A DNA stretch of 64,000 bases. Origin: Tubulanus polymorphus. Lineage: Eukaryota; Animalia; Nemertea. Below the pieces are notes generated by a model. That model saw nothing but the letters and a program-made list of their open reading frames with translations. It was not told the DNA's origin and did not search any database. Both the position numbers and the translations under genes were made by a program. The stretch's first letter is position 1, and each line of letters starts with the position of its first letter. Below are positions 1 through 64,000 of this stretch, piece by piece. The stretch spans positions 14,260,001-14,324,000 of the forward strand of contig NC_134025.1 of assembly GCF_964204645.1 (NCBI RefSeq), given 5' to 3'.

Positions 1-705
1 TTTTGTGGCCAAAAATGTCAATTTTGGCCCGAATTCTAGGTCCTGTAGCTTCCTACTGGTTTGCCATTTCTCATTGCAATTTGTGATGGGTATTCTTTGG
101 AAAGGGATGTTTTATACCTGAGACAGATATTGGTATCACAATCAATTGAAAAATCATAGGTGCTGACATATTCTATGATTGTGGTGAGTTTCAAGGTCAT
201 TGGTTTTTTTGTATGGTCAACAGGGGGCATTGAACACGAAATTGTTAGATTGTTGAGCATTTGAAACCACTTCCCAAGTGGGCATGGTGTCCCTGGACCC
301 CTAGTTGAACTTTTTGATGGAAATTTTGAAGATGCTTTAATCAATTACCTTTATCTTTCTTATATATTTGAATCCTCCAAGGGCCCATTAGCATAAGAAA
401 AATTGGGTCGATCAGACTCGAGATGGCCGTCCTATGACCTAGTAGGTGCCCAAAAATGTCTATTTTGGCCCGAATTTTGAGTCCTGTAGCTTCCTACCGG
501 TCTACTATTTCTCATTGCATTTTGTAATGGGTATTCTTTGGAAAGGGTTGTTTTATACCTGAGACAGGTATTTTTGATCAGCCGATTATGACGCAATTGG
601 CGGCCATTTTGGTGTCATCAGTACTCATTCGTAGGTGGGAAAAAGTTTTTCGACATTAAATTGATACCTAAGCATATTGTGTTACTATAATCAATTGGAA
701 AATTG
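1..705 (+). mobile_element. HINE-like family A: internally deleted 3' part (ends at about 306) followed directly by a second partial copy
   Basis: Matches the 1031-2301 copy. 3' end CCCAAGTGGGCATGGTGTCCCTGGACCCCTAGTT ends at 306, then the sequence restarts mid-element (GAACTTTTTGA..GAAATTTTGAAGA). Confidence 0.8.
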
Positions 706-1030
706 TAGCCCATAGGGCTTCAGAATTAGGAGGCTAAGGAAACCATGCCAATTTCAATTTCCAATGCTAAGAATTGCAATTTCAAAATTTTTTACATAGA
801 ATGCAAAAGCAGTTTCCAACTACGCAAAACATTGAAGCCTAATCTGGTATTGATCCGATTAAAATCGTAGGACTAGAATTGTAGGACTTGAGTAGACAAT
901 GATAAGCAATGACAGTGAACCGCTTTTCGTTGATGGCAGGTACTTTCATACAATCTATAACCTATTTACTCATTACTGTTCAAAACATTCAGTTACTTGC
1001 CTCTAATCTAGCTTCCTTCAAAAGCTCTCC

Positions 1031-2301
1031 TTTTTTAGCCCACTTGGGACTTTAGTCCCAGCGGGCTATTGCGTTCACTTTTCCTCCGTCGTCCGTCCGT
1101 CCGTCCGTAGACGGAATCCAGTTATTTTGGGAAGTTTTGAAGACGCTTCAAGGTAATGTCTTGATATTTGGGTTACACATGTATCTCCCCTAGACACATC
1201 TTCAGCCCAAAAACTGGCCGTGTCAGAATCAAGATGGCCGACAAGCAGCCATTGTTGTTCGCCAAAATCAGCACTTTTTACACATTTTTGAACTTTTTGA
1301 GGGAAATTTTGAAGACGCTTTGATCAATTACCTTGGTCTTTCGGATATATGTGAATCCCCCCAGGGCCCATCAACATAACAAAAATTGGGTCGGTCGGAC
1401 TCAAGATGGCCGTCCTATGACCTTTTTAGTGCCCAAAAATGTTAATTTTGGCCAGAATTCTGAGTCCTGTAGCTTCCTACTGGTTTGCCATTTCTCATTG
1501 CAATTTGTGATGGGTATTCTATGGAAAGGGATGTTTTATACCTGAGACAGGTATTTTTCATCAGCCAATTATGACGCAATTGGCGGCCATCTTGGTGTCA
1601 CCAGTACTCATTCGTAAGTGGGAAAAAGTTTTTCCACATTATATTGATACCTAAGCGTATTTTGCTACCACAATCAATTAGAAAGTTGTAGCTAATAACG
1701 TGTTCTATGATTGTGGTGAGTTTCAAGGTAATTGGATTTTGTATATGGCCACCAGGGGGCGTTGAATAATACAATATCTTAGCATTTCTTTATTATATTC
1801 GTACCTATGCATATTTTGTAACCACAATCAATTGGAAAGTTGTAGCTCATGACATCATCTATGATTGTTGCGAGTTTTAAGGACATTAGTTTTTCTATAT
1901 GGTCACCAGGGGGCGTTGAATAGTAGAATAACTCAGTATTTCCTTATTATATTGGTACCTAGGCATATTTTGTTGCCATGATCAATTGCAAAGTTGTAGT
2001 TCATGATATGTTCTATGATTGTGGTGAGTTTCGAGGTCATTGGGTTTTGAATATGGTCACCAGGGGGCGTTGAATAGTAGAATGACTTAGTATTTCCATA
2101 TTGAATTGGTAACGAGGCATATTTTGTTATCACAATCAATTACAAAATCGTAGCTGCTGACATGTTCTATGATTGTGGTGAGTTTCAAGGTCGTTGGTAT
2201 TTGTAAATGGTCACCAGGGGGCGTTGAATATTGAAATTGTTAGATTGTTGAGCGTTTGAAACCACTTCCCAAGTGGGCATGGTGTCCCTGGACCCCCAGT
2301 T
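1031..2301 (+). mobile_element. Non-autonomous Helentron-associated (HINE/DINE-1-like) element, family A, full length
   Basis: 5' TTTTAGCCCACTTGGG subTIR plus hairpin GGGACTTTAGTCCC, (GTCC)n microsatellite, central 154-bp tandem repeats, 3' CCCAAGTGGGC subTIR plus short stem-loop, T-rich insertion site. No ORF. Confidence 0.8.
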
Positions 2302-3959
2302 TCCCACCAAATCAGGATATTTTAGTGCTATGTCAGAACACATATTATTAACCGCTCGATTATAATCTGCTCTTGGACCAGATTCTGACAGAATCTTCGT
2401 TCGTTACCTTATATGTGCAACATGTTGGGCTTCGTTCATGATGAGACCAGACGCGTTGAGTGAAGTCTGCGTTGGTGTTCCTTTACAAATTTAAAGATAT
2501 TAGTTGAGTAAGGCAAATAAAATTCATATAGGCAAACAGTTTTGATTGCGTGTAAAATTGTTAACAGATATTATCTAGAAAATTTTCAGTGGTTTTAAGC
2601 GAACCTATGGTTCGCTTTTGCTATCATTAGCTGATGACGTCATGCTTCAAATTCATTTGCCCATCGCAAAAAATTTCAGTAAAATGGGTGGCACGCTTTT
2701 TATCTAGATGGTCCTGGGATCTGATATTTTTATCAGAGGTGTCATATAGTATCTATTTTACGATCTGAAAATTTCATATTATTCCGAACTCGTGTTTTTG
2801 TGAAATAATCGAAAAAAAGGCCAAAATCGAAGCAAATTGCAGTTCTTTTTGTATACATGCGTTTCTCTGAAGTCAAAATAGACCCGGACCGCTAGTACTA
2901 CAAAGTTTTGGGTGTTGTTCAAACATTTTCACATAATTTTCGCTGAAAAACGTCTAGATTTACTCCCAGGCCGGTCTAAATGCAGGGGTCCTGCTGCTCG
3001 CGCCTAACTCGCAATTGACGATGCTTGACCTATGAACTATGGTTTTTTGGATAGATCCGAGAAATATGGTAGCCTCTTAGGAACATTTTCAAATTTCTGG
3101 TCTGGATAGAATGCGCCAAATGGTGGATTTTAATTTCAAATTCGAATCAATCGAGATCAAGGTTTCATTTTATTTCATAATGTTTCAGTCGCAATGTTGA
3201 CATTGTGTTTCAACAGATCAAAGTTTCGGTTTCTTTGATTACATTTCTGAATGACCCCGATGCGTCTCCGTACACTAGAGACACTCGCACTACCGCGCAT
3301 TTCCTGGTTTATTCACACATGTATTTACACGGTATTTCTACTCATTGAAGGTAAGATATTCAATGAATAATGATTGTCATTGGTCCTTAGTGCCCGAAAA
3401 TGTCGACCATAGCAAGATGTTAGAACGGGACGGACATAGTATCAATCCTCTGTCTATTACTATGTGATTGCAATTCAATTCAATGCAATTTAATTTTTAT
3501 TTAATATTTATTGATCTTACTCATTGTTTTACAGATACCGGTACCCCAAGAAGGAATCACGACCTCAACTCATTGCAGCAGGAATTATAGATTTTTTCGA
3601 ATAACACGTTTCAACTCATATAAGACAAAACTTCGATATGATTAGGCCAGCTGAATTTGGCCTAGCTCCTATCCTTTCTTTTAATATGAATATTATTATC
3701 TGAAAATAAATATGATTATTAACACAAGAGTTGCCGTTTGATTTTGATCGCTCCTTTGAGGGTTTGAAAGGCAATGTGTATATCGATTTTCCTCTTCCCA
3801 TCTTGCCACCAGCCCTTAGTGCAATAGGACCATTGTGTAATCCATTTTAGACGTTTAAACTGCCTATTGATTATGGTCAGGTGAGCCACAAGACCATTGG
3901 TCTTATTTTAAAAGGTCTATTCATGGAAAATGGGCGGGCAATTTTTTCTAGGATTACGG

Positions 3960-4159
3960 TGTCGAGAACATAAGTGAGAATAATTGAGAATTTGGTTCTG
4001 ATGAACAACGTATTTACATTTGTTTACACTACACTTTACGGATTGACATATGCTCTGCTCGCGAGAGCTGCAAAACGACATCTGCCGTACACATACCATA
4101 CAGTCGATCATGCGCACTAGTCGTGGCGCGAAAACCTTGGCGGGAAAATATTCCCGACA
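3960..4159 (-). repeat. 3' LTR of BEL/Pao element 1 (200 bp, TGT...ACA)
   Basis: Direct repeat of 7830-8028; I count 8 substitutions plus 1 indel. Confidence 0.95.
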
Positions 4160-4317
4160 TACTCCCGGCCCAAACAGGTTGTACAAATAAACAGAGAACG
4201 AATTACATCTAGATTACGCCTGGTGAAATTGAAGTTACAAACTACAAATTACAAAACATGTGTTAACATAATTAATTAGTACAATCGCGATAATTACGGT
4301 ATCGTCGAATACACAGT

Positions 4318-7300
4318 TCATTGTGTCGAATTCAAACTATTCATTTCACGGATATTTTTACGTGCGATCCATGCAGCACGGCGCTGCGGCCGGGCCGAGT
4401 GCAACTCCGAACCGAGTTCTGGACCACGTTCGACTGTCTGTTCATTCACCTCCGAAGAACCGGCATTTACCTCTAGCGGATAGAGTTTTGTTAACAGTCT
4501 ACTAGTCGTTCCTGTTGCGGTTTTAAGTAACGCTGAACGCACGACGTTGTCCAGGCCGAAATTTAAACCGGTGACTCTCCCAAGTCTCCAGTCGACTCGC
4601 GGTCCATCATTATGAATTAGGACGATGTCCCCAACGCGAACGCTTGAACTCCGACTTCCGGAATTAACATGAGTCTCGCACAAAGCTGTAAGATACTCAT
4701 GTTGCCATCTTTTCACGAAATGCTGATACAGGTGAGCTCGGTGCTTAGCTCTGTATTGAATAGCTGTCTCTGTGAACTCCGGATCGCGCAGATCATCGAC
4801 GTTTACGACGGAATACGGTACAGTCGATATACGGCGTCCCTGAAACAATTGGGACGGTGTTATCGGATCAGGGTCCTTTTAAATCACTGGACACGTACGT
4901 GCCACCAATTTCCAGATGACATTCAAACCGGCAGTTAGACGCCGAATTTCCTGGACACGGTTGGACTCAAATTGTCTTAAACATTTTCCAGCAGTAATCC
5001 AGCTCAGCACTATCTGGCTGTCAGACCAAATGTACGAAGATACGTTCAGATCAAGATTTTCAATTATATGTCGTAACAAGCGAACTGCAATGCATGCAGC
5101 CATTAGTTCCAATTTCGGAATCGTCAGTTTCCTTGTAGGTGCTACCCTATTTTTTGAACAGACCAAGTTGACATTTGCACCGTCCTTGCAGTACACAACA
5201 GCACCATAAGCAGATTTGCTTGCATCCGCAAAAATGTGCAGTTCAATATCTCGGCTATCTGTGATTGATTGTCTATCAAATTGAAGTCGTGATGTTAACT
5301 GTATGTCTGAAGAAATGTTCATCCAATCGTGTTTAAACTCGTCGGATAAGGGTACATCCCAGTCAATGTCAAGTCCCCATAGTTTTTGTATCAAAATCTT
5401 AGCTCTCACTGTTACGGGAGAAACGAGCCCTAAAGGGTCGTACAGTTTAGATGCGTCACTCATATTTGTCTCTTCTTAACCTGAGTTGGGTTCTGTAGAG
5501 ATAATTGACGAAAACTGAGTTTATCGTTAGAAGGGTCCCAGCTCATTCCGAGTACAGAGGTAAGGTTTGATTCATCCGCAACGGAATCAGAATCAGCTAA
5601 TGATTTCACTTCCAGTGAGTTGCACGACCAAGACTTTAGATTGAAACCACCACGTGACAGGAGGTTTCTAGCCTCTTTATAAGTACGAACCACAGCCGAC
5701 TCGTCGATGAAGGTACAAACGATGTTGTCTATGTAGATGTTGTGGTGAATAATACTGGATATATCACACGGGTTGAGTTTAAGGTGTTTCAAAATTGCTG
5801 CATTCAACAAAAAGGGCGAACAAGATGCACCAAACAGTACTCTACAAAATCTTAAACTGACAAGCTCACTGTCTGGGTCGGTTGGATTTTCCAACCATAA
5901 GAATCACGTAAAATTTCTATCTTCTTCACTCAGCTCAGTCATCAAAAATGCCTTCTCTATGTCTGAAATAGTCACGAACTGATGACGCCGAAACCTCATA
6001 AGAATAGATGTTATATCGTTGTGAAGGCGGGGACCGACCTCTAAACAATCGTTGAGACTAGCCGAACTTTGTGTAACCTTGCATGAGCAATCATAGACTA
6101 TTCTGACGGGCGTTGTAGCCGAGTCGCGATGGACGGCATGGTGGGGAATATAATGACACGGTTCATTGTTTGGTGATGCATCAGGAACCCTTTCGATAAA
6201 TCCCCTGTTTAATTGCTCTTCGATGATAGTAGCATAATTTGAAAGATGACCACTTTCTAAAAGTCGCCGGACAGTAGATTTCAACCTCTGACAACTGATA
6301 GAATAATTGTTTGGTAATGGTGGGTGAGATGACTTCCAAGGGAGACGGGCTATATATCTTTGTCGGCTCGCATCGTATGTCAAGAGTCTTTCACAATAGT
6401 CCTCAACACTCAATGCTGAATTGTTCACATCATCAGGATGCTGAATGCCAAGCGACTCAAGTGTCCAGAAGTCATTTAATCCAGAAACGTCAACGTCACC
6501 GTCAGGTGTCAACATACTAAGAAAGGATGAAGTAGTGTTTTGGCAACAATTATCGATAGGGCCACAAACAAAATATACCACCTTTGATTCTATGGCTGTA
6601 GGGCCATTATTGAAATTAACTGGGCGTATCTGGTTTTCGAGAACAAATGCATAATAGAAATCAGACCCAATTAGTATATCTACCGAAAAAGTTTCATTTT
6701 CATCGATTGGATGAGCCAATTCTAAGTCATGTGCGTAATTGTAATTTCTAAGCAGGGTTATGTAATTTGCGGCACCACTAGTGCCTCAATTTCAACAGTT
6801 GACTGATCATTACATAAAATATTGACCTTGACAACGTCCGGAGAACGAAACTGTGAACTAGAGCTGACGCCACCAAATCCTGAAATATTTATCTGATCCG
6901 ACGCACAAAGCCGAAGCCTCGGTCGATTGAAAATCACCAGAAATAGTAACAACAGCTGTTTTCAACAAGATACAACTATTATGCTCCGATGAACACTGGG
7001 TACACATATTTTGGTCATATTTTGTACTAATGTTAGGTGTAGCCTATCAAGAAGTACGGGTACAAGTCAATCTCCATAACTGTCGGGCGTTTTCCCTTAG
7101 CCTTCTAGTGATCTCACGTATAAGATTACATTATCATAAAACGAACGGACACCAAATGCGGTATTTGGAGGCTCTTATAACTGGAGGAGAGCCTTCATAT
7201 ACGAAGATATGAGACGTGAGGGCTCGCCGAATCGCGATTTCAATAAATCAATTGCCCGCTCATAATTGTCACCGCTACAACTTATTCCTGCTATGCACGA

Positions 7301-7810
7301 TAATGCATCGCCTGACAAACATGATCGCAAATAAGTAAATTTATTGACATTCGGAATATCGGTTTTGTGCCCGCCGGTCTCGAAACTATCCCAGAAATTG
7401 CTCCACTCTAGGACTAGGCCTGAAAATTTTGGCAACTGCAATATGGGCAATTTTTTATGCAAATTCGTTTTTGAATCGGAGTCCGAACGCGTCCTATTTA
7501 TCTTGCCTTTTGTTTAATCATTGACCAATCTTTGAGCATTGAATACAGATCGTTCATAATCGTCGTGGGAGAGGAATTCTTTCTCAATGTCATTCTCAGA
7601 GTCGAGAAATCTCACAATCTGGTTGTTTATTTCGTCTTAATCACGAAGCTTATCTTGAAGTGTCGAAATATAGTCGCAAAGCATCTGATAATCAGTTGAA
7701 CCTGCAGTTATCGAATTTTTAATGTCAGTTACATACCTCGTCACAACAGAACGAATCCTTCTTCGACTTCCTTTAAGTTGTTGTAACAATTTATCCGTAT
7801 CTTGTTCCAT
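4318..7810 (-). pseudogene. Disrupted gag-pol of BEL/Pao element 1
   Basis: ORF fragments 7637-8029, 7175-7462, 6758-6952, 5904-6719, 5460-5894, 4879-5463 and 4318-4848 lie in collinear domain order, with stops and frameshifts; integrase core is missing. Confidence 0.9.
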
Positions 7811-7829
7811 TTCGAGGGACCAAAACTTA

Positions 7830-8028
7830 GGTCGAGAACGTAAGTGAGAATATTTGAGAATTTGGTTCTGACGAACAACGTATTTACATTTATTTACACT
7901 ACACTTTACGGATTGACATATGCTCTGCTCGCGAGAGCTGCAAAACAACAACTGCCGTACACATACCATACAGTCGATCATGCGCACTAGTCGTGGCCGA
8001 AAACCTTGGCGGAAAAATATTCCCGACA
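7830..8028 (-). repeat. 5' LTR of BEL/Pao element 1
   Basis: Direct repeat of 3960-4159, followed on the minus strand by the PBS and gag ATG (MEQDTDKLL). Confidence 0.95.
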
Positions 8029-8681
8029 TACGGGTGACTTAAAGAATTTGGTCGCATGGATGGGTACACCTTCCTTATTGGTACGTTACCAGTGTTTGAT
8101 ACCCGGAATAAAAGCTTACCATCAAATAATTCCTCAACTGTGAAGCCGACTCAAGATTTTCAAATTGCTTGGGTAGTAACTGTTGTGTTTTGGATTCCTA
8201 TAGCTATGACAAATGAACAACCAACTCTATAATCGCCATATTATAAACTCGATTTCTATCAAACTCCACCAGAGGGCGCAATGCCCTGGTACAATATATT
8301 TAGCTAACACTACAATAACTTCATTTAGTTACCATTGATAACAACTTACTTTGATTCATGACAACGACCTCATCCTTTTCCGACTCACAATCTTCTTCCT
8401 TGAGGAATACAACTGAGAAATCAGGCAAGAATGTGTAGTACTCATCTGTGATTTTGGTTTCATCTTGGTAAAGATTACCATTACTTATGTTGGCTTTTAC
8501 ACAAGCTGTAATGTCAAATGAAATTAGTGGTATAAGAATTTTTATTTATCACTACGTATCCTGCCAAGATGAAACATCAAGTCCCAGCTTCAAAAGGGGT
8601 GTATGATATTGTTTAACACAATCCCTTGACACTCATTGCCATAAAGTGAAGAAAATTTTGAATTAATTTCGATAATAACTT

Positions 8682-8720
8682 AAAATATAGCTGCAAAGCA
8701 GCGATAACGGGTTTTCTGCA
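8682..8720 (-). mobile_element. 3' terminus of HINE-like family B (subTIR plus GCTGC-TTT-GCAGC hairpin)
   Basis: Minus strand CAGAAAACCCGTTATCGCTGCTTTGCAGCTATATTTT; subTIR matches the 5' end at 12310-12348. Confidence 0.55.
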
Positions 8721-8729
8721 CAGTCTTAG

Positions 8730-9030
8730 AATCCTGTTCAACGGTGGATTTCGACGAAGCATTTGATAAGGCACAACATCAGCCATTACTAAACAGGCTA
8801 TTAGGAAACAGTATCAATGATAGGTCGCCCAAATGGCTCAGCAGTTATCTCTGAACGAAAACTTGTAGCCGAAATCAACGGAATGCCTCATCTTGGAATA
8901 AGTCGGTCAAACTAGTGGAGTCACGCAAGGTAGTATCCTAAGTTGTCTTCTGTTTATTGTCCTGACAAATGGCATACACAGTAATCCAACATATACCAGA
9001 CCGAGTAAATTTCCAAATCGACCTTAACAC
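8730..9030 (+). pseudogene. Highly decayed CR1/L2-type LINE reverse transcriptase fragment
   Basis: Reads VDFDEAFDKAQHQPLL...KWLSSYL...TSGVTQGSIL (DFxKAFD and GVPQGS-like motifs). Confidence 0.7.
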
Positions 9031-9575
9031 GCTGTTCGACCAAAAAACTTAATGTTCCAACAAGAAAATCTTGTTCGAATGAAAATAATTCTGTTTGATC
9101 GAACAATACGCTTTTAGCTTGAACCAAAAATTTTCTTCATTCTGACAAAAAATGTGTTCGAATAAAAAGCTATGTTATTGTTGAAATGAAAAAAAATTTG
9201 GTTGAGCGAAAACAATTTTTTTCGAACGAATGTTTGAATGAAAACAATTCTGTTCGATTGAACGAAATACTTAATACTTTCGGTTCGGAGAAAAAACTTT
9301 TTTCAATATACTTGTTCGAACGAAAAACTTAATGTTCTGACAAGAAAATTCTGTTCGAATTAAAACGATTCTGTTCAATTGAATGATTGTTCGAACGAAA
9401 AACCTTTCATTTGGACAAAAAAAAGTTTGTTCAACTTTGTTCTAACGATTTTTTCAAATTGGTTCAATTGTATAGAATATTATTGGTTCGAACGAAATAA
9501 ATTTTGTTCCGGCGAAAGAATTTTCGAGCGAAAGGACTTTTGAACGAAAAAAAAAGATATTTCTGGTGCTCCGCA
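9030..9575. repeat. Degenerate short tandem repeat region (TGTTCGAACGAAAA-like units)
   Basis: Recurrent TTCGAA/ACGAAAA motifs; ends in GGTGCTCCGCA, which resembles a decayed CCGTA terminus. Confidence 0.6.
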
Positions 9576-10032
9576 GTAACTTAAAGTCAGACGTAGGTTG
9601 TTCTTGTGACACGATGCGATCCTCGCGTTGCATCGCAAGTTTCGATGCAAGTCGCTTGCAATACGATTGTGTGCGACTAGTTTCTGCCAGTCGCAAGAGC
9701 GCGTCGGTTGGTTGTGACAGTCGTGTCGCGTCGCAGAAAGTAGAACACGTACGACTCCATGTGACTGGCGTTGCTGAAAGATGAGGACGCCAGTGATATG
9801 ACGACTGAGTTTCAAGTCGTCAAAACGTCACGATATGTCGACATATTCATGTCGAATTGATGCGATATATCGACATAAATATGGCGACTTATCGAGTTGG
9901 AACGCAACAACTCGAGGCCCTTCATCGCTTCCGTAGATCTTTCACTAAGTAGGATCACTTGAATGATCGCTTTAATATCACTTTAAAAAAAAAAGAATCT
10001 GCCAAAATGACTTTAATATTCGACACTATATC

Positions 10033-10448
10033 TACAGAAGCGATAAGGGGCCTCGAGATGACGCGTTCCAACTCGACAAGTCGCCATATTATTGTCGACA
10101 TACCGCGATATATCGCGTCAAGTCGACATGAATATGTCGATATATCGTGACGTTTTGACGACATATTTCGTTTTCTCAACCATTTTCCTCGCGACAAGTC
10201 GACGTATTCATGACGACTTGAAACTCAGTCGTCATATTACTGGTGTCCTCATCTTACATTTAGACATGTCTTCAAATGACGGCTTGTCCCCTGGAAAATG
10301 AGCAATTAAGCGAAATTTGTCGTGAAAACGTCACGATATGTAGACATATTCATGTGGACTTGACACGATATATCGCGATATATCGACATAAATATGGCGA
10401 CTTGTCGAGTTTGAACGCGACAACTCGAGGCCCTTTATCGCTTCCGTA
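10033..10448. mobile_element. MITE with TAC(A/G)GAAGCGATAA TIRs and 7-bp TSD CTATATC (IS3EU-like termini)
   Basis: TACAGAAGCGATAAGGGGCCTCGAG...CTCGAGGCCCTTTATCGCTTCCGTA; CTATATC at 10026-10032 and 10449-10455. A partial second copy lies at about 9780-9935. Confidence 0.8.
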
Positions 10449-10537
10449 CTATATCAGATTAATCGACTTCAAAATAGGCGAAAGCATAAGTCTTTATTAC
10501 GTTATTAATTGGCCTAATTATTCAAAAGCTAATAATG

Positions 10538-11150
10538 TGGGCGACAAAACCAAAAAATGAATTGTCGCGGGCGATAAAACCAAAATAATCAATTGTCGCG
10601 GGCGATAAAACCAAAATAATCAATTGTCGCTGGCGATAAAAGCAAAATATTGAATTGTCGCGGGCGACAAAACCAAAAAAATGAATTGTCGTGGGCGACA
10701 AAACCAAAAAAAGAATTGTCGCGTGCGACAAAACCAAAATAATGAATTGTCGCGGGCGACAAAACCAAAATAATGAATTGTCGCGGGCGACAAAACCAAA
10801 ATAATGAATTTTCGCAAGCGATAAAACCAAAATATTGTTTTGTCGCGGTTGACAAAACCAAAATAATGAATTGTCGCGGGCGACAAAACCAAAATAATGA
10901 ATTGTCGCGGGCGATAAAACCAAAATATTGAATTTTCGTGGGCGATAAAACCAAAACATTGAATTGTCGCGGCAGAAAAACCAAAATCTTGAATTGTCGC
11001 GGGCGACAAAACCAAACTAATGAATTGTTGCGGGCGATAAAACCAAAATAATGAATTGTCGCGGGCGATAAAACCGCGACAAAAAAAAAATTGTCGCGGG
11101 CGATAAAACCAAAATAATGAATTGTCGCGGGCGACAAAATCAAAATTATT
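10538..11150. repeat. 30-bp minisatellite (AATTGTCGCGGGCGACAAAACCAAAATAATG-like), about 20 units, subterminal to a CCATA terminus at 11248
   Basis: Read directly; explains the spurious LVLSPATIHYFGF ORFs. Confidence 0.9.
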
Positions 11151-12269
11151 GTTTTGTCGCGTTATTTTAGTTTTGTCGTTTTGTCATAATGTCGCCCTCA
11201 TTTGCATATACGTGTTTTTTTTATGCATGGCCCTTATCAGCCACCATACTAAAGCCTTAAGGTCGCGTAAAACTCGATAAACACTTCAAGCGACACAGCG
11301 AACGATCTCCTTTCCCCCACAGCGAACGCTTAAACTAGTAGAGGCTACTAGCCTATGTAGGCCTATGTATATGCGTAGGCCTAACATCCGGACAGATTGG
11401 TCGTAGGCCTATTGAATTTAACAACCCACCTAAATATCGTAAATTTTGTTTTGAAGTTCAATCCAATGAGTCCGGTAATAAACGCAACAATTGTACTGTG
11501 TTTGTTTGAGACAGTAAAGCTCAGTACCGGTAGGCCTAAATTTGCGTCAAACTCGATAAACACTTCAAGCGACACAGCGAACGATCCCTTTCCCCCACAG
11601 CGAACGCTTACTCCGAATGTCAAGTGTGAGTCCAGCATACGGAAAGGATTATGTGTTATATACTTGTATTTAGTAAATACCTTGTGCATTTGACAATGAT
11701 CGGTATGTACTGTAGGAAAAATAGGTATTGTTATACTAACTCCTTGAAACCCGCAGCCAAATCACTGGTAGTAATAAATTAATTTGTACTCGATTTGATT
11801 CTCATGATGAGGAGAAACTCGCAGCTAATCCCTGGAACGACGATGTAGTAACACACGTCGATTCGTCGATGTTTACGGCTCGACAGTGCTTTTAAAATCT
11901 AAAGTAGTAAATTTCCAGTGTATCGGTAATATGATTTGATGAGGAAAATGGGCTATTGTTAAAATCACTGTTTGAAGACCGCGACTGAATTTGAAGTCTG
12001 CGGCAATAAATTAGTTCATTTATACTTGAATTGATAATCGAAGTGACAGTCGGCCTGCGGGTTGATTTCGGGATGACGACTCGAAAAACATGTCGCCCCA
12101 TTGAATGGGGCTAAATTTTCGATGTTTACGGCCCGACAGCGCTTTTGTAACGATGATTCGTGAAAAAACACGCGGGCTATTTGTAGATCTCAGTGAGCTG
12201 AACGATATTATATGGATTGTATATGAAACAGCGGTAAGGTAACAAAGCCTATGTTCTTTTGGTAAAAAT

Positions 12270-12348
12270 AGTGTGGAAGAAAATAATAATAATAATAATC
12301 ACGCGGATATCAATAGGGTTTTCTGTGAAATAACAGAAAACCCTAATT
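12270..12348 (-). mobile_element. 5' terminus of HINE-like family B
   Basis: Hairpin TAGGGTTTTCTG...CAGAAAACCCTA followed on the minus strand by an (ATT)n tract; a related CAGAAAACCCTATTG fragment lies at about 14995. Confidence 0.55.
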
Positions 12349-13204
12349 ATGATACATCCACAAATATTGTATTAAGCTGTGTGACAAAACATCTTGAAAA
12401 GGTACCTTTCTGTAGAAGATCATCATAACTATTAGATATAATAGGTATCTTCAATCCATCTTTTAACAGTAGCTTGAAAGGATGACTGAAAATAGTTCAT
12501 AGTTCATCAACTTCGAAACACAATTTAAAGGGAATGGCCAATGTGTGTGATACTGACGTGTTTGGAGGCCAGAAAATGGGTTTACTTCATTTTATAGACA
12601 GTAGCCGGTACCGGTTGTAGTGTGCCGTATGGCGTAGGGCTAAAAAATATCACCAGTCCTTAGCGAAACTTTCATTTTTTCGTAGGCCTATCAACGTCAA
12701 ATCTTAACTTTCTCATACATATCTTTTGGGAGATATTTCCGATACGTTTTGAAGTTGTTGACATGATACATAAAGTAAGAATAATTGTCAAAAAGGAGTA
12801 GAATTTTTTTATACCTTTTCGAGCTGTGGACGATTCTGCCATTTCATTATAGAACACGCTAAAATCTGGAGACGGTTTTGGCTTCTGCGCCAGCCCCGGC
12901 CTGTGTGTCCGACACAGTAGAGCGGATAATGTGGCTTTGGATATTTGCGGATAATCGGCATTATTCGGCCTGGATAAATTTTTTTTTGTGTAGATAAGGA
13001 TGTGTTTGCCAGGATTTTACTGGTTTTTTAATCAAAACATCAACAGATTTAAGGCACGGATAGAAAAACCGTCCGTCACACATTCACCACGATTTCGACA
13101 TTGTTTACATGTGAATTAGTCAGGTTTTCTACGCCAGTAGAAATTCCGTTCATTCAGGATCCATAACGATTCCGTCGTAGAAACGGTGTCGATCCCTGAG
13201 ACGA

Positions 13205-13234
13205 GGGGGGTCAGGGTTCACATTGATAGCTGTA
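13205..13234 (-). mobile_element. Isolated TIR related to that of the 37537-47443 element
   Basis: Minus strand TACAGCTATCAATGTGAACCCTGACCCCCC versus TGCAGCGGTCAATGACAATCCTGTACCCCCC; flanked by TAA. Confidence 0.5.
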
Positions 13235-14597
13235 TAAGAATTAAGCAGAATGTGTAAGCTGGTGCCCCTTTAGTGTGAAAAATCAGCAAAATTGCCCTTT
13301 CTTCACCAATATCCGTATGACATTTGCCCTTTTCCAAACAAAAAGGGCCCCTATATTCTTAGCAAATAGACAAGACTGTTAATCTGCCCTTTCAGATAAA
13401 ATTTTCGCAAATAGTGCCCCTTTCTTTTACCTTCTCTGTCTGTTTAGTGCCCTCTTCCAAACCATAGGTGCCCCTTTAAAAGGCAACGTTTATGTCAAAA
13501 ATGTTGCTGAGAAATTTTGAAGGTTACTTTGAATTTTAGACTATAAGCCAATACGGCTAATACAGTCTGTATCCGCCCATGGAATGCATTGTTTGCCATT
13601 TTATGAAAAGCTGACAGGCTGGCCATAGTACCCCTTGGGGCTCTTGTTAAAACATCTTCTGGTTTGAATATTAGGGACTACAGGAACATTTTTGGAAAAA
13701 CTGATAAACATGTGTTCAGCAAAAGATATTCAGATATTGCCATACTGCCTTATTTCATACGAAAGATTGTTGACAAAATCTTTGCCCATTATCCCGCACT
13801 TATTACATTACATTGGAAATAGAGCCACAAATGGTCCAATTAACAACTTTTAAATGATTTCATACAACACCGGCAGTACACAATTCTAGAACTAAGGGTT
13901 AGCGTCGTCCAAAAGCTGTGATAGGTCTAGTAACTAGAGATGATTTGTAAGGATTTATTACCTCCGATGGCTCTCACATGGCGCTGATTCAGCACTGGCA
14001 TATTCCAATCACTTTCACTTAGATCATTGGTTCCAATGGCTTTCTGCCCAACTTAAAGGACATCAGTCTCCAGTCTCCATCCTAGATGTCGAAATGGTTT
14101 AAGAGCTCTTCTTTTCATTTGTCAAGTCATTTGCAAGTATGTTCAGTTACGATATTGATCTGAAAATGACAAGCAAAGCTAGAGCTGCAATCACAAGGAG
14201 ACAATTTGGCCTGGGATAATTCTGGCCTGGACCAGACTCGAGTTAAAGTTGGCTCATGCTAATTATGAGAGTGCTTAAATCACTCACTTCTGAAAATATG
14301 GATTTGTTGTGAGGTGAGAGTCACATAGCAGTTAACATTCACACAGAATAATTTTACCAAGTGTGTGGTCCAAATTTGGCTCGTGTCGAGCAGGCACGGT
14401 CCGATTTGGAACCAGTAAGGACAATTGGCACAATGTTGCCATGTATTTCATGTTAGAATTGAAATTTGCTCAGAGGGCTAATGAATATGCTATTATATCA
14501 AACTTCTGGGGGAAGGCCCTCAAACCGCATGCCATGTTTTCTTGCATAACATTTCTCACTTTATGATAGATGGAATTGGTCATATTATGTCTTTTAG

Positions 14598-14680
14598 CTA
14601 CGGAAGCCCATGATGATGATGGTTTACCTCATACATTGGAACATCTAATATTCTTGGGAAGTGAAGACTACCCTTTCAAG
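14598..14680 (+). CDS. Internal exon of M16 family zinc metallopeptidase (C05D11.1/Sdd3-like), carries HXXEH motif
   Basis: ttttag|CT ACG GAA...TTC AAG|gtaagc; translates (A)TEAHDDDGLPHTLEHLIFLGSEDYPFK. Phase 1 start, phase 0 end. Absent from ORF track. Confidence 0.93.
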
Positions 14681-16157
14681 GTAAGCAAGCAGCTATCGCT
14701 ATGCTACGTGTGCTTGGCTTGTCTTCAGTGATTATAGGTAGCAGCCACTCTTTGGACTCTCAACTATTTTTTTGAAATTACAAATGGTAAAAAAGCAGTT
14801 AACCATCATTTGTTAGTGGCTTTAGGCTGAATGGTTGCTGAGGATATTTAAAGTGAGTTTTTGTGCATCAGTCCTAGAATGTGAGAGCTAATCAAATTGT
14901 CCCTATCTCTGTGTTCAGCACGAGTAGAAGCTCAATGTTTACAAGAAAAGTAACTTTTAGGATCTGAAAGTGGTAATCACTATGCTTTTATTCGCAGAAA
15001 ACCCTATTGCTATTGCTTTGTATTATTACATATTTTTCTCATTCTTGTCACATAATTAGCGGCAACTCCTTATGTGCTGTATATTGCAATGACTTTGCAC
15101 TGAAATAAATTTCAAACACGCATTATCATCTTAAAATCTTCTGACAAAAGTTTTGCCCCAAGTCATAAGCTTGATTAATGATTCGTGTTTATGCAATTCT
15201 AAAAATTAACAAAAATTGCAGTCTTTTCACCGCGAGTGATTTTTAGCATTGGTTGACGTCTATGACGTCATGCCAATGCTAGTAAAATGGATCGAAAATA
15301 GTAGTACGAAAAAATAGCGCCGACTCTTCTCATTTTCATAGTAACTTCAAATTGTCACTCCGTTCACGTAAAACATTAGAAACAGCTGAAAATGACTAAA
15401 AAAAATGTTTCAATTATTCACCACAACATAGCGTCGCCAGATTTCTGATTTATTGGTCCAAAAAGTTATTCGATCGCATTTTTCTCGTTCATTATCTGGT
15501 AGATGAGAGCGGGTAAAACAATCGCGTAGCGATATGTCCGCATTGACATTGGCAGTAAAGAATGGGGAACAGCCTCTTCTGAATAGAAAAACATAAAATT
15601 ATGTACCTCCGGTTTATAAATATCACAGTGTTTGGATATCACTGTTATTCCAACTATCAGTATCCATGGGATTATTTGGGATTAATTCTCAGCGTCAGAA
15701 TAGGTATTTCTAGAGCAGTGGAATGGCAGCCTACTCGTGACTGAAACCTGTATGTGATCGTGCGGGAACGCCTTTACTAAAGTTAAAACCATTTCATGAT
15801 GACACGAAACATCAAACGGTAAACGGTAGGCTACCACCATGATACGATATCACCAATAAAGATAGATCATTTTATTCAATTTTACCAGAGTTGTTTATTG
15901 GAGGAAAGTATCATTGTTAAGAACGCCGAGAACAACCATGTTGTATCATCAATCAGTTGACTGCGCACTCATAAGGCGGTAGGACCTTCTTATACGCTCG
16001 GCAGAGATTCGCTTTGTAATGCGCGCTGGGAAAAATTACCTTTTATTATCTTTTCCATGCGTTAAACAACAGTGATTGAATTTACGTGTTGTTTGTCATA
16101 AATTGCAATATTGCGATGGTTATTTGCCGCTGCTGTAGTTTTTTGGAATTGAATCGA

Positions 16158-16368
16158 GCGGCCTCGGTAGCTCAGTGAGATAAGGCGTGCTGCTGTTGAA
16201 TCCACTATCAATGCTGAGTGACAAGTGGGTTCGAGTCCTGCTGGCTGCGAACAGTGTGCGGGCAACACTTCAAAGACCGTACTGTCGTGAGGTTAAATGA
16301 ACAATCCAATAGGAATAGTCTTGGGAAACCAAGATCCAAACGACGTACGTAAAGCCAAACAAACAATC
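16158..16368 (+). mobile_element. tRNA-derived SINE (or tRNA pseudogene plus tail)
   Basis: A box TAGCTCAGTGAG, B box GGTTCGAGTCC, acceptor-like stem GCGGCC/GGCTGC, then a body ending CGTAAAGCCAAACAAACAA. Confidence 0.65.
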
Positions 16369-19300
16369 ATCGGCCTCAGTGACACCAACGCCGGCATCGC
16401 TCTCTGCAACGTCTTGCATAGGTACATGCATCAGAGCTTGGAGCTCTAAGATCAGAGGGTCTTGCAATTGCATTCAGAAAAATCGTTCTGTTTTTGTTTT
16501 CATTATTCAGTGGGGCCTAACAGTTCATGCGTAAAAATGGGTTTTTGTATCCAAATCTTTATTGATATAAATATCTTGGCTGGGACATGATGGAAAACAT
16601 CAGAATAAACTAGTTTCGTCTTTTTAACAGAATCGTATTAATGAGGTTTAACAGTACAATTAGCCTAGGCTAAATCGTTCGGCAGAAAATAAATTCATTT
16701 TCAGAAATAAAATCGTACTAGACAAATAGACCTTAAAGTCTGTGGTCCTCCCAATCAACATCGTCATAGAAGATTTGCCGGCAGATGTAAAACATTATAA
16801 CCACTTAATACCACAGTATAATCTACAAATGCTTCAAGGCCCATGGGCCTCTTGTTATCCTATAACATGGTGGTTTTTGTCCTGTAACATGTACACGTCA
16901 GACGTGTAAATGTAAATGTGATACATGTCAAGGCACCTTTGATCAAGGAACACGCATCTAATAGGCACATCGGAACCAAACATTGGTTGGATAGGCCCGA
17001 CTATGATTATTGAAGGTAAAATTGCGCATGTTCAACATGTGAATGTAAAAAAAAATCATTAATATACTATAATGTAAATTTCATATTTTCTTAGTGTACA
17101 GTTTGTTGCTATTTGCCTGTGAATTATTAATTAGCCTGTTATTTATCTGTCTGTCTCACCTCATTCATTGTCTTTGTCTCACCATGACTCTGTCCTGCTC
17201 AAACTGTTCTATCTGTTGCACCTATGAAAAACTTGTCATGTCTCGTCACCTGACAACCTTTGTTAGTTTTGCACTCATCAATTATTCTTGTACATATAAT
17301 TATAGCCGAAAATAAAACACTGTAGTAGTATAGTAGTTTAGTAGTCAAAGAATATATGTCTTAGCTGAAAGCAAGCATACATCTCTTGGAGTTCCAAGTT
17401 GGAAATAAACTACGATACGCAATTTAGAGCAACTCTTCTTGTCTCTGAACTTTCCAAACCTGCTTTAGGTTTCAGACGACAATGAACGAAGCCATCGTCT
17501 AAGCGCCGCGATTGGTCTTATAATAGATAGACGAAATATTGGGGCGACCTATTTATTCAGCGTATGAATCTCTGTGAAGTGTCTTAGAGAAAGCCTCCGC
17601 CGCCAAGTGCGCCCGGGCTGAATATTTTTAAATGCACGCTGATTGGCTAAATGAACAAATCTGTTGAAATTATCTAACAAACTTTATTTTATTTTCATAC
17701 ACAGTGTATGTAATAAATGAAATCGTTCAGCATCGTTGTACGGAAGATGTCTTTTTGAGTCATTGGGGAAATCCAAATACCACGTATATTCTTTTGATTA
17801 TGATACTAAGTCGACAGCGTATTCGCGTAAAGGTGACGCAGGGAGTGGAAAGGATTTCAGTCTTAGATTCCTTCGTTGGGGTTCTAGGGACGATGAGTCG
17901 TGTGATTATTACATCTTATCGTAGAACTCATAAGTTCTATGATGTAATGTGTGTTGAGATCGTTTCATTTGACGGATTTTCATAAAAATTTCTGGGAAAA
18001 TTTCTTGGTTCAAGCGGAGATAGGCTTCTAACTACTTGAGGCATGGATCCCCCTCTGAAATTCTGCCGAAGCACCGCGGTGAAAAAAGGTGATTTTTATC
18101 ATTCATATATAATTTTGAAAAAAAGCAATCTTTATTTTGATATTTCCGTGTGTGCGCTGTGCGGGAAATCTATATTTAGAAGCTGCGGTCACATGCTTCA
18201 ATTCATCCAACAAAGCATAGGCTACGCGGTTCCTGAACTTCGCTGAAAAAGCTGAAACACTGAAACGCTGAATCGCTGAAATAAAAACGCTGAAATTTCA
18301 GGGAATTTCCGAAAAACGCCGAAATATCAGGGAATTCCCGAAAAACGCCGAAATCGTGCTAGGTACCGACAATACACGTTTTGAAATAATTTCCGGGCCG
18401 GTGTCCGCTGCCGAGTCTTGAACCGTCTTTTAGTCTCCACCTTCGGTTACAGAGACATGCATGGGCAGTATGTGTGGAGTATACTTCTAGAGGGCCACTT
18501 GTTGGACAAATTGATTCGCTTGGAATCCGGATTTTTAATGCATACAGGCAGCATGATGAGGAAAACCCATTCACAAACCGTGCAAGCCAACTTAAACACT
18601 ATGCTCAATATTCCAAGAATATGGTTTACTTTTGCAAGACGTATCGTTCATGTATAAATCAGGATTATAAGCAACTTTTCTTTTGTCAACACGTTGATGG
18701 GCGACGGACTATAGTATTCTCTGAAGGAGGTAAATTAAATTTGACAGCTAGTTATATAAATGATGCAGCTTTTGGACAAAAGGGATCTAACTAAATTTCT
18801 TTTTAATTCACCGTGGAATGGAATGGATTGACGCCAATGACATGCAGTAGGCCCCTACTTATAGGTCATACTAATTTGCGTCAACCAATTAATCTAAATC
18901 GGGCAAACCATTCAACAACTGTAATTTATTTGCTGTGTTGTGATAATAATAGGTTTTTTTTTTTTTAAATGACATACCAACTGTTAGAAAAATGTACCGA
19001 TTCTTATTTTTAGACTACTACGGTATCTATAAAAGGAGGAGTCATAGACAAAGTTGATTTGCTCAGCTGGACACACTTCTTGTCAAGTACATCATCTCAA
19101 GTATTGGGTGTTTTGTAAGTTTGATTTCAGTATTTATTTACAAAGTGCTGTTCCCTCGGACCTTAGTGCTTTCAAACTAGGCCCACCCCATAGGCTATAT
19201 CTCCAGGGTGTATTAGCCACTATTCTTTTATTTCCTACTTTAAATGCACTATTTTTCTATTTTTAGACTCGGGCTAAGAATGTGCAAATTTGAGATACTG

Positions 19301-20859
19301 AGAAATCAGATGGCACTAGTTAACTTGAACTGCGAAATTTGCAGCAGGATAGCTGAACGACACAATTTTTAAAAACAAAATGGCTATTTGAATGCTATTT
19401 CAGTAATAACTTGATTCAACCAGAGAGAAATAAGTCAATTCGGGATGTACAGTATACCCACTTTACTTCCCCGTTTTCCTGGTACCAAATTTTTTATCTT
19501 AAGCTAAGCAATATTCTAAGGTATGCTAGTGAATTTCATTAGAATATAAAGCAATGGAACCAGAATTCAAGCCCGAGTTAAGCGAACTATTGATTCTGAT
19601 GTAATGTAAGAACTGATTTCTTTTGTGTTCTCTTGTAGAATGTGTTAAGTATTATTTTAAGCTGTTAAATAATATAATTAGACAAACGTCAAATTATTGG
19701 ATCTTTCTTGTTGACTCGTTTAATTTTGTGAGTTTAGAGTTCCAGTCAATCCACAATGTGCAGTGCCTAGCCTTCATCTATTCATCTAGTACTAAAGCCA
19801 AGCCTGTGTATGGGAAAACGTTGTTCGACTCTCATAAGCCAGACAAATCAAAACATGCAATACATTGCAGATAGTAGTCTCCAGCAAGTAGACAGAGAAA
19901 GTAAACCAGGTTTTACCCCGTCCCCTACCCGGCATCTTCACCTGTCAAGGGATTCAAACCCACTACACTAAAGCTGTTCTCCGAACCGCTTGACCTCACG
20001 AGTCGTTACTAGCCGACCAGAATCAGGTCGCCCCAATCACAGCGCTTGTTACAAATGACATTTGGCATCTATGGAATTTCCCGGTAAATGGACCAATCAG
20101 CGAACACGTAGCGAAAACGGAAGTATTGTCGCGTGTTGATATATGACGTCATTCGCTAAAACGCCGGTAATGAAATCGCGCGTCGTGAGGCCAGGGGGCA
20201 GGTGGGAGCGATACTGGTCTCCTGGCAAGCGAGGATGCCTACCCGGGAACGAAAGACACTCCAAGACTCCTTCCTTGTAGAGATTGTAGAAATATGGCAC
20301 CCAATCGTAGTAATGCTGAGTACAGTATACTATGACGGTTGAACCTTTATTCACACCGAAATAGAATCAAAGTAGTCATAAGTTCCATGCTAGCACTTAA
20401 TTTGGGTTATCAGGTTCAGCCTTACTAGCTGTACTTTCATTCAGCTACTACTTTTGTATGAGACTTGGCAATGATAAGTTGGAAGAAATCACCAAACATA
20501 AGAAAAAATATTGAGAATTAATATTACTGTAATTACCTTTTCGAGACTGCTTGCTTAGCCAGCAGTGGTTAGCCTAATACTTTTATTTCAAATTTTTCCG
20601 TGTTTTTTAAATGCCTCTGTTTTCATCCCTGATGCCACAGCCATTCATTTTTTTAGACTTAACTGGCACCAAAATATATCGGGTGGCTAAGGCACGCTCA
20701 GTGCCAATGACTGACGAGTCATTGATAAGCTCACCAATCACTGCTGGCAGGCTGAACAATGGGATACTTATTACGTGTCACATTTTCAATTGTTTTTGGT
20801 TTACCTTCGTCAGCGATATGGAGTTGGCGTTGAGCTAATTCATGTAAAATCGCGGTACG

Positions 20860-22132
20860 TTTAGCCCACTTGGGACTTTAGTCCCAGCGGGCTATTGCGT
20901 TCACTTTTCGTCCGTCGTCTGTGTCCGTCCATCCGTCCGTAGACGGAATCCAGTTATTTTGGGAAGTTTTGAAGACGCTTCAAGGTAACGTCTTGATATT
21001 TGGGTTACACGTGTATCTACCCTAGACACATCTTCAGCCCAAAAACTGGCCCTGTCAGAATCAAGATGGCTGACTGGCAGCCATTGTTGTTCGCCAAAAT
21101 CAGCACTTTTTACACATTTTTAAACTTTTTGAGGGAAATTTTGAAGACGCTTCGATCAATTACCTTGATCTTTCGGGTATATATGAATCCCCCCAGGGCC
21201 CATCAATGAAACAAAAATTGGGTCGGTCGGACTCAAAATGGCCGTCCTATGACCTTTTTAGTTCCCAAAAATGTTAATTTTTGCCCGAATTCTGAGTCCT
21301 ATAGCTTCCTACTGGTTTACCATTTCTCATTGCAATTTGTGATGGGTATTCTTTGGAAAGGGATGTTTTATACCTGAGACAGGTATTTTTCATCAGCCAA
21401 TTATTAGGCAATTGGCGGCCATCTTGGTGTCACCAGTACTCATTCGTAAGTGGGAAAAAGTTTTTCCACATTATATTGATACCTAAGCGTATTTTGCTAC
21501 CACAATCAATTAGAAAGTTGTAGCTCATAACGTGTTCTATCATTGTGGTGAGTTTCAAGGTAATTGGATTTCGTATATGGCCACCAGGGGGCGTTGAATA
21601 ATACAATATCTTAGCATTTCTTTATTATATTCGTACCTATGCATATTCTGTAACCACAATCAATAAGAAAGTTGTAGCTCATGACATCATCTATGATTGT
21701 TGCGAGTTTTAAGGACATTAGTTTTTCTATATGGTCACCAGGGGGCGTTGAATAGTAGAATAACTTAGTATTTCCTTATTATATTGGTACCTAGGCATAT
21801 TTTGTTACCATGATCAATTGCAAAGTTGTAGTTCATGACATGTTCTATGATTGTGGTGAGTTTCGAGGTCATTGGGTTTTGAATATAGTCACCAGGGGGC
21901 GTTGAATAGTAGAATGACTTAGTATATCCATATTAAATTGGTAACGAGGCATATTTGTTATCACAATCAATTTCAAAATCGTAGCTGCTGACATGTTCTA
22001 TGATTTTGGTGAGTTTCAAGGTCGTTGGTTTTTGTAAATGGTCACCAGGGGGCGTTGAATATTGAAATTGTTAGATTGTTGAGCATTTGAAACCATTTCC
22101 CAAGTGGGCATGGTGTCCCTGGACCCCTAGTT
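20860..22132 (+). mobile_element. HINE-like family A, full-length copy
   Basis: Near-identical to 1031-2301 from TTAGCCCACTTGGG to GGACCCCTAGTT. Confidence 0.85.
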
Positions 22133-22529
22133 TATGTGAGCATTTGTTTCATTGGTTCTCGGCTTAAACGACGTATAATCGATGCGATTGAAGACATTGC
22201 GAACCTCCGTCGATGACATGGTCAACTTCGTTAAAATTCTACGAAAAACTGTTTTTGCGGGAAAATTCTTAGCTCTTGCGTATAAAATTGCAATGACCTC
22301 GATTGGGAGGTGTGGTCTCTACGTGCGAATGTGATTGGCTGTTTTTGGAATTTACTGGGAATTCCGGCGCTACTAAAATGATTATGGAAAAGCCATAGAA
22401 TGGCGAACTTTTCATTAGACTAGGTGCCGTATATGTGCGAATTTCAAATGCTCATTGCTGGTGATAATGTAATTATTATCCGCCATAGGTATTGTTTCAT
22501 TTTAATATCCGGTGATTGATTTGATTGAC

Positions 22530-23200
22530 ATTGAAGTGTAAGCCAACATTTACTTACACAAGGCCTCCATGTGCGCCCGGAAATCATTAGATTAGACTGT
22601 TGCACAAACAAACACACGCGCGTACAGTAAACACTACTATAGTGATACTGTAACGCTGCTTGCTGGCGCATTTGACATTTAATCAGCAGAAGATGAGCGC
22701 TGTGTTTTCTGTTTGATAGAATGTGTAATAAATTGTAATTTCTTGTGACCTAAAAATACTTAGCAGCAAACTATAGGTATAGGTCGAGGTCTGAATATTG
22801 TAGTGGTAAATTCCAGGATTTAAAAGATCTAATACGCCGATTTCTTACTGCACCGGTATTTTAGCTTCCGTGGCCATACATTCAGCCACCTTCAGATATG
22901 TGACATCATATGTATTTTATTTGAATGTTTTTTCATATTATGAAAAATATTTCTTTGAAAATATAAAATAGTTTCCATGCCGCGCCTACCTGTGCCCTAC
23001 GAAATTTTTGGTGTGGACCGTAAACAAATGTATATCTTTGGTCTTCTGACTATAAAATAATCCTTTAAGAAAATTAAAATAGAATATTTAAACTTGTAGA
23101 ACTTTGAAGTCACGAATTAAAAAGATTTTTCAAGCAATGCCCTTACCCCAAACAACCTCTAGCTTTCAAGGTAAACCACTTTGCCCATGGGCAATTTATT
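22530..23200. repeat. Dispersed repeat, second copy at about 54500-54586 plus 56110-56645
   Basis: Shared TCAGCAGAAGATGAGCG...AAAATACTTAGCAGCAAACTATAGGTAT...GGTAAACCAC..TTTGCCCAT. Confidence 0.8.
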
Positions 23201-23399
23201 AAGAAAGGGACCATGGATGTGGCTACGATTTACGAAGTATGAATTATCCCATGGAAATAAAAGGGAGTAACGAAGGAAAAATCCTTACCTTTCATTTTTA
23301 TGCGAATTTACTGAAGACGAATTAAGCGAGGTTCTCAGCAGTACTGCTCATTATATAGTAATATTATATCAATAAATATATATATATTAAACCAAATTA

Positions 23400-23985
23400 G
23401 ATCCCGATGTTTTGAAAAATTATAGGCCTGGATCGAATCTTCCTTTTGCTTCAAAGCTTATTGAAAGATTTGCAGCTGAGCAGCTACACCAGCACTTATC
23501 TATAGTTGTATTCATTATACAATAAAGGTCAGTCTGCTTACAGAGCATTTCACAGCGCAGATACAGCTCTTTTACGTGTAACTAGCGACATTCTACAAGC
23601 CCTCGACAAGAGGGATCATGCTGTTATGGTACTTTTGGCCCTTAGCGCTGCTTTTGATACCATTAATCATGATATCTTAGTAAGTCATCGTGAATACCAT
23701 TTCAGAGTCAAAGGAACCATGTAAGAATGTTAGAATAGGTTTAAATCCTATCTTAAAAACCGAAAACAATAAGTTATTTTAGATGGTTAACTAGGCACTA
23801 TATCAGATCTTTTATGTGGTGTCCCGCAAGGCTCAGTCTTGGGACCAATCTTACACGGCTCCACTTGCAGATGTTATTGTAAAGCATGGTCTGGATCATA
23901 TGATGTTTGCTGACGATACACAATTATACATCGTTTGTAAATAGCCCAATTCTGTTTTATGTAAGATTGAATCCTGTATTGCAGT
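23400..23985 (+). pseudogene. L2/CR1-clade LINE RT fragment
   Basis: DPDVLKNYRP.SNLPFASKLIE, QSAYRAFHS.DTALLRV, LSAAFDTINHDIL, GVPQGSVLGP, FADDTQLY, with stops. Confidence 0.9.
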
Positions 23986-24639
23986 CATTTTATTGACGTT
24001 CGCATTGGCAATCCGTTTTGGAGCCTGATTATTAGCATTACTTCGTTAACTGCGGCACAGGGATGAGCGTTCGCGTTGAAAACATTCGTGTACATAGGCA
24101 ATATAGCCTTATAATCTCGTGTTAACTGCGTCTATGTATCAGTTATAGAGTACACGCGCCTCAATGATTTGTCTGAGTGAAGATGTTAGCTACTTAAAGC
24201 AATCCTATCATGATATTATTAAAAACCATGTCAGATAAACCTTGTTGCGTCAGTAACCGGCACTAGCCTCAAAATTGAAGAACTTGGGAGCTTTTGTCCT
24301 GATTGGTCCGTATATGATAATGAAAAATCTCTGATGAAACCCAGGCTCTCACCAAGTGTCACTAGTTTTATTTTTTTTACGTCATTCAAGGGATGTATCA
24401 AAATTATGAACATTTGTTCAGACAAAAGGCCCATAATCAATTTTTCGAAGATTTCATCCTCGTTAAAAGTCAGTTATTAAAAGTTCACACTGACCTAAAT
24501 TGATTTCTTTTTATATATTTTTTTCTTGTTTAAATTTCATGAAATGAATTTTTGCATCCCGGTAGCCTACGTGACAGATTACCTGACGGATTTTTTACTC
24601 CACACCAGTTTGGCAAGCCACTTGACCATTGGTCCTTTA

Positions 24640-25890
24640 ATTTTAGTTCGATGGCCTACACATTAGGAATATCATCCCAAATCGTATCAGTATACTCAAA
24701 GATAGGCCTCAAATATGATTTGTCGATGATTTCTAATTATTTATGATCAAATCTATATTTCAATTGTCTGACCATATTTAATCTAGAGAGATATTTTCAT
24801 CACATGAGCCTTCTGAATTGTAAATGATACCCAGGTGCTTATGGCTTTTGACTTCAATTTGAACATTATAAAAAAGAAGAAAAAGCATGGTTGGCTGTCG
24901 ACGTCGACTGATGATAATATATTTTGTTTTAGTAGCATTAAAATCAACTAGCCATTTAGATGACCTCGGGTTGATTCTATCTAAATCGTTTTGAATAACT
25001 GGAAGTACAGAAGGCAGATTTCGGGATGATTCGATCATACAAGTGTCATCAGCAAAAAGTCTAAGAGGGGTAACAGTTATCCTGGATATGTCATTGAAAA
25101 ATAGCGAAAATAGTAATGGACCTAATTTTAAGCCTTGGGGTACTCCCGAGTAAATATGCGCCCATTTTGCGTGGGACCCTGCTATTACTACTCGCTGCTT
25201 GCGATCAGATGAATAATTTGAAATCCTTCTAAGAATGATTCCGTCGAAACCATGCTAGGTTTTAAGTTTAAAGATTAGCCCTGTATGCCATACACGGTCG
25301 AAAGCTTTGGCAATATAAAAATTGCTAGATATTCTTCACGAGAGTCAAGTGATTCCTGGATCTTATGATATAGCTCGAGCAATTGAGTTGCTGTTGAATT
25401 GCCAGGAAGAAAGCCTGACTGATTTGGAGAAATCATTTAAAATATGATTGAAAGTGAAGGTGCATATAATCTTTTCAAATACTTTATTTACACAGCTCAA
25501 AATTGATATCGCTCTATAATTACTAGGAGAGCTTCGATCGCCTTTTTTTGAAGATGGATGTGACATTGGCAAGTTTCCATTTACTCGGGAATGTACCCGT
25601 TTCAAAGACGTATTAAAGATGTAACGTAAATATGGCACCAGGATATATACTGCTAGCTTTAGAAACTGTGGACTAATTTGATCATAGCCTATGGCTTTAG
25701 TTATGTCTAGTGATATAACAGCCTTTTAATGTCGTTAAGTGTTATAGTATAATCAGTGAGTAATCTATGATTGGTTGGTTCATCAGGTAATTGAACATTG
25801 TTGTTGTTAGTCATAATACTAGCAAAGTAGTCATTTAGGAGGACATTTGCCTTTTCATAGTCATCATAAACAAGTGTATCATAAACAAAA
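24640..25890 (-). pseudogene. CR1-like LINE ORF2 fragment
   Basis: EKANVLLNDYFAS, NYRAISILSCVNKVFEK, AKAFDRVW, GVPQGLKLGPLLF, LFADDTC, WLVDFNATKTK, HKHLGI; multiple frameshifts. Confidence 0.9.
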
Positions 25891-27630
25891 AGATGGCCTG
25901 TGGTCCCAAAATCGACTAAACCGCCCCCTAGTGACTCCCTTATCAGGGGTTCAGTGCCCAGAACCATTGAGAGGTCGTTTTCATCTCAGGCGGATAAAAT
26001 GAGATGGTCAAAACTGTGGTAGGCTTAGTTTAAGGAAAACCGATTTGAGCGAAATTGACTAAGTCAAGAATCCGTGAAAAACGACTAAGTCCAGTGAAAA
26101 CTGAAAGCCAAATCTTATTACCAAGTACACATTTTAAAAGATGACTATGTATGTGAAATAACAAAGAACTTACAGGTTCTTCAGCTACTGCCTCATCTCC
26201 AGGCGCTTTATCAGACGCTGTATTGTCTTTCCTTTTAGCGCTTATAAATCGAAAAACTTTGGACGACTGAAATAGCAAACAAGACAATTCGTTAGATAGA
26301 ATATTATAATTTGCGGCCAATTTCGTGTACTGGATCAACTTACAATCGACTGACTGTCCCCAGTCCCAAAGGATTTCATAACTTCTCTAGCCACGCTTTG
26401 AGTTTGTTTGACTTTTCCACCAATGACGTAATACTTATCGGCTGTATGCCTTCTGTGGGCCATTAGTTGTGCCAGGGTATCTGCGCTATCCGGATTTGCT
26501 GTTCTCGTTAGGGTGGTAGCCGATTTTCGGATGAGTTTGTTTGTTACAGGTTTTGATGTACCAGTAGATTGCTTCCAGAATCGTTGCAGGACACTTTAAG
26601 AGAACAGATTGCAGTTAATATTGAGACATTAAACTGAGACATACTAACTTCAAAAATACTCACCCGCTCATTTAATTTAATTTATTCCCTTGGAAATTAA
26701 CCCAAAGGGGCTTCTGGGGTCGTACGTTTCGGACGACTAGAGGCAGGATTTTCTCCACGTATAAGTCCAAAAGTCTCCCGAGATTTCCGGTCAAGTACAC
26801 AATAACCCCCCCATAAGTTGAGACGGTCTTATGGCCTCGTTCAGCGTCACCGGTCACCTGCATAAATTATAAAGTAATTATGGCACTTGAAACTTGAATA
26901 TATTTAGTATTACTTACCGTTACATAATACAGCTCCTCATCCTCATCTTCCCCCTCTACAGGTCGAATACGTGATATGTCGTCAACAGTAAGGTGATTTA
27001 CGACACCAGCACGTTGTGCATTTTGACTGCAGATAAGAGTTACCGTATGAATTCTGACGGCAGTAAACTGGGACATTGTTACTGTTTTGACGTTACCAGC
27101 TAGGAACTTTACTACATGCCTAGCTATGTGGACCCAAGCACTTGTTGCCAGTCATCTTAAGTTATGACATTCTCTGAAATGATTGAAATATATTTGTTAT
27201 AATTAGTATTACATACCGGCATCTTCGATATTTTTCCTTGCCGTCTGGACTTCTTTAGTTCGATTAAGCAACTTTCTCCAGTGTGAGAGCAGCTTCTCTA
27301 AAAGTTGCAGGTCATTTGTTGTTGAAAGGACTCCAAGGGTCTCTGAAAAAGGCGCATCAGTTAAAGAAAAAGTGATAAGCCAGTACCTAATTTACACTGT
27401 ACTTACATCTGCGAGAAATGTCAAGAATTCCGACATTGTATTCATATAGACTGTCGAAGTTGAAGCCTTGCAGCCATCTTCTACGAGTGCGAAAAAAAAT
27501 CTGGACGAATCCAGATACCAGTCAGTCGATGTTAGCGCACACCGGAGTTGTTGTTATTTTTGGTCGATAGCCCTTTGGCGTCGTTTTTCTCGAAGTTTTC
27601 ATAGTTGGATCTTCCGTTATAGCGGTTTTC

Positions 27631-27880
27631 TGGGGAGTTGTTCCTTCTGGCTGTGTTTTTTGGGCAGTTGTTTCTTCTGGTTGTGTTTTTTGGGGAGTTG
27701 TTTCTTCTGGCTGTTTTTTGGGGAGTTGTTTCTTCTGGTTGTGTTTTTGGGGGAGTTGTTTCTTCTGGCTGTGTTTTTTGGAGAGTTGTTTCTTCTGGTT
27801 GTGTTTTTGGGGGAGTTGTTTCTTCTGGTTGTGTTTTTGGGGGAGTTGTTTCTTCTGGCTGTGTTTTTTGGGGAGTTGTT
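27631..27880 (-). repeat. 30-bp coding minisatellite (PEETTPPKTQ, about 8 copies) in the YR gene
   Basis: GGGGAGTTGTTTCTTCTGGTTGTGTTTTT-like units; one unit carries a frameshifting deletion. Confidence 0.9.
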
Positions 27881-28974
27881 GTTATCGTGTTTTTCTGTTC
27901 ATCAATAATTTCTGTATCTACATCGGCGATCTCCATTTCATCGTCGTCATCGAGAACTGGTTCTAGGGAGTGTAATTATATTCATTAGACCATATCATTA
28001 TTATAATAGCTAGCTGAAGAACACATGAACTGACCGAATGTACATCTCTTTTCGTGGCGGGCCGCACGCACGAACATTACACCGCAAAAACGGCTGGTGC
28101 GGGATTTCGGTTTTCGTGCCCCTTTGTCGTCTTTGCGTTTAGACATGTACGTCGGCATAATTCGTCTGAAAAGTAAAATCAATTACATCGAGTTTGGGTT
28201 GGTTTGTCTAGGCTCGGGTTCCTGAGGCCAACATCTCAATTGTATGAATACTAACAGCCAATTGCGAGCACGGTATGGCGACCATAGATGTACTTTTCTC
28301 AAGTGCCTGCTCATTTGTTAAACTCGATCAGAGCACCCCATGACCGGACAGTCACGAGACTCGCGCGATTTTTTTACAGTTTCAAAGTCTGGCAGCAGTG
28401 GCTGTAGTACCAGCGGTGGCGGTGGTGCCAGAGGTGGCAGTGGTGCCAGTGGTGCCAGTGGTTGCAGTGGTCGGGTACGTTTCTCACTTTTTTTTCTCTC
28501 GGCTCGGTACTGGAGTCGGATAGTGGTGGCATTTGTTGTCTATGTCTCTTCTGAACGACCTTTTTATTCTTTCGCACAGGAGAACTTGTCTCTTCTCTCG
28601 ACCGGGGATTGGAGTCCGACGTATCTGAGGAATGAGAATCATCTGTTATACCTATTGGATAAAATGAAAATTAAACATAAGACAATAGGCTGCAGAAACT
28701 TCAGTCCGGCAGTACGTACAAATCATGTCCTCTTCCTCTTTCTTTTTAAACGAACAATGTCACTAAGTCCATCATCAAATGATTCTGCATGGAGCAAAGA
28801 AAAGAATCAAACATCATTATATTCATGATGTGAAATGTGGTTTCTCTGTTGAATTCAAGTGATAAAAAAGTGCATTACTTTGTGCTTCGTCCTCTTTTTT
28901 TTCTGATTCATCGACTTGTTCTGATTCATCCACTGCGATTAAAGTGGTATCATTAAAGCGGGTATTCAATATTT

Positions 28975-29430
28975 GCTCTGATTCATCGACTTGTTCCGAT
29001 ATATCCACTTTTGGTTCTGATTCAACGACTTTTGGTTCTGGTTTCGACGACTTTTGGTTCTGATTCGACGACTTTTGGTTCTGATTCGACGACTCTTTGT
29101 TCTGGAACGTCCACTTTTGGTTCTGGTTCGAGGACTTTTGGTTCTGATTCGACGACTTTTTGTTCTGGAACGTCCACTTTTGGTTCTAATTCGACGACTT
29201 TTGGTTCTGATTCGACGACTTTTTGTTCCGATATGTCCACTTTTGGTTTTGATTCATCGATTCTTTTACATAACACAATAGGCTGCATAAACTTCATTCC
29301 TTTACAAAGTGATAATGATAATCTTCCTGATTCATCCACTTTCCATTCATCCACTTTGTCGGAGTCCGTAGATTCGTTGGAGTCCATAGATTCGTTGGAG
29401 TCCGTAGATTCGTCAGAGTCCATTGATTCG
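28975..29430 (-). repeat. 21-bp (PKVVESE) and 18-bp (ESMDSN) coding repeats at the YR gene N-terminus
   Basis: ORF 29022-29483 translation. Confidence 0.85.
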
Positions 29431-29478
29431 CTTGTGTAGTAATCCATTATAACTAAGAAATAGGAAATTTTATAACCA

Positions 29479-29929
29479 GGCAAATATGTCTATTTTAACG
29501 ATTTTTGGTCACCTGAAAAAAATATTTTTAGGGTATCTAGCGCGTTGAAATTACCAGGGTACATGCATAAGTATCTTATCTACACTAAACAATTTTGACC
29601 TAGGGTTTAAGTCTCTCTAGAAAAGCTGCGGTCTGCTCCGGGTGCCAAAAACTGGCAAATATGTCTATTTTAACAATTTTCGGGCACCTGAAAAAAATAT
29701 TTCTAGGGTACCTCCTAGCGCGTTGAAATTACCAGGGTACATGCATAAGTATCTTATCTATACTAAACAATTTTGACCTAGGGTCTAAGTTTCTCTAGAA
29801 AAGCTGCGGCCTGCTCCGGGTGCCAAAAACTGGCAAATATGTCTATTTTGAGTATTATGTCTAGAAAATATTTCTAGGGTACATAGCGCGTTGAAATTAC
29901 CAGGGTACATGCATAAATATCTTATCTAT
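29479..29929. repeat. Tandem array, units of 175 and 178 bp, about 2.5 copies
   Basis: GGCAAATATGTCTATTTT at 29479, 29654 and 29832. Confidence 0.9.
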
Positions 29930-30251
29930 CGAAAAACAAAGTAAACCGAAAAAGATTTTTTGTTTAATAAAATTGATTAATTTGTATTCATCGTTACCAA
30001 CTAAAACGTCTATTTTTTTAACGTCGGAGCACGAATGAATGTCTCTAAACTAACTAATAAGATGCTTGAATAATTGTACTTGCCGTTTATGTCCTTTAGA
30101 TAATCCAAATTGCGTTTATAATCCTTTAAATTGAGCAGAAACTTTACGTAGCAGACGGATTTATATCACAACGAGCAGACACCTATTTGCTAATTACTGC
30201 AAGGAGTCATACTGAAAATGTTAAAATGAGCGTCTAATATACGCCAAAATA

Positions 30252-31200
30252 CACTAAGTTGAGACCTGAAAACCGACCCCCTTCTAACATCTCCTACAAC
30301 CTTAATACTGGCCCCAGGGCCCTGAAACTTTTCAGGGACCTAGAAAAGGGTCTTTTACAAATACCCAAACATTAATAAATGACCCTAGGCCCTTGGTTGT
30401 GGAGCTAGAAACTTTATCACGCGGCCATACCTGGATCTGTGACGGCCACGCGACCACATTCTCGGGACCAACTCGACCCTAAATATAGGCCCCTAGGGCT
30501 CTGAAACTTCTTGAGTCTTTAGAAGGGGCCCTGTAGATGATACAGAACTATTAAAACCCTGTGTGCGTTGGTCCTTTGGGTCTGGGTAGGCCGTGCCCCT
30601 AACCGCGAAAATCAGACGTGAAAATGCACTAAGTTGAGACCTGAAAAACGACCGCCCTTCTAACATCTCCTACGACCTTAATAGTGGCCCTAGGGCTCTG
30701 AAACATTTTAGGGACCTAGAGGAGGGTCTCCCACAAATACGCAAACATCAAAAAATGACCCTAGGCCTATGGTTGCGGAGCTAGAAATTTTATCGCGCGG
30801 CCATACCTGGGGTCTGAGACGTCTGATCGACCACACTCTCGGGACCAGCTCGAACCTTGATATTGGCCCTAAGGCTCTAAAACTTCTCGGGTATTTAGAA
30901 GGGGGTCGTCTAGCTCATACAGAACAATTTAAACCCTGCGCGCGGGGGCCCGTTGGGTCTGGGCAGGCCATGCCCAAATCTGCGACGCGAAAATGCACTA
31001 AGTTGAGACCTGAAAAATGACCCACCTTCTAACCTTAATAGTGGCCCTAGGGCTATGAAACTTCTCAGGGACCTAGGGGAGGGTCTCTTACAAATACGCA
31101 AACATCAAAAAATGACCCTAGGCCTGTGGTTGCGGAGCTAGAAATTTTATCGTGCGGCCGTACCAGGGGTCTAAAACGGCCGCACGACAACTTTCTGGGG
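30252..31200. repeat. Tandem array, units of 375 and 369 bp (each made of two related halves), about 2.5 copies
   Basis: CACTAAGTTGAGACCTGAAAA at 30252, 30627 and 30996; GGCCC(C)TAGGGCTCTGAAACTT-like motif twice per unit. Confidence 0.9.
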
Positions 31201-33561
31201 ACTCGCTGGGGTGGTCGCGCGTCCGTCAGAGACCCCCGGTAAGTCCGTGCACCAAATGGTAGAATGCTGCTAGGTTGCCCTGCCCAAAACGCTAAAATCG
31301 ATGAAATAGATGTAAGTCCAGACCAGAAAAGAGATGAAAGTCCAGACCTGAAACATACCCCCTTAAAACTTGTTGTAATTCCCTTAAGGATGCTCGTAGT
31401 GGCGTGAGATAGGAGATCTCAGGCAGATAGAAGAGACCCTTAGGCAAGTGTACAACCTTTGAAAAGGCATTGTCAATGAGTCAGATAACTCGTGGTGCCC
31501 CCTGCAAAAATTGACAAAAAAGTGCAACAAACGGAGACATTTTTTTACTTAGAAACTTTAAACATTAAAATAAAATTCCATAAACAGTATTTCCTTAAAG
31601 ACGATAATGGCCTGATCATTTAATGTAAAATTCGTGTATATTCGTGCATAGGGGGCGCTTTGTTAGTCGATTTAGTGTAAAAAAATAGCCGAAAAACGAC
31701 AAATTTGAGCGACCATATTTGAATGTCTCCCATTACTTTATTAGGAATGCTAGGGCCTTGACACTTGGTAGGCAGATAAATTAGGGTCTTGTGTAACTGG
31801 ACAAACTCGAAAAACGAATGCGCAACTTCCTGTTTGGTAGCAGGGCCCCCTAGACTTTAAAGTGAACTAACTGAAAAAATGGACTTTGAAAAAGCTTTTA
31901 ACCATCGGATGACTTAAGAACATGAAAAAGAGTCGAATTACGTTTAGAAAACGAGTTAATCTCAAAACCGGAAGTAGTTATGAGGGTTTGAATATTTGAC
32001 AAAGCATTGATGGCTTTTGGTACCCTAGTCATTTTCATAAAATTGCGATAATTACTTAACAAATAGGGTTAGACCAGATTAGTTTTGTGCAACGTTTTAA
32101 CGATGTTATAAGCTTTAATTTGAAACCAAGTTTTAAAGATAATTCCAAAAAATAAAAAAGTTACAAACGTTTTTGTGATTCAAAATTCGACCCCAGGCTG
32201 AAATTATGCCCTAAAATTCATTTCTACTTCCAATAACCCCTGGGGTTAGTTAGATAGAAGAATCATAAATGTTGATTCATTTGATTCTAACGCAAAAGCG
32301 CCACCTTTTAGAAAAATGTTGGCCTCTGGAAGCTCCGTACCTCACTTGCCACAACGTAAAACTCGAATAACTTTTGATCCGGTAGAGATATTTTGATTTC
32401 GTTTTTTTTCAAAAGACGTATCTCCATCTAAGAGCCACTTTTATTCTCGGTTTTTGACATTCTGTAGAGAAATAAAAAATTATTTTGAGTTGAACATGTA
32501 ACTCAGATATCGGGAAATTCGAGTGAAATCCGTAGTTGACTGCATATGACGGGCCATAACGTGCGCCAGAAATCCAAACCAAATTTTTAGGGTTCCCCTA
32601 GGTAATTGTTGTGTGCTCCACAATGCAACTCAAACTTTCACCCACAAATTTTGGCGTAAATCCCCCCTCAAGAACGACCCGTGGCTTTTGGAACCCCTTT
32701 ATATAAAAGTGAACATAACTCGAAAAGTATTAGAGATAATCCATTTCTGTAAACGGGACACTGTAGAACGCCCCCTTACTCATTTTAAACGTGATAGGAA
32801 CGTTATAACCCCAGTAGTTTTCGAGTTATGGCCAATTATGTCGACGGTCTGAGAGGCCAAAACGCGTACCGCAGGGTTAGCCAGGGCAACTTATTTCCCA
32901 CCCGAATTTCACTCTATATATTCACGTGGGCCACTTTTAAGCCATTCTAAAGCCATTCCGACTAGTTTCGCTAACCCCCTACATTATTAGGGCTAGGATT
33001 AGGGTAAGGTGAGGCTATATTTAGTTAAAATATTCGACCGGTTTCCAACGAGCTCGGTGGTCTAGTGGTATTATTCTGCACTAGTAATTAACTGGCCCGG
33101 GTTAGAGTCTCGCTCTATCCGCCCTATTTTTCCTAACTCGATTCTCCACACTTGCCTTGATTTTTCTAAGTCGCGCACCCTAGTGCGCATGCGCAACGTG
33201 AATTAGCCAATCAGAATGAAACGTCGTAAATATAGCTAGTGTCGTCCGTTTACGGCATCGTAAAAATAGCCTGAGCATTTTTTGTTTCTGAGTGCAAATT
33301 CCTCACTGAACACATTTATTAGACCAGCCATAGGCTGAGCCTATTACTATACAAATGGAGCGAATTTAAATGACATGGTTTCAAGAGCAAAGGCTCTTTG
33401 AATGTGCAACTGGGCATATATTCATACAGATCATTCATTAAAGCATTATCCATTCTCCAAACTCTACGTAGCTGAATTTTGAAAGAGGGCCTCGTTAAAA
33501 TTTATATGAGCTTTTTCGCGAATATCTGATCGCAAAAATATCGGTTTTGAAAAGCCAATCA

Positions 33562-35034
<1,473 letters not shown>

Positions 35035-35996
35035 TTAAAGTCAATAAGACCAAGGGAAAAGATTTATTTGAGGTATTTGTTCCTGCCAGATCCAGTCGCT
35101 GTCTGTGCTACTTTTGTATTCTACGATTGTATTGTGTAAATTATTAGATATTGACTCTGAGCTGGGAGTGTATTTTGAAAAATTTAACCCACAGAATGCA
35201 TCATCATTTGCCATTATATGAAAAGCTGACAGGCTGGCCATAGTGCCCCTTGGGGCTCTCGTTTTAGATCATGCGTAATGAACGCCAATTTAGCGGTTAA
35301 TACAAATCATTACATCTACCTGCGCATAAATACACCATCAATGCTGAGCCTGTTAGCGTAAGTACGCGTGTAGGTACAGCCATACACACGTTAATGCCGA
35401 CACTGGCTTGCATTTCAAAAGTTAAGAACAAAATTTTAGAAATATTTGTGATCTGATTTACACCAAATAAACCTTTAAAGTAAGGTATTTAGCATCGGAT
35501 ATTGTGCTGAAAATTCCAGATTGATACACTGCATAGTTTTTCAAGTAAGCACATTGTTTGTGTCAACCAATACGTTGATAGACAGGCAGACTCAGCTGCG
35601 CGCCTCATTTTATTGATGATGTCAGATGTAAACAGTAACATTACCACGTGCGTAATGCAAACGAAAAACAAATTGAATTTTTTAAAACAAATTTCTCTAA
35701 TGGAATATCAATTTCTTTTCATAATTTGCCTTTCTTTTATGTAGTTTATAATCTATACATCGGACTTTGCTTCTTTGAACCTCAGGACTTTGAAGTCCTT
35801 TTGTTATCATTTTTGGATCAGCACAAATCAAATTTTGTTTTAGTGCATCATTATATTGTTGTGGGTTATATGTAATGTATATTTCATTGATATATCATTT
35901 GTAATGCGTACATGAAAATTAGATTTTGATTGAGGGTATTTTTTGCGTTCTTAATCTAAAGCAAATAAGGTGATTTATTTCTGTTTTCCTAACCAG

Positions 35997-36155
35997 GGTG
36001 TGCTTGACTTGTTGGCCAATCGATGTCTAGCTTCTGGAACCAATGCCTGGACTGACACAGATCATACATGTTACACTATGACGAATGCTGGTAGTGAAGG
36101 TTTTCTGCAATTAATGCCAGTTTACTTAGACCATATTCTCTACCCTACCCTGACG
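35997..36155 (+). CDS. Next exon of the M16 peptidase
   Basis: ttttcctaaccag|GGT...ACG|gtgagt; 159 bp, GVLDLLANRCLASGTNAWTDTDHTCYTMTNAGSEGFLQLMPVYLDHILYPTLT (NAxT motif of M16). Joins the previous exon in frame. Confidence 0.93.
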
Positions 36156-36298
36156 GTGAGTTAATTAACTTAATAGATTCTGTAGTACTAAGGAAAGCAG
36201 TGAATATTTTTAGTATATGATAATTTTTAGCCCTGTAGGCTATTGTGTTCACTTTCCTTTCGCCATCCATCCGTTCATCCGAAGACGGAATCAAGTTG

Positions 36299-36715
36299 TT
36301 ATACCCCGTAACGAAGTGTAGGGAGGGTATACTGGAGTCAGGTTGTCCGTCGTCCGTCCGTGGACACAATCTTGTCCGGAGATCTTCTAAACTACCGACT
36401 CTCTCTTGTAACTGTACACATTGTCTGAATATGTAGTTGTTATTGAGCTTTTTATTTTGTGATTGGATCCAAGATGGCGGCCATATTTGTCTCTTGGATG
36501 CTTAATACATGAAAAAAATGATGTTAGATAAACTTCTAAATGAAGCAGATTTGATAATGAAAATGTGTTTCAGATATGTAGTTGGTGGATAGTAGTTATA
36601 GGCCCTGTGCAAAGTTTCAAGGTCCCATCCTTGATATTCCATGTGGTCACCAGGGAGTGCTCAATACATGAAAATGTGATGACTTCAGATCACATTGTGA
36701 ATGAAACATATTTCA

Positions 36716-36718
<3 letters not shown>
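36299..36718 (+). mobile_element. 5' part of a DINE-1/HINE-like element, family C
   Basis: TTATACCCCGTAACGAAGTGTAGGGAGGGTATACTGG followed by GTCCGTCGTCCGTCCGT; truncated at the (TA)n tract. Confidence 0.65.

Positions 36719-36807
<89 letters not shown>
36719..36807. repeat. (TA)n microsatellite, continued at 37390-37410
   Basis: Read directly. Confidence 0.98.
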
Positions 36808-36809
<2 letters not shown>

Positions 36810-37389
36810 GTAAAAACCGGCGTATAAGTCGAGTTTTTAACCCTTGATTTTACCAGTAAATTATTGACCTCGACTTATACGCTGAGTACAGTTTTCTACG
36901 AAGTATTTTCAGGTTCAAAGAAATATTGATTCTACCAGACAAAAAAGACTATAACAGTGCTATAACAGTTTGAATAATTATTCATGATAAATAAAGTTAT
37001 TTAATGAAAAAAAACTTCTTTCATTTTGACACAGCTTCATTTAAAACGATGTATTCATATATGCGCGCTCATAGCAGCGCTTGATACATTAGGCTATATA
37101 TAGCATGTGACTCACACTACTGTATCACTGTATGGTAGTGTATTATACCTGAGTGTGTGTAACAGTCTATTTATTAACACACAGCAGCAATCAGGCTGAC
37201 GCGTGGCGGCGTGTGTGAAGGCACACATCGTTATCAAAACAAACTATTCAATACAATGATACTAGTAATTGTTCTTCTAAGAGAAGGGACTCGACTTATA
37301 AGCCGGATATATGTTAAAATCATAAAATGTAGGTCTAAAAATCGACCTCGACTTATACGCCACGTAGACTTATACGCCGGTTTTTACGG
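36808..37389. mobile_element. Tc1/mariner-pogo-type MITE inserted in (TA)n
   Basis: TIR CCGTAAAAACCGGCGTATAAGTC / GACTTATACGCCGGTTTTTACGG, TA flanks, internal CTCGACTTATA sub-repeats. Confidence 0.9.
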
Positions 37390-39132
37390 TATATATATAT
37401 ATATATATATTGGGTTGAATGCTGATAAAAGTTGATCACAATAATATTAAAAAGATTTTTGAATAATCTATCAATAATTCTTTTGGATATATTTATTTTA
37501 CAAGGTATATTAATATGTGGATGACTACATCACTTGTGCAGCGGTCAATGACAATCCTGTACCCCCCTAGTCAGGACATCGACACTATTTTTATTTCCTT
37601 GATGTCAGGATTCGACATCAGAACACCACTATTTTAAACATTATTCGACAGAGTATCACCCATCCAATATCGGGTAACGACATCTTATCGCAATAAGTTT
37701 TATTTCAAATTCTAAAAACATCTTGGTGTTATAGTGTGTTGTGTGCTGCCTTTCTTTTGCCATTATAACCCCACCATGCCTTATGCTTTGCTTTTTCTGT
37801 AAAATACATGTCCACTTTTTATGCATGAAACCAATTGAGATCCATGATAAACAACCTGCCTCTTCCTTTCTGCTTCAAATTCTAAAAAGCCAAGAGCAAG
37901 AAAGCATGTCTGTCCCCAGTCAGATAGAAGGGGGAGGGAATAATGGCAAAATTCTACAGATGCGTCGTCACTTGCCAGCAGTTCAGTCACTTAGAACCAG
38001 TCGCCATACATGGAGCAGAAGCAGAGGTTCCGAACCGATGGCACGTGATGAATCCACACGTTCCATGAAAATTAAAAAAAGCCAGCAAATATCATAAAAT
38101 CTGAAATCGGGCATTGAATTTTCCTATAGAATTGTCCTGGGGATTTTTGACAGATGAGAAGAATAATAATAAAATGTTAGACACAGGTAGGTACAGTATG
38201 AATTAACTTTATTAAGAATAAAAAATGGATTTTCAACCCTTGATACAGTTTTCTGTACATAAACAAAGTACATGGACAGGAATGATACGGCCTCCACTAT
38301 CTAGAAATAACTAGGCCGGCCAAGTAATAAAATTTGTATAGAATATACAGTACGAGTTAAATCGATAACAAAAACAGCAGTGGTGAGTGTACAGTTTTAA
38401 ATGCATATAGTAGGGACAGACTACTATAACAAGCCAATTTCCTAAGCCCTAATGTAGCTTAGATATTCTGACATAAACATATTGAGGTAAAAGAAATAGA
38501 AAATTAGAGAAGGAACCCTTCTATCTAAAAACCGCTCAATTCCCCCATTTGTCTACTTTGTAGTTGTTCTGGTGTGGATAGATTGACAATACTGAGGCAA
38601 GAGAAATACACTCAGACCTGCATACACTGAATATTCCGTTAGTGTTTCCAAAGTTGCCTTTTATCCACAATGAACAACAAAATGGACAACTGGGGAATCG
38701 TAACAAACATGAATACTGACTATAATTAGACTTAACCTAGTTTATGGAGCTCAGTCTGTTGTCTGCACCCACCCCAAAACGATCAGCACTAACACAAATT
38801 ATGGCAGGACGATCAAAATTTTCCAGGTATAAATTCTTTCTTTAGGATTCTAACAATTTATCATTCTAAATTATCTAAAAGCACTGGAATGCCTAATTTC
38901 AAGATTAAAATGATGGTGTAAAGAAGGCACATGGGTAGGACACAGACAACAGGCAATTAGCTGAATTTGTACAACTTCCATTTAGGTATAAAGTCATACA
39001 CATGATAGATATATCTCATTCCCTGAGATCAACTCTGCAGTATTCACACGTAGTTTTAATTCTCTTCATACCCATAACTGAAAGTAGACAAATAGTTTAA
39101 ATTTGAATTGATGTATCAAAGTCTACCAAGTA

Positions 39133-39272
39133 CAGAAGACTCCGCCTAAACCGGTACAATTGGTACTTTCATTTTTCAACGGTTTAATGAAGCGCAAAAA
39201 TCAATGTAGCAAACGGAAAATGTATTTTTATTTTACTGAATTGAACGGTACCGGTTTGGACGGAGTCTACTG
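39133..39272. mobile_element. 140-bp Tc1/mariner-type MITE, TA TSD
   Basis: TA|CAGAAGACTCCGCCTAAACCGGTAC ... GTACCGGTTTGGACGGAGTCTACTG|TA. Confidence 0.85.
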
Positions 39273-39433
39273 TACATCTGAATATCTATTTAACATTATC
39301 AGCAGCGCGTGCAGCCCTCGTGGCTACCGCTCTCTCAGCTCCCCTCCTAGACTTATGCACTTCAACTAAATGTTTATAGTAAAACAAAACTTTTGCCGGA
39401 GAAGGACACAATATTTTGGATAGGCAATCAATT

Positions 39434-41522
39434 TCAATGATTCAAATGAGTATATGGAACCATATTGCTACCCTCATTGTGAAGTACTAACAGATCACTG
39501 TATGTCCTAAAATGCCTATAACATTCAGTACAGTCCCTGCATTCCTCTCTTGATCTATTTGTATCGATGGATGGCCAAGGAAAGAAGTCTAGAGTTGGTC
39601 CAGTTTCAAACCATCTGTAATTCGTTATTTTGTCACCAATCCTTTTCATACATAGGGGATGAGGACAGCCAGCCTGAAAACAGCAGACTAGACCAAACAC
39701 GTATTTTACTTCATGATAGACTTCATGCGTCGACTGAACTTTCAATACATCATCACAATGTTTCAGCCACTTGGTTACCCTGTCGTCTTCAGAGAATGAT
39801 GTTGCAAAATTTGCCCTTCCTTGCTCAGTTAACTTCAGATATTGGAGCATGATCGGCCTTCTCTCCATGAAATCGTTATTCTTTCGGGCCTTGTAGAGTT
39901 TTATAGTGTTGTCTTTAAATAGAGTACCATTACACCGAGATATATATATATATATCTATAGCCGCATTCAGAATTGAACAGACTTTTTCCTCGTCCAATG
40001 CTCAAAACTCATCTTTATTCGAGCCAAGTGGGTTGGAGGGTATGAATAGATTAGCGTGGGCTCTGCTGAGTTGGCCATTCAGGTGCTCCACTTAATTGAG
40101 GTAGCTGCCTCCGCTATATCGTGTCGTAACAAATGTGGCCAGTTTTCCCATCTCTACGTGCCATTCAGTCCATATAAATTGCTGTTCATTGAAATCAGGA
40201 TTCTCGTCTCCACCACCATCAACACGTATTGAATCGATGAGGCGCATTTGCCCATCTGGTTTGAAAAACACATGTTTAAGCTCTGGCATTTCAGTCAACA
40301 TTCTAATGTCTTGGGCATGCTGAGAGGGACATTTCACAGTCAGACGATTCGCCTTCACAATACCAGCATAATCTTCTTTTGTGGTCTTTGAGCCTGTGAA
40401 ATGGTAACTTGTTACCTGGAGTTGTGCAGTATCTTTAGTTGTAAAGTCAGTTCTTGTGGCGATGTCTTCACTTCCTTTAACCATTAATGTTTTGAATTTG
40501 TTGGCACATGTTAACGTATTTAACCTGAAACCAGCAGCATCGTCTCTATTTATGTACATTATGTTACTGTTGTTCGTTTCTTGAAGACTATTCAATCCTC
40601 TATACAAAGCGTTGGACCATCGTTCATCTATGTTTATCTTAACATCAATCATCAACTCCTTTATATCTCTTAGACGATGGGAATCGTTTGTTTCGTGGCA
40701 TGCAAAGTTGAACTAAAGTGCCATGGCTAATCGTTTCTCCAATTTCTTTACTTATGGCTTCCCTCAATCTCGACATGAACTTGAGGAGCGCCACTTATCA
40801 GCACCAACCCCGGCATTCCTAACAATTCGCTCCAACTCTTTGCCTATATCAGGGTGTCTTTGTAAAATGACTTTAGTAGTTGTATTCACACGACGCTGCA
40901 TGCGCCTCTCCTCAGCTATTTGTCTAATTGTCTTATCAACCTTTTCTTTTTCTGCTTCAATTTTTCTCTTTTCTTCCTTATAACAGTTAGAAATTGCGGA
41001 TCCTGACCATTACCAATTTCAGTCAGATCTTCTTGGTTATCCTCCTCAGATGATGATGAATCAATTGGTAATGGTTCACCTTCTGAATCGCTAGAATCAC
41101 TATCCAATATTGTGCAATCACTCTTTTCACAATCACTGTCAGAACGTTTCTCTGCAGCCTGTTCTACCAGTCCATGATTTTAGTAGTAACTTATCCTGAG
41201 TCTCAGTCAGTTCACTGTATGCCGAGTATATCCCTTTCATTTTCTCTATATTATCAGCAACTTTCTTGTGCAGTTCTGAAGTATTCAAACCATAAATCTT
41301 CCTTGCTTGACAAGCTGATATGTTTGCAGTTGCAGCATAAGTGAGTAACTGCCGATCTTTCTCACTTGATGCAAGACAATGCAGAAGCTTCAACTTTTCT
41401 TTAGACAACAATCCTATCGCAGACCCAGACTCTGTTACCATACCAATCTTCCTTCCCAACTCAATCATACTAGCATAACATACACCTGGCATCCGCTGAA
41501 TAACATATAACTGTCTCTCCAA
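39434..41522 (-). pseudogene. Disrupted DDE transposase, Zator-like
   Basis: Collinear fragments with INRDDAAGFRL (D), RVDGGGDENP (D) and TTRYSGGSYLN*VEHLNG (E), plus a Cys-rich C-terminus (CCFQAGCPHPLC, CRDCTECYRHF). Confidence 0.7.
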
Positions 41523-41570
41523 CTCTAATCACATTTTTCTCAACCGGTCCCATTTCGAGTACGACCGTTG

Positions 41571-41625
41571 CAGGGTTCGAATTTCAGGATTTTGTCATCC
41601 ACAGCAAGTTGCTTTCAAACTTGGG
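41571..41625 (+). mobile_element. Terminal fragment of a CAGGGTTCGAATTT-TIR element (same family as 49827-50491)
   Basis: About 55 bp nearly identical to 49827-49880; fused directly to DIRS gag. Confidence 0.75.
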
Positions 41626-44600
41626 ATGCTGATTATACCCGGATACTGTTTCAGCACAGTCGGGTATTCGTTTGCCTAAGTCCGGTTTGGTGGCCATGAC
41701 GTCAATCCTGGACAAACTTACCAGGGTTGGTTCGTTTCAGGATATGGCACTTAAAGTGTTGACGGGTGAGCTTCGCGAGACTCTCGCCGCCGTTCATGCG
41801 GGCTCCGACCCAGAGTCAGTCGCCCTAAAACTGGAGGGAATGGACCGGATTATCCAATATTTGGCTCGGTCTGTTTCACATGTAATTCCATTGTCGGTTC
41901 GGGGTCAGGCTAGTCTTGTGTTAGCCTCCCGTCAGTCAGTTATGGACTCCAGTTCCAAAGCTTGTCTACTGGATATGGTGTCCAATGCTTTGCTGAGTGC
42001 TCCATTGGGGACGTCTTAACGTCTCTTCTCCGGTTGGTGCGCTCCTGTTTCCGCCAAGCTGAGGAAGATTTGGGCCCCATACCAAGTCCAACATCCGAAC
42101 TCCGTGGAAAAAGCGTTCTGGTCCGACGCCGGCAGCGCAAGGTTCAGCACGGACGCAAACAGGACCAACTCAAACTTCAGCGCTTTCTCAGGCGGCTACG
42201 GATGCCGGTTGGAGAACTAGCGCGCAACTTCAACAATCGTGTCAAGCCTCGTCCAGTCGTAACAGTTCCGGTTCGTATCGACGCATGGGGAAGGCCCCAA
42301 AAAGGGGCTCTTCCTTTCGGAAAAACTCGAAATGAATTCTCGGGACCAGTGGGAGGTTGTCTGCAGCAGGCAGTTACCCACTGGTCCGACCTCTTCGGAG
42401 ACGGTTGGCCCTCCCGGGTCGTCTCTCGTGGCTACCGTCTACGTTTCCTAAGGCGACCGCGCTTGACGAGGTCACCTCCCGACATGCGGCCAAAACCAGG
42501 TCAGGAGGCTTTAATCTCTCCGGCTTTCAAGGAATTGGCCGAGAAGGGAGCAACAGAACCAGTTTGAAACGAAACTTCTCCCGGCTGGTTTTCTCGAATA
42601 TTCATGGTACCAAAGGCCACAGGGGGCCAAAACCAGGTCAGGAGGCTTTAATCTCTCCGGCTTTCAAGGAATTGGCCGAGAAGGGAGCGACAGAACCAGT
42701 TTGAAACGAAACTTCTCCCGGCTGGTTTTCTCGAATATTCATGGTACCAAAGGCCACAGGGGGTCAACGGATGGTGATAGATCTGTCATCCCTCAATCGG
42801 CATCTAGACATCCAAGGTTCCGGATGACTAAACCCAAGGACGTGATTCAGGGGCTCCGTCCGGGTCAATGGGCGGCTTCATTGGACCTGAAAGATGCTTA
42901 CTTTCAGGTTTCAATTCACCCAAAATCTCGGCGATTTATCAGGATAAAGTGGAAAGGCCGCCAGTTCCAATTCAGGTCTCTTCCATTTGGCTTCAGTACG
43001 GCCCCGTGGGTTTTCACCAAGTTGGTCAAATCAATTCAGAAGGTACTTCAGTCAAGGAGTGTTCGACTGTTCGTTTTCCTCGACGACTGGTTAAGAGTCG
43101 CGAACTCGGCTTTAGAATGTCGGGAGGCAATGACCTGAGTCTTGGACTTAGTCCATCAGCTAGGGTTTCGCGTAAACAGGGAAAAATCTCAGTTGACGCC
43201 GGCCCAACAGTTCACTTATCTCGGCATGGACTTCGATCTCCAAATCGTCAAAGTCTTTCCGTCTATGGCTCGGATAGCCAAACTTCAAGAAGCTGTAGCG
43301 GGAGTGTCCACAACCCCGAGAACAGCTCGTTACTGGTCACGGCTTCTAGGCTCCATCAGCTCCATGGGTCTGGTGGTGCCCTTAGGCCGCCTCAGAAGTA
43401 GGCTCTTGCAACAATATTGGAAGGCCTTCTGGTCTCAGTCGAAGGGCAACTGGGAGACCTTGATTCCCGTACCTCCAACCGATCTAAGTCCGGATCTTCA
43501 TTGGTGGGCGACGACTACGAATCTTCGGCACAGGGTGTCACTAGCCCCGTTAGAGGCTCCAGTTCGTGTATTCACGGATGCCAGTCACCAAGGATGGGGG
43601 GCACATCTGGAGAACCGAGTCAAAGCCGGGAGATGGTCTCGCTACGAGGCCACTAACCACATAAAAATCCTGGAAATGCTGGCCGTGTGGGAGGCCCTGA
43701 AGTTCTTTCACAGGAGAGTGGAGGGCCACCACGTTTGGTTAGCCACAGACAATTCAACAGTGTGGGCTTACCTTCAGAATCAAGGGGGCACTCACTCAGA
43801 AATCCTCACGGATCTGTCGGCCAAAATTCTTCTTTGGTGCCAGACAAAGGGCGTGTCCCTGACTGTGGCACATTTAGCAGGGAAAAGGAACGTGATGGCC
43901 GATGCTCTTTCTCGTCGAGGTCAGGCTATTGCGACAGAATGGGTTCTCCACCAAGAAGTAGCCGATCGGGTTCAAGACATGTTTGGCAATCCGCTGCTGG
44001 ATCTGTTTGCCACCCGGTTCAATCGGAGGTGTCCTCTGTTTCACCGTTTTTAGACGTGGAAGCGTGGGGGTCGATGCCTTTTCTCTGGACTGGTCGGGGA
44101 TGCATGCGTATGTGTTCCCGCCCACACCAGTCCTCCCGCGCTTGCTGGATCAAATAGAGAGATCCGTCAATTGCACATAGTTCTGGTAGCACCATGTTGG
44201 CCGGCTCAGAAATGGTTCCTACCACTTCTCAACCTACTGTGCGACAACCCCAGGATTCTTCCGAATTTCCCAATGCTTCTGCCTCAGGGGAACTTTCGGC
44301 ATCATCCAAACAGCCAGTGGTTAAATCTGCTCGCCTGACCATTGTCCAGCGATCCTTGTCAGCTTCTGGCTTTTCAGAACAGGCTGCCTCCTTTATCGAG
44401 GATCAAAGCGGCCATCAACATGTACCATTTACGATGCCAAATGGGGTCATTTTGCGGATTCGTGTGCTGCAGGGGAAATTGATCCATGCTCACCCTCTGT
44501 AGCTCAATTGGCAGATTTTTTACTGCACCTATTTGTAGTAAAAGGTTTGCAGGTTATAACTATTAAAGGTTACCGCTCCGCGATTTCTCATACATTGCGT

Positions 44601-45958
44601 GCTTCTGGATGGCCAAATGTAACAGGCGATCATCGGATATCCCAGGGTTTTCTATTTCCCAGCCTCGGGTATCGAGGATAGTTCCACCATGGGATCTGTC
44701 TGTAATTTTGAAGAAATTGATGGAGGCTCCATTTGAACCTCTTGCCGCAGCATCATTTGCGAATTTGTCAAAAAAGACTATTTTTGCTGTTCATGGCTTG
44801 CTCGGCCCGTAAATGCTTTGAGATTCATGCGCTTTCAGTGCGACAAGGTCATATTGTCTTCGGGCCAGCGAAGGAATTTGTTTCGCTGCGGCCTGCTTTG
44901 GAGTTTTTGGCAAAGAACTAACGACCAGGCTCGGTTGGTCGTCAATGGCGAATTGAAGCCCTAAAACATCGAGTGGAACCGGGTCTTCCGGACAGGACAT
45001 TATGTCCTGTGCGGGCGTTGTGTTTCTGTTTAGATCGCTCTTCTCCACGAAGGGGTTCGTGGGAGCGGTTATTTATTCCGATGCTGGATCACCTGAAGGG
45101 TGATATTTCTCGGGAGATAGTGGCCTGATGGGTCTCTTCACTGATCCAGGACATTTTATTGAAGGAGAATCTTTCCTCGGAGGGAGTGGTTTCTCATCAA
45201 GTGAGGTCTATGGCTACTTCTTGCGCAGCCTTTTCAGGTGCTCCGTTGGAGGAAGTCTGTCGGGCCGCCTTTTGGAATTCTCCATCGACATTCACGTCAT
45301 TTTATTTATGGGATGTTTCAGGCCAGTTAGGCTCATTAGCTTCACTCGGTCCTGTTGTTATGGCTCAAGGTGTCCGTTCTTTCTGATCGGACCCTTTAGC
45401 GTAGAATATTTATGTTGCATTATCAGGATCACAGGGGGTGTATCCATATACATAGTTTGGGCTCATATCCGCAAGTATTAATTTCGCAAAATTCGGGGGG
45501 GCCCTGAACCGGTCTTCCCTGTGCTACAGTGCTCCATTCCGTGCTTGGGTAAGTGCTCTCTTTTTTCCCTCTTACCTTGCGTTTGAGCGGTGGTTTTTCT
45601 ATCTACCTTTCCCACCATCCTTGTGCTAGGGTAGTCTAGCAAAAACCATAGGAAAGGGTAAAGGACTCGACGGAAATATTACAATTTTTGGAACTAAAAT
45701 TTGTATATCCGAGTAGTACTTACCCTTTCCTATGGTGGGAATCCCGCCCACCTGCCCCGCATAGCTGCTTTTTTTGGGTCTGCTATGACGTAAAAAGATG
45801 GCGGATTTCTCCGGTGGCTAAATGCAATACCGCAGGGCCGGGTCATATAGAAAAACCATTGGCGATCAATCCAAATTTAGAAAATATTGGCAAAAACCAT
45901 AGGAAAGGGTAAGTACTACTCGGAAATACAAATTTTAGTTCCAAAAATTGTAATTTTT
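41626..45958 (+). mobile_element. DIRS1-like tyrosine recombinase retrotransposon, 5'-truncated and decayed
   Basis: RT (LDLKDAYF, LPFGFSTAP, FLDDW), RNase H (FTDAS, LEMLAV, TDNS, ADALSR), MT-like domain (DLFA..N, DAF..DW...AYVFPP) and overlapping YR (VPPWDL, SARK.EIHAL, HQVRSMATS, W.SPSTF..FY). ICR at 45639-45736; right ITR at 45890-45958 ending TTT. Confidence 0.93.
42488..42761 (+). repeat. 137-bp tandem duplication inside the DIRS pol
   Basis: GGCCAAAACCAGGTCAGG at 42488 and 42625; one substitution seen between copies. Confidence 0.92.
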
Positions 45959-47783
45959 AAGTCGAGCTTGTGTTCCTCGCATGTCTTTCGTTCGATTGAT
46001 ATAATGTCCCTGAATCAGCATATTCAACATGTGATAACCTGAAAAATAAATTTGTTTATTATTGAAAATATCATAAGGTTTGTTATCTTAAAATATTGTA
46101 TAATTTCGAGGCTTACCGGCGTCAGCGTCATTAACATACTTATTATATACCAGCCCTCTCGCAAGCTGAAAAGTAGAATAAAATACCAATAACTTAAGAT
46201 ATGGAGATCATAGTGGATCCTTAATATATCCATATATTGAGCTCAAATATAATCTACCGAGAAGAAAAACCTGATGGGTGATATAACATCCATTGCATTA
46301 TGTTAATAATCTTTGACATAAGATAGAAAAACACAATCCTACCTTCTGAACTAGGCTAATCTAGACAAATGTATGCTTTTTGCAGAAAAATTAGTTCTTC
46401 AAAAGAGCTTCCAACTAATCCCACATGCCTCTTGTCAGGCAGTTCCACACTGTAAGGACGACTGTTTGGTTGAGACATAGGCCTACTGGTACTGAAATGA
46501 AAAATTGATTAATGTTTGATCAGATAGTTAATAAAACATTCCAGATGTCGACGAAATATCACTTATGTAGTTCCTACTTTCACTGATTGATGGATATAAC
46601 TTAACTGATCGAAATGGTAAGATCTCCTGTCGTGGAGGTGAGAAATCTGTTTCTTTTCTGGTGAAAGGAGTGAGCAGAAATTGTTCTGAGAAACAGGAGT
46701 AGGCTTTTCATGTCATGTGCGGACACTCTGATAGATAAAATAGCCATCAGAGATTGTAAATAGCCCGCATTGATAGGCCTAGGCCTACTTCAACTTAAGA
46801 AAATTAATTAAATCAAACCAAATTTAGATTTGTGGCCCGAGGACTCAGAAAAAACAGCAAAAATAAGGGAAATTAGACGGAATTCCGTATTTACTTCCTA
46901 CTCCACACAACCTTGATAACGTCAACGAAGTTCACGGAATTGCGCAACTCTTTCATCTGCCTTTTTTCCAGCCGAAATGCTTATATACTGATTCAACAAA
47001 CACGTATAGTGTGCATTAAAGATTATTACAATTATCGCTTTTTATTTTTTGGGAGTTTTTATCATCTCATAATAACTTACTTTGATGAAGAATCCTGCTG
47101 CTGTAGCATCGCCGAGTTCGAGGTGCGCGTCGCCATATTTCCGGTTAAGAAAACACCGTAGCTATCATCTGCAGAACGTTTCTCTGTCTCAGACCGCAGA
47201 ACAATCTTTATTATTTGAATTTATTAAATGATGTTTCAGAAATTTCAATATGACAGACATCGGAAATCATAACGACACGCAAAGACGTCTTACCGATTTA
47301 CTCTTTGACACGAATTGGCTTAAATTGAAAAGTTGGTCGTCATGACAATGATCTTTTCTAGAGATTACTTTCGTCATGGATATGACGTCGAATAGGCGTC
47401 GATGTCTGACAGGGGGGGTACAGGATTGTCATTGACCGCTGCATTGGTATGAACAGGCACTTTGCACCAAGGGTCAGTACCGTAGCAGTCTTAAATCCCT
47501 TGCTTTGTGCTGGGAAAGTCAGTGGGAGTCTTAAAATTTGAAAGGTTGGCAGACAATATTACTTAAAACAGTTATACGGAAAGTATCGCCGAGTTGTATG
47601 GCAGTGTGGCATGCGTTTATTCATTTACTGTAGATGTATTGCATAGCAACAGTCGGTGTCTTGCCATATCGGTGTGTATACTACGCGTGACAAGGCGCGC
47701 TGGCAGATCACTAGTGTCTCACACAGCTTACGTTACAGTGACAGCATATGTTCCTATTACCGCGCGTATTATGAATACGCGCG

Positions 47784-49010
47784 TTTTTTAGCCCACTTGG
47801 AACTTTAGTCCCAGCAGGCTATTGCGTTCGTCCGTTCGTCCGTGCGTAGACGGAATCCAGTTATTCTGGGAAGTTTTGAAGACGCTTCAATGTAATGTCT
47901 TGATATTTGGGTTACACATGTATCTCCCCTAGACACATCTTCAGCCCAAAAACTGCAGCCATTGTTGTTCGCAAAAAACAACACTTTTTACACATTTTTG
48001 AACTTTTTGAGGGAAATTTTGAAGACGCTTTGATCAATTACCTTGATCTTTCGGATGTATGTGAATCCCCCCAGGGCCCATCAGCATAACAAAAATTGGG
48101 TCGATCGGACTCATGATGACCGTCCTATGACCTTTTTTAGTGCCCAAAAATGTCAATTTTGGCCCGAATTCTGAGTCCTGTAGCTCCCTACTGGTTAGCC
48201 AATTGTCATTGCAATTTGTGATGGGTATTCTTTGAAAAGGGATCTTTTATACCTGAGACAGGTATTTTTGATCAGCCAATTATGACGCGATTGGCGGCCA
48301 TCTTGGTGTCATCAGTACTCATTCGTAGGTGGGAAAAAGTTTTTCCACAATATATTGATACCTAAGCGTATTTTGTCACCACAATCAATTAGAAACTTGT
48401 AGCTCATAACGTGTTCTGTGATTGTGGTGAGTTTCAAGATCAATGGTTTTTGTATATGGCCTCCAGGGGGCGTTGAATAATACAATATCTTAGTATTTCT
48501 GTATTATATTCGTATCAATGCATATTTTGTAACCACAATCAATTGCAAAGTTGTAGCTCATGACATCATCTATGATTGTGGCAAGTTTTAAGGCCATTAG
48601 TTATTCTATATGGTCACCAGGGGTGCTGAATAGTAGAATAACTTAGTATTTCCTTATTATATTGGTACCTAGGCATATTTTGTTACCATGATCAATTACA
48701 AAGTTATAGTTCGTGACATGTTCTATCATTGTGGTGAGTTTCAAGGTCAGTGGGTTTTGAATATGGTCACCAGGGGTGGTTGAATAGTAGAATAACATAG
48801 TATTTCCATATTTAATTGGTAACGAGCCATATTTTGTTATCACAATCAATTACAAAATCGTAGCTGCTGACATGTTCTATGATTGTGGTGAGTTTTAAGG
48901 TCATTGGTTTTTGTATATGGTCACCAGGGGGCGTTGAATATTGAAATTGTTGCATTGTTAAGCATTTGGAACCACTTCCCAAGTGGGCATGGTGTCCCTG
49001 GACCCTTAGT
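47784..49010 (+). mobile_element. HINE-like family A, third near-full-length copy (small 5' deletions)
   Basis: Same termini (TTTTAGCCCACTTGG...CCCAAGTGGGCATGGTGTCCCTGGACCCTTAGT) and same internal repeats. Confidence 0.85.
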
Positions 49011-49289
49011 CATACAGTGAAATAAGTTTTTTGAAGAAAGTTATCTTTATCATAGATTCTCATTGAATTTGTTGTATTGAAAAGTCTTTGAACGTGATAC
49101 ACACTGGTCTATAGATCTTTTTGTACTATAAGCGGCCATGGCATATCTCACTCTAAAGTATAAGGTAAAACAAATCGATCTGACATGTTTGTTCCTGCCT
49201 ACCACTGTCTGAGGTTCCAGTTTCCCAGGGCAATAGGTGAGCAGATCTGCATAATTGAAAGAGTAGTTGAATGGACGATGTAATATGTT

Positions 49290-49820
49290 TTCAATAATAT
49301 TATTTTAAAAAACTGGACGTCGAGAGCACAGGATCTTTGGTCCTCTAGTTGTTGAAAAGTGGATAGATAAGACGATTGCAATAGGATTTCGGAATTGGGA
49401 TATGGGGTTTTTTGCGGAATTAGGAGAGTTTAGGCTAACATAAGAATGGCAGCCTCGCTTGTACCCCTTTATATCTACAGCATGCTCGCACAATGGATGG
49501 TGGTAATATTATACTATGACAGACTTATACCAGCAGCAGTTGCCAGGCAAACTAAACCAGGGTTTCAGTGGAAGGAAATAGTATTGCCCATATTGAATTT
49601 TGCATGTCTTCAATTGTTTCATTTATCATTAGGCTCCTATGGCATTTCTAAAATAAAGTTTCCTCTTTGGCATCCTATCTTATCCTTGACCGCTAATTGT
49701 TTTAGTGCCACTTTTTCACAGAATTCGCAGATTTCATGCCAGTATATACTTTAGTATATTGTTCAAGCCCCATTCTTTTGTTATAGGATGCCATAAGGAT
49801 TGAAGATCATAAGCTTCCTT
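49290..49820 (-). pseudogene. Very decayed Kolobok/Mutator-like transposase remnant
   Basis: Minus strand reads YFRNAI, ETIEDMQNSIWAILF and (C)CWYK across frames, resembling the YYGxAIR..MxxAIWA..WCxY block of this family. Confidence 0.4.
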
Positions 49821-49826
49821 GGAGTG

Positions 49827-50491
49827 CAGGGTTCGAATTTCAGAATTTGTCATCCACAGCAAGTTACTTTCAGACTTGCTGTGGAAGGGGGAAGCGATCC
49901 ACAGCAAGTCTAGCTCTCACCACAGCAAGTTCCTATCTTGAAAACAATAACCAGTTAATTATGTATTCCATGAAAATTAAAAACTAAATGGGAGTCAATG
50001 TTATTTTGTTACTCGACTTAAACATTTAAATGTATATCAAATCAATCTATAATTTCTGGAAGAAAGAATATGGCACTGTGCATAACTATTAAATTGATCG
50101 TAACTACTGAAGGAATGAATATTAAGCCTACATGTATTGGAGGTTTTAAAATTCAGATAAAAATTCATGTTAATAGCAGTGGTTTTTGTTAGGTGGCAGC
50201 GCTGAAATAGTTGTTGGTGCTGGGTACAAGAATTTTGCAAGGTGGCAATACCGTACGGTATACAGTTTAGGTATCAGCCGCTGTAACTTTGGATTTCATG
50301 TCAAACTTTTCAGAATTTTTACAGAATTTTGATTACAAAATCTGGTGTCAGTGATTGAAATTGTCAACGGCATTTAAAAGAAATTTAATAGACGGCATTT
50401 TGAAGCCGTCGGTACAAAAATACATCAACGGTTATTTACTAATACATTGTCGGCAAAAGCCGTTGATTACCATTGTCAAATTCGAACCCTG
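49827..50491. mobile_element. Non-autonomous TIR element (CAGGGTTCGAATTT termini, hAT-like)
   Basis: CAGGGTTCGAATTT at 49827 and AAATTCGAACCCTG ending at 50491; CCACAGCAAGT subterminal repeats; no clean TSD. Confidence 0.65.
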
Positions 50492-52187
50492 GGGGTATTA
50501 CTGTGCCTATCCACAGTAAATGTGTAACGAGTAGCTTCAACAGAATGCTTCCTTAAGACGAGAGCCATTGTAGGTTCCATGCTGCCTGATTGGCCATTAG
50601 AATTTTTGTTGCAATTTTGATTATGCGATCCTTGCAAATCTTTCTTCTCATAACCTTGTTTTCTGTCATTTGGTTGTCTATAACCTTCCGCTGGAAACTG
50701 TACTTTTACTTTTTGTATGTCAATGTTTTAATCGAAGCCAGTCAGGCAATCAATGACAAAACTAAGCCTATCTTACTAATTTATGCATAGTTTGAAGAGA
50801 ACTAAGTGTTTTGGTCATTTATTGCTTCCCCAATGAACATGGAAATATCATTGTACACATATATTTTGTGGTGAATACAAGCAAATATATATTCAAAATT
50901 GTTTGTTCAATAGCGTACATCCAATACCAATTTCTTTTGCAGGTAGAACTACACGCCTGTTTATTTCAAATGGCATCTACAGTGGGCGCTATCCATTTGT
51001 GTCAGTTCTGTGACCACAGAGGTTAGGTCGGACAACATCTTGATGTCCTCCATTCTGATAACTCCTTTATCACGAGAATATAGAGATTGATGGGTTTATT
51101 AATTCCCTCATCCTTGAATCCAACGTTTTGCCATCCAGCTCATCCTGTAATAACATCCTCACAATGAGTAGCTTGGGAATTTGCCTGCAGGTTGTGTCAG
51201 GCTCCAAGACTAGTCTCTGACTCAACATGTCGAACTTTATCAGTATTTTGAAAAATATTCCAGTAGTCCCCATTTTCAAACCAGAAGACGTTCTAAAATC
51301 CGTATTGAGGTCTTAAAAATCAGTATAAGGGGTCATTCATTTATTCAGGGATGAAAAACGGGCAATTCCAAAAGGTCGGAAAAAGAAACTAATTCTCGCG
51401 ACGACAGCAATGACGGGCAGCAATGATTCTTCAGAAAATTCTATGAAATTTTACCATCAGTTGACAGTCATGTTTCAGCACACAACTAATTATAAAACAA
51501 ACAGTTATCACAGGTGTCAAGTTGACAGATGTCTAAATGATTGTGGGAGTAATAATAAATTAATGGTGAATTAAAACAAAAGCACAATTAAAAGTATACA
51601 TGTATATTATTTTTGCTACATTAGTACGAAGTGAAGTAGAATAGAAGGAATGATTGAATGCCTGAATCGATTGGAATACCTGGAACTACATAGGGCCTTT
51701 AAATAAAAGCATGCATCCTCGAAAAATGACTATTGACTGCTGCAACTGTTTTAATACCAATACACCACTTTCAATGTCCACATTGGACAATACAATGTTC
51801 ACTTTTGTTATAAACGTCAAAGTATTTACTGTGATTCAGATTTAAAGTAAAAACATCATGTTAACCCATTAGCACTCAAGCCGCCTCTATCTGCCCTGCC
51901 TATCACTGCTCAAGCCGCTCTAATCTGCCCCAGCACTTTTTTCGTATGCGACACAAAAACGGTTATTTACAAACTCTTTGTCTGCTACAAACTCACCACA
52001 CATTTATGGGGTTTGATTTTGCTTAATGATTGTGTCTGAGTTAATTGGTTGTTCTGAAGGACCTTGGTTATCAAAATATCAGGTTGTCAAGCATTTTTTC
52101 AAATTGGCATGGTGTCCCTTGCCTCCAAGTCCCATGATATTATTCTTTTCACTCTGTCACTGACATTTATTTTCATGATTATGATAG

Positions 52188-52397
52188 GAGTCCGGATATG
52201 TAACTGAAGTTCATCATATCAATGGAGATGGAGAGGATGCAGGTGTTGTTTATTGTGAAATGCAAGCACGGGAAAACGAAGGGGAGAGTATTGTCTACTT
52301 AAACATGCTGCGGGAAATGTATCCAGGTGATTGCGGATATAAATCAGAAACAGGTGGCATCATGCAAAATCTGCGAGGAAGCACTAGCCATGCAAAG
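52188..52397 (+). CDS. Third visible exon of the M16 peptidase
   Basis: gatag|GAG TCC...GCA AAG|gtaaca; 210 bp, ESGYVTEVHHINGDGEDAGVVYCEMQARENEGESIVYLNMLREMYPGDCGYKSETGGIMQNLRGSTSHAK. GVVYCEM matches the GVVxxEM motif of PreP-type M16C enzymes. Confidence 0.93.
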
Positions 52398-52562
52398 GTA
52401 ACATTAGAACCACCATCATCAATGATGATTAAACTATGTTTCAATTTTTGCCACAATTTGAAAACAATCACATTGATAGCGTTTGATCACATTTGATATA
52501 GTTGACCATGAGGTGCTCTTATCAAGGAATTACCTTAGTTTTAGTGGTCTGGCACTTGAGTA

Positions 52563-53170
52563 CCGTATTTTCCGGCCAATAAGCCGATTTTCTAGCCTCA
52601 GATTTTTACCCAAAATATCGTGATCGGCTTATTGGGCGGATACGATCTGACATAAAAAATCACTTCCCGATCGATGCCACTCTAATGCTCTCAATGATCG
52701 TCAAAATCAAGAAAAGTGGTCGATATTTATTTGAGGTCATTATTTACTACCAATTATAATCTATTTTGAACTATTTTATTTTTACTTTGATTGTTCCATC
52801 ACCGCACAGCGGCAATGGTATACATTTATATAACGCGCGAGTTCATCGTACTACCACGTGTCAGTTCATACATTAGTATATATGCAAATCAGCAGTGAGC
52901 CGCGTACTGCGTGTATGGCTGTGTGTATAGTAATCAGCTGAGTGAGTCTATATATAGCACAGTCACTCGGCGATGATAGTATACACAGCACTCTCACACA
53001 TCGGCGGGCGCTACTGTCAGCCTCTTAAATCGTCAATTAAGACGAACTAATTGACAAATCAGTGAATAAAAATCTCTGATGAAGGGCCTCGGCTTATTGG
53101 GCGAAGCTTTATGAAATCCATGTATTTTAGGCTAAAAAACTGCCCTCGGCTTATTGGCCGGAAAATACGG
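52563..53170. mobile_element. Tc1/mariner-pogo-type MITE, TA TSD
   Basis: TA|CCGTATTTTCCGGCCAATAAGCCGA ... TCGGCTTATTGGCCGGAAAATACGG|TA; internal CGGCTTATTGGGCG repeats. Confidence 0.92.
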
Positions 53171-53379
53171 TAGTTTATATCATTACCCGATGGAGTCTTA
53201 GTATTATGCCCCCATTCGACATTAGTCAGGTGCATATATATTTTGACGTGTCTGTCTGCTGCAGCCATCGAAAGTGCGTAATCATAAACATCTATAACTA
53301 CTGAAGTATGTCACCTAGGATCATCAGGGATGAAAATCTTATATGGAAATGCGGATTTCTGCGTTTGGAGGTCTATTTT

Positions 53380-53830
53380 TATCATTCTTGAGATTGCTGT
53401 AAATTCCTTGAGAAATTGATGGCGGGTTAGGGAAAAGTTAAGAGTTTAGATTGTTGCACACTCAATGAACTGATCGTAAAAGTGTCTTATAAAATCGGTG
53501 CTACGATCTCTGAAATCTTTTTAACATCATTGCGAAACATCGTTGTTCTCTAGACCCACTGTCTGCGCATGTTCAACTAATCTAAAATATATACAAATGT
53601 TATAATGCTGCTTGGGAAATCGATATATAGAATCTGCATTTCAGTTCATCCAACAAAGCATAGCCTACGTGCTCAATAAAATTGATCATTGTTTTTATTT
53701 TAGGCACTATGTGCTTGTCGTGAGTGATAGATAAGAAGATTATAAGAGGCTCCTTTTTGGACTCTCAACTATTCATTGACAAGTGGATTTAGTATGAATA
53801 TGCCCTGGTGATTTGGATATTGTCAGAGTC
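53380..53830. repeat. Dispersed repeat, second copy at about 56642-56968 and a fragment at about 18150-18225
   Basis: Shared TATCATTCTTGAGATTG, CAACAAAGCATAGCCTAC and GATTTGGATAT.GTCAGAGTCATCCTT. Confidence 0.7.
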
Positions 53831-54586
53831 ATCCTTTTTATTGACTGCCTAGCGATGTGTGACTTATTCCTTTTCCCAAAATGGAACTTCCGATTATATC
53901 GACTAAGTCTCAATGTCCATGGACCTCTTGTTGAAAATAGAACTGCCCCTCAAAATAGCTCGACCATGACACACTTGGTGATTTTAACAATGATTTTGTT
54001 GAATCGCCTAGTATATATCTCCTCCAACACTCATGCACCAGTTAAACCGTATAAGTGCTTATTTGGTATGAATTAATTTGTCCCGTTTTTCAGTAACGTC
54101 ATTCCCTTTAAAATTCTAATTCGTACTCTATAATCCGTATTTTCACTTATTCCGTAGACAAATGCCGTTGTCCAATTTATATGTAGGCTAAATCCTTATG
54201 TGTAATCCGTATCAGCTGTCAGCTGTTGGGAACAAACACTTGAAGTGAAAAAAGGATAAACATCTGTAATCTAATGAGGTTAGTGTGGTCAGTAGGAAAT
54301 ATGAGAAACTCCAGAAAATACTGAGGTTAATCCATCAATGTCATAGTCTCAAGCTTCGCTATTCAGTACAGATGCTATTATCTGTCGATCAGCAAAAAGT
54401 CCTTTGATGAGTCGCCCTAAAGTATGGCCTGTGGGTTATCTGTACTAGACACACGATGGCTTCAAATAGTCCTACTCTACTGAAACTAGTTGGTTTGTGT
54501 TTCACACATGGCCTCCACGTGCGAGTGAGCACTAATCATTAGACTACTGCACACACACACGCTCGTACTACTACAGTAAACACTAC

Positions 54587-56109
54587 TGTAATGCACTTCC
54601 ATATGGTATTGGCAACGTGTGTGCGTGGGGGGCCAGAAACTTAAAAAAAATGAATTCGAATCACAACGAACTCTAACAATGAAATACAATATATATATAT
54701 ATATACGTTTATTAAGATGATAAGTAATAGAGCAATGAAATATTATCTAAAACCAATCACTAAACCGAACCATATTTCACCCAAGTTATACCAATCCCAA
54801 CCGTATTGTGTGACCAAATATCATCTCAAAATTAACCCAACTAGTTACAAAATATAAACTTTGATTGTTGCATTATTTCCTGAATAATTTTATCTAAGAA
54901 CAATTGAATTAAATTTTGAATTAAGATATTTGAATTAAAGATATTTGAATTAAAGATACTCAACAGTGTCCAAATACAATCGCGCTGTCAAACCGTAACA
55001 CGTTGCTCCTTGAGTAATAACGGAATTTGGAAATACGGAAGATTAAAGTTCTGTCCTGATCACCAACTAATCAACGCCAAAATACACGGAAATAGTACCA
55101 GTACGATAACCCAATAGTAGTTGAAACGAATTACGAACCTGTTTAGTTGAACCAATAGTCTAGTTGTAGACGATGAATGAACAAATCGATCTTCTGTATA
55201 TGACGATGATCACGAAATTCAGATCGCTTTTCAAATCGGAATAAACTCCATAAAACTTGCAAATCTCTACATGAGTATTGTAGAAAAAGTATGATTTTAG
55301 TAGTCGCATATCTTTACTACTGATATAAATTCGCAGTTATATATAAATTATCTAACTAAAACTGCTATTATAAAAGAATTGTTGCTATTGCAAAACTTCT
55401 CTTGTAGAAAAATACTTCACTTGATAACGGAATTTCCATCTTCAGTAATCCAGCTAACAACGATGAATGAAAATCCTTTCAAAAATCCATGACAAATCAA
55501 ATTGAATTCAGTGCAGCGATTAAGAATTAGTTAATCCTTTGATAGGAATAAAACTAAAATAGCGGGAAGCTGTGTGGCAACCCCTGCTGATGTTTCAAGT
55601 TCCAAAAAACAACTCTCATCCCAGTCTAACAGGATGTCACATGGCCTTCAAATTCGGAGAAATCTAAGTAGCACTCAGAAATAGTAAAATAGTTCAAACT
55701 AAAAATGATGAAATACATATCAAATATACCACCAAGTGTAGGTTCTGTGATGAAAGAATAAAAGTAACTAATTGGAAAATCTTAGAAATTTATGAAGATT
55801 ATTGAAAACCCAGAATTAATGAAATGTACCTATACAAAACATAGTACCATGCCTAAAAAGACTAATCAGCTGATACTGCAAAGCTGCGCCCCAACCATCG
55901 AATTTTGAGAATACGGCCAAACGGAGAACTCACCAAAAGGAGAACAGCAGTTTCCCACCCAAGATTGCAAATACCGGGTTAGATACAAATTCCCGGAAAA
56001 ATATACCAAGTATGTATCCTTTAGCTATTACTATATATTGTAGATTATATAAGTGAACTAATCCTATCTACCTCAATAGAAAATACACCTTAAATAGACA
56101 AGGGTCACA
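54587..56109. mobile_element. Probable Ty3/Gypsy solo LTR (1523 bp), 4-bp TSD CTAC
   Basis: TGTAATGC...GGTCACA with CTAC at 54583-54586 and 56110-56113; interrupts a repeat that is uninterrupted at about 22620-22660 (CAGTAAACACTACTATAGTGATACTGTAA). Confidence 0.75.
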
Positions 56110-56992
56110 CTACTATTTAGTGATACTGTAATAACACTGTTTGCAAGTGCGTGCACGTTTTGACATTTCATCAGCAGAAGATGAGCGGTGTGTTTTCTGC
56201 TTGATAGAATTTGTAATAAATTGTTATTTCCTGTGACCTGAAAATACTTAGCAGCAAACTATAGGTATTGGTCGAGGTCTGAATTTTTTAGTGGTATTAA
56301 AACGATCTACTGACATAGGCCGATTTTTAATTACGGTACCGGTATGTTTCGAAGCTTCTACGGCCATACATTGGAAAAGATGGTCAAGACTATTTAGCCA
56401 CCCTCTGATTTGTGAGATCATATGAATTTTATTCAAATATTGTTTCCAAAATAAATTTTGGATGTGGACCATAAACAAATGTGTTTTTGGCCTTGATTTG
56501 ACTACAAAATAATTATTTCATAAAGATAAAATGAAATAATAGAACTTTGAATTCACGAATTAATAAGATTTTTCATAAACAATGCCCTTGCCAAACAGGC
56601 TCCAGTTTTCACGGTAAACCACACTTTGCCCATCGGCAATTTATCATTCTTGAGATTGATGTAGATCTGTTGAGAAAATTATGGAGGTGGTGGGTGTTAG
56701 GGTCTAGGGGAGAAGTTGAGAGTTAGGTCGTAATAGCACTGTGCGGGAAATCTATATTTTGAATCGGCAGTCGCGCTTCAATTCATCTAACAAAGCATAG
56801 CCTACATGTTCAATAAGAGTAGTCATTGTTTAAATTCAGGCACAATGCGTTTGTCTTGAGTGATAGATTGGAAGATTATAGATAGGGCTCCTCTTGGGAC
56901 TCTACTAATTATTGTTCATTTTAGTATGAACATGTTCTAGTGATTTGGATATCGTCAGAGTCATCCTTAGCATGTACTCAAGACATAAACAA

Positions 56993-59900
56993 TGTCGTAG
57001 AAAGTACAGACTAGCGAAGATTCGATACCGAAATACCAACAACGGAGCCAGCAACGACCAGCGTATGATATGAAATGCACCCAGATTTATTCCTGAACAC
57101 GTATTTATACCTTGACACAATAACAAACAGTAACAATGATTTTGACCAGTACGGAGAGCATTTTGACTTAACAATAGAGGTAATACACACTTTAAATTCA
57201 GCTTATGATAAGGATTATCAGTTTTACAATGAGGTTTATACACAGTTTACAATGAGGTTTATACACAGTTTATCGAACGATATTTCCAACATCTTCCCGG
57301 CCGCGAGAAATACGCTCCATCGCGATTTTAGCAGCTTTGCGTGAGCTGCGTCGTTTCACAGGCATATTCGCACGCGCGTTTGGAATTATAAAAGTCTGTT
57401 CAGACAATTCACATTCAGAACGAATTTCCAGTGGATAGAGTTTATTAATCGGTCGTGACGTACGACCTGATGCTGTGCGAACTACAGCCGAACGAACTCG
57501 ATTATCCAGTCCACGATTCAAACTTTCAACTGCAGCTAACTTCCAATTGATACGTTTCGAGTCTGCATGTATTTGGACGACATCGCCAACTTTGATAACT
57601 TCCCAGTTATCACCATACGTTACGTGTCGTTCTCTGAGTGCTGTTAAGTACTCGTGTTGCCATCTGCACCAAAAGTGTTATTATTTGCGTGCGGCGGGCG
57701 TAGCGTGCATTTAACTGTGTAAACCATAGTCAGGGTCATTCAATTCATCCTCATTGATGATATGACGAGGCAAAGTCGTCAAACGTCGGCCATTCAATAA
57801 ATGAGATGGCGTTAACGGAACCAGACCTGGAAAACTCGAGGAAACAAAAGTTAGCGGTCTGTCATTAATTACAGATTCACTTTCAACAATTAAAGTTCGC
57901 AATTCATCGAAATTCACTTGCGCACGACCCAAGGCTTTCTTAAGACATAATTTTACGATGCCAATAAGTCTTTCCCAAAACCCACTATGCCAGGGGGCGC
58001 TTTTTGGGATAAAACGCCATTCTATATGTCTAGAAGCCATGAAATTCTTAATTTCAGGAGATCGGAATAATTTATCTAATTCATAAGATGCACAAATGAA
58101 TGTTGATGTGTTGTCGCTTATAACAATTCTAGGTAGTGATCGACGACCACAAAATCGACGAAAAGCTTGAATGAATGAATCTACGCCTAAGTCGGGCACG
58201 AGCTCTAAATGAATAGCCCGAGACACAGCACAAGTGAAGAGACATATATACGACTTCATTAATCCGCCCAAATTGCTTTTTACATTTAACGGTCCTGCAA
58301 AATCAATGCCCGATATTGCAAATGGGGGAGATTCATTCACTCTTACAGCTTGAAGTGGTGCTGAATCTGGAAGTTTGTACGGACGTCCAGATAGTATTTT
58401 ATAAACAAAGCATGTACGTAAAATCGATTTAATACGCTGACGTATACTGGGAATCCAAAATCTTTCCCGAATGAAACAAATAGTCTCCTCTGCTCCTTCG
58501 TGCATTATTACAGAATGAGCATGGAGTATATACAAACGAGTGAAATGTGAAAACTTGGGCAATAAAGCTGGAAACTTAGTTGAACTTGGCAATTGTGCAT
58601 TATGAATCCTCCCAGACAAACGCAAAATGCCACCCTCGTCTACGAATAATTTCAATTGTCTAGCAATTGCCGGTAGACTAGACGATCTCGAATTTAGTTT
58701 GTTAATAATTTGCCCAAACTCTCGTTTCTGACAACTAAGTACCCAATACTTTTCAGCTATTTCTAATTCATTCACGTCGATTTCATCAGTGTTAATGTTA
58801 CGTTTCATACATCTATCTACAAAGCGTTTTACGTATGCTGTTACCCTTAGTAACTTGCTAAGTGAGCTGTAACTCTCTAAATCGATTATCTCTGAGATAT
58901 CATTTTCAATGACGGTATCAATACTGTTTAAAACTTGAGCAATTTGATCTGTCGCTCATAACATTATTTACACAAACGTCAGTGGACGCGCGGTCTTGAT
59001 TAAACGGTTCATAACAACCAGAAATTCCGGCGATTAAATTAGGACCGTGCCACCACAAAACCGATTTATGGAGCATTTCTGCTGATACTCCTCTAGTCAT
59101 CAAATCTTCTGGATTTTCTGTAGTGTTTCTTTAGTGTTACAATAATGCCAATTCTCCATATTTACAAGATTTCGAATTTCAGCTACCCTGTTAGAAACAA
59201 AAACAGGAAGTTGCTTATTTGAGAATAACCAATGTAATACTTTCTTACTGTCAGACCAGAAGTAAATATCTAACCTTAATCCGTTCAATGAATTTTCGAC
59301 AAATTTTGACAATCGCGATGCGATTAGTGCCGCCAATAATTCTAGTTCTGGTATACTACGTGGTTTAATCGGGGCCACGCGATTTTTTGACATGATTAAG
59401 GATACATTTTCACCATATTTCAAATATGCAACAGCACCATAAGCTGCTTTACGTGCGTCAGCGAATATGTGGACCTCACATTGTTCCTGATTGCTAATTA
59501 CAGATTCACAATAACGACGCGCTAAATCTGAATCGAAGATCCGTTTCAAATTAGCATTGATAGCAAACCATTCATCTCTTAAATCGTCTGGTAAGGGATC
59601 ATCCAAATTAAATTTACCTTTCCAAATTTTTTGTATGAATATTTTGGCAGCTATTAATACAGGACTAAAAAAGCCGAGAGGATCAAAAACCTTTGCCGTG
59701 TTTCTGGTAACCTCTCGTTTTGTACACAAACCAATATTAACTGGAAGTTCACGAGTCGCCAATTTCAATGTATCAATTTGCGAATTCCAATTGATACCCA
59801 ATAATTTGACGACTTGGGTTTCACTTAGAACATTGTTGTTCTTGGCGAGATCGTAAAGTTCCGGACAATTGGTAATCCATTCTCGTAAATTGAAACCTGC

Positions 59901-61258
59901 GTCCAGTAATAGCGATCTGGAAATATCGAAATAAGAAACGATAGACTCGGTAGAATCAGAACCGGAATCAATATTGTCGACATAAATATTATTACGCATG
60001 TCATTTGATACGTTACCAGGTTTTTGTTCTAAATGGTACTTCAATGTAGCGCTTAGAATAAATGGCGAACTAGTTGCTCCAAAAAGTACTACTTAAAATC
60101 GATAGACCTGAAATTTACTTTCTGGGTCGGAGGGATCCGAGAGCCATAAGAAACGTACAAAGTCACGGTCGTCTTCATGAAGAATCACATGTAAAAATGC
60201 TTTTTCAATATCTGTACAGAAAGCATATTTATGCAATCGAAATCGATTCAAAATGGAACAAAGGCCATTAATCAAACAAGGACCTTTATGAAGACAATTG
60301 TTTAGACTCGGTTTACCATTCGCTCTGCAACTACAATTATAGACAATTCGAATCGGTGTTGTAACTCTCTCTTTAACTACTGCGTGGTGAGGTATGTAAT
60401 GACATGGCTTTTTATTCAAAACTTCCTCCTCGTCGACCAATTCAATAAAACCTCTTTCGATTTGTTTCTGAATTATCTCGTTATACTTGATAAGTGATTC
60501 AGATGTTAATCTGCGAGCCATCGATCTTGTTCTAGATCTACATATACTGTAATTATCAGGTAACCTTAAGTGATCAGATTTTCAAGGTAAACAGGCTATA
60601 TACCGGCCATCTTGGAATTCGATGTTATTTTTACAATAGTTATCATAAAAACAAATATCCGTGTCTTTCTCATCAGCAATGCCTATAGATTCTAATTTCC
60701 AATAATTCTCAAGATCAATATCTTCTTGGTCATGTGAAGTAATGACACTCATTATTTGGGCGTTAGAATCACACCCATTCATATAAGGACCTGATAATAG
60801 GTACCCTAGCTTCGACCAAACAGCGGTAGGACCTGTACCACGAATTACCCGGTCCCCCACAAACGACCAATAATAGTCAACACCAATCAGTACAGAAATT
60901 TCAAAGCAGTCCGAATCGACAGTTGTGTTGGCTAGTTTGAGACCTTGAAGGTAAGGGTATCTATTAACGGCCGATTCAACATTCGTTGTTAACGGAGATG
61001 CCAAAGCTGGATAAACAATAGCATCGACGGCAATTCTTTCACCAGTCATGGTTTCAACAAAAATACGCACTACATCTAGGTTTCTTTGACCTTGTTTAAT
61101 TGCACCAAAAATAGAAACATTGACTTTTTCTGACTTAACAATAGAGTTAATACACACTTTAAATTCAGCTTATGATAAGGATTATCAGTTTTACAATGAG
61201 GTTTATACACAGTTTACAATGAGGTTTATACACAGTTTATCGAACGATATTTCCAACA
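56993..61258 (-). mobile_element. BEL/Pao LTR retrotransposon 2, gag deleted, 5-bp TSD AACAA
   Basis: 3' LTR 56993-57291 with PPT-like GCGGCCGGGAAGA; partial 5' LTR about 61131-61258; AACAA at 56988-56992 and 61259-61263. RT (DIEKAF, YVDN), RNase H (FDPLG, WSDS) and integrase (GIDFAGP, SDN, GFWERL). Confidence 0.95.
57270..61135 (-). pseudogene. Disrupted pol of BEL/Pao element 2
   Basis: ORFs 60582-61157, 60093-60521, 59100-60044, 57711-58808 and 57270-57521 in protease-RT-RH-IN order. Confidence 0.92.
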
Positions 61259-61964
61259 AACAACGAACGATCAAGCGTGTGGCAGCAGTCTTATTTTGTC
61301 ATTGGAAATTGGGCCTCAGATGCGCCAAAAAACCTTGAAATTTCAAAATTTTTGTGGGGGAAGTCCCCAAACCCCCAATAAGGGGCTTCGCACCTTTGGT
61401 GCTCGCGACTGCTGGCTTGGAGAGGTTTGTCTTACAAGAGAATGCAGACTGGAATTGCCGATTGATGATGTTAGCTTTGTGCTGCTTTGAGTTCTGAAGT
61501 TTTCCTTGTTCTTTTAGCATTGCTTAATGCTTATGTTTAATTGCACCAAAAATAGAAACATTGACTTTTTCTGACTTAACAACAGAGTTAATACACACTT
61601 TAAATTCAGCTTATGATAAGGATTATCAGTTTTACAATGAGGTTTATACACAGTTTACAATGAGGTTTATACACAGTTTATCGAACGATATTTCCAACAA
61701 ACAACGAACGATCAACCGTGTGGCAGCAGTCTTATTTTGTCATTGGAAATTGGGCCTCAGATGCGCCAAAAAACCTTGAAATTTCAAAATTTTTGTGGGG
61801 GAAGTCCCCAAACCCCCAATAAGGGGCTTCGCACCTTTGGTGCTCGCGACTGCTGGCTTGGAGAGGTTTGTCTTACAAGAGAATGCAGACTGGAATTGCC
61901 GATTGATGATGTTAGCTTTGTGCTGCTTTGAGTTCTGAAGTTTTCCTTGTTCTTTTAGCATTGC
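61093..61964. repeat. 431-bp tandem duplication (61093-61523 and 61534-61964) with 10-nt filler
   Basis: Offset 441 throughout, 2 substitutions seen; filler TTAATGCTTA at 61524-61533. Confidence 0.93.
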
Positions 61965-62100
61965 GATGTCAGAGCTGTTGGTGTTTGGGTTATGTTATGG
62001 TTGTTGGTTGGCAGTCTGCCAGAAGTATGTTAAATTGCGGCACAAATTTTAGTGGTAATACTTATTGGGTTGTCTTCTATCGTGAAGCAAGTAGAATAGA
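61870..62100 (-). pseudogene. Short LINE ORF2 remnant (pre-RT region), partly duplicated at about 61430-61523
   Basis: IAMLKEQGKL....KANIINRQFQSAFS resembles the KAxILNxQFxSxF motif upstream of CR1-type RT. Confidence 0.55.
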
Positions 62101-64000
62101 TACGCAGAGGTCAGGCCAATAAGCTTTGAAAGGATGATGCAATATTCATCGATAAAAACGCGAAAAACAGCGGAAATTCTCCGCTTTCTATAAGTAACTT
62201 GCGTTGACCAATATTTGTGTTTCTGACGTGAATACGGGAAATTCTAGGAATTTCGGTGCCTCTGACGTAATTATGGGAGTAACAAAATGGTGAGCAATTC
62301 ATTTTGACATTCGTGCCGTGCTTAGTTCGCTTAAAGTTTGTTCATTGTGAGGATTATAATTGAGTCAGCTATCTAATTTAGTACCCCGAACTTAGTAAAT
62401 GTGGCCCTAGCTTGGATTTGTCTTGTCATTAACGGTCTATTAATCTGCTCGAATATTCATGTGCCATTTTGTAGGATTAACATTATCATTTTCCAGTCAT
62501 TGAAGAGTCTTATTATATGTTTATTTTAAATTTGATGCTCGTCGTTTTGAATCCGTCTCCCCACCTCTTGTATTGTGCTAAAACCTCAGATTCAATCGAT
62601 ACGCTACATCGTCAACATGCGTACAATCGAAGAGGCCAAAACCCGGCGCTGCGCTGATTGACATTAGACTGTTAGATTCTCTTTTGGTTTAGCGTTTATT
62701 TTATGAAGTAAATAATTATTGATAATGTCGATTACTGATGATATAGTTTACAGGATGAAAAGGTTAAGGTACACTGTCATAATAGAGTGCAAAACTGTCA
62801 TCAATTTATTCACTCAATCGCTGTGTATAAATCACCGCACAAATTTTAGCGGTCGATGCTTTTAATCAACATATGTTGACATTCTAATATAAGAATATGT
62901 ATAATATTTACCATAGTAAAAAACTCAACCGAAATATACCTTATGTGAAACCTAATTGTTTTTGGGCCTGCTCTGATTCAAGATGGCCGACTCCATCTAC
63001 TTTCAATGCAGAAACTTCCCGTATACAGGATAACTCGAAAAACCATTTGAGAAATTTTTATGGTATCTGTATGATATGAAAAGGAACTGTATTGTCCTGG
63101 GAACTTCTCCGATTCAAGATGGCCGACTTATGACCTACTTTCTGATCAAAATGGCATGTTTTGAACTGTTTATCAGTACGCTTTACTGCCACAATTCATT
63201 TTGCACATCCCTTTGGTGCCACATCTGATTCAACCAACGTTTCAATGGTCCCACAATTTTTTCATGTGACTCACTGCGCCCGAGAAATAAACATCTGTGG
63301 ATCTCTTGTTCAATTGTTATTGTCTTAATTAGCTTAATTAGTTCGTTTATTGACGATGAATTTGCGGTTTATTACCTTAACACTGTTCGCGTAGCAGCGC
63401 TGGTATGTAATCGATACGTATGTAATATATGTACATACATGTGGATGTATATGCTGTGCTATTTTGCACTCTCAATAATAGCGTGTATCATTAATATTGT
63501 CGTACGGTGTCTGTACCAGAGAAAGAAGTTTATAATTGAAATAAGTTTTATTAGGAATGCTTTATTATCGTGAATCATCATTTGAACTATTTCTGTGGCA
63601 ATTATGAATAAGCGTGCTCCTCTTTTAATTTCGTTAGATACCTCGTTAATGAATACTTACTTACGTGAAAAATATAAGTAGATTGGTAAAATCGATTTTA
63701 CGGCTCTTTCTTGCCACCGTAAATACTAACAAGTATGTTTTTTTAGGGCCTTTTTCTTAGCTCCACATACAAAAAATGGTTCTAGATCTTCTAGAATGAT
63801 AAATTTTCCGTTTTAAAAAACAGTAAATCACCAAAGTTTTGATATTTTCCGTTTCTTAACCTAAATTTGATCTATTTTCCGAAAAATATTCAGTCCAATA
63901 TTTTGAGCTTGAAATTTTTAAGGGACCGCATTAATTGAAGGGCACCCCCAAATGATAAAATATTCAACGTTTATTTGTTATAAAAAGATTTTATATGGCA

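What the first reader, a model, noticed from the sequence alone, without database searches (positions are those of the whole stretch)
26059..29483. Hidden multi-intron tyrosine recombinase gene with zinc fingers, antisense inside a 21 kb host intron
Seen: splicing seven short GT-AG introns (43, 60, 64, 70, 73, 77 and 90 bp) joins unrelated-looking ORF scraps into one protein. It runs acidic/repeat N-terminus, C2H2 finger (CPVMGC...HLRKVH), a second finger-like motif, a PEETTPPKTQ stalk, then an ordered YR catalytic set: R (27011-13), K (26828-30), KxxR (R at 26527-29), H (26455-57) and YY (26428-33). The exon with the last R/H/Y is absent from the ORF track. Most junctions restore the frame exactly; the 27343 acceptor needs a 2-nt shift (CAGAG). 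Known: Cryptons are YR-encoding DNA transposons lacking RT; introns are familiar in fungal Cryptons. Inference: a CryptonV-like animal element, probably an undescribed family, whose tiny introns contrast with the host's 16-21 kb introns. This copy is dead (several stops and frameshifts).
Basis: partly seen in the sequence, partly recalled or inferred. Interest (0 to 1): 0.85.

Follow-up and report, generated by a model that had tools for sequence, protein, structure and literature searches.

The report
Dead intron-split zinc-finger recombinase gene
A broken gene split by short introns, encoding a zinc-finger DNA cut-and-rejoin enzyme (tyrosine recombinase), lies backwards inside a 21-kb intron of a host gene; it is likely the relic of a Crypton-type jumping gene from a widespread but little-described animal lineage, although no element ends or sister copies were found.

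Summary
All seven listed GT-AG introns and all named residues are at the stated places, and two or three further introns are likely. A profile of relatives that contains no window sequence scores the spliced, break-marked protein at E 2e-45, and splicing the four core introns raises the score. Relatives (a crinoid, an eel, 80 metagenome loci) share two zinc fingers, a SAM-like domain and a recombinase core; one folds like XerA/Cre. The copy is dead: at least three stops and several frameshifts, seen again in sequencing contigs. Corrections: the conserved Tyr is the second of YY, the K of 'KxxR' is not conserved, and the last two exons lack homology support. 'Crypton' fits only broadly: no termini and no second copy at 80% identity or more were found, DUF3504/NDC10/GCR1_C/DUF3435 are absent, and CryptonV could not be tested. 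Relatives look like transposons (several families per assembly, no fixed neighbours) but show no introns in the core. Rivals: a dead host gene-family member, or a relative of nimavirus integrases (same published architecture). This scan noted similar broken zinc-finger YR genes in other genomes. Verdict: new, dead member of a known kind; moderate interest.

The parts
28879..29447 (-). Probable first exon: ATG at 29447-29445, acidic 18/21/42/63-nt repeats (ESxDSN, VVESEPK), a frameshift near 29040; no homology support
28785..28878 (-).
28652..28719 (-). Weak candidate 68-nt intron; N-terminal structure unresolved
28256..28651 (-). Exon with Ser-rich and PLAP-repeat linker and C2H2-like finger 1 (CPVMGC...HLRKVH); stop TAA at 28320-28318 inside the finger; frameshift near 28490
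   Evidence: (finger 28.6 bits, 0 of 300 shuffles)
28166..28255 (-). 90-nt intron GTTAGT...TTTCAG
28035..28165 (-). Exon with basic linker and degenerate finger 2 (first Cys absent)
27963..28034 (-).
27407..27962 (-). Exon: acidic patch, 30-nt PEETTPPKTQ repeat stalk (27625-27880) with frameshifts, start of the SAM-like core-binding domain
27341..27406 (-). 64-nt intron (acceptor 27343), or 66 nt with the tandem AG at 27341, which keeps the frame
27217..27340 (-). Exon: core-binding domain helices
   Evidence: both CB exons: 0 of 300 shuffles
27174..27216 (-). 43-nt intron
26918..27173 (-). Exon: stop TAA 27159-27157, frameshift near 27126-27129, catalytic Arg 27011-13 (NAQRAGV)
26858..26917 (-). 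60-nt intron; coincides with the gap against the crinoid relative
26664..26857 (-). Exon: catalytic Lys 26828-30 (HKT); stop TAA 26674-26672
26594..26663 (-). 70-nt intron
26344..26593 (-). Exon: Arg 26527-29, His 26455-57, conserved Tyr 26428-30
26267..26343 (-). 77-nt intron (consensus and frame only)
26174..26266 (-). Tail exon, no homology support
26101..26173 (-). 73-nt intron (consensus and frame only)
26059..26100 (-). Last exon, TAG at 26061-26059; the relatives' C-terminal helical domains are not detected
29479..31207 (.). 178-nt tandem array (29479-29929) and about 376-nt repeats (30240-31207) directly upstream; possibly element DNA, not shown
24778..25890 (-). Degraded non-LTR (LINE) RT fragment beginning about 170 nt after the stop; neighbour, likely a separate insertion
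14681..35996 (+). Host intron, 21,316 nt, of an M16-peptidase-like gene
   Evidence: (PF00675 E 0.006, under the curated cut-off)

Best explanation
The window holds a dead, intron-split gene for a zinc-finger tyrosine recombinase, likely the transposase of an old Crypton-type (YR-only) DNA transposon that came to lie antisense in a host intron. Shown: the exon-intron anatomy, the domain order (two fingers, low-complexity stalk, SAM-like core-binding domain, catalytic domain with R, K, R, H, Y), the breaks, and membership of a family with intact members elsewhere. Inferred from established YR chemistry and the Crypton model (Goodwin model as described in PMC9977147 passages): the spliced protein would have bound short sites at the element's ends, cut with its Tyr through a 3'-phosphotyrosine link, excised the element and re-inserted it by recombination with a short matching target, the fingers likely adding DNA or chromatin binding. 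The copy then decayed, and a LINE fragment landed behind it. The introns are likely lineage-specific gains (or retained ancestral ones), since the relatives I could read show none in the core; they are not copies of one another.
For: YR identity: spliced model against a 46-sequence family profile 141 bits, E 2e-45 for one comparison; relatives hit XerC/XerD models in 18 of 19 and PF00589 weakly in 10 of 23; the AlphaFold model of relative P0029 (mean pLDDT 70.7) matches XerA, XerH, lambda Int and Cre (45 matches at E<=0.001). Catalytic columns among 46 relatives: R 46, K 44, R 41, H 42, Y 40, the rest mostly gaps. Transposon-like behaviour of relatives: 34 of 80 loci carry one frame of 600 aa or more; no neighbour is conserved across families, the largest shared class being LINE-like RT scraps at varying places in 8 of 80; 26 non-redundant neighbouring frames of 170 aa or more gave RT/RNase H in 4 and no viral hallmark; six assemblies each hold 3-4 loci, and in one of them the three loci (L004, L019=L007, L022) sit on different branches. 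Named relatives are animal: crinoid LOC117114584 and two eel proteins; Atlas look-alikes are mostly eukaryote clusters without Pfam, commonest Mollusca and Chordata. Setting: an intron that also holds LINE, piggyBac-like and high-copy repeats. Breaks are real: a 3.2-kb contig of run X1 matches 24551-27749 with no difference, and X3 matches 27961-28331 with none.
Against: No termini or short terminal direct repeats were identified, here or in relatives. No second copy: in X1 the depth over 26411-26811 equals that of the one contig (37.6), so no contig at 80% identity or more adds to it; the adjacent LINE bin 25208-25608 is equally unique, so this may only show age. The window protein is 21-30% identical to all relatives and sits on a long, unplaced branch (quick tree, 45 rows, 2 left out), so relatives' behaviour is borrowed evidence. 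Eight to ten introns are also what a host gene would have. No empty site was seen.
Confidence: 0.7

Rival explanations
1. A dead member of a host gene family derived from such a transposon (domesticated, intron-gaining, birth-and-death), nested in the peptidase intron and no longer mobile long before it died.
For: Many spliceosomal introns against none seen in the cores of 80 related loci; single copy at 80% identity or more; no ends; the crinoid relative is annotated as a gene with seven isoforms; Crypton domestication is documented (PMC3212892 abstract). An earlier scan note describes tandem clusters of such intron-bearing genes in another genome (unchecked).
Against: All five family catalytic residues were kept until death, whereas domesticated DUF3504 genes lack most of them (PMC3212892 abstract). 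Intronised Crypton copies are common (PMC13465315 passages). The intron-less bias among relatives is partly built in, because they were found by contiguous peptide patterns and prokaryote-style gene calls.
Confidence: 0.16
2. A stranded integrase of, or shared with, an endogenous large DNA virus such as the nimaviruses, whose YRs integrate the viral genome into repeats.
For: [quoted passage not shown] That is the same architecture and residue count as here.
Against: None of 60 other frames of 60 aa or more in the host intron resembles a viral gene; no relative in viral contigs (0 of 9 and 0 of 42 candidates); no viral hallmark beside relatives; fold matches among viral proteins are generic YRs at 9-17% identity and none of the named ones is nimaviral. 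No target repeat flanks the gene; the one TTAGGG-like run (32987) lies at the edge of a high-copy repeat. Sequence kinship with nimaviral YRs was not testable.
Confidence: 0.1
3. The YR gene and the downstream RT fragment are one YR retroelement.
For: An RT fragment lies on the same strand about 170 nt behind the stop; RT scraps occur near 8 of 80 relatives.
Against: The fragment reads as a LINE-type RT (my reading of its motifs) with no RNase H; in relatives RT scraps sit on either side at varying distance; the window's own DIRS element near 41.6-45.5 kb is not hit by the family profile.
Confidence: 0.03

Closest known systems
Crypton DNA transposons in the broad sense (Kojima and Jurka 2011, PMC3212892; definition in PMC13465315)
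   Same: Eukaryotic YR gene without its own RT or DDE transposase; no terminal inverted repeats seen; introns occur in Crypton copies.
   Different: No DUF3504 (CryptonA), NDC10_II/GCR1_C (CryptonF) in 23 relatives. CryptonA and I have no C-terminal domain (section 8), whereas relatives here have two C-terminal helical domains and N-terminal fingers. Mobility and ends not shown.
CryptonV (Kapitonov and Jurka 2012, Repbase Reports; seen only as a citation and one sentence in PMC8869645)
   Same: Animal YR DNA transposon group outside CryptonA/F/I/S; a plausible home for this family.
   Different: No sequence or domain map was reachable. Microsatellite targeting, reported for some families, is not seen: no microsatellite lies within 7 kb of the gene.
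Nimavirus tyrosine recombinases (Kawato et al. 2023, PMC10871703)
   Same: C2H2 + SAM-like + YR, five key residues, some multi-exon.
   Different: No viral genes or target repeats around this gene; sequence relation untested.
Uncharacterised LOC117114584 of Anneissia japonica (P0005/P0021) and Synaphobranchus kaupii 'Tyr recombinase domain-containing protein' (P0047)
   Same: Same family by profile; fingers, SAM-like domain and catalytic motifs in the same order.
   Different: Under 30% identity; intron positions of those genes not seen.
XerA/XerC/XerD/XerH, Cre, lambda integrase
   Same: Fold of the core-binding and catalytic domains; R, K, R, H, Y positions.
   Different: The His of HxxR is T/N in the family; added fingers and stalk; eukaryotic gene structure.

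Membership tests
Tyrosine recombinase superfamily | Catalytic domain with ordered R, K, (H)xxR, H/W, Y | tested here: met
   R, K, R, H, Y present and conserved in 40-46 of 46 relatives; HxxR His absent family-wide
Tyrosine recombinase superfamily | Core-binding plus catalytic fold | tested here: met
   Through relatives: XerC/D models 18 of 19, Foldseek to XerA/Cre; window aligns over both domains. The window protein itself was not folded
Crypton (broad sense) | YR gene without linked RT or DDE transposase | tested here: met
   No consistent partner in 80 loci; the adjacent LINE and piggyBac-like pieces appear separate
Crypton (broad sense) | Defined ends with 4-6 bp direct repeats, or defined ends shared by copies | tested here: inconclusive
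   No ends found in the window or in relatives; animal CryptonA/I also lack terminal repeats
Crypton (broad sense) | Dispersed copies or empty sites in the host genome | tested here: inconclusive
   No copy at 80% identity or more in run X1 contigs; more diverged copies untested because no genome is held
CryptonA | DUF3504-type YR, no C-terminal domain | tested here: not met
   0 of 23 relatives hit DUF3504 at E<=0.05; C-terminal domains present
CryptonF | GCR1_C domain behind the YR | tested here: not met
   0 of 23 relatives hit GCR1_C or NDC10_II
Starship | DUF3435 captain with cargo | tested here: not met
   0 of 23 hit DUF3435
CryptonV | YR sequence in the CryptonV clade | not testable with these tools
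   No Repbase/Dfam sequences; library mentions are one-liners
CryptonV | Insertion into microsatellites (some families) | tested here: inconclusive
   Nearest microsatellite found is 36719-36807, but the ends are unknown and not all families target microsatellites
Nimavirus YR / endogenous nimavirus | C2H2 + SAM-like + YR architecture | tested here: met
   against the text
Nimavirus YR / endogenous nimavirus | Embedded in a viral genome with nimaviral core genes | tested here: not met
DIRS/Ngaro YR retrotransposon | Linked RT/RNase H and split or inverted terminal repeats | tested here: not met

The most novel reading that the evidence does not exclude
This gene belongs to an unnamed, animal-wide superfamily of zinc-finger YR transposons, distinct from CryptonA/F/I/S, with intact intron-less members and heavily intronised lineages such as this one, and that superfamily is the source of the integrases that let nimaviruses live as endogenous elements.
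Probability: 0.15. Interest if true: 0.68.

Novelty: new member of a known kind. Interest (0 to 1): 0.38.

Why it matters
The copy itself is dead and does nothing now. Its value is as a handle on a family of animal tyrosine recombinases that has no Pfam model, is missed by standard searches, and has many intact members. These could be tested as active Crypton-type transposases or as new site-specific recombinases. The contrast between 8-10 tiny introns here and none seen in the cores of relatives makes intron gain in a mobile gene testable, and the shared architecture with nimavirus integrases raises a checkable transposon-to-virus link. If the family is simply Repbase's CryptonV or CryptonH, only the intron-rich member is new.

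Tried and rejected
No whole genome is held, so copies were judged only from run contigs. No RNA holder was listed, so splicing is untested by transcripts; the second-sample contigs over 27961-28331 contain the introns unspliced, as DNA would. A closer look at read contigs over the gene alone was not obtained, which leaves minor variants and loose ends there unseen. Pfam on ten exon frames and on the read-through: nothing relevant. PDB sequence search: nothing for the read-through, XerA at E 0.077 for the family. Word search with the last exon: 0 of 59 candidates; with P0021: only itself among 4441. Of three hits in the exhaustive search, P0003 was a chance repeat protein and was dropped. Single-sequence fold of P0021 failed (pLDDT 37) and was not searched. 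Alignment A1 of exon fragments was poor and unused; one search was in the wrong frame. Introner origin rejected: best intron pair matched by 15 of 500 shuffles among 45 pairs. A sharp 3' boundary shared by L007/L032 has no matching 5' partner, so it was not taken as an element end. Weak profile hits at 56.1-56.7 kb (E 0.3-8) are out of order and were judged chance. The careful tree did not finish; the quick tree leaves the window unplaced. Eight literature searches gave no paper describing this family, judged from listings; Repbase Reports and the Kojima 2020 review are not held, and the figures and alignments of PMC10871703 could not be seen (supplement text searched only), so 'undescribed' is not established.
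Full report
Observation. All seven introns are there: 90 nt (28255-28166), 64 (27406-27343), 43 (27216-27174), 60 (26917-26858), 70 (26663-26594), 77 (26343-26267) and 73 (26173-26101), with GT-AG ends and higher A+T than the exons. A 72-nt intron (28034-27963) also restores the frame from finger 2 into the stalk, and 94- and 68-nt candidates lie in the N-terminal part. The five named residues translate as stated. The host is a + strand gene whose first visible exon weakly hits Peptidase_M16 (E 0.006, under the cut-off); its exons at 14598-14680, 35997-36155 and 52188 onward give introns of 21,316 and about 16,030 nt. That the host is an animal is inferred from these introns, the transposon content and the named relatives.

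Is it more than chance? Splice-like pairs alone are weak evidence (7 of 47 minus-strand hits in this 2-kb bin), and Pfam sees nothing in the exons. An exhaustive search with the read-through 27535-26666 gave three marginal hits, two of them real: a metagenome fragment and a crinoid protein with two fingers and the same motifs. A three-sequence profile then gave 23 proteins. A profile of 19 of these, with no window sequence in it, ranks four exons of this gene first among 2830 window segments and in the right order; two of the four (finger 1 and the last catalytic exon) were not in the seeds. Splicing the 60- and 70-nt introns lifts the score from 45.6 to 105.3 bits, splicing the 64/66- and 43-nt introns from 106-114 to 122.6, and the whole break-marked model scores 141 bits against a 46-sequence profile. 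The two tail exons have no such support (31 of 300 shuffles).

What the protein is. The relatives are tyrosine recombinases: 18 of 19 hit XerC/XerD models, 10 of 23 hit PF00589 below its cut-off, and a model of P0029 built on the alignment (pLDDT 70.7) matches XerA, XerH, lambda Int and Cre. The family order is finger, finger, low-complexity linker, SAM-like core-binding domain, catalytic domain, two helical C-terminal domains. The C-terminal domains are not detected in the window. Identity to any relative is 21-30%, and the quick tree leaves the window on a long, unplaced branch (45 rows, two short ones left out).

It is dead. Stops lie at 28320, 27159 and 26674 in homology-supported frames, with a frameshift near 27126-27129 and further shifts in the repeats. 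A contig of run X1 matches 24551-27749 with no difference, and one of X3, a second sample of the same study, matches 27961-28331 with none. X1 may be the window's source, so it argues against assembly error but is not an independent individual.

Is it a transposon? For: among 80 metagenome loci (best 80 of 101 confirmed) 34 hold a single frame of 600 aa or more, and no neighbour is shared across families; 26 long neighbouring frames give only RT/RNase H in 4 and scattered weak hits; six assemblies hold 3-4 loci each, in one case from three branches. Viral contigs gave nothing. Against: I found no ends here or in relatives, and in X1 no second contig at 80% identity or more covers the catalytic exon, although a neighbouring LINE bin is just as unique. 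Five of 80 loci have insertions in the gene and none has both splice ends; that sample is biased toward unsplit genes. The window's introns are not related to each other.

Mechanism. [quoted passage not shown] The chemistry is inferred from conserved residues and fold; mobility is inferred from relatives. Rivals: a domesticated, intron-gaining host gene that later died (0.16), or kinship with the integrases of endogenous nimaviruses (0.10), which are described with a C2H2 domain, a SAM-like domain, five of seven key residues and sometimes several exons (PMC10871703, passages and methods section). Nothing viral lies among 60 other frames of the host intron.

Known families. It works like a Crypton. 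It is not CryptonA, CryptonF or a Starship by domain content (PMC3212892 abstract, Results part 1 of 3 and section 8; PMC13465315 passages). CryptonV could not be tested: the library has only single mentions (PMC8869645, PMC5753468, PMC13465017, passages), and the Repbase report and Kojima's review are not held. That CryptonH exists as a Repbase group is recalled, not from a call. Eight searches found no description of this family (listings only), which does not prove it undescribed. Notes of this scan report similar broken zinc-finger YR genes in other animal genomes, one also beside minisatellites (unchecked), and none for this genome or this sequence.

Verdict. A careful and largely correct reading of a real but dead gene: new member of a known kind, interest 0.38. 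The most novel reading not excluded, an unnamed animal YR superfamily that supplied nimavirus integrases, has probability about 0.15 and would deserve about 0.68.

Noticed in passing
window 41633-45481 (+): DIRS-type retrotransposon remains (RT, RNase H, methyltransferase-like and YR-like frames by my reading; RNase H by Pfam); its YR is not hit by the family profile.
   Followed up: partly
window 33562-35107 (-): piggyBac-like transposase fragments (DDE_Tnp_1_7) with a 27/54-nt Gly/Arg-rich repeat at 34315-34441.
   Followed up: partly
window 39434-41528 (-): Three long frames (173, 206, 129 aa) without Pfam hit, with a DGGGDENP motif; probably a further unclassified DNA transposon gene.
   Followed up: no
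window 4318-8038 and 57270-61169 (-): Two BEL/Pao-like LTR retrotransposon remains (by motif reading).
   Followed up: no
window 1627-2230, 21459-22061, 48338-48940: The same 154-nt unit in arrays of about four copies at three places: a dispersed high-copy repeat.
   Followed up: no
window 29268-29300 and 28675-28707 (-): A 33-nt duplication, 91% identical, encoding GMKFMQPIVLC / GLKFLQPIVLC; resembles a PxVxL-type motif (recalled). Whether the second copy is coding is unresolved.
   Followed up: partly
window 32987-33010 (+): Only TTAGGG-like run found in the window, at the edge between single-copy DNA and a high-copy repeat; an imperfect 32-nt inverted repeat lies at 32707-32837.
   Followed up: partly
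L071:5602-10431 and L059:337-4860: 1610-aa and 1508-aa frames without any Pfam hit near YR relatives; likely other transposon genes.
   Followed up: no
P0045 (eel protein, 1642 aa): Gene model that fuses a fragment of this YR family to granin and short-chain dehydrogenase parts; probably an annotation artefact.
   Followed up: no
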